This document shows, in pieces, positions 1 to 50,782 of a DNA stretch of 50,782 nucleotides (positions are counted from its first letter, which is position 1; the number at the start of each line of letters is the position of its first letter). The notes below the pieces were generated by a model, which searched no databases, was not told the origin of the DNA, and saw only the letters and a program-made list of their open reading frames with translations. This DNA comes from a virus (taxonomy: Duplodnaviria; Caudoviricetes), in IMG/VR virus record IMGVR_UViG_3300036761_001804, positions 1 through 50,782 of that record; one strand, written 5' to 3'. A program made the position numbers and the translations under genes.

Positions 1-25
1 GGGGGGGGCGCCGCGCCCCGCCCCC

Positions 26-151
26 CCGCCCGTTGACCCGTGGAAATCTCGAGTTTTTCCACAGGGTTAACAGCGCCCGCGCAGCGGCGTTGCCGATCCT
101 GCCTACTGATCCCCGAGCCCGGGGCCGGACCCCGGCCTGATCCGGCCGCGT
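26..151 (+). repeat. Left copy of 126-bp direct terminal repeat (identical to 50657-50782)
   Basis: CCGCCCGTTGACCC...GATCCGGCCGCGT is identical at both ends (offset 50631). Nt 1-25 do not match the sequence preceding the right copy. Either an assembly overlap of a circular contig or a true DTR. Confidence 0.95.
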
Positions 152-737
152 GATCCTGTCCCCACAACGTCCACACAGCGCCTGCTCGGTTATCCAGAAA
201 CCGGAGATTCGAGAAGGGCATTCCCCGAGTTCTGTGCGCGAAACCTCCAGCAATTCCACGTATTTGACAGCAGGTATGTCTTACGCAGAGGCTCCAGGCC
301 CGCCCTGGGGGCCATCCATGCCCACGCGCCCGCGCGCCCGCGTTGACACGCGCCCGTGCCCGTGCCCGCCCGTGCCCGCGAAACCATCCGCGCGTGCGTT
401 GATCTTGCGTGTGCCGGGCCTCCTGGCGCTCGCGCGCTAGTCAACCCGCGCGCACACGCGCGTTGACCAACGCGGGCGCATGCGCGACGCGCGCGACGCG
501 CGCACGCGGGCGCGTTCATTTCCTCGCGCGCGGGCAACAACGCAAACGCTGTGCTGTGACACCAGCGCCCCGAGTGTGCCCTCAGCGCCCATTCGTGTGC
601 CATTTTGACACCCCACTTGCGCTATGAAGTCCATGCGATGCCGCATAGAGCCCTGCGATTTCGGGCACTTGCGAGCCTGGCACGCCGATCGCAATGGCAG
701 CCGATCGCGGCGACGAACGCCGCTTGGGAGACAGACT

Positions 738-977
738 ATGAACGCTCAAGAGACAGCCGAGAAGTATCACAAGCACGTTGCTGTGCTGACGCGCTATCAG
801 GCCGGGCGCGTAGACATGGCACAGCCTACCTACGTGTGGCACTTGTGCCTTGCTCGCGGCTACCGCCGCGACCTGACAGCGTTCGCGCTAGCAGGCGACG
901 AGGTAGCAGGCAACCTCGTGCTAGGCGCACCGCACTTCATCACGTACAGCGACGAGCAAGTCAAGAGCATGGCATGA
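738..977 (+). CDS. Hypothetical early protein
   Basis: GGGAGA RBS before ATG 738; ATGA overlap with the next gene. Confidence 0.65.
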   Translation: MNAQETAEKYHKHVAVLTRYQAGRVDMAQPTYVWHLCLARGYRRDLTAFALAGDEVAGNLVLGAPHFITYSDEQVKSMA

Positions 978-1192
978 CCACTGCGAGAACAGGCTTGGAA
1001 CAAGGCAAGTGCTGGCAATGCGCCGAGGACAATCACGACATGTGCTGTGCGCAAGTCGGCTGGGAATGCGCCTGCAAGTGTGACGAGGAAGACTGCGGCT
1101 TGATGCCGCTAGAGGCTGACCCCGAATCGCGATCGGCGGCAGAATCGAACGCCGAGCGAGAAGGGAAGCAGTTATGGCAGACGAAATCGTAG
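974..1192 (+). CDS. Small Cys-rich hypothetical protein
   Basis: ATGA coupling; CxxC...H..CC...CxCxC pattern. Confidence 0.55.
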   Translation: MTTARTGLEQGKCWQCAEDNHDMCCAQVGWECACKCDEEDCGLMPLEADPESRSAAESNAEREGKQLWQTKS

Positions 1193-2550
1193 GCTTGCAC
1201 CACACTGGAATCGTCACAGACGATCTTGTGTTAGAGCCGACTACGCCGACGACTGGACCACTAGCAGAAGAGCGGCAGACGCCGTGTGCTGCGGGTTGCA
1301 GTGCGATGCACGACGAGGCAAGCGAGGCCGAGCAAGAGTGCTGCGGCGGTTGTGTAGAGTGCTGCGGCTGCGTCTCGTGTAGCAATTCGCGTTGCTCATG
1401 GCGTGGCACTGACGGCTACTGCTCCGGCTGTGGTACCTGCGAAGACCATTGCACGCATTGGGAATGTGAAGGCTGTTCGCGTCGCTACGGCGAAGACGAT
1501 AGCCGTTGTTCTGCCTGCGAGCAATGCACTGACCGTTGCTGTGACTGTATGTACTGCGAAGGCTGCACCGAGAATTATGCGGCTGGCTCTGCGTGGTGCC
1601 GCTCTAGCGAAGATCAGCAAAGCCACTGCGCGAATTGCTGTGAGTGTTCCAGTGGCGGCGAGTGTGGCGAACTCATGGTAGAGCGCGAGCCACACTTCTA
1701 CGAGGCTGCACAGCCTTCACAGCGCAAGACGTACAAGAGTACGCGCCTTGTTGGCCTGGAGATCGAGGTTGCCAAGGTCAGCGAGAACACAGAGTCACTC
1801 GTGCAAGCCTGCCGTACATGGCGCGCTAGCATCGTCGAAGACGGTAGCGTTGACGATGGCTTCGAGATCAACACCAGCCCCGCCGCTGGGGATTACCTGC
1901 CTGCGATGATTGCTCGCATCGGCCGTGGCCTGCGAGAGGCAGACGCACGAGTAGACCAGCGTTGCGGCTTGCACGTCCACGTAGACTGTCGAGACTTCTC
2001 GTTCTACGACATGCGAAAACTCGTGAAACTCTACACCAAGATAGAGCCTGCGTTGTTCGCGATGATGCCCGGCTCGCGCCGCCGCTCTGTCTACTGCCGC
2101 CCTTGCGGTCAGCGTTTCGTCTACGACTTGGATCACTTCAAGATTCCCAAGGACAGCAAGCGCAAACTGCTCCAGAACGTGACGGATAGCACGCCGGATG
2201 TCTCGTGGAAAACGCAACGCTCTAGCAAGGGCGGACGTTATGGCTCTCGCTACAACGCGATGAACCTGCTGTCGTGGCTCTACCGTGGGACGATCGAGTG
2301 CAGACTACACACAGGCACAGTGCAAGCGAGCAAGATGCACTGTTGGGCGTTGCTCTGGCAAGCCATCGTAGACTTTGCGTACAAGAACACAGAGCACGAG
2401 ATCAACACGCTGTACGACAGCGGCGATCTTGGCTCTGCCGAGCCACTGTTGCTCAAGATCGCGCCAAGCGACGAAGTGCGAGCCTATGTGACCAGTCGGA
2501 TCAACGAGTTTCGCAATCACGGCCCACTGTTGCCAGGGGAGAGTGACTGA
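1174..2550 (+). CDS. Putative amidoligase (COOH-NH2 ligase, Amidoligase_2-like) with Cys-rich N-terminal region
   Basis: Motifs GLEIEV, EDGS, FEINT, CGLHVHV, RY.AMN and TIECRLH of the glutamine-synthetase-like amidoligase fold; next to a GATase gene. Confidence 0.85.
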   Translation: MADEIVGLHHTGIVTDDLVLEPTTPTTGPLAEERQTPCAAGCSAMHDEASEAEQECCGGCVECCGCVSCSNSRCSWRGTDGYCSGCGTCEDHCTHWECEGCSRRYGEDDSRCSACEQCTDRCCDCMYCEGCTENYAAGSAWCRSSEDQQSHCANCCECSSGGECGELMVEREPHFYEAAQPSQRKTYKSTRLVGLEIEVAKVSENTESLVQACRTWRASIVEDGSVDDGFEINTSPAAGDYLPAMIARIGRGLREADARVDQRCGLHVHVDCRDFSFYDMRKLVKLYTKIEPALFAMMPGSRRRSVYCRPCGQRFVYDLDHFKIPKDSKRKLLQNVTDSTPDVSWKTQRSSKGGRYGSRYNAMNLLSWLYRGTIECRLHTGTVQASKMHCWALLWQAIVDFAYKNTEHEINTLYDSGDLGSAEPLLLKIAPSDEVRAYVTSRINEFRNHGPLLPGESD

Positions 2551-2551
2551 C

Positions 2552-3484
2552 ATGTGCGGTATCTTCGGTTGGCAACTAGAGAAGCGTATGACCGATGGTC
2601 AGGCGCATGCTCTAGCAACCTCGCTCATGCTGTTTAACGAGAAGCGCGGTGAGCATTCATGGGGCTATGCGGATAGCGCAGGCGTCACGCGCAAGGGCAT
2701 CGGCGCTCTCACACAGCATGTGACCGCGCAAGACCTTGCGGCGTATGCGTGCGTCATGGTCCACACACGCCACAAGACCCACGGCGCGATCACGGTCGAG
2801 AATGCGCACCCCTATACCATCGGGCACATCACCGGCGCGCACAACGGCTGCTTGTGGAACGCCGACGAGTTGAACCAGATCAACGACCGCAAGTTTGCAG
2901 TAGACTCCATGCACATTTTCGCGCACATCAACGAAGGTCTTGCCTTGGCGGACCTCGTAGGGTACGGCGCGATCGAGTACGTGGATGCTCGCATACCAGG
3001 CCCTGTGTTCCTCGGCACGTTTGGGACTGGTGAACTCGCCGTAGCGCGTCTCAAGGGCGTTGGCACAGTCTGGAGCAGCGAGCGTGATGCGCTGAAGACG
3101 GCCATTGCCATCTCGAATAGCAAGATCGAGAAGATGTACAAGATTAAGGCGCAGCATCTCTATGCGCTACGCGGCGGCAGACTCACTGACACGGGCTTTG
3201 CGCTGGACGTGAGCGACTGGTACGACGACCGCAAGACGGTCGATGTACCTGCGGGCCTCGATGACTTCGGCGACGAGTCTATGCGCCGCTACAACGCAGA
3301 ACTCGCAGCCGATGAGCGGCACTACAGCACAGACACACAGAGCCTCGCGGACTACTACCGCGAGCAGGAACAAGCGTTGCATCCCGAGCGTGTGCGCCTT
3401 GTCGAAGACGTGAGCGCACGCAAGGGCGGGAGCAGGACATTCTACCTGGAGGAGGCCCGGCAGACTGCCGGATTCAAACCATGA
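2552..3484 (+). CDS. Class II (Ntn) glutamine amidotransferase
   Basis: Begins MCGIFG (Cys nucleophile); RG..SWG, HTRHKTHG, NAHP, AHNG and VDS motifs. Confidence 0.9.
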   Translation: MCGIFGWQLEKRMTDGQAHALATSLMLFNEKRGEHSWGYADSAGVTRKGIGALTQHVTAQDLAAYACVMVHTRHKTHGAITVENAHPYTIGHITGAHNGCLWNADELNQINDRKFAVDSMHIFAHINEGLALADLVGYGAIEYVDARIPGPVFLGTFGTGELAVARLKGVGTVWSSERDALKTAIAISNSKIEKMYKIKAQHLYALRGGRLTDTGFALDVSDWYDDRKTVDVPAGLDDFGDESMRRYNAELAADERHYSTDTQSLADYYREQEQALHPERVRLVEDVSARKGGSRTFYLEEARQTAGFKP

Positions 3485-3720
3485 AGAACGAAGATCTCGC
3501 ATCTATCCAACGTGCGCTGTACGACTCCATGCAGACGTTCGACGCACAAGGCGATCACCTGAGCGCACAGCAATGCGACACAGCGCTCACTGCGCTAGCG
3601 CGCATCGCAGGCGAGCAAGAGTTGCTCTTGCAGACCATCGGTGACTTGCAGCAGTACAGGCCACTGTGGATCGCATGCAGGGAAGAACTCGACAGGCTGC
3701 GGCTCGGACGTGACCTATGA
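3481..3720 (+). CDS. Hypothetical protein
   Basis: ATGA overlaps on both sides. Confidence 0.6.
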   Translation: MKNEDLASIQRALYDSMQTFDAQGDHLSAQQCDTALTALARIAGEQELLLQTIGDLQQYRPLWIACREELDRLRLGRDL

Positions 3721-3974
3721 GCAGACAAGACGACGACCTGACCGCAGGCGATCTCATGCAGCGTGACTGCGACTGTTGGGTAGAGCACACAGTCGGCGCG
3801 ACGACGTTCGCCTCGTGTCTGTGTTCCTGCCATGCGCCGCTCTTGCAACGCATGGGCGACGTGATGCAACCGTGGGCGATGCGCTACGTGTGCCTCGCTT
3901 GCGTCGAGCAAGAGCACAGCGAATGCCAAGGGATGGCCTGCGAGTGCAGACGGTGCGCCTACGATGATAACTAG
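3717..3974 (+). CDS. Small Cys-rich hypothetical protein
   Basis: ATGA coupling; multiple CxC/CxxC motifs. Confidence 0.55.
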   Translation: MSRQDDDLTAGDLMQRDCDCWVEHTVGATTFASCLCSCHAPLLQRMGDVMQPWAMRYVCLACVEQEHSECQGMACECRRCAYDDN

Positions 3975-4149
3975 ACATCGCCGCTGCGAAGTCTGCGGCG
4001 AGCCTGTTGGCAAGAAGGTGCGCCTTGAGAAGGGTGGCCCTGGCATGTGCCACGGTTGCTACTTCGACGCGAAGCGTGACGCCGCGACGCGGCCTACAAT
4101 CAGCATACCCTTACTGGAGGTTGACATTGCGCAAGATGGCGAAGACTAG
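3964..4149 (+). CDS. Small Zn-finger-like protein
   Basis: CEVC...CHGC. Confidence 0.5.
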   Translation: MITRHRRCEVCGEPVGKKVRLEKGGPGMCHGCYFDAKRDAATRPTISIPLLEVDIAQDGED

Positions 4150-4519
4150 AGGCGCGATCACTGCCGCAGAGATGCAGGAAGTGTTGCGCAAGAAGGCAGA
4201 ATACTTGACCCTAGAAGAAGTGCAAGCGCTGCTCACGAGGGATGGCGGAACGAAGACGCAGCCAGAAAGTGGTCAGTCGGTGAATGACTGTGCTCTAGAC
4301 GAGCGAATAGCCGACGATGCAGGTTCGAATCCTGCTCCCTCGACTCACCCGTGCAAGCGTTGCACCCGCGACATCGACTCACGCTACCCGTTCCGGGTCT
4401 GCGTGCGCTGCTCGCTCGACATGCTCGAAGAGACGTTGAACGAGCAAGGGTACCACGAGGCCCGCCGCAAGGCAGCCTACGAACGCCTGGCCGCAGCCGG
4501 GCTCCTCAAGGAGAAGTGA
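4136..4519 (+). CDS. Hypothetical protein with C-terminal CxxC-CxxC finger; contains the tRNA-like element
   Basis: ORF MAKTRG...; CKRC...CVRC. Confidence 0.5.
   Translation: MAKTRGAITAAEMQEVLRKKAEYLTLEEVQALLTRDGGTKTQPESGQSVNDCALDERIADDAGSNPAPSTHPCKRCTRDIDSRYPFRVCVRCSLDMLEETLNEQGYHEARRKAAYERLAAAGLLKEK
4236..4343 (+). ncRNA. tRNA-like RNA with non-canonical anticodon/variable region
   Basis: Acceptor stem CGAGGGA/TCCCTCG plus A; U8-G9; D-arm GCG-GAACGAAGA-CGC; T-arm GCAGG-TTCGAAT-CCTGC; no canonical anticodon arm. Confidence 0.65.
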
Positions 4520-4520
4520 C

Positions 4521-4685
4521 ATGGAACTCACCCAAGACGAGTTGTTGCAACGATTGCGTGACATCGCGATCGAGTTGTTCGACAACGTGCGCACGCGCGA
4601 AGCGGGGCGCTTCGTACTCGGCAACGAGATCGCCAAGATCAACGAACTCTGCTTGCGCATCTCGCGCTATGGCGTGACGCGCTAG
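4521..4685 (+). CDS. Hypothetical protein (MELTQDELL...)
   Basis: AAGGAG RBS; 54-aa ORF read manually, not in the ORF track. Confidence 0.55.
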   Translation: MELTQDELLQRLRDIAIELFDNVRTREAGRFVLGNEIAKINELCLRISRYGVTR

Positions 4686-4698
4686 GGAAAGGAGGACC

Positions 4699-4857
4699 AT
4701 GACCACACGACGAAGTTTCACTGGTCGCAAGACCGTTCGACGCGCGCAAGCGCAAGAGCGGACGCATGAGCGCAGCCTGCGCTCGAACGCACAGCAACTT
4801 GCTGTGCTCGATACCCGGCCGGGCGAGAGCAAACGTGAACGCGCGAGACTCGCGTGA
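4699..4857 (+). CDS. Small basic hypothetical protein (MTTRRSF...ERARLA)
   Basis: Strong AAGGAGG RBS; 52-aa ORF read manually. Confidence 0.65.
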   Translation: MTTRRSFTGRKTVRRAQAQERTHERSLRSNAQQLAVLDTRPGESKRERARLA

Positions 4858-5382
4858 TTCACGACCCGTACTCTGCGCCAACGCTCGGGATCTGTCTGTT
4901 CCTCGTGGGCATCTTTGCTCTACACTTCGCGGTCCTCGCGTGGATACTTCTGTGACACGCGCGGGCCGCGTCGCCGCCCGATCGTGCGCGGTTGCACGAC
5001 GAGAAGGGCAGCAATTTCGCGCACTTGCGTTGGCACGCCGGATGCAACTGGTGGCCACATGCGGCTGATTCGCGGCGACCGGGACCGAAGCGAGCACCCT
5101 TGTCAGGTGTGCTTTCGTGAACCTGCTACGCATCAGTATCGTTCTCGCGTATTCGAGGTCGGTACGAGTTGCATCTACAGGTTTCGTATTCACAAGAACG
5201 ATCTAGACGAGATCAAGCACGAGATCAGCCAGGTGCATCTGCTATGCTCAGATGCGTGAACCCTCGCTGTCGCTGGCTCTACGCGCCATGGCAAGGCGCG
5301 TGTCCTAAGTGCTCAGATACTCGCAAGTTCGACACAGCGTTGCGCGACCTAACGCAGCGCCGGAAGAGGAAGAAGGGAGCCA

Positions 5383-5658
5383 GTGAGTATGTACGACCCT
5401 TGCTGTGACCTGGAAGTGTTCAGTACCCGACGCGGGCGCGTGTTCATGCGCTGCAAGTTGATCCTCGGCGTGCTGTGCATCGTCCCGGTCTTCCTGCTCA
5501 CGTACCTTCCGTGGCGTATCGTCCAGGGCATCAAGCATGCCACGTCACCGGGACAAGCCCCGGTTGTCACGGTTCGCTCGGAACTGCGCGCGTTCGGTCG
5601 CTTCTTTCGCGACTGGCCCCACGCGTTCCGTACTGGAACACGGTTGAGGGGTGTGTGA
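5383..5658 (+). CDS. Small membrane protein
   Basis: Hydrophobic stretch LILGVLCIVPVFLLTYLPW; GGGAG RBS. Confidence 0.5.
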   Translation: MSMYDPCCDLEVFSTRRGRVFMRCKLILGVLCIVPVFLLTYLPWRIVQGIKHATSPGQAPVVTVRSELRAFGRFFRDWPHAFRTGTRLRGV

Positions 5659-5895
5659 AGTATCTCGGGACATACCGGCGCAAGCGCCGGCTCTACGCAG
5701 AGCCCTGGTTCAGTGCCTTCACGGCTAGGCGTCGCGCGTGCTATGTGCGCTTCGGCTGCTTCGTCATCAGGCTCGGGGCATTGCCTCAGGCTCCCACTTC
5801 TGGCTCCATCTCCGGGCGTTATCTTGGCTGGGGTCCAGGCAACCTCTCGGAACGGCGGAAGACGCTAGCCGAGTTCATATAGAAAGGGAGGTAGC

Positions 5896-6126
5896 ATGTT
5901 CGTACACGCACAGACATTTCCCCCGGTGCGGAAGCCATTCGAGCCGGTGGAAGTGAAGATCACGTTCGACACAGAAGAGGAGTTCCTGGCCTTCCATGCG
6001 CTCATGAAGACCAACCTCTCCGTGCCAATGGCAGTGTCGCGGTGCTACGACGTGACCGCGGATGCGGTGCGGAACGTCATCGACCGGATCGAGGCCCAGA
6101 TCGGCCCGATCGCGCGAGGCGAGTGA
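5896..6126 (+). CDS. Hypothetical protein
   Basis: GGGAGG RBS; phage-like codon use. Confidence 0.7.
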   Translation: MFVHAQTFPPVRKPFEPVEVKITFDTEEEFLAFHALMKTNLSVPMAVSRCYDVTADAVRNVIDRIEAQIGPIARGE

Positions 6127-6443
6127 TGGCCAAGGTCTATAGCAAAGAGTGGATGGAGAAGGTGATGGCCATGACCACGGAAGAGCGTATCACGCTCGCA
6201 GACAAGGACATCCATGCTCCCGAGGGCATCGTAGCCGTGGCTAGCGCATGCGCGGAGTTGATCTCCCTCGACGACAAGAACGTGACCATGCGCGTGCTCG
6301 GCAGTCTGCTGGGAATGGTCACGGCACTCGGGGCTTCCCCATTCCAGACGTTCACGTATCTCCTGCACGACCCGGTTCTTCGTAAGCATCTCGGTGAATC
6401 GGCTGTGCTGAACACGCCCGTCCCTGGCGAGAAGGGCAACTAA
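6126..6443 (+). CDS. Hypothetical protein
   Basis: TGATG coupling. Confidence 0.65.
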   Translation: MAKVYSKEWMEKVMAMTTEERITLADKDIHAPEGIVAVASACAELISLDDKNVTMRVLGSLLGMVTALGASPFQTFTYLLHDPVLRKHLGESAVLNTPVPGEKGN

Positions 6444-6584
6444 TATGACGGAACTTCAAGCACTGCGGCGGTTCAAGAACGTGGTAGTACGAAAGTACGC
6501 TCTCACAACGCAGTGTCCACCGATCCAGAAGTGCGTCGTGTGTGATGCGTTGCGCCTCGTGAAGGCTGCAACGAAGAAAGGTAA

Positions 6585-7589
6585 GTGAGTATGGACTTCA
6601 AACCGGCTACGCGTTCCCAAAGCAAACTCCACATGTCCATCGAGGCCGTAGCCGGGGCTGGGAAGTCCAAGACTGGCCTCGGGATACTTCGGGGACTTGT
6701 TGGCCCCGAGGGCCGCATCGCGGCGGTAGACACGGAGCATGGCCGTCTCCAACTCGGCTACGCTGGTGTCTATCCCGGGACCGTCCAACCCACGGGGTTC
6801 GATGTCATCGAACTCGTGGACTTCGGCGTGGAGTTTTACATCGAGGCTATCCAGGCCGCCGTGCGTGGACGCTACGACGGCTTGTTCGTGGACTCGGTGA
6901 GCCACGCGTGGGCAGGGAAGGGCGGCATCCTCGAACGCATGGACGCGTTCAAGGGTGGTGGGCAGAACACGTTCAGTGACGGTTGGGGGAAGTACGGCAC
7001 CCCGGCGCAGAACAGGTTCGTGGATGCTCTCTTGAGCAGCAACATGCACGTCATCGTGACGATCCGTAAGAAGGTCGAATACGTCATGAAACCCGATGCC
7101 ACTGGAAAGATCGAGGTCGTCAAGATGGGCCTCAAGCCGATCCAGCGCGAGGGGTTTGATTACGAGTTCGACCTGATCGCTCACATGGACCGCGACCATA
7201 CGATGACCTTCAGCAAGGTCAGCGGCGCGTTCGACGATCTCGACGGCGCGATCATCCCGAGGCCCGAGCCAGTGAAGTTCGGCGAGAGCCTCTTGGCTCG
7301 CATCAAGGCCATGGGCGCGGAATGGAAGCCCCCGGAGTTCGCTCGCACGTTCAAGGTCGGGGCAAAGTTGGTCACGACCAAGGGCGTGACGTTCGAGACG
7401 TACACCGAGGCGTTGAACCTTGGCGTCCAGTACGACAAGGTGACGCAGAAGGGCGCGGCGCGTGAGGCCATGTCCACGCGCTTCAAGGCGGCCAGCGTGA
7501 CTGACCTCACCGAGGCTCAGGCCCTGGCTTTCATCGCAGAGATGGAGAAGGTCATCGCCGAGCCTCCACCGAAGGGAGATCCCAAGTGA
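6585..7589 (+). CDS. Sak4-like (AAA_24) RecA-family single-strand annealing ATPase
   Basis: Walker A AGAGKS, VDTE, Walker B FVDSVSHAW, and KPIQREGFDYEFD. Confidence 0.85.
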   Translation: MSMDFKPATRSQSKLHMSIEAVAGAGKSKTGLGILRGLVGPEGRIAAVDTEHGRLQLGYAGVYPGTVQPTGFDVIELVDFGVEFYIEAIQAAVRGRYDGLFVDSVSHAWAGKGGILERMDAFKGGGQNTFSDGWGKYGTPAQNRFVDALLSSNMHVIVTIRKKVEYVMKPDATGKIEVVKMGLKPIQREGFDYEFDLIAHMDRDHTMTFSKVSGAFDDLDGAIIPRPEPVKFGESLLARIKAMGAEWKPPEFARTFKVGAKLVTTKGVTFETYTEALNLGVQYDKVTQKGAAREAMSTRFKAASVTDLTEAQALAFIAEMEKVIAEPPPKGDPK

Positions 7590-7810
7590 CGAAGATGGAC
7601 AGGTTCGTACTCTGGGCCACCATCACAGGAGTTGCGGCGTGTCTCGCCGCGCTCCTTCACGGTTGTATGAGCAACGAGCAGTTTGATACTTGGCAGCGTG
7701 AGAATAATGAACGATGCGCGGCAATGTGCGCGCAGTACCCATCGTACGCGGTGTTGGAACTCAGGTGCAACTGCCCGCAAGCCACAGCGTCCCCAGTGGG
7801 GCTACTATGA
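7586..7810 (+). CDS. Small membrane/lipoprotein-like Cys-containing protein
   Basis: N-terminal hydrophobic segment ending LLHGC; CxxxC and CxC motifs. Confidence 0.55.
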   Translation: MTKMDRFVLWATITGVAACLAALLHGCMSNEQFDTWQRENNERCAAMCAQYPSYAVLELRCNCPQATASPVGLL

Positions 7811-8001
7811 TCATCATCTGGATTTTCCATCTCCCCGAGGACCAGGTAGACCTGGATCTCGCGATGGCGTCGCGGAATAACCAGAACGCTCTAGACTCCA
7901 TCGCGGAAGTATTCCGGCGACACCGGAAGTACGAAGGCCCCGCGATGACGGAAGAACTGTTCTACGAGATCTTGTCCGACGAGGAAGCCTCATGCAGTTG
8001 A
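7807..8001 (+). CDS. Hypothetical protein
   Basis: ATGA coupling. Confidence 0.55.
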   Translation: MIIIWIFHLPEDQVDLDLAMASRNNQNALDSIAEVFRRHRKYEGPAMTEELFYEILSDEEASCS

Positions 8002-8948
8002 CCAACAATCTGCGGCTCCCTGACGCCCTCGTGGCTCTGTTCGCCGAAGACGACTACACACGCGGGGATGCCGACTACAGTGTAACCGGCCTGCTGTCGC
8101 CCCCGCGTGTGCTCCAGTTGAAGCAGCGCCATGACGAGGAGTTGACTGAAGATGTCGTGGATCGCATCCCTTCGCAGTTGGGTACGCTCCTGCACAAGGC
8201 TGCCCACGAAAGCGCAAAGCGACTGGCGCACGATGGTGTACTCGCCGAAGAACGATTTTACGTTGCTCGTCGAGTGGCTAACGGGGCAGAAGTACGAATC
8301 AGCGGTCAGATGGACCATATCCTCGTGGATGAAACGTCGGAAGAACTGACGGACTACAAGTTCCCGAGTGTGTCGTCCTTGCAGATCAAGTTGACCCGGC
8401 CCGGGGCACTCATGGAATGGACCGAGCAAGTGAACCTCTACGCGCTGATCCTGCGCGAGAACTACATTCCGGTGCGCACAGCCCGGATCATCGCCACGGG
8501 GTTGGGATGGACGGCCGGGATGGCAGCGCGTGGCACGCATCCACCAACCCAGACGGTTGCCATCCCGATCGACCTGTGGCCTGTGGAACAGCAAGAGGCG
8601 TTCCTGATGTCCAGGCTGGAAGCGCACGCGGCAGCCGCCGCGCTCGCAGACGAGGATCTCCCACTTTGCACGCCTGCGGAGCGATGGGTAGCCCCAACCA
8701 AGTACGCAGTCATGAAGCCCGGGCGCAAGAGCGCCGTGCGCGTGACCGAGTTCAAGGCCGAGGCAGAGATGCTGCTATCCGAGAACGAAGGATGGTGGCT
8801 GGATGAGCGCATTGGGGGTAGCCGTCGATGTACCCTATGGTGCGCAGTCGGGAGGGCTGGCCTGTGCAACCAGTGGAATGCAGAGCAGGCCGCTGCGCGC
8901 ATCGCCGGTACTCCTGACTCTAACCTAGAAGAGGAGGCTCTATCGTGA
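7992..8948 (+). CDS. Cas4-like PD-(D/E)XK exonuclease
   Basis: GTLLH, ISGQMD, LTDYK and QVNLY motifs; four C-terminal Cys (LC...RC..WC...LC). Confidence 0.85.
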   Translation: MQLTNNLRLPDALVALFAEDDYTRGDADYSVTGLLSPPRVLQLKQRHDEELTEDVVDRIPSQLGTLLHKAAHESAKRLAHDGVLAEERFYVARRVANGAEVRISGQMDHILVDETSEELTDYKFPSVSSLQIKLTRPGALMEWTEQVNLYALILRENYIPVRTARIIATGLGWTAGMAARGTHPPTQTVAIPIDLWPVEQQEAFLMSRLEAHAAAAALADEDLPLCTPAERWVAPTKYAVMKPGRKSAVRVTEFKAEAEMLLSENEGWWLDERIGGSRRCTLWCAVGRAGLCNQWNAEQAAARIAGTPDSNLEEEALS

Positions 8949-8980
8949 GTGAAACATAGCAAGAAGAGCGTGACGAAGCG

Positions 8981-9259
8981 ATGGAGTCTGTCGCGACGCA
9001 TGCGGAGCGAGTTGTACCGAACTTCGCAGTGAGTGCTGCGGAGTTCATTGTCGAACATCTTCGGTTGAACGGTTCTATGACCAGCGAGGAACTGACAGAC
9101 AACTGCAAGATGGCCGGGATCGTGCCGCACGACGATCGCGCTTTCGGCCCTGTCTTCTACGCGTTGCGGCGCAAGCAACTGATTCACAAGATCGGGACTG
9201 CACTTCGTACCAAAGGCCACGGCACTACAGGCGGTAACGTCTGGGCGTTGGTGGCCTGA
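8981..9259 (+). CDS. Small winged-helix-like protein (true start may be GTG 8945, interrupted by TAG)
   Basis: RAFGPVFYALRRKQLI helix-wing-like pattern; see finding on the amber codon. Confidence 0.6.
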   Translation: MESVATHAERVVPNFAVSAAEFIVEHLRLNGSMTSEELTDNCKMAGIVPHDDRAFGPVFYALRRKQLIHKIGTALRTKGHGTTGGNVWALVA

Positions 9260-9312
9260 GTTCCACCGCTACATGCGTTGCTCGCGTGTGTAGCCAATAC
9301 CAAGGAGAAAAC

Positions 9313-10026
9313 ATGGCACCAGAGACGCAGGAAGCCCTCGACGACGATTCCAGCCTAGACGGTGGGTTGAACGACGAGGGTGACACGGCAGGCGAGTTCA
9401 CCGAGGCAGCGGCAGACGCCGCCGCAGCGGAGTTCGCCGCCTACGAGAAGGCTGGCCGCGTCGATGACGTGGACAAGCAGCGCGAGTTGATCACCGAGGG
9501 CACCACGGTTCAACTCGGCTTCGTCAGTGCCGAACTGGCGATGGGCGGCAAGGTCCAGGCTGGCAAGGAGTACATCTACGGCAAGTTCCAGGTGAACAAG
9601 CCGGACATGTACGCAGACGGGGAGCGCGACTTCGGGATCTACTTCCGCCTGACCGCCAAGGCGAGCGATCCGCAGAAGCCGAACTCTACGGCGTTCAATG
9701 TGACGCAGAGTCAACTGCGTCGCATCGCGGCAGCGATCTGGGGCGTGGAAGTCACGAGCCCGGCAGTCGTCGCGCTGATCGAGCCCGCCCTGAAGGCGGC
9801 AGCGGAGCAGGGCAGCAATCCCACGGAGCGCCGTGCAGCGTTCTTCGTGGCCCTGACCAAGTTGATCAACGAGGAGTTGGTCGGCAAGACGTTCACCACG
9901 GACATCGGGGTTCGCCCGGCGCGCGTGTGGAACGGCAAGAAGTACCGTGAGACGCAGGACATCGGGAAGCCGCACTACCCGGGTCGCAAGGAGCAGAAGT
10001 CTGCGCTCAAGCCGGTCACGGCCTAA
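9313..10026 (+). CDS. Putative ssDNA-binding protein
   Basis: AAGGAG RBS; context after Sak4 and Cas4-like genes; beta-rich with acidic N-terminus. Function inferred from context only. Confidence 0.5.
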   Translation: MAPETQEALDDDSSLDGGLNDEGDTAGEFTEAAADAAAAEFAAYEKAGRVDDVDKQRELITEGTTVQLGFVSAELAMGGKVQAGKEYIYGKFQVNKPDMYADGERDFGIYFRLTAKASDPQKPNSTAFNVTQSQLRRIAAAIWGVEVTSPAVVALIEPALKAAAEQGSNPTERRAAFFVALTKLINEELVGKTFTTDIGVRPARVWNGKKYRETQDIGKPHYPGRKEQKSALKPVTA

Positions 10027-10234
10027 CATGGCCGCCGTTCTCCAGCGGTGCATCAACTGCACCGTCGAATATGATGCGAGCACAGACCAGTTCCACAACT
10101 TCGGTCTGTGTCTCGCCCGGGTGCGTCGGGGACCGTTGCCAAAGGGCGACGGTTCCCCGCCGTCTGTTCCACCCCCGGCTGGCTCGGACTTCCCAGATCC
10201 CGAGAGTCCGACAGTTCACTAGAAGGGAGGTTCC

Positions 10235-10621
10235 GTGAAGAAGTATTGGCCCGCGCTTGCGATCCTCGCGTTGCTGCTCCTGGGTACGGTCCAGGCAGCG
10301 AACGCGGCAAGCGTGAAGATCTGTTACGACGATGCCTCGGTATCCCCCGGGGTCACGTCGATCAACGTGCTCTACCATCCGACCACGGGGTCGGATGTCA
10401 CCACGGCTGATGTACTCGCAGGTTCCGTGCTCACGGGCTCGGTGCGCTGTGCGACGCAGCCGATCCCCGCGCTCCTGGTGCGCGGGACCACGTATGCAGT
10501 GACGCTCAAAGCCACCAACGCCTTCGCGGAGGTAGGGCCTGCGTCGAACGCAGTGACGTTTCTTCCGCCAAATCTGCCAGCCGTCATCACAGGTGTGTCG
10601 GTACAGATTGTCGTTCCGTGA
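10235..10621 (+). CDS. Secreted fibronectin type III/Ig-like protein
   Basis: Signal peptide MKKYWPALAILALLLLGTVQAANA; FN3-like C-terminal YAVTLKATN...PASN. Confidence 0.7.
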   Translation: MKKYWPALAILALLLLGTVQAANAASVKICYDDASVSPGVTSINVLYHPTTGSDVTTADVLAGSVLTGSVRCATQPIPALLVRGTTYAVTLKATNAFAEVGPASNAVTFLPPNLPAVITGVSVQIVVP

Positions 10622-10657
10622 TTTCCTGCACCGAAGGGTAGACGTGACGGTACATCC

Positions 10658-11539
10658 ATGACCAAACATCCCAACCTCGTAGCGTGGCGCAAAGCCCACG
10701 GCAGCCTCTGCCATGTGTGTCCGTTGAACGGGCAACGCTGCGCAGGTTCGGATGGTCCAGTTGAGGCTGAGCACATTGGCGTAGGAGACTTCCCAAGTCA
10801 GGACGATGTAGACGACGGCGTGACGCGCGGCCAGACCCACGGACGCGCCTTCAGCGACGGTGTTGGGTACTACATGAAACTGGAGAACCTTGTACCCGAG
10901 GGCCTTGCGACGCTCGTCCATGTCCCAGGCCGGAAGTGGCCCCGCGTCGTGCTCAGCAATACGTTCTTGATGAACCTGATCATGTGTCACATTCCCGGGA
11001 AGAAGAAGCCCCAGGTCAAGATTCGTTCCACCGTAGGTCGGCACGCCATCCTGTGCTGCGCCAATTCGTACCGCGCCGTGATGCGCCGGATCTACAAGGA
11101 CAACCCGCGTCGAACGCTGACAACGATGGGCACCGCAGCCACCAGTACAACCCTTCGTATGCCAGCCGCGATCGAGGCGTTCCGTGGCCGCATCCCTGCC
11201 CCGTGGGTGGATGCAGACATCGAGCGCCTCTTCGCGCCGATCCCTGAAGAGCAGATCTACAAGGTGGTACTCCGAGGAAAGCATCCCAAGGAGCCGTGGT
11301 GGCCAGCCATGGAATGGTTCTTGGCCGAGATCTTGAAGTTGCAGCGCGCGGGTGTGCGCAAGGTAGCGAAGTGCGGGCTCACGCCGCCACGAGAGTTCAC
11401 AGCGACGTATGAGCATATCCGCATCGACACTGGCGAACACTACATTACCAACCATGCCGTGGTCCTAGATCTTCTACTGCGGCGCCAAAGACAAGCGCTC
11501 ACGAAGCGCACGAAAAGGGAGAAGCAGGATGGAAACTAG
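10658..11539 (+). CDS. Degenerate family-4 uracil-DNA glycosylase-like protein
   Basis: CHVCPL, GVGDFP (cf. VGEAP), FLMNLIMC (cf. YITNVVKC), AILCC, TMGTAA and FRG. Confidence 0.7.
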   Translation: MTKHPNLVAWRKAHGSLCHVCPLNGQRCAGSDGPVEAEHIGVGDFPSQDDVDDGVTRGQTHGRAFSDGVGYYMKLENLVPEGLATLVHVPGRKWPRVVLSNTFLMNLIMCHIPGKKKPQVKIRSTVGRHAILCCANSYRAVMRRIYKDNPRRTLTTMGTAATSTTLRMPAAIEAFRGRIPAPWVDADIERLFAPIPEEQIYKVVLRGKHPKEPWWPAMEWFLAEILKLQRAGVRKVAKCGLTPPREFTATYEHIRIDTGEHYITNHAVVLDLLLRRQRQALTKRTKREKQDGN

Positions 11540-11810
11540 TATTGCAGAACAAGTTAACGACCTAACGCGGGTAACTGCTCGCATCGGGGCATTCGTAGAA
11601 CGCTTTGTTCTTGCGCGTCTTCGTGAGCAACGGACATTTACAGCCCACGAACTGCGTAGATTCGTGATGCTCTGTGAGCCTGGGATTGCCCCGGCATCGC
11701 CCGATCGAGTCTTGCGCGCCCTGCGGCAGGCCCGGCGCATAAATTATGTCGTGACGAATCGCCGGGCATCGGAGTACAAACCGCTGGAAATCGACAGCGC
11801 GCAGTTCTAG
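11529..11810 (+). CDS. Small winged-HTH-like protein
   Basis: FTAHELR...PASPDRVLRALRQ...INYVV. Confidence 0.55.
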   Translation: METSIAEQVNDLTRVTARIGAFVERFVLARLREQRTFTAHELRRFVMLCEPGIAPASPDRVLRALRQARRINYVVTNRRASEYKPLEIDSAQF

Positions 11811-11818
11811 GGGAGTCT

Positions 11819-12346
11819 ATGACAGACGAAGACAAGATGGCGAGGGCAGCCCTCGATGCGCCGCCGATGGAATTGCCAGAGAGCCAGCAAGATCCCGTGG
11901 ATGAGAATGGTGAGGTGATCGACACCACATCACCTCCAGTTGCTGACGCAATCCTCGAAAGCGAGAAGTCCACAGCTTGGACTGATGCACAACGCGATGC
12001 CCATGTCAAGATTGCCGAAGGCATCGAAGCCGAGGGCAAGGGCGGCCCGGGCTCGGAGATCACCGGGCTCGAACTCGATCCCGGCCGCGAACTAACCCCC
12101 GAGGAACGCAAGGCTCTCCCTCCCTGGGCCGAGCAACTACGCCCGGGACGCGGCGTAGCCATCGACGGCTGGGTCACACGCATTGTGCTGATCGACCCCG
12201 CGCGTAGTATGCTGCTCCTGTTTGTCGAGGGACCAAGCCAGGGCACGACGAAGAAAGTCAAGGCCGCGATGAAGAAGCACGCGACGAAGAAGGGCAGCAA
12301 CAAGACCCCGAAGGGTGGAGCCCGGACCCGTGCGCGATCTAAGTAA
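11819..12346 (+). CDS. Hypothetical protein (acidic N-terminus, Lys-rich C-terminus)
   Basis: GGGAG RBS; long ORF. Confidence 0.7.
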   Translation: MTDEDKMARAALDAPPMELPESQQDPVDENGEVIDTTSPPVADAILESEKSTAWTDAQRDAHVKIAEGIEAEGKGGPGSEITGLELDPGRELTPEERKALPPWAEQLRPGRGVAIDGWVTRIVLIDPARSMLLLFVEGPSQGTTKKVKAAMKKHATKKGSNKTPKGGARTRARSK

Positions 12347-12605
12347 CGCCGAACTGGAGTGCATGTCGCACAATGATCTGTGCGAACGCGTGCGCGATCT
12401 CCAGCATCAACGCCTGATCTGGGCCAAAGCCACGGAAGGCACCGAGCGCAGGAACGTGAAACTCGTAGACGTTGCAGCGCAGGCGGTCGGACTCAACAGG
12501 GCGGTGTTTGCTCGGGCGCACGCGGAACTCCAGGCCATCCAGGCTCGGGCCGACGAAGTGATCCGCGAACTCAAGACGGTGATCGAGGAGACGGGGGGCA
12601 AGTGA
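12330..12605 (+). CDS. Hypothetical coiled-coil protein
   Basis: ORF coupled to polA by a GTGA overlap; start uncertain. Confidence 0.55.
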   Translation: MRDLSNAELECMSHNDLCERVRDLQHQRLIWAKATEGTERRNVKLVDVAAQAVGLNRAVFARAHAELQAIQARADEVIRELKTVIEETGGK

Positions 12606-14719
12606 GGCCACAGGGAATGCTCTTCTGCCCGACGCTCCTCCCGGGCTCACTGTTCGCCAACCAGGCGCTAGCCTTCGCCGTGCGCGAGGATTGGGCGAAG
12701 GCGGCGCGCATCCAGCAGCACGGGGCCACGCGTGTTCCACTCCCCATGCTTCCGTGGCAGATCGAGCCCCAGGTCCAGCATGTGCGAACGTACTTCATGC
12801 GCATGGTCACGGACCCCGGGCCGTGGGTGATCGACTTCGAGGCCACCCTGATGGGCGAGCCTGTCTGCCTGAGTATCTGGTCAGCGTACAAGCCGATGTT
12901 CCACCGGGGTATCTGCATCCCGTTCCTCAACCAGGGCGGTAGCCGCTACTGGTCCATGGAAGACGAGGCCACCGTCATGGGCCTAGTCACATGGTTCTTC
13001 CTCGATCCATACTTCAAGAAGTGGGGGCACAACCTTGCAGGCTACGATACTGGCGTACCGCCGTTTAACTGGCGTGCTCTTATCAAGACCGCGTGGAACC
13101 TCGACGTGGCAGGGGTGGAGGGAGACACCATGGCCGCCCACCATGTTACGTTCGCCGAACTACGTCATAGTCTTGCCTTCCTGGCTTCGATGGTCACGGA
13201 CCAGCGTTCATACAAGTTGGACGTGTGGAAGGACGACGACGGAGACGAAGATGTCAAGGCCAAACCTGAGTGGTCACGTATTCTCGACCGTCCAAACGAG
13301 AAGACGCGCACGTACTGCAACGAAGATACGTTTTCCACTGCGGTGGGACATAACGTACTTGTTGCAGAGATGGATACTCTGGGATGTCGGGCAATCCATG
13401 ACACTATCGCCCTGCCGCTTATACCAATCGTTCAGGAAGTAGGCTATCGCGGGATGCCCATCGACACCACGCTTCGCGACGACATGATCTTCGACTTGGA
13501 CTTGCGCAAGGGCGCAGTCGGGCAGCGTCTTCGCGAAGCGGGCGTCACTACGATGAACTCTCCACAGAAACTCGGGTGGCAACTCAAGGATCTTGGTGTG
13601 CCCCTAGTGGAGACAACGGAGGGCGGACAATTCAGGACAGATCTGGAAACGATCGGGAAGATGAACTGGAAGTTGAACACGCTCCCGGCCAAGAAGGGCG
13701 GCGAGTCTCAGTTTCCGTTCTTGTCATTGATCAAGGAGTACCGCAGGTTGGAGAAGGCGAGCAAGAATCTGGCCTCGCTGATTCCCTGCGACGACGGACT
13801 CCTGCGCACACGGATGCAAGCCATTGGAACTGTGACTGCCAGGTATGCCTCCGCTGGATTCGGCACCAAAGACAAGCCTGGGTGGTGCAATATCTGCAAG
13901 ACGTGGGGCGCACACGGCACGAATCTCCAGAACATCCCGAAGGACAACAAGGAACTCGGTGTCAATGTGAAGGATGTCTTCCATGCGAGCCCCGGTTGGC
14001 TCTTGGGAGAGTTGGACTACCGCGCATACGAACTCGTGATCCAGGCTCACCGCATCAAGAGCGAGAAGATGATCTCCCGCCTGGAGACACCCGGCGCAGA
14101 CCCACATAGTCTCCACGCGAAGTTGATGTACCCGGACTTCGCCGGGAAGGGCACGCCCAGCGGGGATCGTCAGCGCGGGACGATGAAGAACGTGATCTAC
14201 GGGAAGCGCGGCGGCGGCGGGAACCGGGCGCTCCAGAGTGCCCTGGCGAAGAAGGATGAGTTCTTCGAGTTGCCAGAGATCGAGGAGTTCCGCGTCGTGC
14301 TCGATGCTGAGTATCCCGAGGAGCCAGAGTGGATCACCTGGACCGGCCACATGCTGGAGAACCAGTTGCTCAACGGTGAGCGCCGGGTGATCTACAACGC
14401 CTTCGGCAGGCCGCGCGTGCTCATGGGCCGCGAGCCGTTGAAGGCCGCGCTCGCCACGGAGATTAGCGGCACGGGCGCGGAGATCATGAACTGCGTGTTC
14501 CTGCGGATGGCGATCTACCATCCAGAAGAGTTCAAGTATATCTGCCTACAGATCCACGACTCCATCCTGGTTCACGCACCGAAGGCGATCTTCTGGCACG
14601 TTGTCGAAGTAGTCAAGGCCGAGATGGAGCGTGCGGTCTGGATGTGGGGCGAGTTCGTCACGTTTGGCGTAGACGTGAAGTTCGGCGAGCGCTGGACGGG
14701 CATGAAGGAAGCGGCATGA
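12602..14719 (+). CDS. polA: Family A DNA polymerase with 3'-5' exonuclease
   Basis: Exo I IDFE, Exo II GHNLAGYD, Exo III YCNED; NLQNIP; motif A LDYRAYEL; motif B R..MKNVIYG; motif C QIHDS. GTG 12602 start inferred from GTGA overlap and a GGAG RBS. Confidence 0.93.
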   Translation: MRPQGMLFCPTLLPGSLFANQALAFAVREDWAKAARIQQHGATRVPLPMLPWQIEPQVQHVRTYFMRMVTDPGPWVIDFEATLMGEPVCLSIWSAYKPMFHRGICIPFLNQGGSRYWSMEDEATVMGLVTWFFLDPYFKKWGHNLAGYDTGVPPFNWRALIKTAWNLDVAGVEGDTMAAHHVTFAELRHSLAFLASMVTDQRSYKLDVWKDDDGDEDVKAKPEWSRILDRPNEKTRTYCNEDTFSTAVGHNVLVAEMDTLGCRAIHDTIALPLIPIVQEVGYRGMPIDTTLRDDMIFDLDLRKGAVGQRLREAGVTTMNSPQKLGWQLKDLGVPLVETTEGGQFRTDLETIGKMNWKLNTLPAKKGGESQFPFLSLIKEYRRLEKASKNLASLIPCDDGLLRTRMQAIGTVTARYASAGFGTKDKPGWCNICKTWGAHGTNLQNIPKDNKELGVNVKDVFHASPGWLLGELDYRAYELVIQAHRIKSEKMISRLETPGADPHSLHAKLMYPDFAGKGTPSGDRQRGTMKNVIYGKRGGGGNRALQSALAKKDEFFELPEIEEFRVVLDAEYPEEPEWITWTGHMLENQLLNGERRVIYNAFGRPRVLMGREPLKAALATEISGTGAEIMNCVFLRMAIYHPEEFKYICLQIHDSILVHAPKAIFWHVVEVVKAEMERAVWMWGEFVTFGVDVKFGERWTGMKEAA

Positions 14720-14943
14720 AGCAACGTCTTGACTCCCCGCTTCGCGAGTATCGTGGTCGCGAGCACCGCAAGATCCGTGTCTACATCAAGCGTTACCTGG
14801 GCCGGGCCAACCGTTGGGAAACCGGCTTCAAGGGAGTCCTCATTCACGAAATGTACACCATGGGTCTGGACTTCATCGAAGAGATCAACTCCATGCTTTG
14901 GTCGCCTCGCCGACCCCGGACGTACCGCCGCCGTGCCAAATGA
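14716..14943 (+). CDS. Small basic hypothetical protein
   Basis: ATGA overlaps on both sides. Confidence 0.6.
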   Translation: MKQRLDSPLREYRGREHRKIRVYIKRYLGRANRWETGFKGVLIHEMYTMGLDFIEEINSMLWSPRRPRTYRRRAK

Positions 14944-15983
14944 GCCGAGTCATACTCGACGTACCACACGAGGAGTTGATCACTCGTGTTCCTCCACCTT
15001 GGCTCTTGGAGGGCGTGGCTCCGGTGAACGGGATCATGCTCGTCCATGGGAAGTCTGGAGCCGGGAAGTCGTACATTTGCCTCGACATCGCCCTGTGTCT
15101 CGCTACCGGGAAAGCCTGGCATGGACACAAGGTCAAGCAAGGCCCGGTATTGTATCTGTCGGCGGAAGGACAGGATGGCTTGTCGAGCCGCGTGAGGGCG
15201 TGGATGGCGAAGAACGATCTCCCGCCTGGTCCACTCCCCATGTTCCACGTCTTGGAGACGGTCGATCCCCTGGATCGCGAGGCCATGTGGGCGCTCGGCA
15301 ACCTGATCACGAAGCGAAAGCCCATCGCCGTGTTCTCGGACACCTGGGGCGCGCACATGGGCGGCGGCGGCGGGGACGTGAATGCCCCGAAGGACACGGG
15401 GCAGGCCGTGGCCGCGTGGCGCAAGTTGATCGACACGCATCGCTTCAGCGCATGGCTGATCCATCACCAGGGTCACAAGGAAAGCGAGCGCGCTTTGGGC
15501 AGTGGTGCTCTGAAGAACGCCGCAGAGAACGAGATCTCTATCGTTCAAGACAAGGCTGGGATCGTCACCGTGACGAACTTGAAGCGCCGCGACAAGGGTG
15601 GCTTTGACGAGATGCAGTTCATCAAGGAAGTGATCGACCTGGGGATAGATGCGAACGGGGATAAGGACGAGGCACTGGTGTTCGTCCTGGCTACGACCCC
15701 GCACCCTGAGTCCGACCCGGAGTCCACGACGGATACGAGCCAGAAAGCCTTGCTTGCGCTCTCGTCAACCATCATCGCGAACGGTACGATCTCCGGGGAA
15801 GAGAAAGGGTTGACGTACTCGGCCTGGCGTGACGCCACGCCGCTCCTCGGGGCCGCCTTCAGTCGCACGCGTGATGCGTTGGTCGCGGCAGGGCTCGTCA
15901 AGAAGCACGGCACAGGACGCGGGGCCACGTATATGCCCGCCACGCCTGCGACCGACGAGACAGTGTGGAAGGGACCAGAGTGA
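14940..15983 (+). CDS. RecA-family (AAA_25/RepA-like) helicase without primase domain
   Basis: Walker A GKSGAGKS, VLYLSAEG, Walker B VFSDT, IHHQG, GSGAL. Confidence 0.88.
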   Translation: MSRVILDVPHEELITRVPPPWLLEGVAPVNGIMLVHGKSGAGKSYICLDIALCLATGKAWHGHKVKQGPVLYLSAEGQDGLSSRVRAWMAKNDLPPGPLPMFHVLETVDPLDREAMWALGNLITKRKPIAVFSDTWGAHMGGGGGDVNAPKDTGQAVAAWRKLIDTHRFSAWLIHHQGHKESERALGSGALKNAAENEISIVQDKAGIVTVTNLKRRDKGGFDEMQFIKEVIDLGIDANGDKDEALVFVLATTPHPESDPESTTDTSQKALLALSSTIIANGTISGEEKGLTYSAWRDATPLLGAAFSRTRDALVAAGLVKKHGTGRGATYMPATPATDETVWKGPE

Positions 15984-16237
15984 TGCCTTACGTGATGAAG
16001 TCTGTTCGCCCGAGGATCGAGCCGCACATGGGTTCGATGGCGATGTCCAGTGGGGAGTTGAACTACCAGATCACGCGCCTGTGTGTGGGCTACCTCGACC
16101 GCCACGGGCTCCGCTACTTCACCCTCAACGACATCATCGGCGCACTGGAGTGCGCGAAGATGGAACTCTACCGGCGTGTGGCCGCTCCATACGAAGACGA
16201 GAAGATCAAAGAGAATGGAGACGTGTACGACATATGA
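15983..16237 (+). CDS. Conserved phage protein (DUF6899-like)
   Basis: MPY...GELNY.IT...GALECAKMELYRR...PYED.KI.ENGDV pattern. Confidence 0.65.
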   Translation: MPYVMKSVRPRIEPHMGSMAMSSGELNYQITRLCVGYLDRHGLRYFTLNDIIGALECAKMELYRRVAAPYEDEKIKENGDVYDI

Positions 16238-16680
16238 GGTGCTACGTTAGCGGCCCAATGCGCGGCCATCCCAAGTTCAACTTCCCCGCGTTCGACAACC
16301 TGGCGGCGTACATGCGCAGCGAGGGATGGGACGTGGACAGCCCTGCGGAGCATGACCGCACCGTGTTCCCCGACATCGAGGAGTGGCCTGGTTACGCGGA
16401 CGGTGATCCGGCTCTGTGCCCCAAGTTCAACTACTCCGTGTCCATGCGCTGGGACATCACCCGGGTAGTCGAAGACGACGCGATCGTCCTGCTCCCCAAC
16501 TGGTGGACGAGTACCGGGGCGAAGTTCGAGCGCTTCGTGGCTGAGCAGTGCGACCGGCTCGTCTACGTCGCCGTGCCCTGCCTCGCGGGTGACGCGATCG
16601 TCACATGGTCCATCTACCCAGACGTGGCGAAGCGTCTGACTGGACCGACCGTCAAGCCTACGGAGGAGCAAGGTGAGTAA
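16234..16680 (+). CDS. DUF4406 / nucleoside 2-deoxyribosyltransferase-like protein
   Basis: YVSGPMRG...FNFPAF, SPAE, DAIVLLP.W..S.GA..E. Confidence 0.82.
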   Translation: MRCYVSGPMRGHPKFNFPAFDNLAAYMRSEGWDVDSPAEHDRTVFPDIEEWPGYADGDPALCPKFNYSVSMRWDITRVVEDDAIVLLPNWWTSTGAKFERFVAEQCDRLVYVAVPCLAGDAIVTWSIYPDVAKRLTGPTVKPTEEQGE

Positions 16681-17077
16681 GGCACTGTTCACGCGCTTCA
16701 ACCAAGACACGGCAAACCCCAAGGACGCCCTGGGCTCGGCGAAGCCCGACCTGAGCCTAGTCCCACCCGCCTCGCTGATCCACGAGGCCCTGGCAATGGA
16801 GAACGGAGCGAAGAAGTATGGACCGTACAACTGGAGAGCGAAGAAGATCCGTGCGCGCGTGTACGTGGCTGCGGCCCTGCGCCATCTGTTGCAGTATCTT
16901 GATGGCGAGGATACCGCTGTGGACTCGGGTGTCCACCATCTTGCGCACGCGAAAGCCTGCTGTGGAATCCTTCTGGATGCCATCGAGACGGGGAACCTCG
17001 ACGACGATCGTCCGAAACCGGGCAGCGCAACGCGCCTTCTTGTTGGACGGAGCGCACCTACCGGACCCGTTCAATGA
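16673..17077 (+). CDS. dATP/dGTP diphosphohydrolase domain protein (DUF5664-like)
   Basis: KP.LSLVP, GA.KYG.YNWR, AALRHL, DGED...DSG.HHLAHA.AC, DDRP. Confidence 0.85.
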   Translation: MSKALFTRFNQDTANPKDALGSAKPDLSLVPPASLIHEALAMENGAKKYGPYNWRAKKIRARVYVAAALRHLLQYLDGEDTAVDSGVHHLAHAKACCGILLDAIETGNLDDDRPKPGSATRLLVGRSAPTGPVQ

Positions 17078-17838
17078 GTAAACACAGCAAGACGCGGCGT
17101 CACATTGTCATCCCTGACGGCCAGGTCCAGCCTGGCACCCGCAGCAACCACTGGACTGCGCTCGGGAACTACATCGCCGAGTGGCAGCCCGACGTGATCG
17201 TGAACCTCGGGGACTTCTACGACATGCGGAGCCTGTGCGTCTACGACAGGGATCTCGCGGAGGTAACGCAACGCCGCTACGCCGGGGATCTACGGGCCGG
17301 AGATGAGGCTCTCGATCTGCTCATGAAGCCCTGGCCGAAGTCCTACAAGCCCAGGCTCGTTTACACGCTCGGGAACCATGAGGAGCGGGCGAACAGGCTC
17401 ATGGACATGCAGCCCGTGTTGCGCGGGGCTGTGGCGATGCCCTGGGACAAGGCCAAGTCGAAGGGATGGGAAGTGCATCGCTACCTCCAGCCCGTGGTCG
17501 TAGACGGGATCGCCTACGCGCATCTGTTCGTGAAAGGAGCCAATGGACGTGTCACGAATGCCAAGTTTGGTGCGGCGAATGCGCGGACACAGGTGCTACG
17601 CGAAATGCGGTCATGTACTGCTGGTCACAAGCCAGGGCTCGACGTGCATATTCAGCCTATTGGCACCGGGTCTATGCGCGGGATCATCGCCGGTTCCTTC
17701 TACCAGCACGAGGAAGAGTACATGACCCCGCAGGGCACCACGTACTGGCGGGGTATCCTCGTCAAGCACGCGGTACGCAAGGGCAACTACGACCTGATGG
17801 AAGTCAGCCTGGACTACCTGCTTAGGAAGTATACCTGA
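17074..17838 (+). CDS. Calcineurin-like metallophosphoesterase
   Basis: IPDGQ, GDFYD, GNHE, YAH and AGH motifs. Confidence 0.88.
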   Translation: MSKHSKTRRHIVIPDGQVQPGTRSNHWTALGNYIAEWQPDVIVNLGDFYDMRSLCVYDRDLAEVTQRRYAGDLRAGDEALDLLMKPWPKSYKPRLVYTLGNHEERANRLMDMQPVLRGAVAMPWDKAKSKGWEVHRYLQPVVVDGIAYAHLFVKGANGRVTNAKFGAANARTQVLREMRSCTAGHKPGLDVHIQPIGTGSMRGIIAGSFYQHEEEYMTPQGTTYWRGILVKHAVRKGNYDLMEVSLDYLLRKYT

Positions 17839-18053
17839 TGGGAAACTGCGACTGCTCCTGCCACGTCAACCTGGAAGGGCGTTGCTTCCGCTGCTTCGAG
17901 TGTACCTGCGGCGTGGAGTTCGCTCTGGAGTACCTGACCATGTGGGTCCGTCACCATGCCCCGGGGCTCAAGCGCGTGCGCGAGGCTCGGTACGCGCGCC
18001 TGCGGGAGAGGCTCAACAAGATCAGGGAGTCCTACTTTGGTCCTCTTTCGTAA
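17838..18053 (+). CDS. Small Cys/His-rich protein
   Basis: TGATG coupling; CxCxCH...CxxCxxCxC. Confidence 0.5.
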   Translation: MGNCDCSCHVNLEGRCFRCFECTCGVEFALEYLTMWVRHHAPGLKRVREARYARLRERLNKIRESYFGPLS

Positions 18054-18219
18054 GGCCACGGATTCCCTGGCTTCCTCGTGCAGGGTCTATCTTCTGATCC
18101 GGCACATGTGCCATAATCAGGGGTCATGCCCAAAATGCGAGAAGCGACGCAAGTTCAAATTTCAGATGCGCCTAGCCTCTGTCAAGCGAGGCCGCGCACG
18201 CAACCCGGAGCACGCCTAA

Positions 18220-18513
18220 GTGACTAAGCCCCTGCAAGTGGTAGTTCAGTGGGACGACGCCTGCGATCGCAGTGTCTCGATAGAGTGGGACGGGACGTTC
18301 GAGAAGGCGCATAAAGCCGAGGCAGTGGCCCCGTTGTATCGCAACCGCCAGACCACGGGCTGGCTGATCTACGTGAACGACGACGCCCTGTGGCTCGCGC
18401 ACGACTACGACCAGGACGAACAGGAAGTCCACAACTTCACGGTGATCCCGTTGGGCTGGGTCAACGCGGTGCGTGCGGGGCGTAGAGTGCTCTTTATCCG
18501 TGGGGAATCATGA
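18220..18513 (+). CDS. Conserved small phage protein
   Basis: V.V.W.DA...TTGWL...IP pattern typical of a widespread small beta-rich phage family. Confidence 0.65.
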   Translation: MTKPLQVVVQWDDACDRSVSIEWDGTFEKAHKAEAVAPLYRNRQTTGWLIYVNDDALWLAHDYDQDEQEVHNFTVIPLGWVNAVRAGRRVLFIRGES

Positions 18514-19046
18514 GGCTCTGGCTACGCTGGATGCTCTGGCGGCGGCGCTACTGCGCCTGCGGGGAACGCGCTGCGTTCTACTCCGTGACGCTTACCAAGA
18601 GTTACTGCGCGGTGTGCTTCTACGGGGGTGCTCGTGCTCAGACGTGACGCTGACGGTCCCGGGTGGTTCGTCGCGTGGGACTTCGCCGAGGGCTGGACCA
18701 CGAGCATCCTGTACCACGTCGGCCCGACAGGCATAGTGACGGTCGCGTCGGTTACACGTACAAACGCAGAGACGATACCACATGAGGGCCGCGCACCAGT
18801 TCATGAGCAGGACTGCCCACAGTGCAGGGAGGATCAATGTCTCGACAACGGCTGCGACGCGACGCATACATCACCAACGCCATGTTCGACGGACCAAGAG
18901 CGGCGGTTCGGGCTTCGCGCCTTCGCTTTCCTGCGCAAAGCGTTCTTCGGCGGGTGAAGGTTCTGAGCCGGGTGATCCAGGCAGTGTACGGCGGTCCCTG
19001 GCTGCGCTCTCTTTCAACCACGCGAAAATCCGCCCGGTGAGGCTCG

Positions 19047-19092
19047 TCGGTACACCCCCTTTCAGGGGGTTGTACCGAGCGTACCGTGTACC
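19047..19092. promoter_or_regulatory. Hairpin plus GTACC repeats at the convergence of the two arms (possible bidirectional terminator or protein-binding site)
   Basis: TCGGTACA-CCCCCT-TTC-AGGGGG-T-TGTACCGA inverted repeat, then GTACCGTGTACC. Confidence 0.6.
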
Positions 19093-19280
19093 TACCGCGT
19101 TCGGATCAACTGCCACGAGAACCACGCCTTGTCGTCGGTGCGATTGAGCACCCGCTTGTACGTGATGTTCCCGAACGAGATCCGGTCGGCCCCGCTGCCG
19201 ATCCCGCAGTCGGGCCACGGGCACGGGAGCCCGCCGCCGCCCGCGTCATGCACCTTGCACTTGTCGTCCTTCGTCTCCAC
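19092..19280 (-). CDS. Small hypothetical protein
   Basis: GGAGG RBS before GTG; follows the large internal virion gene. Confidence 0.55.
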   Translation of the reverse strand: METKDDKCKVHDAGGGGLPCPWPDCGIGSGADRISFGNITYKRVLNRTDDKAWFSWQLIRTR

Positions 19281-19281
19281 G

Positions 19282-22200
19282 TTACCTCCGTAGAAGTGGA
19301 ACGTCCGGGTTCTGTCGGTTCGCGATGGCGTCGCGCATCTTCTTCATGATCAGGTCGCGGCGCTCAGGGTGTTGCTGGAGTAGGGTATCGAACTCGCTGC
19401 TCACGCCTGCGGCCTCGGCCGCGCGCTGCTTCTGGTTCGGGGCCTCCACGGTGCTCGGGGTCATACCTACGAACCGCGCCAGCGGGGTCGCCGGGCCTAG
19501 AGCCATAGGCTTGCGCGCCTGCATCCCGCGCTCGTCGAGGCGGAAGGTGCCGGGGTTGTTACGGAGCATGTCGATCATGTCCGCAGTGTCCTTCGCAGAG
19601 CGGCCGTTCTTGACCATCTCTTCGACGGCCTGGTAGGGCCAGAACTGGCGCATGTAGTGCTCGGCCAGGTTCGGGCGATTGTAGTCCTCGACCACGGCCC
19701 CGTTCTCGTCCACGGTGCGCCCGTTGAACGTGGACAGCGGGCCTTGGAATTTCTCGTGCGTGAACAGGTTAGTACCCGTAGCCTGCTCGATGGCGATCTT
19801 CGCGAGCGGGTGCAGACCCGCGATGAACTGTGTCCCCGGGTCGCCCGTAGTCAGGAAGGAGAACGGGTTCGGACCCTTGGTGTTGAGCATGACCAGGGTA
19901 TCGGGCTTCCCGGTGGACCCCAGGGCAACGTGCAGCGGGATGGAATCGCGCATGCTCTCAGGGACCATCGTGTTCCAGTCGAACCCCATGCTCGCGGACG
20001 TGTCCTTGATATCTTGCAACGCGCGTTGTCCAACGGCCCGGGCCAGTTGCGCCTGCAACGGCTTCTCGAACGGGTAGCGAAGCAGCAATTCAGCACTGTG
20101 CCGGTAGAACTTGTAGTACGGGAAGACGTACCGGCCCACGTTGCGATCCAAGGCCGAAGTCCGGTCGTAGTTGTGCATCCAGCGGTTCATCCCGGTGACG
20201 GCCGACTTCAGGCCCTCGTCGGTCATGGCTTCCACGCCCATGCCGCGCAAGCGCGACAGGTTGTCTGCCATGTCCGCCATCGCCGCGCTCCCGTGGAGCA
20301 GGTTCTGCACCGCGCCCATCCCCTTCGGGGTCATCTCGTAGATCGTAGACCCCGCGCGATAGATGCTCTCCATCTCCTGGTTCGCGTGGGACATCAGGGT
20401 CGCCCACTTGCCCACGCCCCGGGCCACGGGGTTCGCGCTCGCGGCCATCTTCCCGCTCAGGTCCGTGACCTTGGCGAACGCCTCGCTGGCGCTCAAGCCG
20501 CCGCTGGCGACGCCGGGAAGGTGGAAGATACCAGCCAGGTTCTTCGACACTTCATCCTGCAAGATCCCGGCGCGACCGAGCAGTGCCCGTCCGGTAGTCG
20601 CGAGTGCCATGAGCCCGCGCGCGGAGAACGGGTGCAGGCCCTGCATCGTGATGAACTCGGTGTTCCCGTACATGTTGTTCATGAGGCGGCCAACCTTCAG
20701 GTTCAAGTTAACCATGTTGAACGGCCCCATGACCGCCTTGTCGCTGAACTGCGCGAGGGGGTTCGTGGTCGGGTCGAAAGACTTCTTGTAGAACGCGAGT
20801 TCGTCGCCGAAGCCCTTCGTGATCTTGTAGACTTCCCCTGCGGCTTCCTTGTTCCACGGGTAGGTCTTCTGTGCGGCCTCGGCCATACCCTGTGCGAGAT
20901 CCCCGAGGTTCACCGCACCGCTAGCAGCCTCGCCTGCGGCAGCCGTCTCATAGAGACGCGAGGCTACGCGGTCGAAGTGCTCTTGCACCATGCCGTCCAG
21001 GTGGAGTGAGGCCGGGTGGAGGATCTGGTGCGTCCCTGCGGCCAGGTCGGCGTCGTGCGCCCCGGTCCAGCCTGCGGGCATACGCTCCACGTAGCCCCAC
21101 CCATTCTTGATGCTCTCTTCGGCCGCGTCACGCGCGACGTTCCCGATGCTCTTGCCATGGATGGCAACCTTGTAGTACCGCGACAGGGCCGCTGCCGGGT
21201 CCAGGTGCTGGAGTTCGCCAGCGCGGAAGCGTGCCCCGAGGTTCTCCGAGTACACGTTCGACTCGCGCAATTTGTCCAGGGTGCCGCTGATCGTGCTCTG
21301 CTCCCGGGTCAGCACTTCCATGCTGTGCGGGATGATGATGCCGCCCTTCGGCCCCATGACTTCCAGTGCCTCGTCCACCGTGGTGGGCATGGCGCGCGGG
21401 AGCATGGAGTTAATCTCCTGGGCATCGAAGGTGTGTTGCTCCATGAGCAGGTTCGCTGCCTTGGTGCGGAACGCCGTCTCCTTCTGAACATCCAGCGCGG
21501 TGCGCGTGGACACGGTAGCCCGGCGAGCCTGGCGCTCGGTGGCCTCGGTGAGCCCGTTGTTGTACGCCGTCTCGGCGGCCTTGGCGTTCGCCGGGTCCAT
21601 GGGGTTGAAATCCGGGTTCGGCGTTCCATCGGGCATGTGCGAGCGGTGCAACAGTGCGGAGTCTCGCGCGTTCGCGGCATACGTCTCGGGGTCGATCCCT
21701 GCCTGCTTCTCGTAGTCCGCTTGCAGGGGCTTCCAGGCTTCGACCCACTTGTCCAGGGCTTCCTGGCGGATGGCCGAGCCGTTCTCCATGGCGCGCTTCT
21801 CGAACTCGCCCCGGTGGGTCAACTCGGTGATGGCTTGCGCCTCGGGGTTCAACTGCACGCGCCCCTCGCCGTAGGCGAACCGGATGGCCTTCTCCGCAGG
21901 CGTGAGCGCGAGCGGGCCAACGCTTCCATCTGGCTGGATGTCCTGCTCAGCGGCCTGCAACTTCGTGTTGAAGTCGTGCATCAGGAAGTCCTGACGGGCC
22001 TTCTCCGTGGCTCCCGCCTCGGCCGTCGCGTCACCGATGCGCAGGCGCGCGAGCGCATCCGGGGCCACCGTCTTCAACGCATACGTGCCCGTCTTCTGGG
22101 CAATCGAGATCGGGTCGATGGCCTTGCCAATCTCCGCAACGGTGCGGAGTTTGTTGGCGAGATTCACCGCACCCGCCATCTCGGCCGCCTTGCCCGCGAC

Positions 22201-22632
22201 GCCGAAAGGCCCCTGGAGAATCGTAGACGCGTCAATCAGGGTGTCGAAGGGGTGATCGTAGGCGTTGCGCGCGAGCATTCCCGGGACGCTCTCGTCGGGC
22301 CTCGGGGTGTACTTGTCGATGATCGGGTCAGCCAGGGTGTGCATCGTGTCGATGGGATGCACGACTGCGCCCGCCACGGCCTCCACGCTCTTGACAGGAT
22401 GGACGACAACCTCGCCCAGGAGCGCCCCCATCCCGCTAGCGAAGCGCCCGACATCGTGCGCGAAGTTCGACGCGAACCCGGTGATACCCTCGGGGGTCGT
22501 CTCGGGGATCTCCGTCTGGAGCACCTGGCGCTTGATGTCTTCGGGAGCCCCGATGTTGAGTCGGGGAGTACCGTAGTCATCAGCCGAAGCGTCGGCTTCC
22601 GGGTCGCCGAGCAAGTCGCGGAAGGCTGACAC
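19282..22632 (-). CDS. Large internal virion (DNA ejection) protein
   Basis: 1116 aa, Ala-rich and helical; terminal position in a podovirus-like late operon. Confidence 0.65.
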   Translation of the reverse strand: MSAFRDLLGDPEADASADDYGTPRLNIGAPEDIKRQVLQTEIPETTPEGITGFASNFAHDVGRFASGMGALLGEVVVHPVKSVEAVAGAVVHPIDTMHTLADPIIDKYTPRPDESVPGMLARNAYDHPFDTLIDASTILQGPFGVAGKAAEMAGAVNLANKLRTVAEIGKAIDPISIAQKTGTYALKTVAPDALARLRIGDATAEAGATEKARQDFLMHDFNTKLQAAEQDIQPDGSVGPLALTPAEKAIRFAYGEGRVQLNPEAQAITELTHRGEFEKRAMENGSAIRQEALDKWVEAWKPLQADYEKQAGIDPETYAANARDSALLHRSHMPDGTPNPDFNPMDPANAKAAETAYNNGLTEATERQARRATVSTRTALDVQKETAFRTKAANLLMEQHTFDAQEINSMLPRAMPTTVDEALEVMGPKGGIIIPHSMEVLTREQSTISGTLDKLRESNVYSENLGARFRAGELQHLDPAAALSRYYKVAIHGKSIGNVARDAAEESIKNGWGYVERMPAGWTGAHDADLAAGTHQILHPASLHLDGMVQEHFDRVASRLYETAAAGEAASGAVNLGDLAQGMAEAAQKTYPWNKEAAGEVYKITKGFGDELAFYKKSFDPTTNPLAQFSDKAVMGPFNMVNLNLKVGRLMNNMYGNTEFITMQGLHPFSARGLMALATTGRALLGRAGILQDEVSKNLAGIFHLPGVASGGLSASEAFAKVTDLSGKMAASANPVARGVGKWATLMSHANQEMESIYRAGSTIYEMTPKGMGAVQNLLHGSAAMADMADNLSRLRGMGVEAMTDEGLKSAVTGMNRWMHNYDRTSALDRNVGRYVFPYYKFYRHSAELLLRYPFEKPLQAQLARAVGQRALQDIKDTSASMGFDWNTMVPESMRDSIPLHVALGSTGKPDTLVMLNTKGPNPFSFLTTGDPGTQFIAGLHPLAKIAIEQATGTNLFTHEKFQGPLSTFNGRTVDENGAVVEDYNRPNLAEHYMRQFWPYQAVEEMVKNGRSAKDTADMIDMLRNNPGTFRLDERGMQARKPMALGPATPLARFVGMTPSTVEAPNQKQRAAEAAGVSSEFDTLLQQHPERRDLIMKKMRDAIANRQNPDVPLLRR

Positions 22633-22635
22633 GGG

Positions 22636-24198
22636 TTACTTGCCCTCGCGTGCTGCGCGTTGGGCGGCCTCTCGCCGCAGGCGGGCCATGCGCGTACCGG
22701 CACCTTCGGGCGTGCGTCCACCCATCCCCGACACCAGGAGTTCCAGTTCATCCTGTAGGCCGCCCGAACCCTCGGGCAGGATATGCGAGCCTTCGCCGCC
22801 GCTCTTGCCCGAGTGCCAGAAGCCACCGCTCGTGGCGGCCTTGACGGCCTCGGGGCTAGAGTCGAACCCGAAGGGCTGGGAGATCGAAGTCTCCTTCGGG
22901 ATCGTGTACGAGAACGCCGTGCGCGCGGGCTTGCCCACTTGATCCGGTCCGGTGACGGTGCTGATCAGATCCTGACTACTCTGCGCGACCTTCTTCCCGG
23001 TGACTTCCTGCGGGCTCGGACCCTGCCCATTGGGGTTGATCAGGCTCGCCGGGCGCGAGGGCATCGGGACGCCCCGGGGCAGGCCCTCGTCTGGGGCACG
23101 CCCGCCAGCACCGCCCGGGTAGGTGATATGCTCGGGGAGCGGGTACGACCACTTCCAGTTCACCGCGTCCGCGATCGTGGCCGGGAGGAACAGGTCGGGG
23201 GTCGTCGCCGCATCGGTGCTCAACTGGCTCTTGGCCTTGCTCGTCAACTGCGCTTCGAGCCTGCGGGCCTCGCTCGGGGTGTGCAGACCTGACTGCTCGT
23301 TCTGGTTGAGCAAGTCCAGGGCCGTGGTGACGCCCCGAGCCCGGGCCACGTCGAAGTAGTTCTTCTCGTTCTGCGCGTAGCCCGCCTCGGCCTGCTTGCT
23401 CGCGGCGTCCTTGGTCTGCATGGACAGTGCCTCTGCGACGGCAAAGGACATCTTGCCCTGCTCGACCAACTTCATGTTCTTCGCCGCAGCGCCCTCGTCG
23501 CCGAGCGTCTTCAGATCCTCCAGCGCCTGCGGCAACCCTTCGGCTACCTTGCGTCCAATGAACTCAGGCGTCTTCGGGCCATACGTAACCTGCTCGCGCG
23601 CGTCCGCGATCTTGCGCGCGACGGCGCGTTCCTCGGGGTCGGTGATTCCGGCCAAGGGATCGTGCGCGTTGCCAGGGTTTGGAGATCCGCCAGGCGCATA
23701 GGGTGCGAGATCCCGCACGCCAGCCATCGGGCCTCCAACATCGCCAGCAGCGCCCGGAAGGTTGGTAAAGTACGGGATGTCCCCGTGCTCCGTCGTCTGC
23801 GTGCCACGGCGAATAGGCTCGGCGCTCGTCGGCCCGCGCCCCGAACTCTTGTCGATGGAATCGAGGATGCGCGTGGCTTCCTCGGGGTGTGCGGCGCTGA
23901 GCAACTTGAACGCGTCGGGGTCGATGAGCGGGCTCCCGGGCATGTCGAGCGCGCGGATCGCCTCGGGGTTCGTGGTCCCGTAAGTGGACTTGTTCTTGGC
24001 ATTCTGGGCTTCTCCCTGTGCGACATCAGCCTGGTACGCCTTCAACGCCATGGACTTCTGGCCCGCTTGCGCGGCCTCGCGCCGAATGTCTTCGGGCGTC
24101 TTCGGGGCTTCCCCTTCCACGGAAGGCCGAACCCGCTGGAGATCGGTTCCCCCGGACTTCTGGAAGTTCATCAGGTCGTCGAACGAGTAGTCAGGCAT
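22636..24198 (-). CDS. Putative internal virion protein
   Basis: Ala/Gly/Pro-rich; adjacent to the large ejection-type gene. Confidence 0.55.
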   Translation of the reverse strand: MPDYSFDDLMNFQKSGGTDLQRVRPSVEGEAPKTPEDIRREAAQAGQKSMALKAYQADVAQGEAQNAKNKSTYGTTNPEAIRALDMPGSPLIDPDAFKLLSAAHPEEATRILDSIDKSSGRGPTSAEPIRRGTQTTEHGDIPYFTNLPGAAGDVGGPMAGVRDLAPYAPGGSPNPGNAHDPLAGITDPEERAVARKIADAREQVTYGPKTPEFIGRKVAEGLPQALEDLKTLGDEGAAAKNMKLVEQGKMSFAVAEALSMQTKDAASKQAEAGYAQNEKNYFDVARARGVTTALDLLNQNEQSGLHTPSEARRLEAQLTSKAKSQLSTDAATTPDLFLPATIADAVNWKWSYPLPEHITYPGGAGGRAPDEGLPRGVPMPSRPASLINPNGQGPSPQEVTGKKVAQSSQDLISTVTGPDQVGKPARTAFSYTIPKETSISQPFGFDSSPEAVKAATSGGFWHSGKSGGEGSHILPEGSGGLQDELELLVSGMGGRTPEGAGTRMARLRREAAQRAAREGK

Positions 24199-24632
24199 CA
24201 CGCATCTCCTACGTACACGGCGATCTCTGCCTTGCGACGCAGGATCTTTCCGGCATTGGCATGGTCATTCCAGCGGCGCATCTCGTCGGGCACCGCGCAA
24301 CAGTGCCCCGCGTTCAACTTGCGCAGGAGCGTGGAGGTACTGAAGTTGCCCCATCCTACGTTGAACACGAAGGACACGAGCGCATCGAACTGCTCTTGCT
24401 TCAACGGGACGGTGACGAGCGTGTTCACGGCACGCTCAGCATCGAAGATGTCATCCATCAGGATGTCCTTCGCATCGTCCCGGGAGAGGATGGCAGTCAG
24501 TAACCCTATTTCTTTCTCCTTGACCAAGTGCCCGTAGCCGATCGTCTCGTGGCCCGTGGTGTCCCGGTACGCCTTGGCGCGAAAGCCCTCCAGGCGTTCG
24601 ATCAACTCCACGAAGCGGTCGCTCACGGTCAT
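24198..24632 (-). CDS. Endolysin, GH24 phage lysozyme
   Basis: E-x8-D-x5-T triad (LEGFRAKAYRDTTGHETIGYGH); QFDALVSFVFNVG; RR.AE. Confidence 0.95.
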   Translation of the reverse strand: MTVSDRFVELIERLEGFRAKAYRDTTGHETIGYGHLVKEKEIGLLTAILSRDDAKDILMDDIFDAERAVNTLVTVPLKQEQFDALVSFVFNVGWGNFSTSTLLRKLNAGHCCAVPDEMRRWNDHANAGKILRRKAEIAVYVGDA

Positions 24633-24635
24633 CGC

Positions 24636-24863
24636 TTACCTCCGAGCCTGCAACAGTCGCCTGTCCGGGTAGAGGAACGGGTCGTCCTGTTCCGGGGCGG
24701 CAGGGGTGGTGTCGGGACAAAGATCTTCGGGGCATCGGTCGTAGCCGAAGGCACCGACACAGGAACAGGTGAGACTGATGTCCCTTCGCGGTTCACGGGC
24801 TATCAGGGTGCAACCCGTCGTAAGTAGCGCGAAGAGCAGCCACACGATTGAGGTATGCTTCAT
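24636..24863 (-). CDS. Lipoprotein, putative o-spanin
   Basis: Lipobox-like LLTTG-C after a hydrophobic stretch; Pro/Cys-rich; in the lysis cluster. Confidence 0.55.
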   Translation of the reverse strand: MKHTSIVWLLFALLTTGCTLIAREPRRDISLTCSCVGAFGYDRCPEDLCPDTTPAAPEQDDPFLYPDRRLLQARR

Positions 24864-25053
24864 GATCCTCCCCGTCCTTGCGCGGAGTGTTCACCACGTT
24901 GGGCCTGTCAGGCTTTGCCGCCGCAGGAGCGGCAGGCTTCTCATCTTCGTGCGCGCGAGTCACCGCAGCCCGGGTGCCTTCGGTGGTCGCGTTCATGGCC
25001 TCGTCCATGGCGGCTTTGCCGCCCTGTGGACCGAAGGCATCCATCATGCCCAC
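24793..25053 (-). CDS. Hypothetical protein
   Basis: ORF in lysis cluster overlapping the lipoprotein gene; no transmembrane segment. Confidence 0.5.
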   Translation of the reverse strand: MGMMDAFGPQGGKAAMDEAMNATTEGTRAAVTRAHEDEKPAAPAAAKPDRPNVVNTPRKDGEDHEAYLNRVAALRATYDGLHPDSP

Positions 25054-25054
25054 G

Positions 25055-25381
25055 TTACGCTCCCGGGCTGGTCGCAGCCTGACTCGCGTGCGCGTTCTCG
25101 ATGATGTAGTTGAGCGCACTGGTGCCCGCTGCGATGCCCTGGGTCATAGCGAACTTGGCGAGTTCAGCGCGCACGGCGTTCATCTTGACGCTACCATCCT
25201 GGCCCACATACTTGACATCGGCGTTCTTGGTGAGTACCCCGGCCTTGGCCATGAGCACGTTGAATCCTACGGTACCGACTTCGACGGCGATGTTCGTCGC
25301 AGCCTGGACGAGGGTGGCCTGGACCGCAGGCGAGAACTTCGCGAACAGTCCACTGAAGAATGCTTTGATCTTGGCGAACAC
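25055..25381 (-). CDS. Holin-like protein (LL-H-type-like)
   Basis: AAGGAG RBS; K...V......GI......LN..IE.A pattern; lysis context. Confidence 0.5.
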   Translation of the reverse strand: MFAKIKAFFSGLFAKFSPAVQATLVQAATNIAVEVGTVGFNVLMAKAGVLTKNADVKYVGQDGSVKMNAVRAELAKFAMTQGIAAGTSALNYIIENAHASQAATSPGA

Positions 25382-25390
25382 GTTGTCTCC

Positions 25391-25681
25391 TTACTTGGTT
25401 TGGGTCGTGACCGTGATGGCCGTGGCAGCGTTGGTGGCGTCGATCAGGGCTTGCTTCTTGCCCGCGTCGCCGAGGATCTTGTACCCGAGCACGAAGCCCG
25501 CCCAGGCTACGCCTGCTTGGACTTCATCGAAGTGCCCGCTGGCGACCATGTTCGCCACGATGCACAGGCTCCCGAGGATGCTCGTGAACCCGGCGATGTG
25601 GCTCCGCTGGCCTGAGACAAATTTCTGCGCAACGATGTGGTTGAAGACGAAAGCCACGAATTTCATGATTCCTGCGTTCAC
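25391..25681 (-). CDS. Putative holin / membrane protein
   Basis: AAGGAGG RBS; about two hydrophobic segments. Confidence 0.55.
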   Translation of the reverse strand: MNAGIMKFVAFVFNHIVAQKFVSGQRSHIAGFTSILGSLCIVANMVASGHFDEVQAGVAWAGFVLGYKILGDAGKKQALIDATNAATAITVTTQTK

Positions 25682-25719
25682 ACTGACACCTCCTTAGTTG
25701 AAAACATGGTTCTATTCTA

Positions 25720-25965
25720 TCACCGATTTGCCTGGTTTGGCAAGTTTGTTCCCAGCGTCCCTTCGATCCGTTCTAGGGCTCCACCAACGCGGTCCAATTT
25801 CGTGTCAATCCGATCCAGAGCCTTGTCTTCGTAGAGATTGGCCGCTTCGACAGTGGTCAATCTATGCTCATTTGCCACCGTGCGATTCAAACTCGCTGTG
25901 GCAATCCCGGCGATAATCGTGAGCGCCACAGGAATGAGGATACGAACCCAAGTATGGGTGGTCAT
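25720..25965 (-). CDS. N-terminal TM plus coiled-coil protein (holin/XhlA- or i-spanin-like)
   Basis: ILIPVALTIIAGIATA followed by heptad-like LDRIDTKLDRV. Confidence 0.55.
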   Translation of the reverse strand: MTTHTWVRILIPVALTIIAGIATASLNRTVANEHRLTTVEAANLYEDKALDRIDTKLDRVGGALERIEGTLGTNLPNQANR

Positions 25966-26312
25966 GGCGTCACCGTAGCAGTTGGCGTCGATACAGCCAA
26001 CACCGTTGGAGTCGCGGCTGGCGTAGGAACTCCCTCTATTTGTGCCCCAAGAGAATCGAGTTGCCCGAGCAACGCAAGCGTCGCGTTCTTCTGAGCAGTG
26101 GTAAGCCGATTTGTAACATTAGGAGCGAATACACGAATCACACTTCCAGCGGCATCGACGGTAGAGCACTTAGGCGCATAGACTCGGAGATCACCATCGG
26201 TGATGGTGGCCACGAGTGTGGCATTGCAAATCACGGAAGTTTCCGTGAACACTTTCCCCCACGCAACGGTTGCGGAAAGAAAGATACCCAAAAGTACGAG
26301 ACCTTGTTTCAT
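25962..26312 (-). CDS. Secreted protein with Thr/Pro tail
   Basis: Signal peptide MKQGLVLLGIFLSATVAWG; GGAG RBS; C-terminal PTPAATPT...TPTATVTP. Confidence 0.7.
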   Translation of the reverse strand: MKQGLVLLGIFLSATVAWGKVFTETSVICNATLVATITDGDLRVYAPKCSTVDAAGSVIRVFAPNVTNRLTTAQKNATLALLGQLDSLGAQIEGVPTPAATPTVLAVSTPTATVTP

Positions 26313-26322
26313 CACGAGACTC

Positions 26323-29300
26323 CTATGGATGCGACGGAGGACCACCGGCCACGCATTCAAGCCAGCAACAATTTGCTGAAAGTGTACTGGCACTACTCAT
26401 CACTAGTTGGTAGGCTTCAAAGAAGTTTACAAACATTGGACCGGCTGCGTAGACCGTTACACCAGGGGCGCCCACCATACACCGATCTTCTCCGGGCGCC
26501 GTGGTGCCATTTATCTGGCATACAGGTGACGTGGTATCCTCTTGGAATGTACATGTGGATGAGCCAGCGTCAGCACTGTAGGTGCAAGCATTGATGTTGT
26601 TCTTGGCAAATCTCGCACGGAAGAACTTATTATTTGGTACGTCCACGCTGATCACACATTGAATATCGCTGACTGTGCGAGCATAAGGCGCGAGAGCCGA
26701 TTGTAGGCGCTGTGAAGGCGTCAGGTCGCACGCGGCACTGGAACTCATTGCTGGCGCGCAATATTCCGTTGTGTTGTTCACAGTTGATATAACGCACATG
26801 TTGGTACAGGTACCCGTGACCGCCTGCGAGCCTACTTGAAGTTGGGGCGTGGGCTTATCAGTCGGGATTGGTGAAACAGTCGGGATCGGAGTTGGGGTGA
26901 TGGTCAAAGTCGGCGTCACGCCTGTTGTTGGTGTAATGGTCGGCGTGCGCGTCGGCGTGACCGTTACTGTGGGCGTCGGGGTGCTCGTCGGGGTCAGTGT
27001 TGCCGCTGTCGCTGTTGGGGTAAGCGTGGGCGTGACTGCGATGAGTACCTTGCTCAAGAAGTCCGCGTCGCCTTGCACATCAAGGGTGTGATTTGGCGCT
27101 TGGTCTGCACCAATAACCGTAAACCCCGCGAACCTGTTGGTGACAATCGGATCAACTTGCTCGATCCCGATCGCTCCGGTTGCAGGATCTATCGAACTAT
27201 CGAGATACAATTGTACGGGAGGATTGGTATAGATTACTACTCCACCACTAATCGTCCAACCCCCAACATAGAGCATTTTGGCATTGGTGGCCGTTCCAGC
27301 GGTCATCAACGATGACCCTGCCGCGTTCGTACCTGAAACGCTCAAACCCCGCAGATCAGTGGCAATTCCCGTTTGGAGAATACCGCCATTCATCCCTACA
27401 CCAACATGCGCGCCGTACACCTTCCCAATGGTGATACTGCTCTCATAACTCGCGTTGAGATTCGCCCCAAGCAGACGCAGTGGCGCAGCAGAACTTTGCG
27501 ACCGATGAGTGGCTGTAGCGAGAAGCCCATCCGTCTCTACGCAGCGTCCAGAGCTTCCCGCATCCGAGACTTGCCCGATCGTGCCCGTTGGTCCGCAGAA
27601 TGCTATGGAGTCTAGTCCGGTGACAGTCGTGTAGGTGCCGAATCCGTTGTAGTTCGTATTACCGCGTAGACCGCCGAGTGTCAAGCCGGTCGTGCCTGCT
27701 GCTGAGGTATTGTCTGCTGCTGTAAATGACCCTCCGTACACCGAAGCATTAGCACTCCACTCGCTTCCCGGTACTCCTGTGGTATTCAGATACCTGACAG
27801 AGAGAGGCGAAAATGACGAAGTCGGGTTTATCCCGATTCCCATGATATCAAACCGGTCATTGTACTGGCTTTTGCATGCCCACCCGAGACAGATAGCGGT
27901 CTTCGTTACTTGAGGTCCTCCATTTGACATTAACGTCATTCCGGTGTTGGGCCAAATACCCCCCATGATCACAGGCAACATTGACTGCCCTTCCACGACA
28001 AGGATGGGCGTGGAAGTTGTTGTGGGTGCGCTTGTTGCTGTGGGAGTAGGCGTCGTACCCAGCACGGGCGTCGCTGTTTTAGTCGGAGAGGCTGTTTTCG
28101 TGCTCGTCAGAGTCGGCGTTGGTGATGCGGTTGCTGTGGGGGTAGGCCCGATATGCTCGTAAGCATCTACTTGTAGAAGGCAGCTTATTTCCATGAGCGT
28201 GCCCGCAGCATTGAAGGTGAAACATGTGGGCGTTGGGGCGGGCGTTGCCGTCAGTGTCAGCGTTGCCGTCGGACTGTCCGTCGGCGTGTTCGTCATGGTC
28301 GGCGTCGGGGTGTCTGTCACCGTCGGCGTGGCCGTCTTCGTCGGGGTCGCCGTCACCGTCACCGTGGGCGTTGCCGTGAGCGTCGGAGTGGCTGTGACCG
28401 TCGGGGTCGGCGTGACCGTGGGCGTCGCGGTCACGGTCGGCGTTGGCGTGACCGTCACCGTCGGCGTTGGCGTCTCGGTCTCCGTCGGGGTCGAACTGAC
28501 AGTGGCACTCGGTGTTGGGATACACGCCACTGCCGCAGCACACTTGAGTTCTAGTTGGATAACGTCCACGACTGGGGTTTCTAACTCGACATTATTGAAG
28601 ATGATGTCCAGGGAGTTGCTCTCCAACTCCACGTAGTTGTCCGTAGTACAAAACTCATCGTTCCCACAGATTGCAAGCACTGGTCCCGTGGTGGGAGTCG
28701 GAACAGGGGTTGTCGTACTCGTCGAAGTAGGCGTGGGCGTATCAGTCACGGTCGGTGTCGCCGTTACCGTGGGGGCAGGAGTCACCGTTACGGTCGGTGT
28801 CACGATACACGAGTTCACTTCCGCGCAGATGTTGCACGCTTGAATGTCCACGCACACATCAACAGTAGCAGTCGCGGTAGGCGTAGGCGTCACCGTAACA
28901 GTGGCAGTTGGTGAGAGCGTGGGAGTTCCCGTAGCTGTTATCGTGGCCGTGGGAGTGACCGTGGCCGTGGGGGTCGGCGTAGCTGTGCGCGTTGGCGTAG
29001 GCGTGCTCGTGGGCGTAGCCGTGGGGTCCGGGTAGCACACGGCGTTCCCGTTCTCTGCGATCCCGATCGCGTGGAACCCCGGGGTCGGGCACAACTTCGG
29101 CGCGAAGCACAACTCATCAGAGCAGTGATGCTTGTGGCATTGCGCCGATGAGACACCGTTCCCGCACTCCGCGCCCCAGAGGAACTCGTTCCCATCGTAG
29201 GTCGGGCAGTCCCCGAGTACGGGGGCCTGCCCGGGCGCGAAGAGCGTCTTCGGGCTCACCGGCTGCTGCGCAGCAGCAACCGTCGCGAACATGAGACACG

Positions 29301-29328
29301 CGATAATGGCAATGAACTTGCGCATCAT
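26323..29328 (-). CDS. Signal-peptide-bearing, Cys-rich, Thr/Pro-repeat tail-fibre-like protein
   Basis: MMRKFIAIIACLMFATVAAA signal; several long TPT tracts; fibre-like IG...P...L.V.G repeats; ATGA overlap with the upstream gene. Confidence 0.75.
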   Translation of the reverse strand: MMRKFIAIIACLMFATVAAAQQPVSPKTLFAPGQAPVLGDCPTYDGNEFLWGAECGNGVSSAQCHKHHCSDELCFAPKLCPTPGFHAIGIAENGNAVCYPDPTATPTSTPTPTRTATPTPTATVTPTATITATGTPTLSPTATVTVTPTPTATATVDVCVDIQACNICAEVNSCIVTPTVTVTPAPTVTATPTVTDTPTPTSTSTTTPVPTPTTGPVLAICGNDEFCTTDNYVELESNSLDIIFNNVELETPVVDVIQLELKCAAAVACIPTPSATVSSTPTETETPTPTVTVTPTPTVTATPTVTPTPTVTATPTLTATPTVTVTATPTKTATPTVTDTPTPTMTNTPTDSPTATLTLTATPAPTPTCFTFNAAGTLMEISCLLQVDAYEHIGPTPTATASPTPTLTSTKTASPTKTATPVLGTTPTPTATSAPTTTSTPILVVEGQSMLPVIMGGIWPNTGMTLMSNGGPQVTKTAICLGWACKSQYNDRFDIMGIGINPTSSFSPLSVRYLNTTGVPGSEWSANASVYGGSFTAADNTSAAGTTGLTLGGLRGNTNYNGFGTYTTVTGLDSIAFCGPTGTIGQVSDAGSSGRCVETDGLLATATHRSQSSAAPLRLLGANLNASYESSITIGKVYGAHVGVGMNGGILQTGIATDLRGLSVSGTNAAGSSLMTAGTATNAKMLYVGGWTISGGVVIYTNPPVQLYLDSSIDPATGAIGIEQVDPIVTNRFAGFTVIGADQAPNHTLDVQGDADFLSKVLIAVTPTLTPTATAATLTPTSTPTPTVTVTPTRTPTITPTTGVTPTLTITPTPIPTVSPIPTDKPTPQLQVGSQAVTGTCTNMCVISTVNNTTEYCAPAMSSSAACDLTPSQRLQSALAPYARTVSDIQCVISVDVPNNKFFRARFAKNNINACTYSADAGSSTCTFQEDTTSPVCQINGTTAPGEDRCMVGAPGVTVYAAGPMFVNFFEAYQLVMSSASTLSANCCWLECVAGGPPSHP

Positions 29329-31859
29329 GGCGTAGCCGTGGCCGTGGGCGTGCCCGTGGGCGTCGGTGTCGTGGTCCGCGTCGGACACGGATCAGTCAGC
29401 GTACACAGGTGAAAGAACGGGCACGTCGGCGTCGGGGTCGGGGTCCGTGTCGCCGTCAAGGTTGGCGTGGGCGTAGCGGTACGCGTCGGTGTAGGCGTCG
29501 CGGTTCGTGTCGGCGTAGCAGTCCTTGTGACCGTGGGCGTGGCTGCTGGCGTCGTCGTCGCGGTGAGAGTCGGCGTGGGGGTCGCCGTCGCCGTAGGGGT
29601 CGCCGTCAACGTAGGCGTGGGTGTCGTGGTTGGTGTTGGCGTCGTTGTTGCTACGCAATCTTCAGGCCCTCCGCAGACCCCGAATGTCGCGGTCGGCGTT
29701 GCGACGCCGCCTCCGGGGGTAAAGGTTTTCGTCGCCGTAGGTGTCGGGGTAAGTTCACCGCCCCCTGGGGTAAACGTGGGAGTCACCGTGGGCTCTGGCA
29801 CCGCCGCGCAGTCGAAGAAGCAATCCGCGTCAACGGTGCACGCGTTGTAGACACACAGGTCGGCGATTTCGCCGCCCTGGCAATAGCCCATCAAGCCAGG
29901 ATGGGTGCAGGTATTCACACACGGGATGTTCGTGGTGTGTGTGACGAGTTCATCGCTATCTGTGCAGAAATCCCCATCCGGGAAGCTGAAGCACGTATTC
30001 CCATGCGCCCCGCATCCACAGGCAGTCCCGCACGCAGGCCCGCAGAACTGGAGTTGCGCGAAACACGTATTCGAGTCAGGCCGACAGGCATTGCTCTGCC
30101 CGCACACGCTTCCGTTATGCACCCCGCCCAGGCAGCACGAGGCCACGCCCGGGGTCGCCGTGATCGTAGGTGTCGGGGTCGCGGTCAACGTCGGTGTTGC
30201 TGTAATCGTAGGGGTAGGTGTCTTCGTCTTGGTCGGTGTAGGGGTCAGGCAATGACAGATGCAATCCGGCGGCCCGGTGCCGGTGGCGTCGCAAGAACAG
30301 TCCGTGCCCACACACTGGCCGAAGGCTGCGCAGAAGGCAGCCCCGTCGATAAACCCGCATGCCTCGGGCGTCCTGGTCGGTGTAGCAGTCACAGTCGGCG
30401 TGTCCGTGGGCGCCGTGCTCGTCGCTGTGGGCGTGGGCGTCCTCGTAGGTGTCGGTGTAAGCGTTGGCGTAGCCGTAACCGTAGGCGTTGGTGTACTTGC
30501 CGCGTCCAGGGATTCCATGGTGAACGCGATATCACCCATCGTGGCGGCGAGCGCGGCCGAGGGCACCAGCATGATGCTGCAACACGTACTTCCAGGGATA
30601 CTCGCGGCGACAGCGGAGAACAGCATGCTTTTGTTGCCCGCCAGAATCGTTCCGAGAAGAGTGTCCGTTGTCCCGGCTGTGATCGCCGCTACACAGGTTT
30701 GTGTACTCGTGGGCGCTGTGGTCGCGCATCGCGTGGACACAGCAATAGTCTTGGCCCCGTCTGGCGCCGTGGTAATGGCAATTCCACCGTACAGAGAACT
30801 CTGGACCTTCGGCGGAGTCAAGAACATCACGTTCTCAGTCTGCGCGGTCCCACATGTCGTATCATTCGCCGTGGGCATCCCGCAGAACCGTGTTCCCGTG
30901 CCTGAAGCGGTTGCCCCAAAGGCCCAGATATTTGCCCCAGTTTGAAGTGTTCCTGAACTGTCCACGGTGCACGTATAGGCCATTTGCACCGTCGTGTTAC
31001 TTGCGCTTCGAATATATTTCGCGCTGAAACACTGGCCCACGGGGATGCTCAACGTCCCCATGGTGGCCACGCAACTATTGTTTCCAGTCGTCGCGGAACA
31101 CTGATCCGTATCCGTGTAAACGAGATCTTGGCAGTTCTTCGTGAGATCAGCGCTCAACGCGGTAGTGCTGATGTGGGATTGGAATTTGCGGGTACCCGCG
31201 CTATCCCCTGCGAAGGCCATGCCCATTGCGCATTGCGCGATGTCGCGCGGAGCAATGAAATGCATCGAGTTCGTCTCAGTCGCGCCGAAACGCGGCCCAT
31301 GGAACCCGTCCGCGTTGTCGTTGCCGTTTCCGAGCGCTTGAAATTGCATGAGGCCATCCGCGCCGCTCGCGGTGGACGTGCATTGCACCCCCGTCGTGAG
31401 GACGGTGGACGAAGGGGAACCCGCCTCCGCGATCCCGATTTTCATGCACGAGTGCGCCGCGTGGCTCGTGAGCGTCACCACACTTTCAAGGACGGTTTGC
31501 GTGGTTCCGGTGATAGTCCCTACCGTGACCGCTGTCATCCCCGCGTCTCGCGAGGAACAACTCTCACTCGCGGCAAGCGCCGACGTGTCATAGTAGAGAC
31601 TGATAGTCCACGTCTTCGCGGAACCGGCGGCCGCTGCCGCCTTCACGATCACATCGCAAGTGGCAAGCGTATCTTCCACGAGCCACCACGACGTTGCCGC
31701 GGTTGTCGAGCACCCCGTCGCAGCGCAGAACACCGAGGCACTAGTCGATGTTCCACCCTGGGCGTAGAAATTATCCCCGCCGTCGATGGTATTCCCAAAC
31801 GCGAGTCCAGGCACCAGGACCGCGAGGCACAGCAGCAGTATGCGAAGCGAGCGGATTAT
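29325..31859 (-). CDS. Signal-peptide-bearing, Cys-rich, Thr/Pro-repeat protein (probable ATA start)
   Basis: In-frame (M)IRSLRILLLCLAVLVPGLAFG upstream of the tracked GTG; beta-rich Cys-containing N-terminal domains; TPT tracts; Cys-rich modules. Confidence 0.75.
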   Translation of the reverse strand: MIRSLRILLLCLAVLVPGLAFGNTIDGGDNFYAQGGTSTSASVFCAATGCSTTAATSWWLVEDTLATCDVIVKAAAAAGSAKTWTISLYYDTSALAASESCSSRDAGMTAVTVGTITGTTQTVLESVVTLTSHAAHSCMKIGIAEAGSPSSTVLTTGVQCTSTASGADGLMQFQALGNGNDNADGFHGPRFGATETNSMHFIAPRDIAQCAMGMAFAGDSAGTRKFQSHISTTALSADLTKNCQDLVYTDTDQCSATTGNNSCVATMGTLSIPVGQCFSAKYIRSASNTTVQMAYTCTVDSSGTLQTGANIWAFGATASGTGTRFCGMPTANDTTCGTAQTENVMFLTPPKVQSSLYGGIAITTAPDGAKTIAVSTRCATTAPTSTQTCVAAITAGTTDTLLGTILAGNKSMLFSAVAASIPGSTCCSIMLVPSAALAATMGDIAFTMESLDAASTPTPTVTATPTLTPTPTRTPTPTATSTAPTDTPTVTATPTRTPEACGFIDGAAFCAAFGQCVGTDCSCDATGTGPPDCICHCLTPTPTKTKTPTPTITATPTLTATPTPTITATPGVASCCLGGVHNGSVCGQSNACRPDSNTCFAQLQFCGPACGTACGCGAHGNTCFSFPDGDFCTDSDELVTHTTNIPCVNTCTHPGLMGYCQGGEIADLCVYNACTVDADCFFDCAAVPEPTVTPTFTPGGGELTPTPTATKTFTPGGGVATPTATFGVCGGPEDCVATTTPTPTTTPTPTLTATPTATATPTPTLTATTTPAATPTVTRTATPTRTATPTPTRTATPTPTLTATRTPTPTPTCPFFHLCTLTDPCPTRTTTPTPTGTPTATATP

Positions 31860-32944
31860 ATGCCCTGTGAGTAACGTGGAGGCGGAGCCTGATCGGCTCG
31901 GCGTGCGGCCAGCGTGGCCTGCATGCGCGTATCTTCGGCTTGTCCTGCGGAAATGCTAGGGCGCCGACCCTGTGTCGCGATAGCGTTCTGCGTACCCAAC
32001 TGCTGCGCATTCACGCCCGCGAAGCCCAGGGCGTTGTTCTTGTCGAACTCGCGTTGCTTCTCCGCGCGGTCCAGATTCCCCTGGCTCGTACCCACGTCGA
32101 ACTCCCGGGCCTGCTCTTTGATCTTCTGCTGCGCCAGTTGCCACTCCACGGCCAGGCTCCGCGACATCTGGTTGTACTTGGCGTTGTCAATCATGCTGTT
32201 GTTGAACTGCTCGTCCAACTGCGCCTGGAGTTCGTTGGCCTTGGCCTTGGCATCGGCGAAGCCGAGTTGTGCCGTCTGGACCAACTGCGCGAAGCCCAGG
32301 TCTACGTGCGCCTGGTCACTATTGCGCGCCGCTAGCGCCTGCCCGAACTGCGTGTTCATCGCCGTCTCGGCCTGGTTGTACGAGTTGATCTGCGAGTTCA
32401 TGGATTCCGAGGCACGCTGGTACTGGTCGCCTTCTTCCTTGCGGATCTGGGCAGCCCCGGCGAAGCCCTCGCCTGCCACGGCCTTCATCTTGTCCAGCGC
32501 CGCTTGCTTCGCCGCGCCCTGGAACCCACCCGCGTAGCCCGCGCGCGAGGTATTCTCCTGCGCTTGCCGCCGCGCCTCGTCGGCCGTCGAACTCGTCTGC
32601 GAGTCTGCTAGGCCCATCAGGTTCGCGAACGCGCTCGTGTGCGTGGGATCGTTGAACCCGGACGCCGCGCGCCGCACGTCGCCGCGCGTCACGTCGATGT
32701 TCCCTTGCTGATGCTTCAGGCTCGCATCCATCTCCGGGGAACTGAAGTCGCTCCGGTTCGGGGCGCCGATCACAGGCCGCGTGCCGGGCGTCGGATAATC
32801 GCTTGGGTTCGGTCCCCGCACCTTCGGCGGCTTGATCGGCGCGTTCGCGGGGCCACTATTGAAAATGTCGAACATACCGCCGCCGCCGCCCGCCGTGCCG
32901 CCGATGAAATTGCTCCGAACTGAACCGCCAGTATTGAAAGCCAC
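31856..32944 (-). CDS. Putative internal virion (ejection/pilot-like) protein
   Basis: Gly-rich N-terminus; Gln/Ala/Asn-rich helical body with QREFD repeats. Confidence 0.55.
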   Translation of the reverse strand: MAFNTGGSVRSNFIGGTAGGGGGMFDIFNSGPANAPIKPPKVRGPNPSDYPTPGTRPVIGAPNRSDFSSPEMDASLKHQQGNIDVTRGDVRRAASGFNDPTHTSAFANLMGLADSQTSSTADEARRQAQENTSRAGYAGGFQGAAKQAALDKMKAVAGEGFAGAAQIRKEEGDQYQRASESMNSQINSYNQAETAMNTQFGQALAARNSDQAHVDLGFAQLVQTAQLGFADAKAKANELQAQLDEQFNNSMIDNAKYNQMSRSLAVEWQLAQQKIKEQAREFDVGTSQGNLDRAEKQREFDKNNALGFAGVNAQQLGTQNAIATQGRRPSISAGQAEDTRMQATLAARRADQAPPPRYSQGI

Positions 32945-32949
32945 GTTGC

Positions 32950-33384
32950 TTACCTCTTCGGTTTGTAGACCATGACGATCGTGTCGCCAGGGTCCGGTGC
33001 GTCCCCGAGGACGATCACCGTGGGTGCGTTCATGCTGAAGTAGAACTCCCCGGTCGCCGGGCTCGGTGCGTCTGACCGGATCAACGGGGTAGTGGTTCCA
33101 CCGTGCTGCAAGACTACAACGATATTAAGCCCTTGTACAGGCGTGCGCCCGACGAAGGTCTTGTTCGCGCTGTCGAACGCGCCCGCCGGGGGCCAGTCGT
33201 ACTGGAGATCCTCGGCCGTCACGCTCGGGACGCTCTCGTTCCCAAGGCGCAGTGCCGCGTGCGCAAGAGAACGCTGGTTTGAACCGGGCTTCGTGCGCTC
33301 GGCCTGGAGATCCCCGCCCTGGCCCCGGTGCCGCAGGAACACCTTGTTCCTAGCGTTGATCAGATTTTCTCTAGCAGTGGCCAT
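32950..33384 (-). CDS. Virion structural protein
   Basis: TAATG coupling; C-terminal AP..GD.I...Y beta-sandwich motif. Confidence 0.55.
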   Translation of the reverse strand: MATARENLINARNKVFLRHRGQGGDLQAERTKPGSNQRSLAHAALRLGNESVPSVTAEDLQYDWPPAGAFDSANKTFVGRTPVQGLNIVVVLQHGGTTTPLIRSDAPSPATGEFYFSMNAPTVIVLGDAPDPGDTIVMVYKPKR

Positions 33385-34076
33385 TACTTAGACCTCTTAT
33401 TCGCGGGCAGGCGCTTCCCGAGCACGTCCCACGTAGCAAACCACGAGTTGATTTGCACAGGGTCGTTGCTTGCATTTTCCAAGCGCACGGTGAACGAGCG
33501 ACCCTTGACCGCGATCAGGGCACGCATCAACTGTGCGGTCTGCCGTACCCCGATGCGCCACGTCTCCTGCTCGCGCTCCGTCTCGCCGACGCTGATGCGC
33601 CACACCGCCTCGGGGCCTTGCGTTGGAGCGTTCTTCAACGAGAACTGGATCTCGCGAAAGCGCTTCAACACGTTGAGCGCGTAACCGCCCCGGCCCTCGG
33701 TGTCCGCCAGGTTGTACGGGACGGGGCCGAACTTGATCATCCGGTAGATCGGGGCGAACGTGTTTGGCTCCCACTCGTCGCGAAAGCGCGTATAGTCCAG
33801 GGCGTAGATTCTATTCTGAACCGCCACGGTGATCAGGTCGTTCCCGATCTGATCTTCGATCTGTGCCGACAGACTAGTCGGGATGTCCCAGATGCTCCAC
33901 GCCCCGCGCTGGTTGCCCAGGGCCTCGTCGCCCGGGAGCGGGCTCAAGTCCATGTTGTAGATGAAGTTGCCCCAGCGATCCTTGAGGCACCCAGGGTCGG
34001 TACACTTCAACCGCCCCGGGATAGTGCCCACGTCTTCCTCGTAGAAGTCTTCACAGGGAATGAATGCCACACTCAT
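33384..34076 (-). CDS. C-terminal part of tail nozzle/stabilisation protein
   Basis: FIYN...GAWSIWD, IYALD, KRFREI and KGR.F.VRL resemble the distal half of P22 gp10/T7 gp12-type nozzles. Confidence 0.55.
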   Translation of the reverse strand: MSVAFIPCEDFYEEDVGTIPGRLKCTDPGCLKDRWGNFIYNMDLSPLPGDEALGNQRGAWSIWDIPTSLSAQIEDQIGNDLITVAVQNRIYALDYTRFRDEWEPNTFAPIYRMIKFGPVPYNLADTEGRGGYALNVLKRFREIQFSLKNAPTQGPEAVWRISVGETEREQETWRIGVRQTAQLMRALIAVKGRSFTVRLENASNDPVQINSWFATWDVLGKRLPANKRSK

Positions 34077-35965
34077 GGGCTACAATCCTCGGCTTCCTGC
34101 GTGCCCGTCAAGTCCGTGGTGTTCATCACCAGCGTCACGTCCTGCACCGTGAACGCATCTGACGTGAACCGCGTGCGCACGATTACATCCACGACGAAGC
34201 ACACGACGTTGGCGCCCTCGAAACGTCCACCAGCGCCACCATCGGCGGCGATGTCCGCCAGGGACGCATCGGGCAACCAAATGTCCTTCTCGCGCGCAGC
34301 CGGATCGTGGAAGATGTTCGCGTAGCGGCAGTACCCGCGCAAGTCGCGCCCGAAGGCAGATCGGGGCTTCGTACTCGCGGTATGGTCAATCGCGTCATTC
34401 TGGCCCGGGTCTAGCCGGGGCATGCGTAGGATGATCGACGCGTCGTGCCCAGAGGCGCTGTGCCTGTGCGAGCCCAGGAAGGAGAACTCGAAATACCCGT
34501 TCCCAAGGAACGGCTGGGCATACGGGGTCAAGAGCAGCCCCGGGCTCAGGTTGTCCACCCAGGAAGTCTCGAAGTCCACGAACGGCGGCGCGGCCGGGAT
34601 CGGGTCAGCAACGCTCCGAATCCCGGCGGCCCCGTTGGCGTAGCCAATCGAGTCCATCACGATCGTCGGGAATAGCGGCGGGCTGGCGCCGACAATCGCG
34701 GCCGTGGTGAACCGGAACGAACGCACGCGTAGACCAATCCTGCACTGTGACGGGAGATGGTCCAATTTGATCCTGAACCCATAGGGAAGTGGATTGGAAA
34801 ACGTGCCCACGATCGTGGCACTATCCACCGGCCCATAGTTGAACCCATCCGTCACAGCCGAGGGATCAGTCGTGATCAACGCCGGCACGTTCGCGCCCGC
34901 GAACGACGCGGCCTTGGCGAAGTCTGTTCCCGTGAACGTCACGATCTTCCTGAACCCGCGCTCCTGTTTCGCGGGATCTTGCGGCTCCGGGTTCCGGGGA
35001 TCTGGGATGTACTCGCCAGTCTTCGGGTCCACGTATGTCTCGATCGGCTGCCTCGGCAGTACCTGCGGATCGTTGATCGGCAACTTCTGTTTCGGCTCCC
35101 CAGTCTTGTCCGGGTCAAAGCACGGCAACTCCGTATGCGCGAGCAAGTCTTCAAAGTACGCCAGTTGATCCGGCGTCATCGAGTCCTTGAACGCCTGGAG
35201 CGCAACAGGGTCGCACAGGTCCACGAGAGGCAGAACAGGAGGCTCGCTCGGAGGAGTCGGCCCGCCAGCGTCGGGAGGGATCGTCGGCCAGTCGAACGGC
35301 GGCGTATCACAGACGCTCGGGGCGTAGTTGGTACAATCGAGTGGTGGCGTAAGACACGCCTCGTCGGTCGCGCACGGTCCCGGGTCGATGCACTCGATCG
35401 TAGGATCGGCGTGACAGTCCCCGGGCGTTTCGATTCGATCATGGCAGGCGCCGAAAAGGTGGACAGCGATGAAGTCGTTGTGGACAGTGTACCCCGAGGC
35501 CACGGCAATCGTGATCCACACCTTGTCGATGCCCTGGAGCGCCACCGCCAGGCGCATGTCGAAGAACTTCGCGCGCCCGCTCCGGGTGCCCCGGAACGGG
35601 TCGTTGAGCAAGATCCTGTTCTGGAGCGTCCAGGTACTGTCCAGGCTGCTATGGGTCCAGAACTCCAGAGCGCTCGTGTTCAGGACGCTCTCGTCGAACA
35701 CCGCCGAGATCTTGGGCAGCACGCCCCAGAACCGGGAGCACCGGCGCTCGAACGTGAACAGCAGGCCCTCGTGGGTGAAGGACGATCCCGGTGGCACCGT
35801 GGTGATCAGATCCTGGTCGTAGAACACGTTCTCGTTCGCGGGCAGCGCGGCGGGCGTCCCTGCGGGATCAAGACTATCGTAGGCGCTCGTGCTCTGGATC
35901 GAGTAATTAGTATCCGCGTCCAGGCCAATCTGACGGATACGCCCGAGGAAGACAGAATGTGCCAT
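34073..35965 (-). CDS. Virion-associated protein with central Cys/Pro-rich region
   Basis: 630-aa ORF coupled by TGATG and ATGA overlaps; beta-rich ends. Confidence 0.65.
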   Translation of the reverse strand: MAHSVFLGRIRQIGLDADTNYSIQSTSAYDSLDPAGTPAALPANENVFYDQDLITTVPPGSSFTHEGLLFTFERRCSRFWGVLPKISAVFDESVLNTSALEFWTHSSLDSTWTLQNRILLNDPFRGTRSGRAKFFDMRLAVALQGIDKVWITIAVASGYTVHNDFIAVHLFGACHDRIETPGDCHADPTIECIDPGPCATDEACLTPPLDCTNYAPSVCDTPPFDWPTIPPDAGGPTPPSEPPVLPLVDLCDPVALQAFKDSMTPDQLAYFEDLLAHTELPCFDPDKTGEPKQKLPINDPQVLPRQPIETYVDPKTGEYIPDPRNPEPQDPAKQERGFRKIVTFTGTDFAKAASFAGANVPALITTDPSAVTDGFNYGPVDSATIVGTFSNPLPYGFRIKLDHLPSQCRIGLRVRSFRFTTAAIVGASPPLFPTIVMDSIGYANGAAGIRSVADPIPAAPPFVDFETSWVDNLSPGLLLTPYAQPFLGNGYFEFSFLGSHRHSASGHDASIILRMPRLDPGQNDAIDHTASTKPRSAFGRDLRGYCRYANIFHDPAAREKDIWLPDASLADIAADGGAGGRFEGANVVCFVVDVIVRTRFTSDAFTVQDVTLVMNTTDLTGTQEAEDCSP

Positions 35966-37314
35966 CAGCCGTGCCCCAGGAAGCCAAAGAGCCTGTGGAT
36001 GCGGTCGAAGAAGCACGAGGCTCCGAGCGAGAACTTCGCCGCTGCGTAGAGATCGTCGATTGCCCCGCTGATCCGCTCCGCGACAATCCCGCCCGTGGGA
36101 CTCGCGTAGCGGTCAGCCCGATAGATTCCATCGGCAGCGCAGAACAGGACAGCGTTCTCCACCATGAGGCAGGTTCCAGGGTTGAAGCACCCGGAGCCGA
36201 TACGTTTGCCACCCTCGGCCGCCAGGACGGGCACGACGGTGTAGTCCTCGAACTTGTCGCCCACGATCGCGTGTGCCCCGAACTGTTTGAAGCACACGAG
36301 CCACTCGTACATACTCGCGAGCGCAGTCAGGTGATCCCCATCACTGTGGCGCACGGGCTGGACGTAGATCTCCGGCCACCCTTCGGGCACCATGAAGTCC
36401 GGGTCCAGGGCCGTGAAGCGCACCAAGCCCAGGTCATCGGCGAACACGCCCGCGAGTTGCCCCCGATGCTCCGCGAGCGCCACCGCAGGCGCAGGCGGCG
36501 GCGTGTTCTCCAACGCGCTCACCAACTTCTTTTCCTTGACGATGGTGTCGAACTGCCCCACGCCCGGGGCATACGTGAGCGTCCCTACTTCGATGTTCAC
36601 CCCGATGGCTTTCTCGTCTACGAAGTGCAACTCGGCCCCGCCCGCGATGCTCGCGTACACGCACCACGTCAAGACCTGGGGATCGTCGTAGTCCACGCCC
36701 TGTGTCGGGCTCGCGAACGTGGCCTTCTGGCCTACGGTCGCAGAGAAGTCCCGCACCACGGCGCTGCAATCGCTCTCGTGGTGGGCGCTCTTCAGCGTGA
36801 TCACGGCCTTGCGCAGTCCTGCGGAGAGGGAACCCGCTCCCGCCAGCGAAGGCGTGGGCGCAGTCCCCGGGGTCGTGATCCCCATCTTGGTCAACTTGTC
36901 GCCCTCGAACTTCAGGTTCTGGTTGACCCCATCGTAGATGAACGTGGTCGCGGTGCCGCCCGACAGGGAGATGAAGTGCACCACGTCGGGCTCCGTGCGC
37001 ACCTGATCCACGACGGGTAGGAACGCCATGCTCAGTTCCACGGGATCGCCGCCTTCGAGCAAGGTGTACAACTTCGTGCCCGCTGCCACGAGCATCGTGC
37101 GCACGCCGTCGTCCGTGACGTGCCACCCGTGCCCATGGATCTCGCCGGGGAACGATGCTCCATGGAAGCACCGCATCCCCGGGCGCGACACGGCCACGCC
37201 GCCCGGGAAGGACACATTCAACGCTTCAAGGACGAACCCCGACGCTTGAGCCCTCGGGCTCTTGCGCTGGAGAATCCCGCGCCAGTAGGAGTCGCTGGTC
37301 TGGTTCGCGCGCAT
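35965..37314 (-). CDS. Tail nozzle/stabilisation protein, N-terminal beta-propeller part
   Basis: NV....G.AV.RPG, VRFT...P..PEGWP, G.HLTAL, LVCFK, G.GC, GIY and ERISGAI motifs. Confidence 0.7.
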   Translation of the reverse strand: MRANQTSDSYWRGILQRKSPRAQASGFVLEALNVSFPGGVAVSRPGMRCFHGASFPGEIHGHGWHVTDDGVRTMLVAAGTKLYTLLEGGDPVELSMAFLPVVDQVRTEPDVVHFISLSGGTATTFIYDGVNQNLKFEGDKLTKMGITTPGTAPTPSLAGAGSLSAGLRKAVITLKSAHHESDCSAVVRDFSATVGQKATFASPTQGVDYDDPQVLTWCVYASIAGGAELHFVDEKAIGVNIEVGTLTYAPGVGQFDTIVKEKKLVSALENTPPPAPAVALAEHRGQLAGVFADDLGLVRFTALDPDFMVPEGWPEIYVQPVRHSDGDHLTALASMYEWLVCFKQFGAHAIVGDKFEDYTVVPVLAAEGGKRIGSGCFNPGTCLMVENAVLFCAADGIYRADRYASPTGGIVAERISGAIDDLYAAAKFSLGASCFFDRIHRLFGFLGHG

Positions 37315-37329
37315 GCGCGAGCGCTCCGG

Positions 37330-37725
37330 TTAGACGACCTGCCGGGGAACCGTGCGCAGGATGGTGCGGGTTGTACGCCCCCACCGTCCCGTGACTTCCA
37401 GGGAACTGCCAACCCCGTTCACGATCACCGTGAGTCCATTGCTGAACGAACCGCACAGGTCATGCGTGTCACCGTTCGACACCGTGCTCGTGTCGATTCC
37501 GATGATCAGGTTCGTCGGCCCGGCAGTCTCGCCCGGCCCTACGTCGTAGAACTTCACGAACCCGCCCGCGCCCGGGCTCACACCCACCTTGATCGCGCTG
37601 ATGAACCCGGTGCCGCGTGCGGCGATGACTTCTGTGCCGTCGCCGAAGAGATGCACCATGTTCATCTCGCCGGTCCCGTAGTCGGGGTTGCGGCCCTGCG
37701 GAACGTAAGTTGCAAGAATCGCCAT
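37330..37725 (-). CDS. Small virion structural protein
   Basis: Beta-rich, ending F.NGLTV; lies between adaptor and nozzle. Confidence 0.6.
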   Translation of the reverse strand: MAILATYVPQGRNPDYGTGEMNMVHLFGDGTEVIAARGTGFISAIKVGVSPGAGGFVKFYDVGPGETAGPTNLIIGIDTSTVSNGDTHDLCGSFSNGLTVIVNGVGSSLEVTGRWGRTTRTILRTVPRQVV

Positions 37726-37727
37726 GA

Positions 37728-38492
37728 TTATTCCCAATCCTCTTCGTATGGTCCTTCGACGTACTCGGCGTCGCGCGTCTGGCGCGGCCCGCACGCCCGA
37801 AGGGCGAATGTGCGTTTGGCTTCCCACTCCCCGATGCTCGTCTTGATCGCGGCATCGTCTTCGCTCTTGCATCGCGCCCGGTAGACCATGAACGCGATCA
37901 CGGCATCGAGCATGAACGGCTCGAACCCGGACTCCTCGAAGTTGTCGGTCTTCGCGAGTACGCGGGGAGCCTGGACGTATTTCATGACCATCACCCTTGG
38001 GGTGTCGATGGCAGGCACCGGGGCCAGGATCATCACCGCTGCCTTCTCCCTGAACTCGATGTTGTAGAAGAACTCTTCCCCTGCGGTGCTGCTCGTGCGC
38101 AGGGCGTTGTTCCTAAAGTTCATGTTCTGGAACTTGGCTTGCTGGATCAGCAAGCGCGAGACAGTCCCGTCGCCCGGGGGCACCGTCTCGTAGAGCAACA
38201 GTTCATGGAAATCCGGGGGTAGCACGATCTCCGCGCGCCCCGACTTGATCCCCAGGAACTCCGTGTCGTAACTCCGGCCCGACAGGGTGACTTTCCCCTG
38301 GTCGGACTGGAGTGTACGCACGAACCTATCCTCGTGCGCCTCGCGCACGGTTTGCCACACTTCCCGCATGCCCTCGTTCATGTACTCGACACCTTCGGTG
38401 TCGGACCAGAAGTTGGTCCCGGGGTCCAGTTCTTCGTCGATGCGATGGCGCCATCGGCGAAGCAGGCTCTGTACGGTTTCTGTGGCGGGCAT
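37728..38492 (-). CDS. Head-tail adaptor/connector protein
   Basis: WSD.E...YMNEG.RE, LPPDF, LAPVP and AVIAF..YRA pattern; position in operon. Confidence 0.7.
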   Translation of the reverse strand: MPATETVQSLLRRWRHRIDEELDPGTNFWSDTEGVEYMNEGMREVWQTVREAHEDRFVRTLQSDQGKVTLSGRSYDTEFLGIKSGRAEIVLPPDFHELLLYETVPPGDGTVSRLLIQQAKFQNMNFRNNALRTSSTAGEEFFYNIEFREKAAVMILAPVPAIDTPRVMVMKYVQAPRVLAKTDNFEESGFEPFMLDAVIAFMVYRARCKSEDDAAIKTSIGEWEAKRTFALRACGPRQTRDAEYVEGPYEEDWE

Positions 38493-38497
38493 TCTAC

Positions 38498-38950
38498 TTA
38501 CCTCCCACGACCGCTGGTGACGATACGTTGCCGTCCGAACGATTCGTGGATCGGCCCCGCCTGGTCGATCCAGTTCTGGTTCCGTTGCTGGCGGATCTTC
38601 TCCGCGCGCTCGGCGTCGCGCCGGTCGTAGGCATCCGCGAGTTGCCCCGCGTTGACTGCGCCCGTCTCGGCCATCAGGTTCTCGATGCTCCCGCGCCGCA
38701 GACCCATGATCAACTTGTCCAGGGTCGGGAGATCGTGCGGCTCGAACTCGTCCACCATGACGTAGCCATCACGGAAACGGATGAACGAGTCCACCGCGCT
38801 ACGAGGGTAGTTGTCGGGGTTCACGACGCGCCGGAAGGAGATCTTCTCCTCCAGTTGCCACCGCTCGCGGACATCGGACCATCGCACGCGCGGTTGCTGC
38901 CTCGGGAACGCCCGGGCGAGTTTCTTGTTGAACCCAGGGGAGAGCGTCAC
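38498..38950 (-). CDS. Hypothetical protein
   Basis: GTGA coupling within the late operon. Confidence 0.65.
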   Translation of the reverse strand: MTLSPGFNKKLARAFPRQQPRVRWSDVRERWQLEEKISFRRVVNPDNYPRSAVDSFIRFRDGYVMVDEFEPHDLPTLDKLIMGLRRGSIENLMAETGAVNAGQLADAYDRRDAERAEKIRQQRNQNWIDQAGPIHESFGRQRIVTSGRGR

Positions 38951-39462
38951 GCCTGCGCCGCCTTCTCAGCCGCCTCGTCGGCCTCGATGGCGTCGGCGGC
39001 CTTGGCCGCCAGCGGCTGCAACTTCTCGAAGGACTTCTCGCGCGAGGCACCCTTGAGTTCCTCGTACTTGGCTGCTTCCTTGGACTCCACGCGGTTCACG
39101 ATGTCTTCGACACCCGTCCCGTTGACATCCAGATAGACCGCACGCAAGGGCGTGCCGTCCCGGTCGAACCACTGCTTCTCGACGAGTTCCTGCGGCCCGG
39201 CGAACGACTCGGCCTTCAGATCACTCTCGGGCTTTCCGCCGCCGACGATGACCAGGAGTTGCACCTTCTCCTTGCCCTTCAAATCGCGCTTGCGGGTGCT
39301 CTTGCTGATCACGAACCAGGCAACCTGGCGGGGCAACAGTTTCGTCTCGCCCGCTTCCCAGGTGAACTCCTTGGCATCACGGATCACCTTGACGGGTCCG
39401 TTCACCAGGCGGTTCTTGATCGGCACGACATCTGCCATCTCTTCGAGTGTCATCGTTTCCAT
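38947..39462 (-). CDS. Hypothetical protein
   Basis: GGGAGG RBS. Confidence 0.7.
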   Translation of the reverse strand: METMTLEEMADVVPIKNRLVNGPVKVIRDAKEFTWEAGETKLLPRQVAWFVISKSTRKRDLKGKEKVQLLVIVGGGKPESDLKAESFAGPQELVEKQWFDRDGTPLRAVYLDVNGTGVEDIVNRVESKEAAKYEELKGASREKSFEKLQPLAAKAADAIEADEAAEKAAQA

Positions 39463-39495
39463 GGTACATCCTCCCTCATTCCTCCCCTACAGGAA

Positions 39496-39535
39496 GGAGC
39501 CCAGGCAGGCAGGGAGGTGAACCTGCCCGGGCTCC
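39496..39535 (-). terminator. GC-rich hairpin downstream of the capsid-associated genes
   Basis: GGAGCCC-AGGCAGG...CCTGCC-CGGGCTCC inverted repeat; only a weak U-tract. Confidence 0.45.
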
Positions 39536-39567
39536 GCAGCGCGTGCGGCGCTGCAACCGTTCGACGC

Positions 39568-39996
39568 TTAGATGTTCGCGTCGTCTCCGAAGTCGTGCTC
39601 GAACTCGACCAGGACGGTGACTCCAGTGAAGTCATCCGTCGCAGAGGGCGCGAGCGCCGACACGATGAGCAACTCGCCGATGCTGACGGGGGCCGTGAGG
39701 TTCCCGCTGTCACCGACGTTGAGGGTCGCAGCGGCATCGGTCACAGCCGCGCCGAGCACCGTGCTCGACCGCTTGACCTGGACCGTCAACGCCTCCGAAC
39801 CAGAGTTCGTTAGCGTTCCGACCGTGATCTTCTTGAGGTTGCCCGACACGGGGCACACGAACGCTAGCAAGTTCGTGGTGCTCGTCGGAAGATTCGTCAG
39901 TGTGCCAACGATCGGCACCGTCCCATCCGTGTACGACGGATTGAACGAGAGGATCTTCCGACCGTAGATATGACGGGCGAGAGATGAAACAGGCAT
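39568..39996 (-). CDS. Putative capsid decoration/structural protein
   Basis: AAGGAG RBS; Thr/Val-rich beta protein after the major capsid gene. Confidence 0.6.
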   Translation of the reverse strand: MPVSSLARHIYGRKILSFNPSYTDGTVPIVGTLTNLPTSTTNLLAFVCPVSGNLKKITVGTLTNSGSEALTVQVKRSSTVLGAAVTDAAATLNVGDSGNLTAPVSIGELLIVSALAPSATDDFTGVTVLVEFEHDFGDDANI

Positions 39997-40022
39997 GTGT
40001 TTCTCCTTATCCTTTCCCGGCC

Positions 40023-40508
40023 TTAGCCGTAGAGTACGGTGACGGTCGGCTTGTCGCCGGTCGCCGGGTCGCTTGTACCGTCAGCGATGGCACACGCGGC
40101 CACACTGACGTTGGTGGTGCAGAGAAAGCCGATGCCTTCCTTGCCGTAGAAGTACGCTTCGCCAGCCTCATTGCTGGTCAACTTGAACGAAGCCACGACC
40201 ACCGTCGCACCGTCACGGATCTGGACAACCACGTCCAACGTGCTCGTGCTGGCGACCGCCTTGAGCGAACCCGATACGGCGCGAACGCCGTACACACGCG
40301 CGGGACTGGCGAAGGCTACCTGAGCGGTGGAACCCACGATCAGCAGGGGCGCGCTTTCCTGCACGGTGGGAAACAACCCGCCGCGCTCGATTCCTTGCTG
40401 AGCCTTGATGGCGTCCAGCAACGCTGCTCGTCCTAGGCCCGACACCTTCCCGGCCATGAAGGCCCGGTCGGCTCGCAACCCAAGATCCGCTACACCTGAA
40501 AGAGGCAT
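40023..40508 (-). CDS. Putative capsid decoration/structural protein
   Basis: AGGAG RBS; immediately after the major capsid gene. Confidence 0.6.
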   Translation of the reverse strand: MPLSGVADLGLRADRAFMAGKVSGLGRAALLDAIKAQQGIERGGLFPTVQESAPLLIVGSTAQVAFASPARVYGVRAVSGSLKAVASTSTLDVVVQIRDGATVVVASFKLTSNEAGEAYFYGKEGIGFLCTTNVSVAACAIADGTSDPATGDKPTVTVLYG

Positions 40509-40526
40509 GTTCTATTCTCCTGTTCG

Positions 40527-40558
40527 GGCTGGCGAGGGCTCGTGCCCCCGCCAGTCCT
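40527..40558 (-). terminator. Hairpin after the major capsid gene
   Basis: GGCTGGCG-AGGGC...GCCC-CCGCCAGTC inverted repeat; no U-tract. Confidence 0.4.
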
Positions 40559-40573
40559 TGGTTGCGTTGTCGA

Positions 40574-41863
40574 TTACCGAACGTGCGCGACGACGATGTT
40601 CGTGTCGATGTCGTCGAGACGCCCCGAGCAGTTCGGGCGCTCGTAGCAGTAGTTCCCGTACATACGGGCGACTGCCTCGAATGCGTCCACGCCGTCGATA
40701 CGAGACATCACTGCCCCGTCTTCGTCGGCCCACTCGAACGGGGTCAACTCGAAGTTGACGCCGTAGGCGGTATCCCACGAGTAGATCTTCCCGTAGGGTG
40801 CATCACGGTCGCACTTCAGGGGAGCGCCGCCGAACCGAGGATCTTCGTCGATCGCGTTGCCCTTGAAGCCCACGTCGTTGCTCGCCGGTCCACCGCTGGA
40901 AACGAAGTTGCGGTTGGCGACCGAAAGCGCGAGGTACGAGCGCCGGGTGTCGAATGCCATCCAGTGCTCGTTCGGCTTGCCACGGCCCACCTGGGTGATC
41001 GTGTCGAGCAGTTGCTGCCACACGTCCAGGTTGAGCACACCCACGTTCGGGATCACGGTGCTGCGTGCGATCGGGGTCGTGGTGCGGTTCACCGAGAAGT
41101 AGTCGTTGACCTGGGTGCCGTCATCGACGAAACCGCTCATACCCATCGGGTCTTTGTTGTAAGACACCTGGGCGATCTCGGTCACGTTCATGTTCGGCGC
41201 ACGGACGATCAGTCCGTTGTCCGGGGCCTGCGTGGCAGACACTGCTTGGTTCAACACCACGCTATCCCCATCGTCAGCGATGCTGATGACTCGACGGACA
41301 CATAGAACCTGCGTGCCTGCCGAGTTCAGGATTGCAACGCGCATGTTCGGCTGGAGGAAGCGCGCACCGTTGATCGACCCCGCGATGCCCATCGGGCTAT
41401 CGACGGTCAGGGTCGTGGTGCCCGTACCCGCCACGTTCACGATCGCGACCACTCCGCGTCCATCGGACCAGAGCATCTCGTTCACGTAGTCGAGGAAATC
41501 GACCTTGAACATGTCCATCTCGTACTGCCACGCGTCCTTGAACGCGCCCTTGTCACCGCGAGCGATCTTCATCGTCGGGGTGTCGATGCCGATACGGCCA
41601 CCGAGGAACTTCACGGGCACCTTCATGCTCGTGGTCGGCTGATGCTGGGACTCAGGCAGCGGCATACCGGGGGCGTATGAACCGAATGCCTGGGTACGGC
41701 CAGTGCGGAACGGCCACTCAACCGTATCCTTACCAGCCCATTTCGTGCTCGGCATCTTGCGATACCGGCTGTACAGGGCCGTCTCGTAAGGCAGCATGTC
41801 CGAGAGCATCTCTCGGTACACGGTCTTCAAGAGAGCCGCTGCATTGGGTAGTGATTGTGCCAC
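40574..41863 (-). CDS. Major capsid protein (HK97 fold)
   Basis: AAGGAG RBS; 429 aa after the scaffold; E-loop/backbone-helix pattern (LPES...GRI.ID...GAF...EMD...LWSDG.G); C-terminal RPN.SGRL.DI. Confidence 0.88.
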   Translation of the reverse strand: MAQSLPNAAALLKTVYREMLSDMLPYETALYSRYRKMPSTKWAGKDTVEWPFRTGRTQAFGSYAPGMPLPESQHQPTTSMKVPVKFLGGRIGIDTPTMKIARGDKGAFKDAWQYEMDMFKVDFLDYVNEMLWSDGRGVVAIVNVAGTGTTTLTVDSPMGIAGSINGARFLQPNMRVAILNSAGTQVLCVRRVISIADDGDSVVLNQAVSATQAPDNGLIVRAPNMNVTEIAQVSYNKDPMGMSGFVDDGTQVNDYFSVNRTTTPIARSTVIPNVGVLNLDVWQQLLDTITQVGRGKPNEHWMAFDTRRSYLALSVANRNFVSSGGPASNDVGFKGNAIDEDPRFGGAPLKCDRDAPYGKIYSWDTAYGVNFELTPFEWADEDGAVMSRIDGVDAFEAVARMYGNYCYERPNCSGRLDDIDTNIVVAHVR

Positions 41864-41877
41864 GGGTCAGGTTCTCC

Positions 41878-42882
41878 TTATTGGTTGTCCGCGTCGTTCG
41901 CGTCCATCTCGCGGGATTGGCGTTCGATATGCCGCTCCCACCACGATGCACGTTGACGGGGGTCTGTCATTTCTTTCGGTGGCTTCAGCGGAGCCACGTT
42001 GACTTCGGGGGCGGTGTTCCCGCCACTCGAAGACGGCGCAGCAGCGCGTCGCCGGGCCAGGGCCTTGATGCGCCCTGCACTCGATGCGGCTACAGCCGGG
42101 TCTGCGATGAAGCGCTTCACTTCGTCAAACGCCTCGTCGATGGCCTCGGTCGTGGTCAGTGGGTCTTTGAACTTCGCAACCCTCTCAGGGGTTGAGCGCA
42201 ACGCGGCACCTACCTGCCGGTCCCAGAGCGTGAAGGCTTCCTTGTCAGCCGCCACACCCGGCATCCCATGCTCCGTTAGGAGCGTCTTCAGATGCGTGTG
42301 TGCTTCACGAGTGAGCCGCGACAATTCCATCTGCCGCGTCTCGCGCTGCGCCTCGAAATCCTGCGCTGCGCCTGGACCGTATCGTTGGTCGAGAAGCCGG
42401 TCCCATCGAGCGTTCTGCTCCTCGACGCTCGGGATGCCCTTCTTGGCATTCTCCGCGTCGATCCGGTCCTTCTCTTCCTTGGCGATCTCTGCTTCGTATC
42501 GCTCGTACCGGGCCAACTTGACTCGCTCGGCTGCAATCTCTGCATCCTTCGCGGCCAAGGCCCGTCGTGCCTCGTCACGCTGGCCGATGACTTTGTTGAA
42601 ACGCTTGGTGGGAATTTTTGCGCCCGAGTCAGCGGCGGCCTGGACATCATCGTCACCAGCGTCGTCATCCTTACCATCGTCCGCAGCCGCTGCACGGGCT
42701 GCCCCCTCGTCCTTCAACTTCCCGACGTTCCCATCCTCGTCCTTGTTGGAATCGTCACCAGCCTGGTCGTCGTCGCCCTCCCCTCCCGCTACCATGGGCC
42801 AGGTTCGACCCGTGGTCAGGTCGCGCACGGCGACCGTCCGTCCATCCTTGATGACTTCCTCGAACTCGTTCTCGTGTAGCAT
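41878..42882 (-). CDS. Capsid scaffolding protein
   Basis: Acidic N-terminus, IP.KRFNKVI..RDE motif and coiled coil; directly upstream of the major capsid gene. Confidence 0.78.
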   Translation of the reverse strand: MLHENEFEEVIKDGRTVAVRDLTTGRTWPMVAGGEGDDDQAGDDSNKDEDGNVGKLKDEGAARAAAADDGKDDDAGDDDVQAAADSGAKIPTKRFNKVIGQRDEARRALAAKDAEIAAERVKLARYERYEAEIAKEEKDRIDAENAKKGIPSVEEQNARWDRLLDQRYGPGAAQDFEAQRETRQMELSRLTREAHTHLKTLLTEHGMPGVAADKEAFTLWDRQVGAALRSTPERVAKFKDPLTTTEAIDEAFDEVKRFIADPAVAASSAGRIKALARRRAAAPSSSGGNTAPEVNVAPLKPPKEMTDPRQRASWWERHIERQSREMDANDADNQ

Positions 42883-42962
42883 GCGCGTCTCCTTGTCAGT
42901 TTTTTACGGGGGTCTGACCCCGAACTTGGAAACCCGCCCGATTGCGGGTTCGTGTGGACTCG

Positions 42963-43403
42963 TTATGCACCAATCACCACGTCCACGTAGGCGATGGCAT
43001 CCGTGCTCGTGTTCCGAGCGCGGATCTTGGTGAACCGTCCCAGGGTGCCCGCGAGGGAACCTGCGGCGGCGTAAGCGCGGTCTGAGCCCAGGAAGAAGGG
43101 GATGTCCCCCGCTGCCAGGGAGCAAGTGCTGATGTTATCCGCCACGGCCGTGCCGCTGGCGGTGAACTCCAGGTCCACCAGTTGATCACTGTGCAGGATC
43201 AGGAGCCGGAACGACGTAGGGTTGGCCCCGCCTGCGGCGGAATCCCAGATCGTGACGATGGACCCATCCAGTGGAAGAGCGACCCGGTACTCCAACGGGT
43301 CGCTCACCAGATCCAGCGTAGGCGGCACGAACGGCTGCGCGAACTCGCGTAGGCGAGAGCCGGTCGTGAGAGCCACGGCGTAGTGGAATTGGACTGTCGG
43401 CAT
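42963..43403 (-). CDS. Putative structural protein (MPTVQFHY...)
   Basis: TGATG coupling at 43403; beta-rich. Confidence 0.65.
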   Translation of the reverse strand: MPTVQFHYAVALTTGSRLREFAQPFVPPTLDLVSDPLEYRVALPLDGSIVTIWDSAAGGANPTSFRLLILHSDQLVDLEFTASGTAVADNISTCSLAAGDIPFFLGSDRAYAAAGSLAGTLGRFTKIRARNTSTDAIAYVDVVIGA

Positions 43404-43945
43404 CAGGGTGTCGGAGTCACAGTCGGCGTTGCCGTCAGGGTCGGCGTAGCGGTGATCGTCGGAGTAACCGTCTGGGTCGGAGTGACCGTGACAGTCGGAG
43501 TCGGCGTCACAGTACGCGTCGGCGTGGCAGCGGTCGAAGTTGCAGTGACAGTCGGAGTTGGAGTGACAGTGACAGTAGGCGTCGCCGTCTTCGTGGCAGT
43601 CGGCGTCACGGTCACGGTTGGCGTAGCCGTCACGGTTGCCGTGACAGTCGCAGTCGGGGTCGGCGTCAACTGCAAACACGCATTCCCATTGACCTTGCGC
43701 TTCACCGCGCCCTGGCAATGGTAGATACACCCCGCCTTGTCTGCGTACACGGTGTCGGTCCCGGCCACGCAGTCCACAGCCCCGGTGGGCTGCGGCAGTC
43801 CCCGCTGATTGGTCTTCAGATCAGGCACCGGGGTCGGCGTCGGGTGATGCCCCGGGAAGATCGCCTGGATGCGAACGGGCGCAGCACTCGCCAGCGCGGG
43901 GAGCGCGAGCACGAGCGCGAGCGCGAGCAGTGCTCGCCGGATCAT
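43403..43945 (-). CDS. Secreted 4-Cys-domain protein with long Thr/Pro/Val tail
   Basis: Signal MIRRALLALALVLALPALASA; C-terminal ~90 aa of TPT repeats. Confidence 0.75.
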   Translation of the reverse strand: MIRRALLALALVLALPALASAAPVRIQAIFPGHHPTPTPVPDLKTNQRGLPQPTGAVDCVAGTDTVYADKAGCIYHCQGAVKRKVNGNACLQLTPTPTATVTATVTATPTVTVTPTATKTATPTVTVTPTPTVTATSTAATPTRTVTPTPTVTVTPTQTVTPTITATPTLTATPTVTPTP

Positions 43946-44253
43946 GGCGCGACCGGCGTGCTCGCAGTATCCGGGGTCGGGAACACACACGAGTTCCCGG
44001 TGATGATGCGCCGGATGTTGCTGTTGCACGAGTAGAGGCAACCGGCTGGATCACCGAAAATCGTGGCGCGTCCATAGACGCACGTCGGCGCAGCGCTCGG
44101 CTGCGGGACGCCATCCTGATTGCGCGCGATGTCGGGCACAGGTGTCACCGTGGCGATGGGCGACGCAGGCGCGACGGGCACCTTCTTGCTTGCAGCGAAC
44201 GCCGGGCTCGCGAGAGCGAGCACCACGGCGACCGCGATCGAGAGCCGCTTCAT
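43942..44253 (-). CDS. Secreted 4-Cys-domain protein (paralog of 43403-43945)
   Basis: Signal MKRLSIAVAVVLALASPAFA; shared PVPD..NQ.G.PQP...C..G..T...D.AGC.Y.C...GN.C domain. Confidence 0.75.
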   Translation of the reverse strand: MKRLSIAVAVVLALASPAFAASKKVPVAPASPIATVTPVPDIARNQDGVPQPSAAPTCVYGRATIFGDPAGCLYSCNSNIRRIITGNSCVFPTPDTASTPVAP

Positions 44254-44254
44254 G

Positions 44255-44515
44255 TTACGGAGCCACCGTGGTCACGACATCGCCATTGCCTGCGGCATTG
44301 GGATACCGATAGCACTTGACACCGTTGGTGTTGTACTGCGCGGTGTAGGTCACACGAGGATCGGTCACGCCCCGGCCGCATTCGAGCACCTGGCCACGGG
44401 CATCTTCCCACGACTTCAGAACGCCGTTCGTGCTGTTGATGTCCAGGCTCTCGTGCCGATTCGGCCCGGTGAGACGCCCGGCGCGGGGGTCATTGAGATG
44501 TCGAGTCAACGTCAC
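44255..44515 (-). CDS. Hypothetical protein
   Basis: AAGGAG RBS upstream of GTG. Confidence 0.55.
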   Translation of the reverse strand: MTLTRHLNDPRAGRLTGPNRHESLDINSTNGVLKSWEDARGQVLECGRGVTDPRVTYTAQYNTNGVKCYRYPNAAGNGDVVTTVAP

Positions 44516-44581
44516 TGTCTTGCTCCTTGGGTTGCGATCTCGGTCACGAGATTCTGTTGTACACCATAGAACGCTCGGGCG

Positions 44582-44860
44582 TCAATACTTCGGTGCCGTC
44601 TTCCCCTTCCCGAAGGCGGGGGTCTTGTTCGCCAGCGCGGCGAAGGACGTGTCCTCGGCCCCGCTGACCGTAGGGGCGGCCTTTTTCCCAGCCGCGACCT
44701 TGCGCTTGGCCGCTTCCTTGGCTGGTGCATCCTTGCCTCCAGCCTTACGTTTCTGGCTGAAAGCAATGGCCAGGGCCTGTTTCTGAGGCTTCCCCGCGTG
44801 CATCTCCGCGCTCACGTTGGACGAGAACGCTTCCTTTGATTTCCCTTTGATTAACGGCAT
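44582..44860 (-). CDS. Small basic phage protein (MPLIKGKS...KQALAIA)
   Basis: Widespread MPL.KG.S....S.N...E...GKP.KQA.AIA pattern; Lys/Ala-rich tail. Confidence 0.7.
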   Translation of the reverse strand: MPLIKGKSKEAFSSNVSAEMHAGKPQKQALAIAFSQKRKAGGKDAPAKEAAKRKVAAGKKAAPTVSGAEDTSFAALANKTPAFGKGKTAPKY

Positions 44861-44861
44861 C

Positions 44862-47150
44862 TTACCTCTGTTTCGCGGCGGCCTGCGCCCCGCGCTTCTG
44901 TTGATTCTGGGACCGCCCGGCGTAGCCACGGCCGCCTGCGGTGGCCTGTGCGGTCGCGTTGGCGTTCATCTGGGCCTGGCCCGGCGAACCCGGCTGGCCG
45001 GTCGTCTGGCCGCCGCCGCGCGCCGCCGCCTGCTGGCCCGCGCCCTGCGCCCCGGCTTGCTGCATCGGGGAACCTGGCGGACCCTGCGGCATCTGCAACT
45101 GCATCCCCACCACTTGCGCGGTAGGCCCGAAGTGTGCTACGCGGAAAATCTCTTGCACCGCTGGCGGGAGGTTCATGAACTCCTCGCTCTTCTGCCAGAC
45201 CTTGTGCCGAGCGTAGTGCAACTGGTTGTCGTCCACGTCCGGGTCCATGAACACCGGCCAGGAATCCTCGGGCGCGATGTCGTCGCCGAGAGCCTGCCCG
45301 AACTTGGGATCGTTGTGGTCGCAGACGAAGTGCTCGCGCGCCCACGCCACGACGGCCTCGTGCTCCATGGCGATCGCCTTGTCCTGGGCGTCGAAGCCGA
45401 CCATGACGTTGCGGATGCCGTAGACGCGGGCGTACTCCAGGCGCACCACGGGATCTTGGATGTCCACGATCCCGAGTTCCACGCCCTGCTCCATCATCGC
45501 ACGCTTCTGGAGCGGGGTCTTTGGCTGGCCGGAACCCGGCACGATGTCGATGTCCACGCCTCCGCGTAGGTCTGCCTTCTTGATCTGACGAACGGTCCAG
45601 CGGGCTTCCTCTCCCTTGATCTTGTAGTAGACCGAATCAGGAGCGAAGTTCCTGAACACGAAGAAGAGAGTTCGGTAGTAGTGAGCCCAGCCTGTTTCAA
45701 ACCGCAGGAAGAGAGGGGCATGTTCCTTGTGCTTGTGCTCCTCCCACTGCTGCATCGCATATCCAGAATCCACGCGGGGCAACTCTTCGCTGAGTTCGCG
45801 GATCTGAACGATGGCAGACATCTCTTCATCAATCTGCTTGAGGCGTTCCACATACACTTGAGGGTACGGTGCGCCTTCCACACGTTCAGGTCGCCCGCCA
45901 CCCGCAGCGGTAGTCTGGCCCCGTAGGACTTGGCCTTCGATACCCGTGACCTGAGCAACGTCTACTCCTTCTGGCAGGTAGAGGAACGAGGCAGCGCTGC
46001 GCGCAGTGAACATCGCGATGCCGCCCAAGATCCTGTTCCGCTCACGCTGCGGGGACTTCAGATCATCCGCAGGCCCGGCGCAGAGCATCGTGCCCGGGAT
46101 CTCCGTGGCCCCGAAGTGGGTGATCGGGAGGATAGGATCGCCCGGCTCTTCCTCGGTCCCGTTGTGGAACGGGTAGTCCTTCTGCTCCAGCATCTCCCCG
46201 GTGCTCAGAAGCCTCGCCCACTTCCCGCTGGGGAACTCCTTGCACGGGAGGACATACATATCGTCCACGCCCGCGCTCTTGGTGTACCGCGCCGCGCTGC
46301 CGCCGAAGCGACCGCCGATCATCGGTGCAAGCCGGGTGATGTTCTGGAGGTACACGAGCCCGATGTCCGTAGGCGCGCTGTCCTCGCTGATGTCCTTCGC
46401 GGCCCCGGGGTATCGGGCATGTATCCATTCCAGGGGACGCATGCGCCGCCATATGAACGCCGGGATGTCGCGCTGGCGCGGGATGGTCCAGTCCACCCAC
46501 GCCTCGAACGGGGTGATCACGTCCGTGGTGAACGCACCCTCGGGGATCTCGTCGAACTCCTCGGTACTCTCCTTGAGATCCTTCCCGGTGTCCGGGTGCT
46601 TCATGTCGTTGTCGCTCGCGACATCGGCGCTGACGTGGTTCCCGTCTGGGTCCATGTACTTGGGCACGAAGTCCTTGCGCCCCCCGTCCGGGTCGTATCC
46701 GGTGATCAGGAACGCGTTGTTGCACAGGCCCACGGTGCTGGCCAACTTCACGCGGATCTCGTCCACGCCTACGATCTTGGCCAGGTACTGGATCACGTCC
46801 GCCGCCGCGTCCGCCGTCAGGCGGTCAACCTCGTTCGGGCTCCCCGGGGACGTGGCCACGTCGGGGTCGATGCCCGTCATCATCGCGATGAACTTGTTGA
46901 TCATCGGCTTGTACATGTTCACCACGGGACGGGGCACACCCGGGCGCAGGTTCATGCGCCGGAAGTTGCCAGCCGTTCCATCGTAGGTGATCCACTGCAA
47001 GCCGAGGTAGAACAGGATGTTCTCGTAACAGTTACGAAGTACCTCGGTGCGCCCGGGCTGGAGCCGCGAGATCAAATCCCGGTGGTACTTCTCGATCTTC
47101 GCCTTGAGCGAATCCCCGGGCGTGGCGCTAGGTCGCGTCTGGTCGCTCAT
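44862..47150 (-). CDS. Portal protein
   Basis: ~760 aa between TerL and scaffold; FYLG.QW, VN...P, L.SPQRE.N; Gln/Gly/Pro-rich C-terminus typical of P22-like portals. Confidence 0.88.
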   Translation of the reverse strand: MSDQTRPSATPGDSLKAKIEKYHRDLISRLQPGRTEVLRNCYENILFYLGLQWITYDGTAGNFRRMNLRPGVPRPVVNMYKPMINKFIAMMTGIDPDVATSPGSPNEVDRLTADAAADVIQYLAKIVGVDEIRVKLASTVGLCNNAFLITGYDPDGGRKDFVPKYMDPDGNHVSADVASDNDMKHPDTGKDLKESTEEFDEIPEGAFTTDVITPFEAWVDWTIPRQRDIPAFIWRRMRPLEWIHARYPGAAKDISEDSAPTDIGLVYLQNITRLAPMIGGRFGGSAARYTKSAGVDDMYVLPCKEFPSGKWARLLSTGEMLEQKDYPFHNGTEEEPGDPILPITHFGATEIPGTMLCAGPADDLKSPQRERNRILGGIAMFTARSAASFLYLPEGVDVAQVTGIEGQVLRGQTTAAGGGRPERVEGAPYPQVYVERLKQIDEEMSAIVQIRELSEELPRVDSGYAMQQWEEHKHKEHAPLFLRFETGWAHYYRTLFFVFRNFAPDSVYYKIKGEEARWTVRQIKKADLRGGVDIDIVPGSGQPKTPLQKRAMMEQGVELGIVDIQDPVVRLEYARVYGIRNVMVGFDAQDKAIAMEHEAVVAWAREHFVCDHNDPKFGQALGDDIAPEDSWPVFMDPDVDDNQLHYARHKVWQKSEEFMNLPPAVQEIFRVAHFGPTAQVVGMQLQMPQGPPGSPMQQAGAQGAGQQAAARGGGQTTGQPGSPGQAQMNANATAQATAGGRGYAGRSQNQQKRGAQAAAKQR

Positions 47151-47503
47151 CACTCGCGCCCGTTGTCATCGAAGCGGAGTTCCGCTTCGGCCTGGGTCTT
47201 ATACGATCCCTCGGCGTGGCCGATGGGCAAGTCCAAGAACGGATCTTGCGGCGCGCTGGCGATTGCCTGTCGCACCGTCTCAGCACGCGCAGCGCGCTCG
47301 CGCTTCGACTCCATGCTGATCCCTTCCAGTCCGATCTTGGTCATCAGGTGATCCACGGCCGCGTCGGCCCTGGCCGCCTGATGCTGCGCGAGTACGCGCG
47401 CTTCCAGCAACTGCTCGGTGAGGACCGCGTTCACGCGCTCCCACCGTTCGTTCGCGGACTTCTGGCCATCCAGATAGCCCCGCATGTATCCCCATTTAGG
47501 CAT
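47150..47503 (-). CDS. Hypothetical coiled-coil protein
   Basis: ATG 47503 overlaps the end of TerL. Confidence 0.6.
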   Translation of the reverse strand: MPKWGYMRGYLDGQKSANERWERVNAVLTEQLLEARVLAQHQAARADAAVDHLMTKIGLEGISMESKRERAARAETVRQAIASAPQDPFLDLPIGHAEGSYKTQAEAELRFDDNGRE

Positions 47504-49346
47504 CGAACGGTGTCCCTTCAGAGAACCACTCGTCGGTCGAGGGTTCTTGATGCGCCTTCCAAGCCCGAGCCGCGCGCCGGGACGCCTTGTCCAGGGTCGC
47601 GATCGTGGCCTCGTAGGCAGTTTCCTTCTTGGTGTCCGCCAGCGTCGGGGCATCGCGCCCCGGGGCGTAGACTTTCTTGACCGCCGCGCTCAACGCGTCC
47701 ACAGAGTCGTCGTGATCCATGGGTCCACCGAAGGCGAGTTCTTCGCTCTCCAGATCGCTGATGCCCTGCTGGACGGCGACTGGTCCATTGTCCCGGTGCA
47801 GGATGCTCCCATTCGAGTACAGCGGGATGAGTCCCTTGATGCGCGCGGGCTTGCTCGCATTTCCGCCTTCCCAATCGTCGATGACGAATGCCTCGCGCCG
47901 TCCTGCGCGAAAGTCCTTGCGGAACAGCGCGAGCAGGAAGATCTGCGCCGCGCGTTGCTCGATGCACACCTTGATCGGCTTCCACACGTCCACTAGGGCA
48001 GTGGTCTGGTCCATGAGTTCGTCCACATTGCAATGTAGGCGAACGACGCGAGGTATAAACCAGCGCCCATCACGATCAACGCATACAACAACCCACGCCG
48101 CGAAGTCGTGCTCAGCCAGGGCGGGGGCATTGATGTCCTTGATCTTCTGCGTGCCGCCGCCCTCATTCTCTCGGCCCGTGTTCGGGTCCAAGAAGATGAA
48201 CGTGTTGCAGTCCGCAATCGCCGTCTTCCTGATCTCACGGTCTTCTCCATCCAGTTCGTAGAAGTATTCCCCGCGCTGGCGGAAGTACCTGAACCAGTTC
48301 TTCTGGAAGCCGATCTTCCCTTCGTCCTTGGGCCAGCACTCGTACTGGCAGGAGAAGAACCACGAGTTGCGCTGGCGCAGGTTCTCGGCCTTGACGAGAT
48401 CGCAGCCCCCGAGTTCGGGGATGGGCACGCCCTGGGCATCGAGGATCGGCGGGAAGATCAACTCCCCGTTGGGCTCCTTCCACGAGAGCCGGGCGACCAT
48501 GGCCTCGGGCCAATACTTCTCGATGTACGTGATGGGGTCGAAGAATGACCAGGGCGTGCCCACGAAGCGACGCTCGCCGAAGCCCAGGCTGTGGAACAAC
48601 GGGTCCAGGTTGTCGAAGTCCCGGAGTACCTTCGCCATCTGGGTCTTGTTCAACTCCTCACCAACGATGTCGTCGATCAACTGGATGGTGTGATGGCCGC
48701 CTGTGACGCGCGACCCGCACCCTCGTGCCTTGATCGAGTAGTCAGAGTACGCGCCGTCCCGGTTCAACGTAATATCGTTCAGGGTCCACTTCTTCCGGTC
48801 TTGCGGACTCGGGATGATGTGCCCGTACAGGTCGCCGAAGAACTTGCCGTGGTACCCGCCCCCTTCCAGGGTCGTCCTGATGTAGTTCATGATCACACTC
48901 GCGAACTCGAAGTGCATCGTGTAGATCAAGATGCGCTCCTCCGGGTTCCTGCATAACCTCCAGAGGGCATACGCTTGCGTGAGCAAGGAAGTCTTCAGGT
49001 GTCCGCGTGGAATGACCGCTGCGCGAAAAAGTTCGTAGGTGTGGACGCGCCCGTACTCGTCGATCCAGTTCCCCCCGTTGGGTGCCTGCCAGGCATACGC
49101 GAGCGGCCCGTGCAACGGCCAGCGCAACCACGAGAACCCCATGGCGTGCTTCGCGAACCAGTAGAAATCCGAGATCCCGCGCAGTCGCGCGTACTCGATG
49201 AAATCGTCCTGGCTCAGCGTGTTCCCCGCTTGCTTGTGCCGGTGCAACTCCGTCAGCCTCTGACCTTCCAGCCAGAACTCGTGCGGAGGCGCAGGCGGGT
49301 GCAGGTAATACTGCCCCGCTTCGAGACGCGTCAGGCTTGCTGGCAA
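47496..49346 (-). CDS. terL: Terminase large subunit
   Basis: Walker A PRGHLKTS, Walker B QLIDD, GTPW coupling motif; nuclease FLDP...HDDSVDALS. Confidence 0.95.
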   Translation of the reverse strand: MPASLTRLEAGQYYLHPPAPPHEFWLEGQRLTELHRHKQAGNTLSQDDFIEYARLRGISDFYWFAKHAMGFSWLRWPLHGPLAYAWQAPNGGNWIDEYGRVHTYELFRAAVIPRGHLKTSLLTQAYALWRLCRNPEERILIYTMHFEFASVIMNYIRTTLEGGGYHGKFFGDLYGHIIPSPQDRKKWTLNDITLNRDGAYSDYSIKARGCGSRVTGGHHTIQLIDDIVGEELNKTQMAKVLRDFDNLDPLFHSLGFGERRFVGTPWSFFDPITYIEKYWPEAMVARLSWKEPNGELIFPPILDAQGVPIPELGGCDLVKAENLRQRNSWFFSCQYECWPKDEGKIGFQKNWFRYFRQRGEYFYELDGEDREIRKTAIADCNTFIFLDPNTGRENEGGGTQKIKDINAPALAEHDFAAWVVVCVDRDGRWFIPRVVRLHCNVDELMDQTTALVDVWKPIKVCIEQRAAQIFLLALFRKDFRAGRREAFVIDDWEGGNASKPARIKGLIPLYSNGSILHRDNGPVAVQQGISDLESEELAFGGPMDHDDSVDALSAAVKKVYAPGRDAPTLADTKKETAYEATIATLDKASRRAARAWKAHQEPSTDEWFSEGTPFDA

Positions 49347-49528
49347 AGGATATGTCCATAGCGATCGAAGAACGCTTTGCTCGTGGCGGCGCGTGCATCC
49401 TGATCCGCCTGCATCAACGCTTCCACGCTTCGCTGCTTCGCCTTCGCATGAGACTTGCGCACGCGCATCCGCGTGAGCGGTGTGCTTGCGCGCTTGGGGG
49501 CGCGTGGGGATGCCGGGCGCTGGACCAT
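49331..49528 (-). CDS. Small basic hypothetical protein
   Basis: TAATG coupling. Confidence 0.5.
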   Translation of the reverse strand: MVQRPASPRAPKRASTPLTRMRVRKSHAKAKQRSVEALMQADQDARAATSKAFFDRYGHILCQQA

Positions 49529-50106
49529 TATGCGCTCACGGGCGTCACGTCTACGACGGAGCGGGCTGACTGTGCAGCCTGGTCGTCATCCTCACGCGAT
49601 ACGTTCAGGGTCTGTTGAATGAAGGTGTTGTTCACGACGGCAGGACGCGCGATGGTCAAGGGTTCCATGAGCCCCGTGGACTTCGTAACCTGCTGCGTCG
49701 CCCACTGCGCGAGCCCGGTGTCGAGCGGCGTCCCGTCCTTGGCCTCGCGGAAGCACCGCTGGAGGAAGCGCACCGCCGCAGGCACCATGCCCGACATGTC
49801 GATCCGCCCGCGCCGGATCTGCCGTTCCATGGCGCGCTCGTCCTCGGCATCTTGAATGGCTTCCAAGTGTGCCGCGTAGCACGCGTACATCTCGCCCTTG
49901 GCGAACTTCTGGAGCGCATCCCCGTTCTCTTCCATCACGCGCCCACAGATCTCGAACGACTTGCCTTCAGCGCGAAGTGCTCGCAGGCGCTCGACCCGGC
50001 CAAGATGGATCAGGTCCGTCTTGGTGAACTCCCTGGTCGCGAGACGCCGTTTCAACGCGGTGATGACTGGAGATTCTGTGAGCGCGGGGACGGTGGGCGA
50101 AGGCAC
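49528..50106 (-). CDS. Putative terminase small subunit
   Basis: Upstream of TerL; HTH-like LRAEGKSFEICGR; ends VVDVTP. GTG start at 50106 inferred. Confidence 0.6.
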   Translation of the reverse strand: MPSPTVPALTESPVITALKRRLATREFTKTDLIHLGRVERLRALRAEGKSFEICGRVMEENGDALQKFAKGEMYACYAAHLEAIQDAEDERAMERQIRRGRIDMSGMVPAAVRFLQRCFREAKDGTPLDTGLAQWATQQVTKSTGLMEPLTIARPAVVNNTFIQQTLNVSREDDDQAAQSARSVVDVTPVSA

Positions 50107-50276
50107 GGTCCATCTATAGCGCACGCTCGGGGCCTGGCGCAACAGCGTTCTACTTCCCGATCGGGCATGGACTGTTCCACGGGACACGGAACGGGTCGAT
50201 TTCTGGGACGTTCTGTACGCGATTCGCGAACTCCGAACCCTATCGGGCACGTCTCCTTCGATCTACCTCTTTCCCG

Positions 50277-50413
50277 GTACGGTACTTTGGTACACTCCCT
50301 CCCCCTTCAGGGGGGAGGGAAGAGGTGTACCGACGAAGATGTACATAGAATACGGGTACTTGGAACGGTACAAGCCCTGTACCGTGGCGCGTACCGAGTG
50401 TACCGTGTACCGT
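50277..50413. repeat. GTAC-rich repeat cluster with hairpin
   Basis: 11 GTAC sites in ~135 bp; TCCCTCCCCC/GGGGGAGGGA stem flanked by GGTACAC/GTGTACC. Confidence 0.8.
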
Positions 50414-50553
50414 GGCCCGGGCACGGGGCTTCCCGGGGATCGTGGCTGGAGCAATCCCGGGGTTTTACCCTGCACACGGGCTTGATCCGGCCGCGTGGAC
50501 CCATCCCTCGGTTCACGTTCCCGCCCCGAGGCTCACCCAGGGTGTCCATCCAG

Positions 50554-50608
50554 GTTGATAATCAAACCCCGGGAGGTTGACAATCCCGGGCTCGGGCGTT
50601 GACAATCC
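50554..50608 (+). repeat. Three GTTGA(C/T)AATC repeats at 22-bp spacing
   Basis: Copies start at 50554, 50576 and 50598. Confidence 0.75.
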
Positions 50609-50656
50609 AGGCCCGTTGCTCCCCGTGATCGGTGTCCGGGGCCGAGCGAAGCGAGG

Positions 50657-50782
50657 CCGCCCGTTGACCCGTGGAAATCTCGAGTTTTTCCACAGGGTTA
50701 ACAGCGCCCGCGCAGCGGCGTTGCCGATCCTGCCTACTGATCCCCGAGCCCGGGGCCGGACCCCGGCCTGATCCGGCCGCGT
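50657..50782 (+). repeat. Right copy of 126-bp direct terminal repeat
   Basis: Identical to 26-151. Confidence 0.95.

Follow-up and report, generated by a model that had tools for sequence, protein, structure and literature searches.

Tyr766, Asn845 and Gln849 (Klenow numbering) are textbook residues for seating and checking the template base in Pol I-type enzymes. In Klenow and Bst polymerases they help to determine fidelity, which drops when any one of the three is substituted, so that loss of all three together may not be neutral. In the accessible parts of a survey that defined 19 PolA clusters, the position equivalent to Tyr766, called B4, is occupied only by Tyr, or by Phe in DpoZ (Czernecki et al. 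2023, PMC10201439). A search of the literature outside subscription journals found no report of a naturally occurring family A polymerase that has Gly there. The nearest sequence relatives of the polymerase reported here, outside its own clade, are the UDG-PolAs, which in the accessible portions of two reports comprise the N4-like cluster 17 (PMC10201439) and SPO1- and SP15-like enzymes (10.1101/2025.03.26.645540). Those portions also indicate that UDG-PolA lineages often serve modified genomes, thymidine-modified ones in particular (PMC10201439; 10.1101/2025.03.26.645540). The term UDG-PolA itself was found in PMC10201439 alone in the literature search.

The window, that is the whole stretch of DNA that was analysed, comprises the 50,782 nucleotides of virus record IMGVR_UViG_3300036761_001804 (Duplodnaviria; Caudoviricetes) and is estimated to be a 98% complete genome. 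It encodes a family A DNA polymerase in which exonuclease and polymerase domains are fused:

12602..14719, + strand: fused exonuclease and family A DNA polymerase gene, 705 codons, with an alternative ATG start at 12617
12602..13372, + strand: 3'-5' exonuclease domain, residues 1-257, its motifs aligned with the exonuclease subunits or domains of relatives and with UDG-PolAs
12833-12841, + strand: Exo I, DFE
13031-13048, + strand: Exo II, HN..YD
13313-13327, + strand: Exo III, Y..D
13364..13387, + strand: exonuclease-polymerase junction AEMDTLGC, at which, in relatives, a stop codon ends one gene and a new start opens the next

The frame runs through its 705 codons without interruption. The GTG at 12602 overlaps the stop codon of the upstream ORF and yields an N terminus, MRPQG, that resembles the MRPSG of the exonuclease gene in the related locus L003; the database gene call (P0002, 700 residues) begins at the ATG at 12617. 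The polymerase matched Pfam PF00476 (E 1.1e-25, 90.8 bits for a cut-off of 34.3) and phrog_17 (E 4.8e-53), and a profile of 33 sequences aligned with Taq polymerase in HMMER (E 9e-32). The AF2 model, which covers both domains, has a pLDDT of 91.1 and a pTM of 0.89, and with it Foldseek retrieved the Bst large fragment and Klenow (E 1e-23, TM relative to the target 0.75-0.79), the solved Bst Y714S-mismatch entry 3hpo being among the matches. The motifs expected of a DEDDy proofreading exonuclease (DxE, Nx(3-4)D, Yx3D) are present as DFE, HNLAGYD and YCNED. No second DNA polymerase family was matched in the 53 ORFs scanned in this 98% complete genome, and a PDB sequence search with a 1116-residue protein returned no match. 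Identical DNA is present in Logan contigs of two sequencing runs (depths about 28 and 17), possibly those of the source samples themselves; there was no RNA run among the sequencing runs matched to this DNA.

Residue equivalences were derived from HMMER alignments to Taq, with the single sequence and with the 33-sequence profile, and are given below in Klenow numbering and in the residue numbers of P0001. The regions concerned are the following:

13835..13852, + strand: TGR motif region, T-A-R-Y-A-S, in which R414 corresponds to Klenow R668
14009..14047, + strand: motif A, with D472 (D705), the steric gate E477 (E710), and V479 in place of R712
14174..14221, + strand: motif B and end of the O helix, with R525, K529, Y533 (F762Y), R536 (I765R), G537 (Y766G) and a GGG loop
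14441..14482, + strand: motif 6, with K614 (R841K), A618 (N845A) and S622 (Q849S)
14549..14569, + strand: motif C, H652-D653-S654 (E883S)

The polymerase thus keeps R754 (R525), K758 (K529), D705 (D472), E710 (E477), R668 (R414) and H881-D882 (H652-D653), and departs from Klenow at F762 (Y533), I765 (R536), Y766 (G537), R841 (K614), N845 (A618), Q849 (S622) and R712 (V479), with TAR for the TGR motif. Both alignments reproduced what a sequence-only reading had proposed from alignment by eye, namely F762Y, Y766G, N845A, Q849S, the changes of ELR to ELV and TGR to TAR, and a Cys/His insertion; they also bore out its statement that the catalytic Asp residues of motifs A and C, R754, K758 and Exo I-III are retained. 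All residues expected of PF00476 members in motif A (Asp and the steric-gate Glu), in motif B (Arg and Lys) and in motif C (His-Asp) are present, but the Tyr of motif B (B4, Klenow Y766) and the Gln of motif 6 (Q849) are replaced by G537 and S622. Since these two positions are conserved rather than catalytic, membership of family A stands, with an atypical site. In the AF2 model the O helix (residues 519-536) terminates at R536, and the O1 helix spans residues 541-549.

How unusual these changes are was assessed among 217 PolAs from outside the clade. Position 766 is Tyr in 212 of them, a single sequence (P0257) having a true Gly, and position 849 is Gln in 210. In contrast, Ala or Ser replaces N845 in 45 of the 217, and F762Y is present in 27. 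The claim that the substituted residues are highly conserved holds for Y766 and Q849, less so for N845. Likewise, the reservation that such substitutions might be ordinary in phage PolAs proved right for F762Y and N845A, and wrong for the rare Y766G and Q849S. The HDS version of motif C, which the sequence-only reading had overlooked, is common in other PolAs: the position of E883 is Ser in 65, Gln in 20 and Ala in 12 of the 217. Loss of E883 was considered as a special feature and dropped, as one of these three residues is found in 97/217.

The enzyme belongs to a small lineage. One search for close relatives of the window polymerase gave 33; in another, which yielded 2564 hits, only 16 of 1.84 billion representatives reached E <= 1e-30. 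The clade is known from metagenomes only. All 68 tblastn records had less than 60% identity, the 40 of them that were listed spanning 21 to 27%, and no close isolate phage was among the 68. The form of the query mattered in viral contigs, where P0026 alone retrieved no relative and an alignment used as query did. In a quick IQ-TREE search, performed with the trait columns removed and without bootstraps, the zinc clade, so called after its insertion (see below), comprised 41 rows (SH-aLRT 100), within which a G766 branch of 27 rows (SH-aLRT 90) lay beside 14 rows with Y766. Outgroups of the clade also have Tyr at 766. As judged from this tree, Y766G arose once inside the clade; outside it, the change is rare (1/217). 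Arg765 accompanies Gly766 in every one of the 28 distinct G-type proteins, and the pair recurs in P0257, an unrelated UDG-PolA. Nine fixed columns separate G-type from Y-type members, and five of these columns (R536, G537, G540, A618 and S622) map to motif 6 and to where the O helix ends. The G-type state is stable across sequences down to about 45% identity, and the codons for R765 and G766 vary synonymously across six loci. On sequence evidence, the substitutions, their rarity, single origin, coupling and conservation are all established. The earlier proposal of a remodelled active site was thereby upheld and can be placed on the template side of the pocket.

These observations are best accounted for if the gene encodes the phage's own replicative, proofreading polymerase, with a lineage-fixed and probably compensated remodelling of the template-side pocket, a reading to which we assign a probability of about 0.6. 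In the window's branch, Y766, N845 and Q849 have given way to Gly, Ala and Ser, and position 765, with which the O helix ends, would have become Arg in the same step. Arg765 might compensate for the lost template contacts by taking over both the stacking and the minor-groove contact with the templating base, and the Gly-rich loop between the O and O1 helices might make room for it. The enzyme would remain a primer- and template-dependent replicase, whose accuracy would lean on its intact exonuclease.

That the gene is decaying or inactive, or that its fusion and substitutions are assembly errors, might be suspected from the loss of several canonical residues and from a fused structure that differs from 11 of 11 related loci. 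This suspicion is largely refuted by the open frame of 705 codons, the confident AF2 model, the recovery of identical DNA from the two runs, the synonymous variation of the R765 and G766 codons and the occurrence of the same state in 28 distinct proteins; we regard it as extremely improbable. The polymerase is a natural, if unusual, version of a textbook enzyme, neither broken nor template-free. Another possibility is that, with its fidelity-checking residues gone, it is an intrinsically low-fidelity or lesion-tolerant polymerase, acting as a mutator replicase or in repair. The confirmed losses of Y766, N845 and Q849 are in line with this idea. However, Exo I-III are intact and conserved, the steric gate and the dNTP-binding residues are kept, no other polymerase was found in the 51-kb genome, and the state of the enzyme has persisted down to about 45% identity, all of which makes low fidelity improbable. 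The suggestion in the sequence-only reading of low-fidelity or template-independent synthesis fits poorly with the exonuclease motifs, the lone polymerase and the retention of the state over deep divergence.

A second peculiarity of the polymerase lies between its TGR and NLQNIP motifs:

13787..13789, + strand: Cys396 (PCxDG), proposed as the first metal ligand from sequence conservation
13853..13921, + strand: insertion of about 20 residues, C429-x2-C432 ... H438, likely to form a zinc knuckle with C396

By profile alignment, Taq lacks these roughly 20 residues with CxxC...H between RYAS and NLQNIP. Cys396 is invariant in 33/33 sequences and in every clade row that covers the position; the Cys and His residues of the insertion are also invariant in the clade, except that P0125 has Cys for His. 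The insertion is common to all clade members, including the Y-type ones with a canonical pocket, and is modelled as two short strands with a pLDDT of 84-92. Most likely it is a structural zinc knuckle on the palm, adjoining the primer terminus, with metal binding predicted from the conserved ligands. Neither zinc nor cysteine is mentioned in the text of PMC10201439.

The insertion also bears on the idea that the enzyme primes DNA synthesis de novo or synthesizes DNA without a template. It might conceivably be a zinc finger of the primase type, and no primase family was matched among the 53 ORFs scanned. Nevertheless, the missing match is weak evidence given the many unannotated ORFs, and the insertion is only about 20 residues long, lies inside the palm and is shared with Y-type members. 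R841, a contact to the template strand, is conservatively replaced by Lys, and the fold is that of a complete Klenow-like enzyme with two domains. Nothing beyond those two circumstances speaks for de novo priming, and we consider activities of this kind highly unlikely.

The kinship with UDG-PolAs extends to a gene upstream of the polymerase:

10658..11539, + strand: detached UDG-like gene whose product is a homologue of the UDG domain at the N terminus of UDG-PolAs

Its product aligned with the UDG domains of UDG-PolAs in hhalign with a probability of 98.9% (E 2.3e-17), and its homologue in locus L017 matched PF03167 (E 7.7e-6, 26.5 bits for a cut-off of 24.3). It has five invariant Cys residues and a degenerate GExPG motif, and is syntenic in relatives. 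The polymerase ORF itself bears no UDG domain detectable with Pfam and hence lacks the fused family 4 UDG. UDG-PolAs are the sister group of the clade (SH-aLRT 91 in the quick IQ-TREE search), and a fusion of UDG (PF03167), exonuclease and PolA is present in 9/9 of the nearest outgroups tested. Exonuclease and polymerase are encoded by separate genes in 11/11 related loci (including L001, L002, L003 and L028), which makes the fused gene of the window an exception. In L028 the exonuclease ends at 1989 and the polymerase starts with an ATG at 2081; in several other loci, 0.4-2.2 kb with other genes separates the two. The fused junction is identical in the contigs of the two runs. On the favored reading, the UDG-fused phage PolAs (N4-, SPO1- and SP15-like) have a small sister lineage, known only from uncultured phages, to which the polymerase belongs and whose three modules have become separated: the UDG-like part appears to have been detached upstream, and exonuclease and polymerase, separate in most members, appear to have been re-fused in this phage.

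Genes that might act on the dNTP pool flank the polymerase, encoding DUF5664, NDT-like DUF4406, metallophosphoesterase and GATase proteins. Two lie downstream:

16222..16680, + strand: DUF4406 gene, nucleoside 2-deoxyribosyltransferase-like (PF14359, E 1.8e-14; phrog_355), start approximate
16673..17077, + strand: DUF5664 / dGTP_diPhyd_N gene (PF18909, E 5e-26)

In the accessible parts of one report, DUF5664 proteins are dNTP-to-dNMP pyrophosphohydrolases, and a DUF5664 enzyme and the NDT-like DmtZ edit the nucleotide pool in PurZ0 Z-genome phages (PMC12884076). The G-type pocket (Gly766, Ala845, Ser849 and Arg765) might have adapted to a non-canonical nucleotide that has to be copied or incorporated, with the neighboring enzymes supplying it or clearing its canonical rival: DUF5664 would convert dNTP to dNMP, the NDT-like DUF4406 protein would hydrolyze the dNMP or swap its base, and GATase and metallophosphoesterase would perhaps take part. 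The two genes lie 1.5-2.4 kb downstream of the polymerase, and the lost side chains are readers of the template minor groove. Searches for DUF4406 were positive for the window and for L001, L002, L004 and L029, which are all G-type, and negative for both complete Y-type genomes as well as for two G-type fragments, L003 and L005. Together with metallophosphoesterase and GATase, DUF4406 is common to the window and the G-type genome G001 and missing from the two complete Y-type genomes, the latter two genes being shared only with G001; this contrast involves two or three genomes a side that are each other's kin. The frequent service of UDG-PolA relatives to modified genomes is also in keeping with such an adaptation. 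On the other hand, a six-frame search of the 98% complete genome for PurZ (PF00709), with positive controls in 14/14 genomes, found none, and thymidylate-synthase-like (PF00303) and TGT/DpdA (PF01702) genes were likewise absent from it, their positive controls having worked. DUF5664 was not accepted as a correlate of Gly766, as the Y-type genome G004 has it too, and in the accessible parts of the same report phages with canonical genomes also carry it (PMC12884076). Assembly of the DNA from short reads, moreover, was normal in both runs. To our knowledge, phage DNA modifications are all placed in the major groove, with which family A polymerases make little contact, and this also counts against a non-canonical nucleotide. 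The role in handling modified nucleotides suggested in the sequence-only reading finds circumstantial backing in the neighboring genes and none in the three absent families, and is on the whole unlikely, though it is the foremost alternative.

Somewhat less likely still is a more specific version, in which the G-type polymerase has been refitted to a genome with template bases that are unusual on their minor-groove or sugar face. Arg765 would then replace the reading head formed by Tyr766, Asn845 and Gln849, and DUF5664, DUF4406, GATase and the metallophosphoesterase, which is highly conserved, would either produce the unusual nucleotide or eliminate its canonical competitor, in a pathway independent of PurZ, thymidylate-synthase homologues and TGT. 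If true, this would represent a new kind of phage DNA chemistry with a dedicated polymerase.

A natural lineage without all three residues and always with the adjoining Arg is a ready-made experiment on how such a pocket can be rebuilt, and might provide a scaffold for enzymes able to use unusual templates. This lineage also adds a putative metal-binding insertion at a site adjoining the primer terminus, and indicates that a UDG-exonuclease-polymerase enzyme is possible as one, two or three genes. The fused polymerase of the window would be its easiest member to express as a single chain.

Among known systems, the UDG-PolAs share with the window polymerase the HDS in motif C, and they have a short insertion at the same TGR-NLQNIP site; motif A of the UDG-like gene is degenerate, as is reported, in the accessible text, for N4-like enzymes. 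A trait of UDG-PolAs is that their UDG part contacts the polymerase in the region separating the exonuclease and fingers domains. Identity to them is only 25-28%. Unlike in UDG-PolAs, the UDG part is here a separate gene, three small ORFs upstream, exonuclease and polymerase are separate genes in most clade members, the insertion bears Cys/His ligands, and the window's branch has other residues than Y766, N845 and Q849. The PolA of S-SBP1-like T7-like cyanophages, as described in the accessible parts of the survey, is also encoded by two genes, split at the same domain boundary as in the clade (Czernecki et al. 2023), but it represents a different PolA lineage, and the window polymerase itself is fused. 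The Tyr at B3 that, together with close kinship to T7 gp5, characterizes T7-like PolA (cluster 5) is present as Y533; none of the 60 best of 76 PDB matches was a T7 polymerase chain. Like DpoZ of phiVC8-like and Wayne-like phages, the window polymerase is a phage PolA that departs at B4, but with Gly where DpoZ has Phe according to the accessible text (PMC10201439); no PurZ is encoded in its genome and the sequences are not close. Some Z phages carry DUF5664 and NDT-like genes, as far as the accessible text of that report goes (PMC12884076). A Cys-rich, presumably zinc-binding insertion is also found in the HMO-2011-type polymerase, whose central domain is a partial DnaJ domain in the accessible description (PMC9038755), but that of the window polymerase lies inside the palm, before NLQNIP; HMO-2011-type phages were absent from the 40 records listed and from the organism groups named for the 68 tblastn matches. 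Klenow, Bst and Taq, finally, are the best solved structural or sequence matches and have the same catalytic core and exonuclease motifs; at 18-20% identity, they differ in having Tyr766, Asn845, Gln849 and Glu883 and in lacking the insertion.

The polymerase gene lies in the replication module, which occupies the plus strand of the window, a whole viral record of 50,782 bp (completeness estimate 98%), with the structural and lysis module on the minus strand.

12602-14719, plus strand, family A DNA polymerase gene, frame open over 705 codons

Its GTG start at 12602 overlaps the stop codon of the upstream ORF and yields an N-terminus resembling the exonuclease (exo) gene of a relative; an alternative ATG start at 12617 is used in the database gene call. 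Its product scores 90.8 bits with PF00476 (E 1.1e-25; cut-off 34.3) and also matches phrog_17. An AlphaFold2 model (mean pLDDT 91.1, pTM 0.89) was obtained from 51 aligned sequences, and among solved structures Foldseek ranks the Bst large fragment and Klenow first (E about 1e-23, target-normalised TM 0.75-0.79, 18-20% identity), with Pol theta next. On the basis of this model and its neighbours, the window protein is a complete two-domain Klenow-type enzyme.

The window PolA was aligned to Taq by HMMER, both as a single sequence and as a 33-sequence profile. Residues R754, K758, D705, E710, R668, H881 and D882 (Klenow numbering) are unchanged, while F762>Y, Y766>G, N845>A, Q849>S and R712>V are altered, TGR becomes TAR, and about 20 residues with a CxxC...H pattern are inserted between RYAS and NLQNIP. 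Both alignments agree with the substitutions and the insertion previously read by eye, and the claimed retention of the catalytic Asp of motifs A and C, R754, K758 and the Exo motifs is borne out, Exo I-III all being found. R841>K, I765>R and E883>S are further changes, absent from the reading by eye. How unusual each substitution is was surveyed in 270 proteins aligned to the profile of the clade of close relatives, 217 of them non-clade family A polymerases.

Residues at five positions in the 217 non-clade family A polymerases
Y766: Tyr 212; the sole true Gly is in P0257, the other 4 rows being gaps or local misalignments
Q849: Gln 210
N845: Asn 167, Ala 33, Ser 12
F762: Phe 154, His 29, Tyr 27, Leu 5
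E883: Glu 115, Ser 65, Gln 20, Ala 12

From these counts, F762Y, N845A and E883S are ordinary variants, and Y766G and Q849S are rare. Of the substitutions listed in the sequence-only reading, Y766G and Q849S are thus unusual, and F762Y and N845A are not. About 76 extra PolA ORFs from outgroup loci give the same picture (Tyr/Gln/HDS in 52, Tyr/Gln/HDE in 11); a near-identical pair (L097 and L099) has no Tyr at 766, its motif reading FIHGCVTAG.

The close relatives comprise 33 proteins at E <= 6e-64, the next match not appearing before 2e-16, and only 16 representatives among 1.84 billion reach E <= 1e-30. Related contigs number about seven in IMG/VR and about a dozen among metagenome contigs; no close isolate phage was found, the 68 records matched all being below 60% identity. 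Two types can be told apart: the G-type, 28 distinct proteins with R765-G766, A845, S849 and HDS in motif C (P0132 retains Q849, and P0122 retains E883), and the Y-type, 14 proteins with Q/L/V765-Y766, S845 and Q849 in most, and HDA. In a quick maximum-likelihood search with the trait columns taken out and bacterial Pol I as the root, the clade is monophyletic (41 rows, SH-aLRT 100), and the G-type forms a single branch (27 rows, SH-aLRT 90) beside the Y-type (14 rows). With Tyr in the outgroups, Gly766 is derived, with a single origin within the clade and another in P0257. The latter is a polymerase fused to uracil-DNA glycosylase (UDG-PolA), unrelated to the clade, whose motif B independently reads Y-G-A-R-G-G-G; Arg765 therefore goes with Gly766 on both occasions.

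Nine alignment columns show fixed differences between the types, five of them being R536 (I765R), G537 (Y766G), G540, A618 (N845A) and S622 (Q849S) of the window protein. The modelled O helix (519-536) terminates exactly at Arg536, followed by a GGGG loop and the O1 helix. The codons for R765 (CGC/CGA) and G766 (GGC/GGT/GGA) differ synonymously across six loci. The peculiar residue state is old and under selection, and the G-type changes are the coordinated, selected rebuilding of one template pocket, confined to one branch of the lineage. The remodelled active site proposed earlier is to that extent supported.

C396, and C429, C432 and H438 of the Cys/His insertion, are common to all clade members covering the region, except that P0125 has Cys in place of H438, a swap typical of metal ligands. 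The insertion, modelled at pLDDT 84-92 with two short strands, would bind zinc. Y-type enzymes, whose pocket is canonical, have it too, so that template-independent synthesis or priming, also proposed earlier, finds no support. In a subset of the G-type (P0006, P0014-17, P0019, P0020, P0022, L002 and L003), NLQNIS is directly followed by another insertion rich in Cys (CxxC...CxC).

L002, about 10150-10220, second Cys-rich insertion
L003, about 8110-8180, second Cys-rich insertion

The Y-type polymerase P0034 has two long insertions, each starting with Cys directly behind a conserved motif, and a weak LAGLIDADG match. The insertion points, shared with P0128 and P0129, fall after HG of the Cys/His insertion and after EIDH of motif A, and these elements are probably inteins.

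The nearest outgroups are proteins of 770-930 residues, with PF03167 (UDG) ahead of exo and PolA in all nine tested, and one UDG-PolA group is the sister of the clade in the quick tree (SH-aLRT 91). Among isolates, the sister type is found in Microcystis phage Mel-JY34, in Brevundimonas phages and in SPO1-like Bacillus phages, for example (22-28% identity to P0139). In the window, a UDG-like gene is separate from the polymerase.

10658-11539, plus strand, UDG-like gene, conserved and syntenic in relatives

Its product matches the UDG domains of the fusions (profile-profile probability 98.9%, E 2.3e-17), and the homologue in L017 exceeds the Pfam UDG cut-off. Five Cys are invariant in this family (C18, C21, C110, C133 and C134), reminiscent of the Fe-S site in family 4 UDGs. 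The Y-type relative L017 has an intact GExPG motif, but that of G-type members is degenerate. The window polymerase belongs to the UDG-PolA supergroup as a probable family A replicase whose modules have become detached and which has a conserved Cys/His insertion.

Exo and pol are also separate genes in 11 of the 11 related loci showing both parts, as seen from ORFs (L001, L002, L003, L028) or from tblastn segments that fall in different frames or have 0.4-2.2 kb between them (L004, L016, L017, L029, L033, L036, L039). Fused forms are found only in the window, P0021 and P0122, and since the window nests among split forms in the tree, its fusion is secondary. An assembler artefact is excluded by identical Logan contigs from two runs, with zero differences over the window's 2118 bases, although these runs may be the source samples and do not count as independent occurrences of the fused gene. 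Exo/pol fission had previously been described only for S-SBP1-like T7-like cyanophages (PMC10201439). Two other ORFs lie between exo and pol in L003 (6745-7559), one of 189 aa with a ligase-like KxDG motif, and small intergenic ORFs there and in L001 (10887-11318) have a twin-arginine-like RRDFL motif. The Y-type locus L016 encodes an extra stand-alone DnaQ-like protein 3' of pol (13610-14338; phrog_403 'DNA polymerase exonuclease subunit', E 2.5e-82).

Further genes lie near the polymerase.

14814-15983, plus strand, AAA_25 helicase gene, adjoining the polymerase
17074-17838, plus strand, metallophosphoesterase gene (phrog_221)

By tblastn the helicase has no counterpart in L001-L005 and one of just 31% identity in L028, although relatives carry a helicase at the same position. 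Neither a primase domain nor another DNA polymerase family was found among the 53 ORFs scanned. Just 3' of pol lie DUF4406 (NDT-like) and DUF5664 (PF18909) genes, two families that PurZ0 Z-genome phages use to hydrolyse dATP/dGTP and convert dAMP, according to PMC12884076. A pocket tied to modified nucleotides, although unlikely, would fit this neighbourhood, and UDG-PolA lineages are often linked to thymidine-modified DNA (PMC10201439; preprint 10.1101/2025.03.26.645540). DUF4406, a glutamine amidotransferase (GATase) and the metallophosphoesterase are common to the window and the G-type genome G001 and occur in neither complete Y-type genome, a comparison of 2-3 related genomes per side. In four of the five G-type loci compared, the metallophosphoesterase is far better conserved (74-80% identity) than the polymerase (48-58%); no copy of it was detected in L001, also a G-type part. 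However, searches with positive controls found no PurZ, thymidylate-synthase-like or TGT gene in the genome, DUF5664 is also present in the Y-type genome G004, and the G-type fragments L003 and L005 have no DUF4406.

Elsewhere in the window, the class II glutamine amidotransferase-like protein (2543-3484, plus strand) is a stand-alone protein of 313 aa with 30% identity in G001 only. A tRNA-Ser (anticodon AGA; 4262-4344, plus strand) lies within the mechanical ORF 4007-4519 and makes it unlikely that this ORF is a gene. A 1116-aa protein (19282-22632, minus strand) is conserved in all relatives (25-53% identity) and matches no Pfam or PHROG family and no PDB sequence. A 1021-aa ORF (26323-29388, minus strand) covers a low-GC stretch (0.54 versus about 0.62) and may be a swapped host-recognition gene.

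The polymerase retains its full set of catalytic and dNTP-binding residues, together with the steric gate and all of the exonuclease motifs. The most economical reading is that the window enzyme is a proofreading replicase that needs both primer and template, and that Arg765 would have assumed the part of Tyr766, Asn845 and Gln849 in stacking and in minor-groove contact. Among 19 clusters, Czernecki et al. (2023; PMC10201439) single out the Phe of both clusters of DpoZ as a 'unique substitution' at B4, the position equivalent to Y766; the window branch has Gly there.

What the first reader, a model, noticed from the sequence alone, without database searches (positions are those of the whole stretch)
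25962..31859. Tail-fibre slot filled by Sec-exported, Cys-rich, mucin-like (Thr/Pro) proteins: possible extracytoplasmic maturation of virion appendages
Seen: three consecutive late genes (29325-31859, 26323-29328, 25962-26312) lie where podovirus tail fibres usually sit. All begin with classic signal peptides (basic n-region, hydrophobic core, small-residue cleavage site). The two large ones carry dozens of Cys and long (TPTPTxT)n tracts; the small one has a short T/P tail. Two more secreted genes sit between portal and scaffold. No signal-less fibre gene is evident. Known: tailed-phage structural proteins normally fold in the cytoplasm, whereas disulfide formation (Dsb) and general O-glycosylation of Thr/Pro-rich linkers occur after export in many bacteria. 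Inference: the phage exports receptor-binding or decoration proteins to be oxidised and glycosylated by host enzymes, then attaches them at or after lysis, giving a glycan-brush virion. Alternatively they are late-expressed cell-surface or decoy proteins.
Basis: partly seen in the sequence, partly recalled or inferred. Interest (0 to 1): 0.88.

Follow-up and report, generated by a model that had tools for sequence, protein, structure and literature searches.

The report
Phage tail operon encodes secreted proteins
An uncultured short-tailed phage carries, at the end of its tail-gene operon, a conserved but fast-changing set of genes for proteins built to be exported out of the cytoplasm, which is odd because phage particles are assembled inside it.

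Summary
Three co-oriented, overlapping late genes sit between the tail genes and the lysis cassette: A 29325-31856, B 26323-29328 and C 25962-26312. Their products carry leaders that look like signal peptides. A has 50 Cys and 7 Thr/Pro tracts; B has 34 Cys and 9.

Two corrections:
- A has no ATG, GTG or TTG before its leader. It has ATC where a relative has ATG.
- A signal-less receptor-binding candidate does exist. It is a 630-aa protein (34073-35965) with a conserved N-terminal half and a hypervariable C-terminal half.

The leaders are not chance. A's N-terminal domain is three tandem jelly-roll modules (AF2 pLDDT 88.6). It defines a rare family of 26 representatives among 1.84 billion proteins, and 21 of the 26 have such a leader. 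The largest contig is at most 53.2 kb for 25 of 26 clusters. The exception lies in a prophage-like region of a Binatia MAG. All five phages of this lineage keep 2-4 such genes in the same slot, with shuffled domains.

Export is well supported. Attachment to the virion is untested. I favour non-virion exported binding proteins (about 0.45) over appendages added after export (about 0.3).

The parts
29325..31856 (-). Gene A, 843 codons counted from the ATC. Order of parts: signal-peptide-like leader, three tandem jelly-roll modules, Thr/Pro linkers alternating with small Cys-rich segments, a C-terminal 3-Cys motif and a short Thr/Pro tail.
   Evidence: start codon; 50 Cys, 7 tracts; family; model.
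31794..31856 (-). Leader of A, ending ...PGLAFG before NTIDGG. It is in frame but starts at ATC. The upstream gene's TAA stop overlaps this codon.
   Evidence: Homologues start with ATG or GTG at the same place.
30501..31793 (-). N-terminal domain of A (stored as P0002, 431 aa). It has three roughly 140-aa all-beta jelly-roll modules, at residues 5-141, 147-280 and 286-431, each with conserved Cys.
   Evidence: AF2 pLDDT 88.6 and pTM 0.89. Per-module VIA Z of 8-9.5 to TNF/C1q-type and viral or phage jelly rolls. Foldseek results.
29385..29423 (-). C-terminal 3-Cys motif of A (T-C-x-F-x3-C-x5-7-C), followed by a short Thr/Pro tail.
   Evidence: Present in 11 of the 29 A-type proteins inspected.
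26323..29328 (-). Gene B, 1001 aa. Order of parts: signal peptide, conserved 8-Cys N-terminal domain, Thr/Pro linkers with small Cys segments, an orphan central domain (residues 440-775), a Thr/Pro linker and a Cys-rich C-terminal domain.
   Evidence: N-domain alignment; no homologue found for the central domain; only the N and C ends are conserved in G001.
29035..29268 (-). N-terminal 8-Cys domain of B, directly after the predicted cleavage site. It is conserved in G001 (53%), G003 (38%) and P0010 (43%).
25962..26312 (-). Gene C, 116 aa. Signal peptide, a small 2-Cys domain and a Thr/Pro tail. Its stop overlaps the start of the next gene, a TM protein. No homologue was found in the relatives.
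43942..44253 (-). 103-aa protein with a signal peptide and a 4-Cys domain, between portal and scaffold.
   Evidence: One copy in G001.
43403..43945 (-). 180-aa paralogue: signal peptide, 4-Cys domain and a Thr/Pro tail of about 110 aa. Its stop overlaps the start of a 146-aa gene (42963-43403) as TGATG.
34073..35965 (-). Signal-less 630-aa tail protein with a conserved N-terminal half and a hypervariable C-terminal half. It is the candidate conventional receptor-binding protein.
   Evidence: In L029 it is split into 315-aa and 196-aa ORFs.
31856..32944 (-). 362-aa Cys-free, Gln/Ala-rich protein directly upstream of A. It is conserved in all five lineage members.
   Evidence: The positional counterpart in MW202554 has a borderline Peptidase_S74 hit.
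24198..25965 (-). Lysis cassette directly downstream: TM proteins, a lipobox protein at 24636-24863 and a PF00959 endolysin at 24198-24632.

Best explanation
A, B and C, together with the two small genes between portal and scaffold, are phage-specific proteins made late from the tail-lysis operon. They are sent through the Sec pathway out of the cytoplasm.

Outside the cytoplasm their leaders are removed. Their many Cys then form disulfides that stabilise small globular modules: jelly rolls and Cys-knot-like domains. These modules are strung on extended Thr/Pro linkers.

I think they most likely act as free or envelope-associated binding proteins, not as parts built into the particle. They accumulate in the periplasm of a probably diderm host. 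At lysis they are released together with the progeny, or remain on the envelope. There they bind host-surface or matrix structures, for example by masking receptors on debris or by changing how cells and particles stick.

Their rapid domain shuffling would reflect the same host-surface arms race that drives receptor-binding proteins. The signal-less 630-aa protein upstream would be the particle's own receptor-binding protein.

SHOWN
- The gene anatomy and operon coupling.
- Conservation of the leaders.
- The jelly-roll fold (predicted).
- Confinement of the family to phage-sized contigs and one prophage-like region.
- Conservation of the slot in 5 of 5 relatives.

INFERRED
- Actual export and cleavage.
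- Disulfide formation.
- A diderm host.
- Absence from virions.
- The binding role.
For: EXPORT
- 21 of 26 family representatives have a leader by my heuristic. The 5 misses are mostly truncated or odd starts.
- In 18 of 29 proteins the conserved DG motif of the domain starts at residue 21-31, right after the leader.
- Leaders persist at 23-49% identity.
- Cys is 5.9% in A and 3.4% in B, against 0-2.2% in the late proteins that have no signal-peptide-like, lipobox or N-terminal TM leader.
- In genome G002, the Binatia MAG that holds family member P0012, 56 further loci match only the Thr/Pro-linker part of the profile.
- Four of six such ORFs checked have signal-peptide or lipobox N-termini. 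The other two are cut by the locus edge.
- G002 has 5 DsbA-family matches.

NOT NEEDED AS THE FIBRE
- The 630-aa protein has the conserved-N, variable-C pattern.
- The tail set is conserved and carries no such leader: adaptor PF24175, then proteins of 449, 630, 230, 144 and 362 aa.

PRECEDENT
- XepA of PBSX is encoded in the late operon, in the lytic cassette beside the holin genes. It is exported beyond the membrane and is absent from particles (PMC6834076, Introduction passages read).
- XepA appears among the fold matches: Z 9.0, but rmsd 25.6 over 177 residues.

TEMPERATE CONTEXT
- In the Binatia contig an A-type gene sits with three other leader-bearing genes. A prohead protease lies on one side and DUF1376, HTH and integrase on the other. 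No tail gene was recognised among the ORFs between them.

EXPRESSION
- The start codon of A in this window is ATC. That fits a low-copy or dispensable product better than an essential fibre.
Against: - The cassette is kept in the same slot in 5 of 5 lineage members, with 2-4 genes each. That is unlike sporadic accessory genes.
- Its architecture looks like that of receptor-binding proteins. Lineage-conserved terminal modules are joined to variable, shuffled knobs. The conserved modules are B's N-terminal domain and A's C-terminal motif (11 of 29). P0010 and P0028 show the shuffling.
- Individual modules resemble phage receptor-binding domains at Z of about 8.6-8.8: the cyanophage A-1(L) short-fibre domain and the lactococcal phage 1358 RBP.
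- In another phage (L025) an A-type gene lies among large unannotated late genes rather than at an operon end.
- The family was not found as an ordinary cellular gene. It appeared in 1 of 301 genomes of the phylum sampled, and that one was the prophage copy. The first genome-contig scan found none.
- A clear benefit of releasing free binding proteins that could compete with progeny for receptors is not obvious.
- No experiment or proteome bears on any of this.
Confidence: 0.45

Rival explanations
1. Virion appendages matured outside the cytoplasm. A and B are receptor-binding or decoration fibres that are exported, oxidised and perhaps O-glycosylated. They dock onto finished, fibre-poor particles through lineage-conserved anchor modules: B's N-terminal 8-Cys domain and A's C-terminal 3-Cys motif. 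Docking could occur in the interval after holin lesions open the inner membrane and before the outer membrane fails, or just after lysis.
For: - The slot at the end of the tail operon is conserved in 5 of 5 relatives, with overlapping stops and starts.
- The anchor-plus-variable-knob architecture and the domain shuffling fit a fibre.
- The jelly-roll modules resemble phage receptor-binding domains.
- The family is confined to phage-sized contigs and is absent from cellular genomes apart from one prophage-like region.
- In the distant relative MW202554, a protein with a true Phage Tail Collar domain (PF07484, E 1.7e-23) lies next to the tail genes and also has a hydrophobic leader. So does a Laminin_G_3 lectin.
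- Tail fibres can join particles in vitro, and canonical holin lesions are large. Both points are recalled, not checked here.
Against: - No tailed phage is known to build particle parts from Sec-exported proteins. Full-text searches found none, but they cover open-access text only.
- A signal-less candidate for the receptor-binding protein exists.
- No Pfam, PHROG or NCBIfam tail-fibre family matches A, B or C. B's single phrog_15511 hit falls in a Thr/Pro tract.
- Flexible monomeric Thr/Pro tethers differ from the rigid trimeric shafts of known fibres.
- A starts with ATC here.
- Docking was not tested.
Confidence: 0.3
2. The hydrophobic N-termini are not cleaved export signals. They are uncleaved membrane anchors or SAR-like tethers, or simply buried helices. 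The proteins stay on the cytoplasmic side, or are held at the membrane until the holin fires, and they join particles in the ordinary way.
For: - No SignalP was run; I used only my own heuristic.
- Some leaders are atypical. G003's B-like leader is long. The MW202554 collar protein lacks a basic n-region.
- SAR endolysins set a precedent for signal-like tethers in phage late genes. They are mentioned in PMC6834076 and PMC8951688 (passages read).
Against: - Most leaders are about 20 residues long, with a basic start and small residues at -3 and -1. They sit directly before the first conserved domain residue.
- 50 and 34 Cys in small modules make more sense in an oxidising compartment.
- The same linker style goes with signal-peptide or lipobox proteins in a candidate host-type genome.
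Confidence: 0.1
3. Host-derived cargo (morons) of no use to the phage's own cycle. Surface-protein genes were captured from the host and are carried along, mattering only in lysogens.
For: - The Binatia element places the cluster next to DUF1376, HTH and integrase.
- The Thr/Pro-linker style is shared with many host ORFs.
Against: - No integrase was found among the ORFs of this window that were scanned against Pfam.
- The slot is conserved in 5 of 5 lineage members.
- The simple consensus scan found no separate promoter or terminator signal above chance, and the genes overlap their neighbours.
- The jelly-roll domain was not found in cellular genomes outside the one prophage-like region. It was also absent from 50,697 deposited phage records.
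Confidence: 0.05

Closest known systems
XepA of Bacillus subtilis PBSX (late-operon 'exported protein')
   Same: - It is encoded in the late operon as part of the lytic cassette, beside the holin genes.
[quoted passage not shown]
- It is not present in mature particles (PMC6834076, Introduction passages).
- It appears among the fold matches of A's modules (Z 9.0).
   Different: - XepA is a 279-aa pentameric dumbbell of a monoderm host's defective prophage.
- It has no Thr/Pro linkers and no Cys-rich modules.
- The fold match is poor overall (rmsd 25.6 over 177 residues).
- There is no sequence relation.
Podovirus tailspikes and tail fibres with a conserved particle-binding end and a variable receptor-binding end (for example P22 gp9; recalled, not tested)
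   Same: - Position in the tail operon.
- Size.
- Conserved terminal module plus variable, shuffled distal modules.
- Beta-sandwich knobs.
   Different: - Known fibres and spikes lack signal peptides, fold in the cytoplasm and are rigid homotrimers.
- Here there are leaders, dozens of Cys and flexible Thr/Pro tethers.
- No tail-fibre family matches.
- In this genome that description fits the 630-aa signal-less protein better.
Phage-encoded envelope proteins such as T5 Llp and lambda Bor/Lom (recalled), and signal-peptide-bearing sortase substrates of huge phages
   Same: These are phage genes whose products carry signal peptides and act in or on the host envelope rather than in the particle. 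For the huge phages see preprint 10.64898/2026.10.24.761521 (abstract and section 8 passages).
   Different: - Those are small lipoproteins or outer-membrane proteins, or cell-wall-sorted proteins of Gram-positive hosts, and they are usually sporadic.
- Here there is a multi-gene, hypervariable cassette of proteins up to 1001 aa, fixed in the tail operon of a virulent-looking podovirus lineage.
- It has no sortase-type or lipobox signal.
TNF/C1q-type jelly-roll domains, including engineered single-chain trimers
   Same: - Each of A's three modules aligns to TNF-family or C1q domains at Z of about 8-9.3 with rmsd 3-3.8 over 110-125 residues.
- Foldseek ranks single-chain TNF and C1q trimers at the top.
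   Different: - Whole-chain TM-scores are only about 0.2. VIA aligns one module at a time.
- The three modules are therefore not shown to pack as a TNF-like trimer.
- Z of 8-9.5 is only modestly above the background the tool quotes.
Pro/Thr linker boxes of secreted bacterial multi-domain proteins (for example cellulases; recalled)
   Same: - Extended low-complexity Thr/Pro spacers lie between globular modules of exported proteins.
- They are encoded here by imperfect 12-42-nt tandem repeats.
- They are abundant in the Binatia genome G002.
   Different: - Here they are in a phage tail operon.
- Several proteins end in a free Thr/Pro tail rather than in a domain.
- Glycosylation is unknown.

Membership tests
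Sec-type (signal peptidase I) signal peptide proteins | Basic n-region, uncharged hydrophobic core of about 8-18 residues, and small residues at -3 and -1. | tested here: met
   My own heuristic only. B, C and both small proteins pass. A passes when read from the ATC (output for its homologues; leader shown). 21 of 26 family representatives pass. SignalP was not available.
Sec-type (signal peptidase I) signal peptide proteins | A canonical start codon ahead of the leader. | tested here: not met
   This applies to A only: ATC at 31856, where G001 has ATG. B and C start with ATG.
Sec-type (signal peptidase I) signal peptide proteins | Actual translocation and cleavage. | not testable with these tools
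   It needs N-terminal mass spectrometry or reporter fusions.
Phage tail fibre / receptor-binding protein | Encoded within the tail module and co-transcribed with tail genes. | tested here: met
Phage tail fibre / receptor-binding protein | Sequence membership of a described tail-fibre or tailspike family. | tested here: not met
   No Pfam or NCBIfam hit for A, B or C. The only PHROG hit (phrog_15511, unknown function) lies in a Thr/Pro tract of B. There was no hit in 50,697 phage records.
Phage tail fibre / receptor-binding protein | A conserved particle-binding end with a variable receptor-binding remainder. | tested here: inconclusive
   The pattern is present: B's N-terminal domain and A's C-terminal motif in 11 of 29. 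What the conserved ends bind is unknown.
Phage tail fibre / receptor-binding protein | Presence in the particle. | not testable with these tools
   The phage is uncultured and no proteome was available.
TNF/C1q-like jelly-roll fold | A beta-sandwich jelly roll of about 130 residues. | tested here: met
   AF2 model with pLDDT 88.6. Per-module Z of 8-9.5. This is fold level only.
TNF/C1q-like jelly-roll fold | Three-fold bell-shaped packing of the three jelly rolls. | tested here: inconclusive
   Whole-chain TM is about 0.2 to single-chain trimers. VIA aligns single modules only. The model coordinates could not be inspected.
Moron / lysogenic-conversion cargo | Sporadic distribution, its own promoter and terminator, and a temperate phage. 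| tested here: not met
   The cassette is present in 5 of 5 relatives. The genes overlap their neighbours and the simple consensus scan gave no signal above shuffles. No integrase was found among the ORFs scanned. One temperate context does exist.
O-glycosylated mucin-like linkers | Glycans on the Thr of the linkers. | not testable with these tools
   Only composition is seen. Wzy_C-family genes exist in G002, but they do not distinguish O-oligosaccharyltransferases from O-antigen ligases.

The most novel reading that the evidence does not exclude
A lineage of tailed phages routes part of its host-recognition apparatus through the host's secretory pathway. Jelly-roll knobs on Thr/Pro tethers are folded and disulfide-locked, and possibly glycosylated, in the periplasm. 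They are then clipped onto cytoplasm-built particles through dedicated anchor modules once the holin has joined the two compartments. This would be a two-compartment assembly line, without precedent among tailed phages.
Probability: 0.3. Interest if true: 0.95.

Novelty: new variant of a known kind. Interest (0 to 1): 0.74.

Why it matters
Tailed-phage particles are taken to be built wholly in the cytoplasm. Phage proteins with signal peptides are usually few. One survey of five lytic phages found 0-2 per genome (PMC5723332, Table 3 passage). They are mostly lysis or exclusion factors.

Here at least five leader-bearing, Cys-rich modular proteins sit inside the structural operon. The main cassette is fixed in position yet hypervariable across a whole lineage. 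It belongs to a family seen almost only on phage-sized contigs.

There are two possibilities, and each would be new:
- The phage invests heavily in exported binding proteins that act beside the particle. That would be an unrecognised layer of phage-host surface interaction.
- Particles are completed outside the cytoplasm. That would change the textbook picture.

The question is directly testable by virion or viral-fraction proteomics.

The jelly-roll family and the two anchor modules are also new, well-defined probes for finding such phages.

Tried and rejected
TOOLS THAT WERE CLOSED
- Earlier findings were not open.
Its fold is therefore unknown.
- The Atlas could not read B's central domain.

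SEARCHES THAT FOUND NOTHING
- Word-indexed homologue searches found nothing for B residues 440-775 or B residues 1-105. Known relatives such as P0010 exist, so this index is insensitive here.
- PDB sequence searches gave nothing usable. This covers the single proteins A, B, 449 aa and 647 aa and the profiles of the 630-, 449- and 362-aa families.
- The Atlas structure neighbours of the 630-aa protein were all below TM 0.35, on a poor model.
- Neither BLASTP nor hhalign shows that B's C-terminal domain is related to A's modules. I dropped that idea.
- A narrower alignment (A3) found one viral contig. It found nothing in genome contigs or metagenome contigs.
- PHROGs gave no names for the neighbours of the A-type gene in L025. 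Their structural roles are guesses from size only.
- The Binatia genome has no match to this phage's capsid or 449-aa tail protein. That element is a different phage type.

NOT DONE
- Complex prediction was not used. There was no specific partner with good prior odds.

LITERATURE
- Searches found no report of signal-peptide-bearing tail fibres. These cover open-access text only.

Full report
WHAT THE WINDOW IS

The window is a whole IMG/VR virus record of 50,782 bp, estimated 98% complete.

The plus-strand left third carries replication and nucleotide genes: family-A DNA polymerase, AAA_25 helicase-like, amidoligase, GATase, dGTP_diPhyd_N and DUF4406. No integrase was found among the ORFs scanned.

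The minus strand from about 50.2 kb down to 19.3 kb is one long late block. In order it holds:
- large terminase at 47496-49346;
- a 763-aa portal-sized protein;
- two small leader-bearing proteins;
- a scaffold-like acidic protein;
- the major head protein at 40574-41863 (phrog_14242);
- an SU10-type adaptor at 37728-38492 (PF24175);
- conserved tail proteins of 449, 630/647, 230, 144 and 362 aa;
- the three genes of the finding;
- a lysis cassette of TM proteins, a lipobox protein and a PF00959 endolysin;
- two large Cys-free proteins of 521 and 1116 aa.

The closest deposited phage is MW202554.1, an uncultured podovirus with 34% capsid identity.

CHECKING THE OBSERVATION

The composition claims hold:

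| Protein | Length | Cys | Thr/Pro tracts |
|---|---|---|---|
| B | 1001 aa | 34 | 9 |
| C | 116 aa | 2 | a short tail |

Cys content separates the leader-bearing genes from the rest. A is 5.9%, B 3.4%, the two small proteins 2.2-3.9% and the lipobox protein 6.7%. The 25 late proteins that have no signal-peptide-like, lipobox or N-terminal TM leader are 0-2.2%.

The Thr/Pro tracts are encoded by imperfect tandem repeats of 12-42 nt.

The genes are packed as one operon:
- the A stop and B start overlap as ATGA;
- AGGAG precedes C;
- the C stop overlaps the next start as ATGA;
- the simple consensus scan gave no more terminator-like or promoter-like sites than shuffles did.

There are two corrections.

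First, A has no canonical start. Aligned with a relative, the window has TAATC where the relative has TAATG. The homologous start is therefore ATC at 31856, overlapping the stop of the upstream 362-aa gene.

Second, a signal-less candidate for a conventional receptor-binding protein exists (see the section on it below).

THE LEADERS ARE REAL FEATURES, NOT CHANCE

My heuristic alone is weak. It fires 99 times over all frames. Conservation is the stronger argument.

A's N-terminal 431 residues were searched with HMMER against 1.84 billion representatives. There were 26 hits at E <= 1e-3, four of them at E <= 1e-30.

Of the 26, 21 have a basic-hydrophobic-small leader. The five misses are P0006, P0008, P0015, P0023 and P0026. 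Most of them start oddly or look truncated.

I then inspected 29 A-type proteins: the 26 plus the window, G001 and G003 copies. In 18 of them the conserved DG motif that opens the domain lies at residue 21-31, directly after the leader. The rest have another module between leader and domain, or a variant motif.

The leaders persist although domain identity falls to 23-30%.

WHAT THE PROTEINS LOOK LIKE

With the 28-row alignment, AlphaFold2 gives a confident all-beta model of A's N-terminal domain (pLDDT 88.6, pTM 0.89). The alignment consensus shows three repeats of a module of about 140 residues with conserved Cys.

Foldseek puts engineered single-chain TNF/C1q trimers and triple-jelly-roll viral proteins on top. 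Whole-chain TM-scores are only about 0.2, however. BFVD gives C1q-domain and other jelly-roll proteins of uncultured phages.

VIA-align matches each module separately at Z 8-9.5. The matches include 4-1BB ligand, APRIL and birnavirus VP2. They also include the cyanophage A-1(L) short-tail-fibre domain (Z 8.8), the lactococcal phage 1358 receptor-binding protein (Z 8.6) and XepA (Z 9.0, though with rmsd 25.6).

So A has three tandem jelly rolls. A TNF-like three-fold packing is not shown. The Z values are only modestly above the tool's stated background.

Behind the knob come Thr/Pro linkers, small Cys-rich segments and, near the end, a 3-Cys motif. That motif is present in 11 of 29 A-type proteins.

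B has:
- a conserved 8-Cys domain right after its leader, 38-53% identical in G001, G003 and P0010;
- an orphan central domain;
- a Cys-rich C-terminal domain weakly conserved in G001.

Domains are shuffled. P0010 joins a B-type N-terminal domain to an A-type knob. P0028 joins an A-type knob to the middle domain of G001's B.

No Pfam, NCBIfam or meaningful PHROG family matches A, B or C. Nothing matches in 50,697 deposited phage records.

WHERE THE FAMILY LIVES

For the 26 clusters, the longest contig is 36-53.2 kb for 8 of them and under 30 kb for 17. One, P0012, lies on an 82-kb contig labelled by its source as a Candidatus Binatia MAG. P0016 lies on a 1.8-kb contig of a Phycisphaerae MAG.

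Five genomes of the window's own lineage could be read: the window, G001, G003, L026 and L029. All five have the same order: adaptor, the 449-, 630-, 230- and 144-aa proteins, then the 362-aa protein, then leader-bearing Cys- and Thr/Pro-rich genes. In G001 the part of this order upstream of the 144-aa gene is cut off by the contig end.

| Genome | Leader-bearing genes in the slot |
|---|---|
| G001 | 2 |
| Window | 3 |
| L029 | 3 |
| G003 | 4 |
| L026 | at least 2 before its contig ends |

Where the contig continues, a TM protein and the lysis genes follow.

A different phage (L025) has an A-type gene among large unannotated late genes, plus two more leader-bearing Thr/Pro-rich genes nearby.

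In the Binatia contig, the A-type gene sits with three other leader-bearing genes. A Peptidase_S78 prohead protease lies on one side. DUF1376, HTH and an integrase lie on the other, followed by ordinary bacterial genes. That genome has no match to this phage's capsid or 449-aa protein.

Outside that region, the jelly-roll domain was not found in 300 other genomes of the same phylum (1 of 301 in total). Nor was it found in the first scan of 185,579 species genomes.

The family is therefore phage-borne and moves between unrelated phages.

A CLUE TO THE HOST STYLE

In the Binatia genome the family profile gives one full-length match. It also gives 56 matches confined to the Thr/Pro-linker part of the model.

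I checked six such ORFs. Four have signal-peptide or lipobox N-termini and 10-22 Cys. The other two are cut by the locus edge.

The genome has five DsbA-family and five Wzy_C-family matches. The latter cannot tell O-oligosaccharyltransferases from O-antigen ligases.

So Thr/Pro linkers are the local grammar of exported proteins in at least one host-type genome.

Whether this window's host is of that group is unknown. A diderm host is inferred only from the lipobox protein beside a small single-domain endolysin and from the short leaders.

THE SIGNAL-LESS RECEPTOR-BINDING CANDIDATE

The 630-aa protein (34073-35965) has five library homologues plus the G003 copy. Against them:
- residues 1-330 are 29-62% identical;
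- residues 331-630 are 11-22% identical in five of the six, and 30-35% in P0041.

In L029 only the conserved half is present, as a 315-aa ORF followed by a separate 196-aa ORF. This conserved-anchor, variable-tip pattern is what tailspikes and fibres show. By contrast the 449-aa protein is 52-56% identical throughout.

In the distant relative MW202554, the counterpart of the 362-aa protein has a borderline Peptidase_S74 hit. That domain is found at fibre and spike ends.

WEIGHING THE READINGS

Export is the best-supported step; I put it at about 0.85. What happens next is open.

For particle appendages:
- the fixed slot in 5 of 5 genomes;
- the anchor-plus-variable-knob architecture;
- the receptor-binding-like modules;
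- the phage-only distribution;
- in MW202554, a true Tail Collar protein next to the tail genes, and a lectin, both with hydrophobic leaders.

Against particle appendages:
- I know of no precedent, and three full-text searches found none;
- the tail set looks complete without them;
- flexible monomeric tethers are unlike fibre shafts;
- A starts with ATC;
- there is the precedent of XepA, a late-operon protein of the lytic cassette that is exported and absent from particles (PMC6834076, passages read);
- a recent preprint argues that huge phages display signal-peptide proteins on host surfaces (10.64898/2026.10.24.761521, passages read).

My odds are:
- non-virion exported binding proteins, about 0.45;
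- appendages added after export, about 0.3;
- uncleaved anchors or ordinary cytoplasmic assembly, about 0.1;
- useless cargo, about 0.05;
- the rest unassigned.

WHAT IS RECALLED RATHER THAN TESTED
- P22 tailspike architecture.
- T5 Llp and lambda Bor/Lom.
- The sizes of holin lesions.
- In vitro fibre attachment.
- Cellulase Pro/Thr boxes.
- Mycobacteriophage virion glycosylation. For this, one search shows only that the phrase occurs in listed papers.

VERDICT

The finding is a real, conserved and unusual feature, with two factual corrections. Its export half is supported. Its virion half is possible but untested.

Noticed in passing
window 31854-31860: Gene A has ATC where its homologue in G001 has ATG (TAATC against TAATG, overlapping the upstream stop). 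The cause could be near-cognate initiation by coupling, low expression, a sequencing error or early decay.
   Followed up: partly
window 16673-17077 and 15829-16680; also 1174-3484: The early region encodes a dGTP_diPhyd_N (MazZ-like) protein, a DUF4406 protein, an amidoligase and a GATase. This hints at nucleotide-pool or DNA-base modification.
   Followed up: no
window 10235-10621 (+): A 128-aa ORF fits a gap between early plus-strand genes and has a textbook signal-peptide-like start, ending ...LLGTVQA before ANAASV. No Pfam hit.
   Followed up: no
window 4262-4344 (+): A single tRNA-Ser with anticodon AGA.
   Followed up: no
window 24636-24863 (-): A 75-aa lipobox protein (…LLTTGC…) with 5 Cys lies just upstream of the endolysin and overlaps the preceding ORF. 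It looks like an outer-membrane spanin subunit. No clear copy was seen in G001's ORF list.
   Followed up: partly
window 42963-43403 (-): A 146-aa gene starts at the stop of the Thr/Pro-tailed small secreted protein (TGATG). The same coupling is conserved in G001. Function unknown.
   Followed up: no
window 35300-35480 (residues about 170-250 of the 630-aa protein): The signal-less 630-aa tail protein carries a conserved run of Cys in a Pro/Asp-rich segment. This is unusual for a protein that folds in the cytoplasm.
   Followed up: no
L029 2747-4284: In this relative the 630-aa gene is replaced by a 315-aa ORF (the conserved half) plus a separate 196-aa ORF.
   Followed up: no
L013 (MW202554.1) 13349-14374, 25674-26465, 27039-29579, 18416-18910: A distant relative has hydrophobic leaders on a Phage Tail Collar protein, a Laminin_G_3 lectin and two further late proteins. 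A neighbouring pectate-lyase-like protein has none.
   Followed up: partly
G002 (Binatia MAG), many contigs: At least 56 loci match only the Thr/Pro-linker part of the family profile. Such linkers are a genome-wide habit there.
   Followed up: partly
L015 4110-7437: Two further leader-bearing, Cys-rich genes (389 and 725 aa) lie beside the A-type gene in the Binatia element. P0012 and the 725-aa protein share a short motif just before a Thr/Pro stretch.
   Followed up: no
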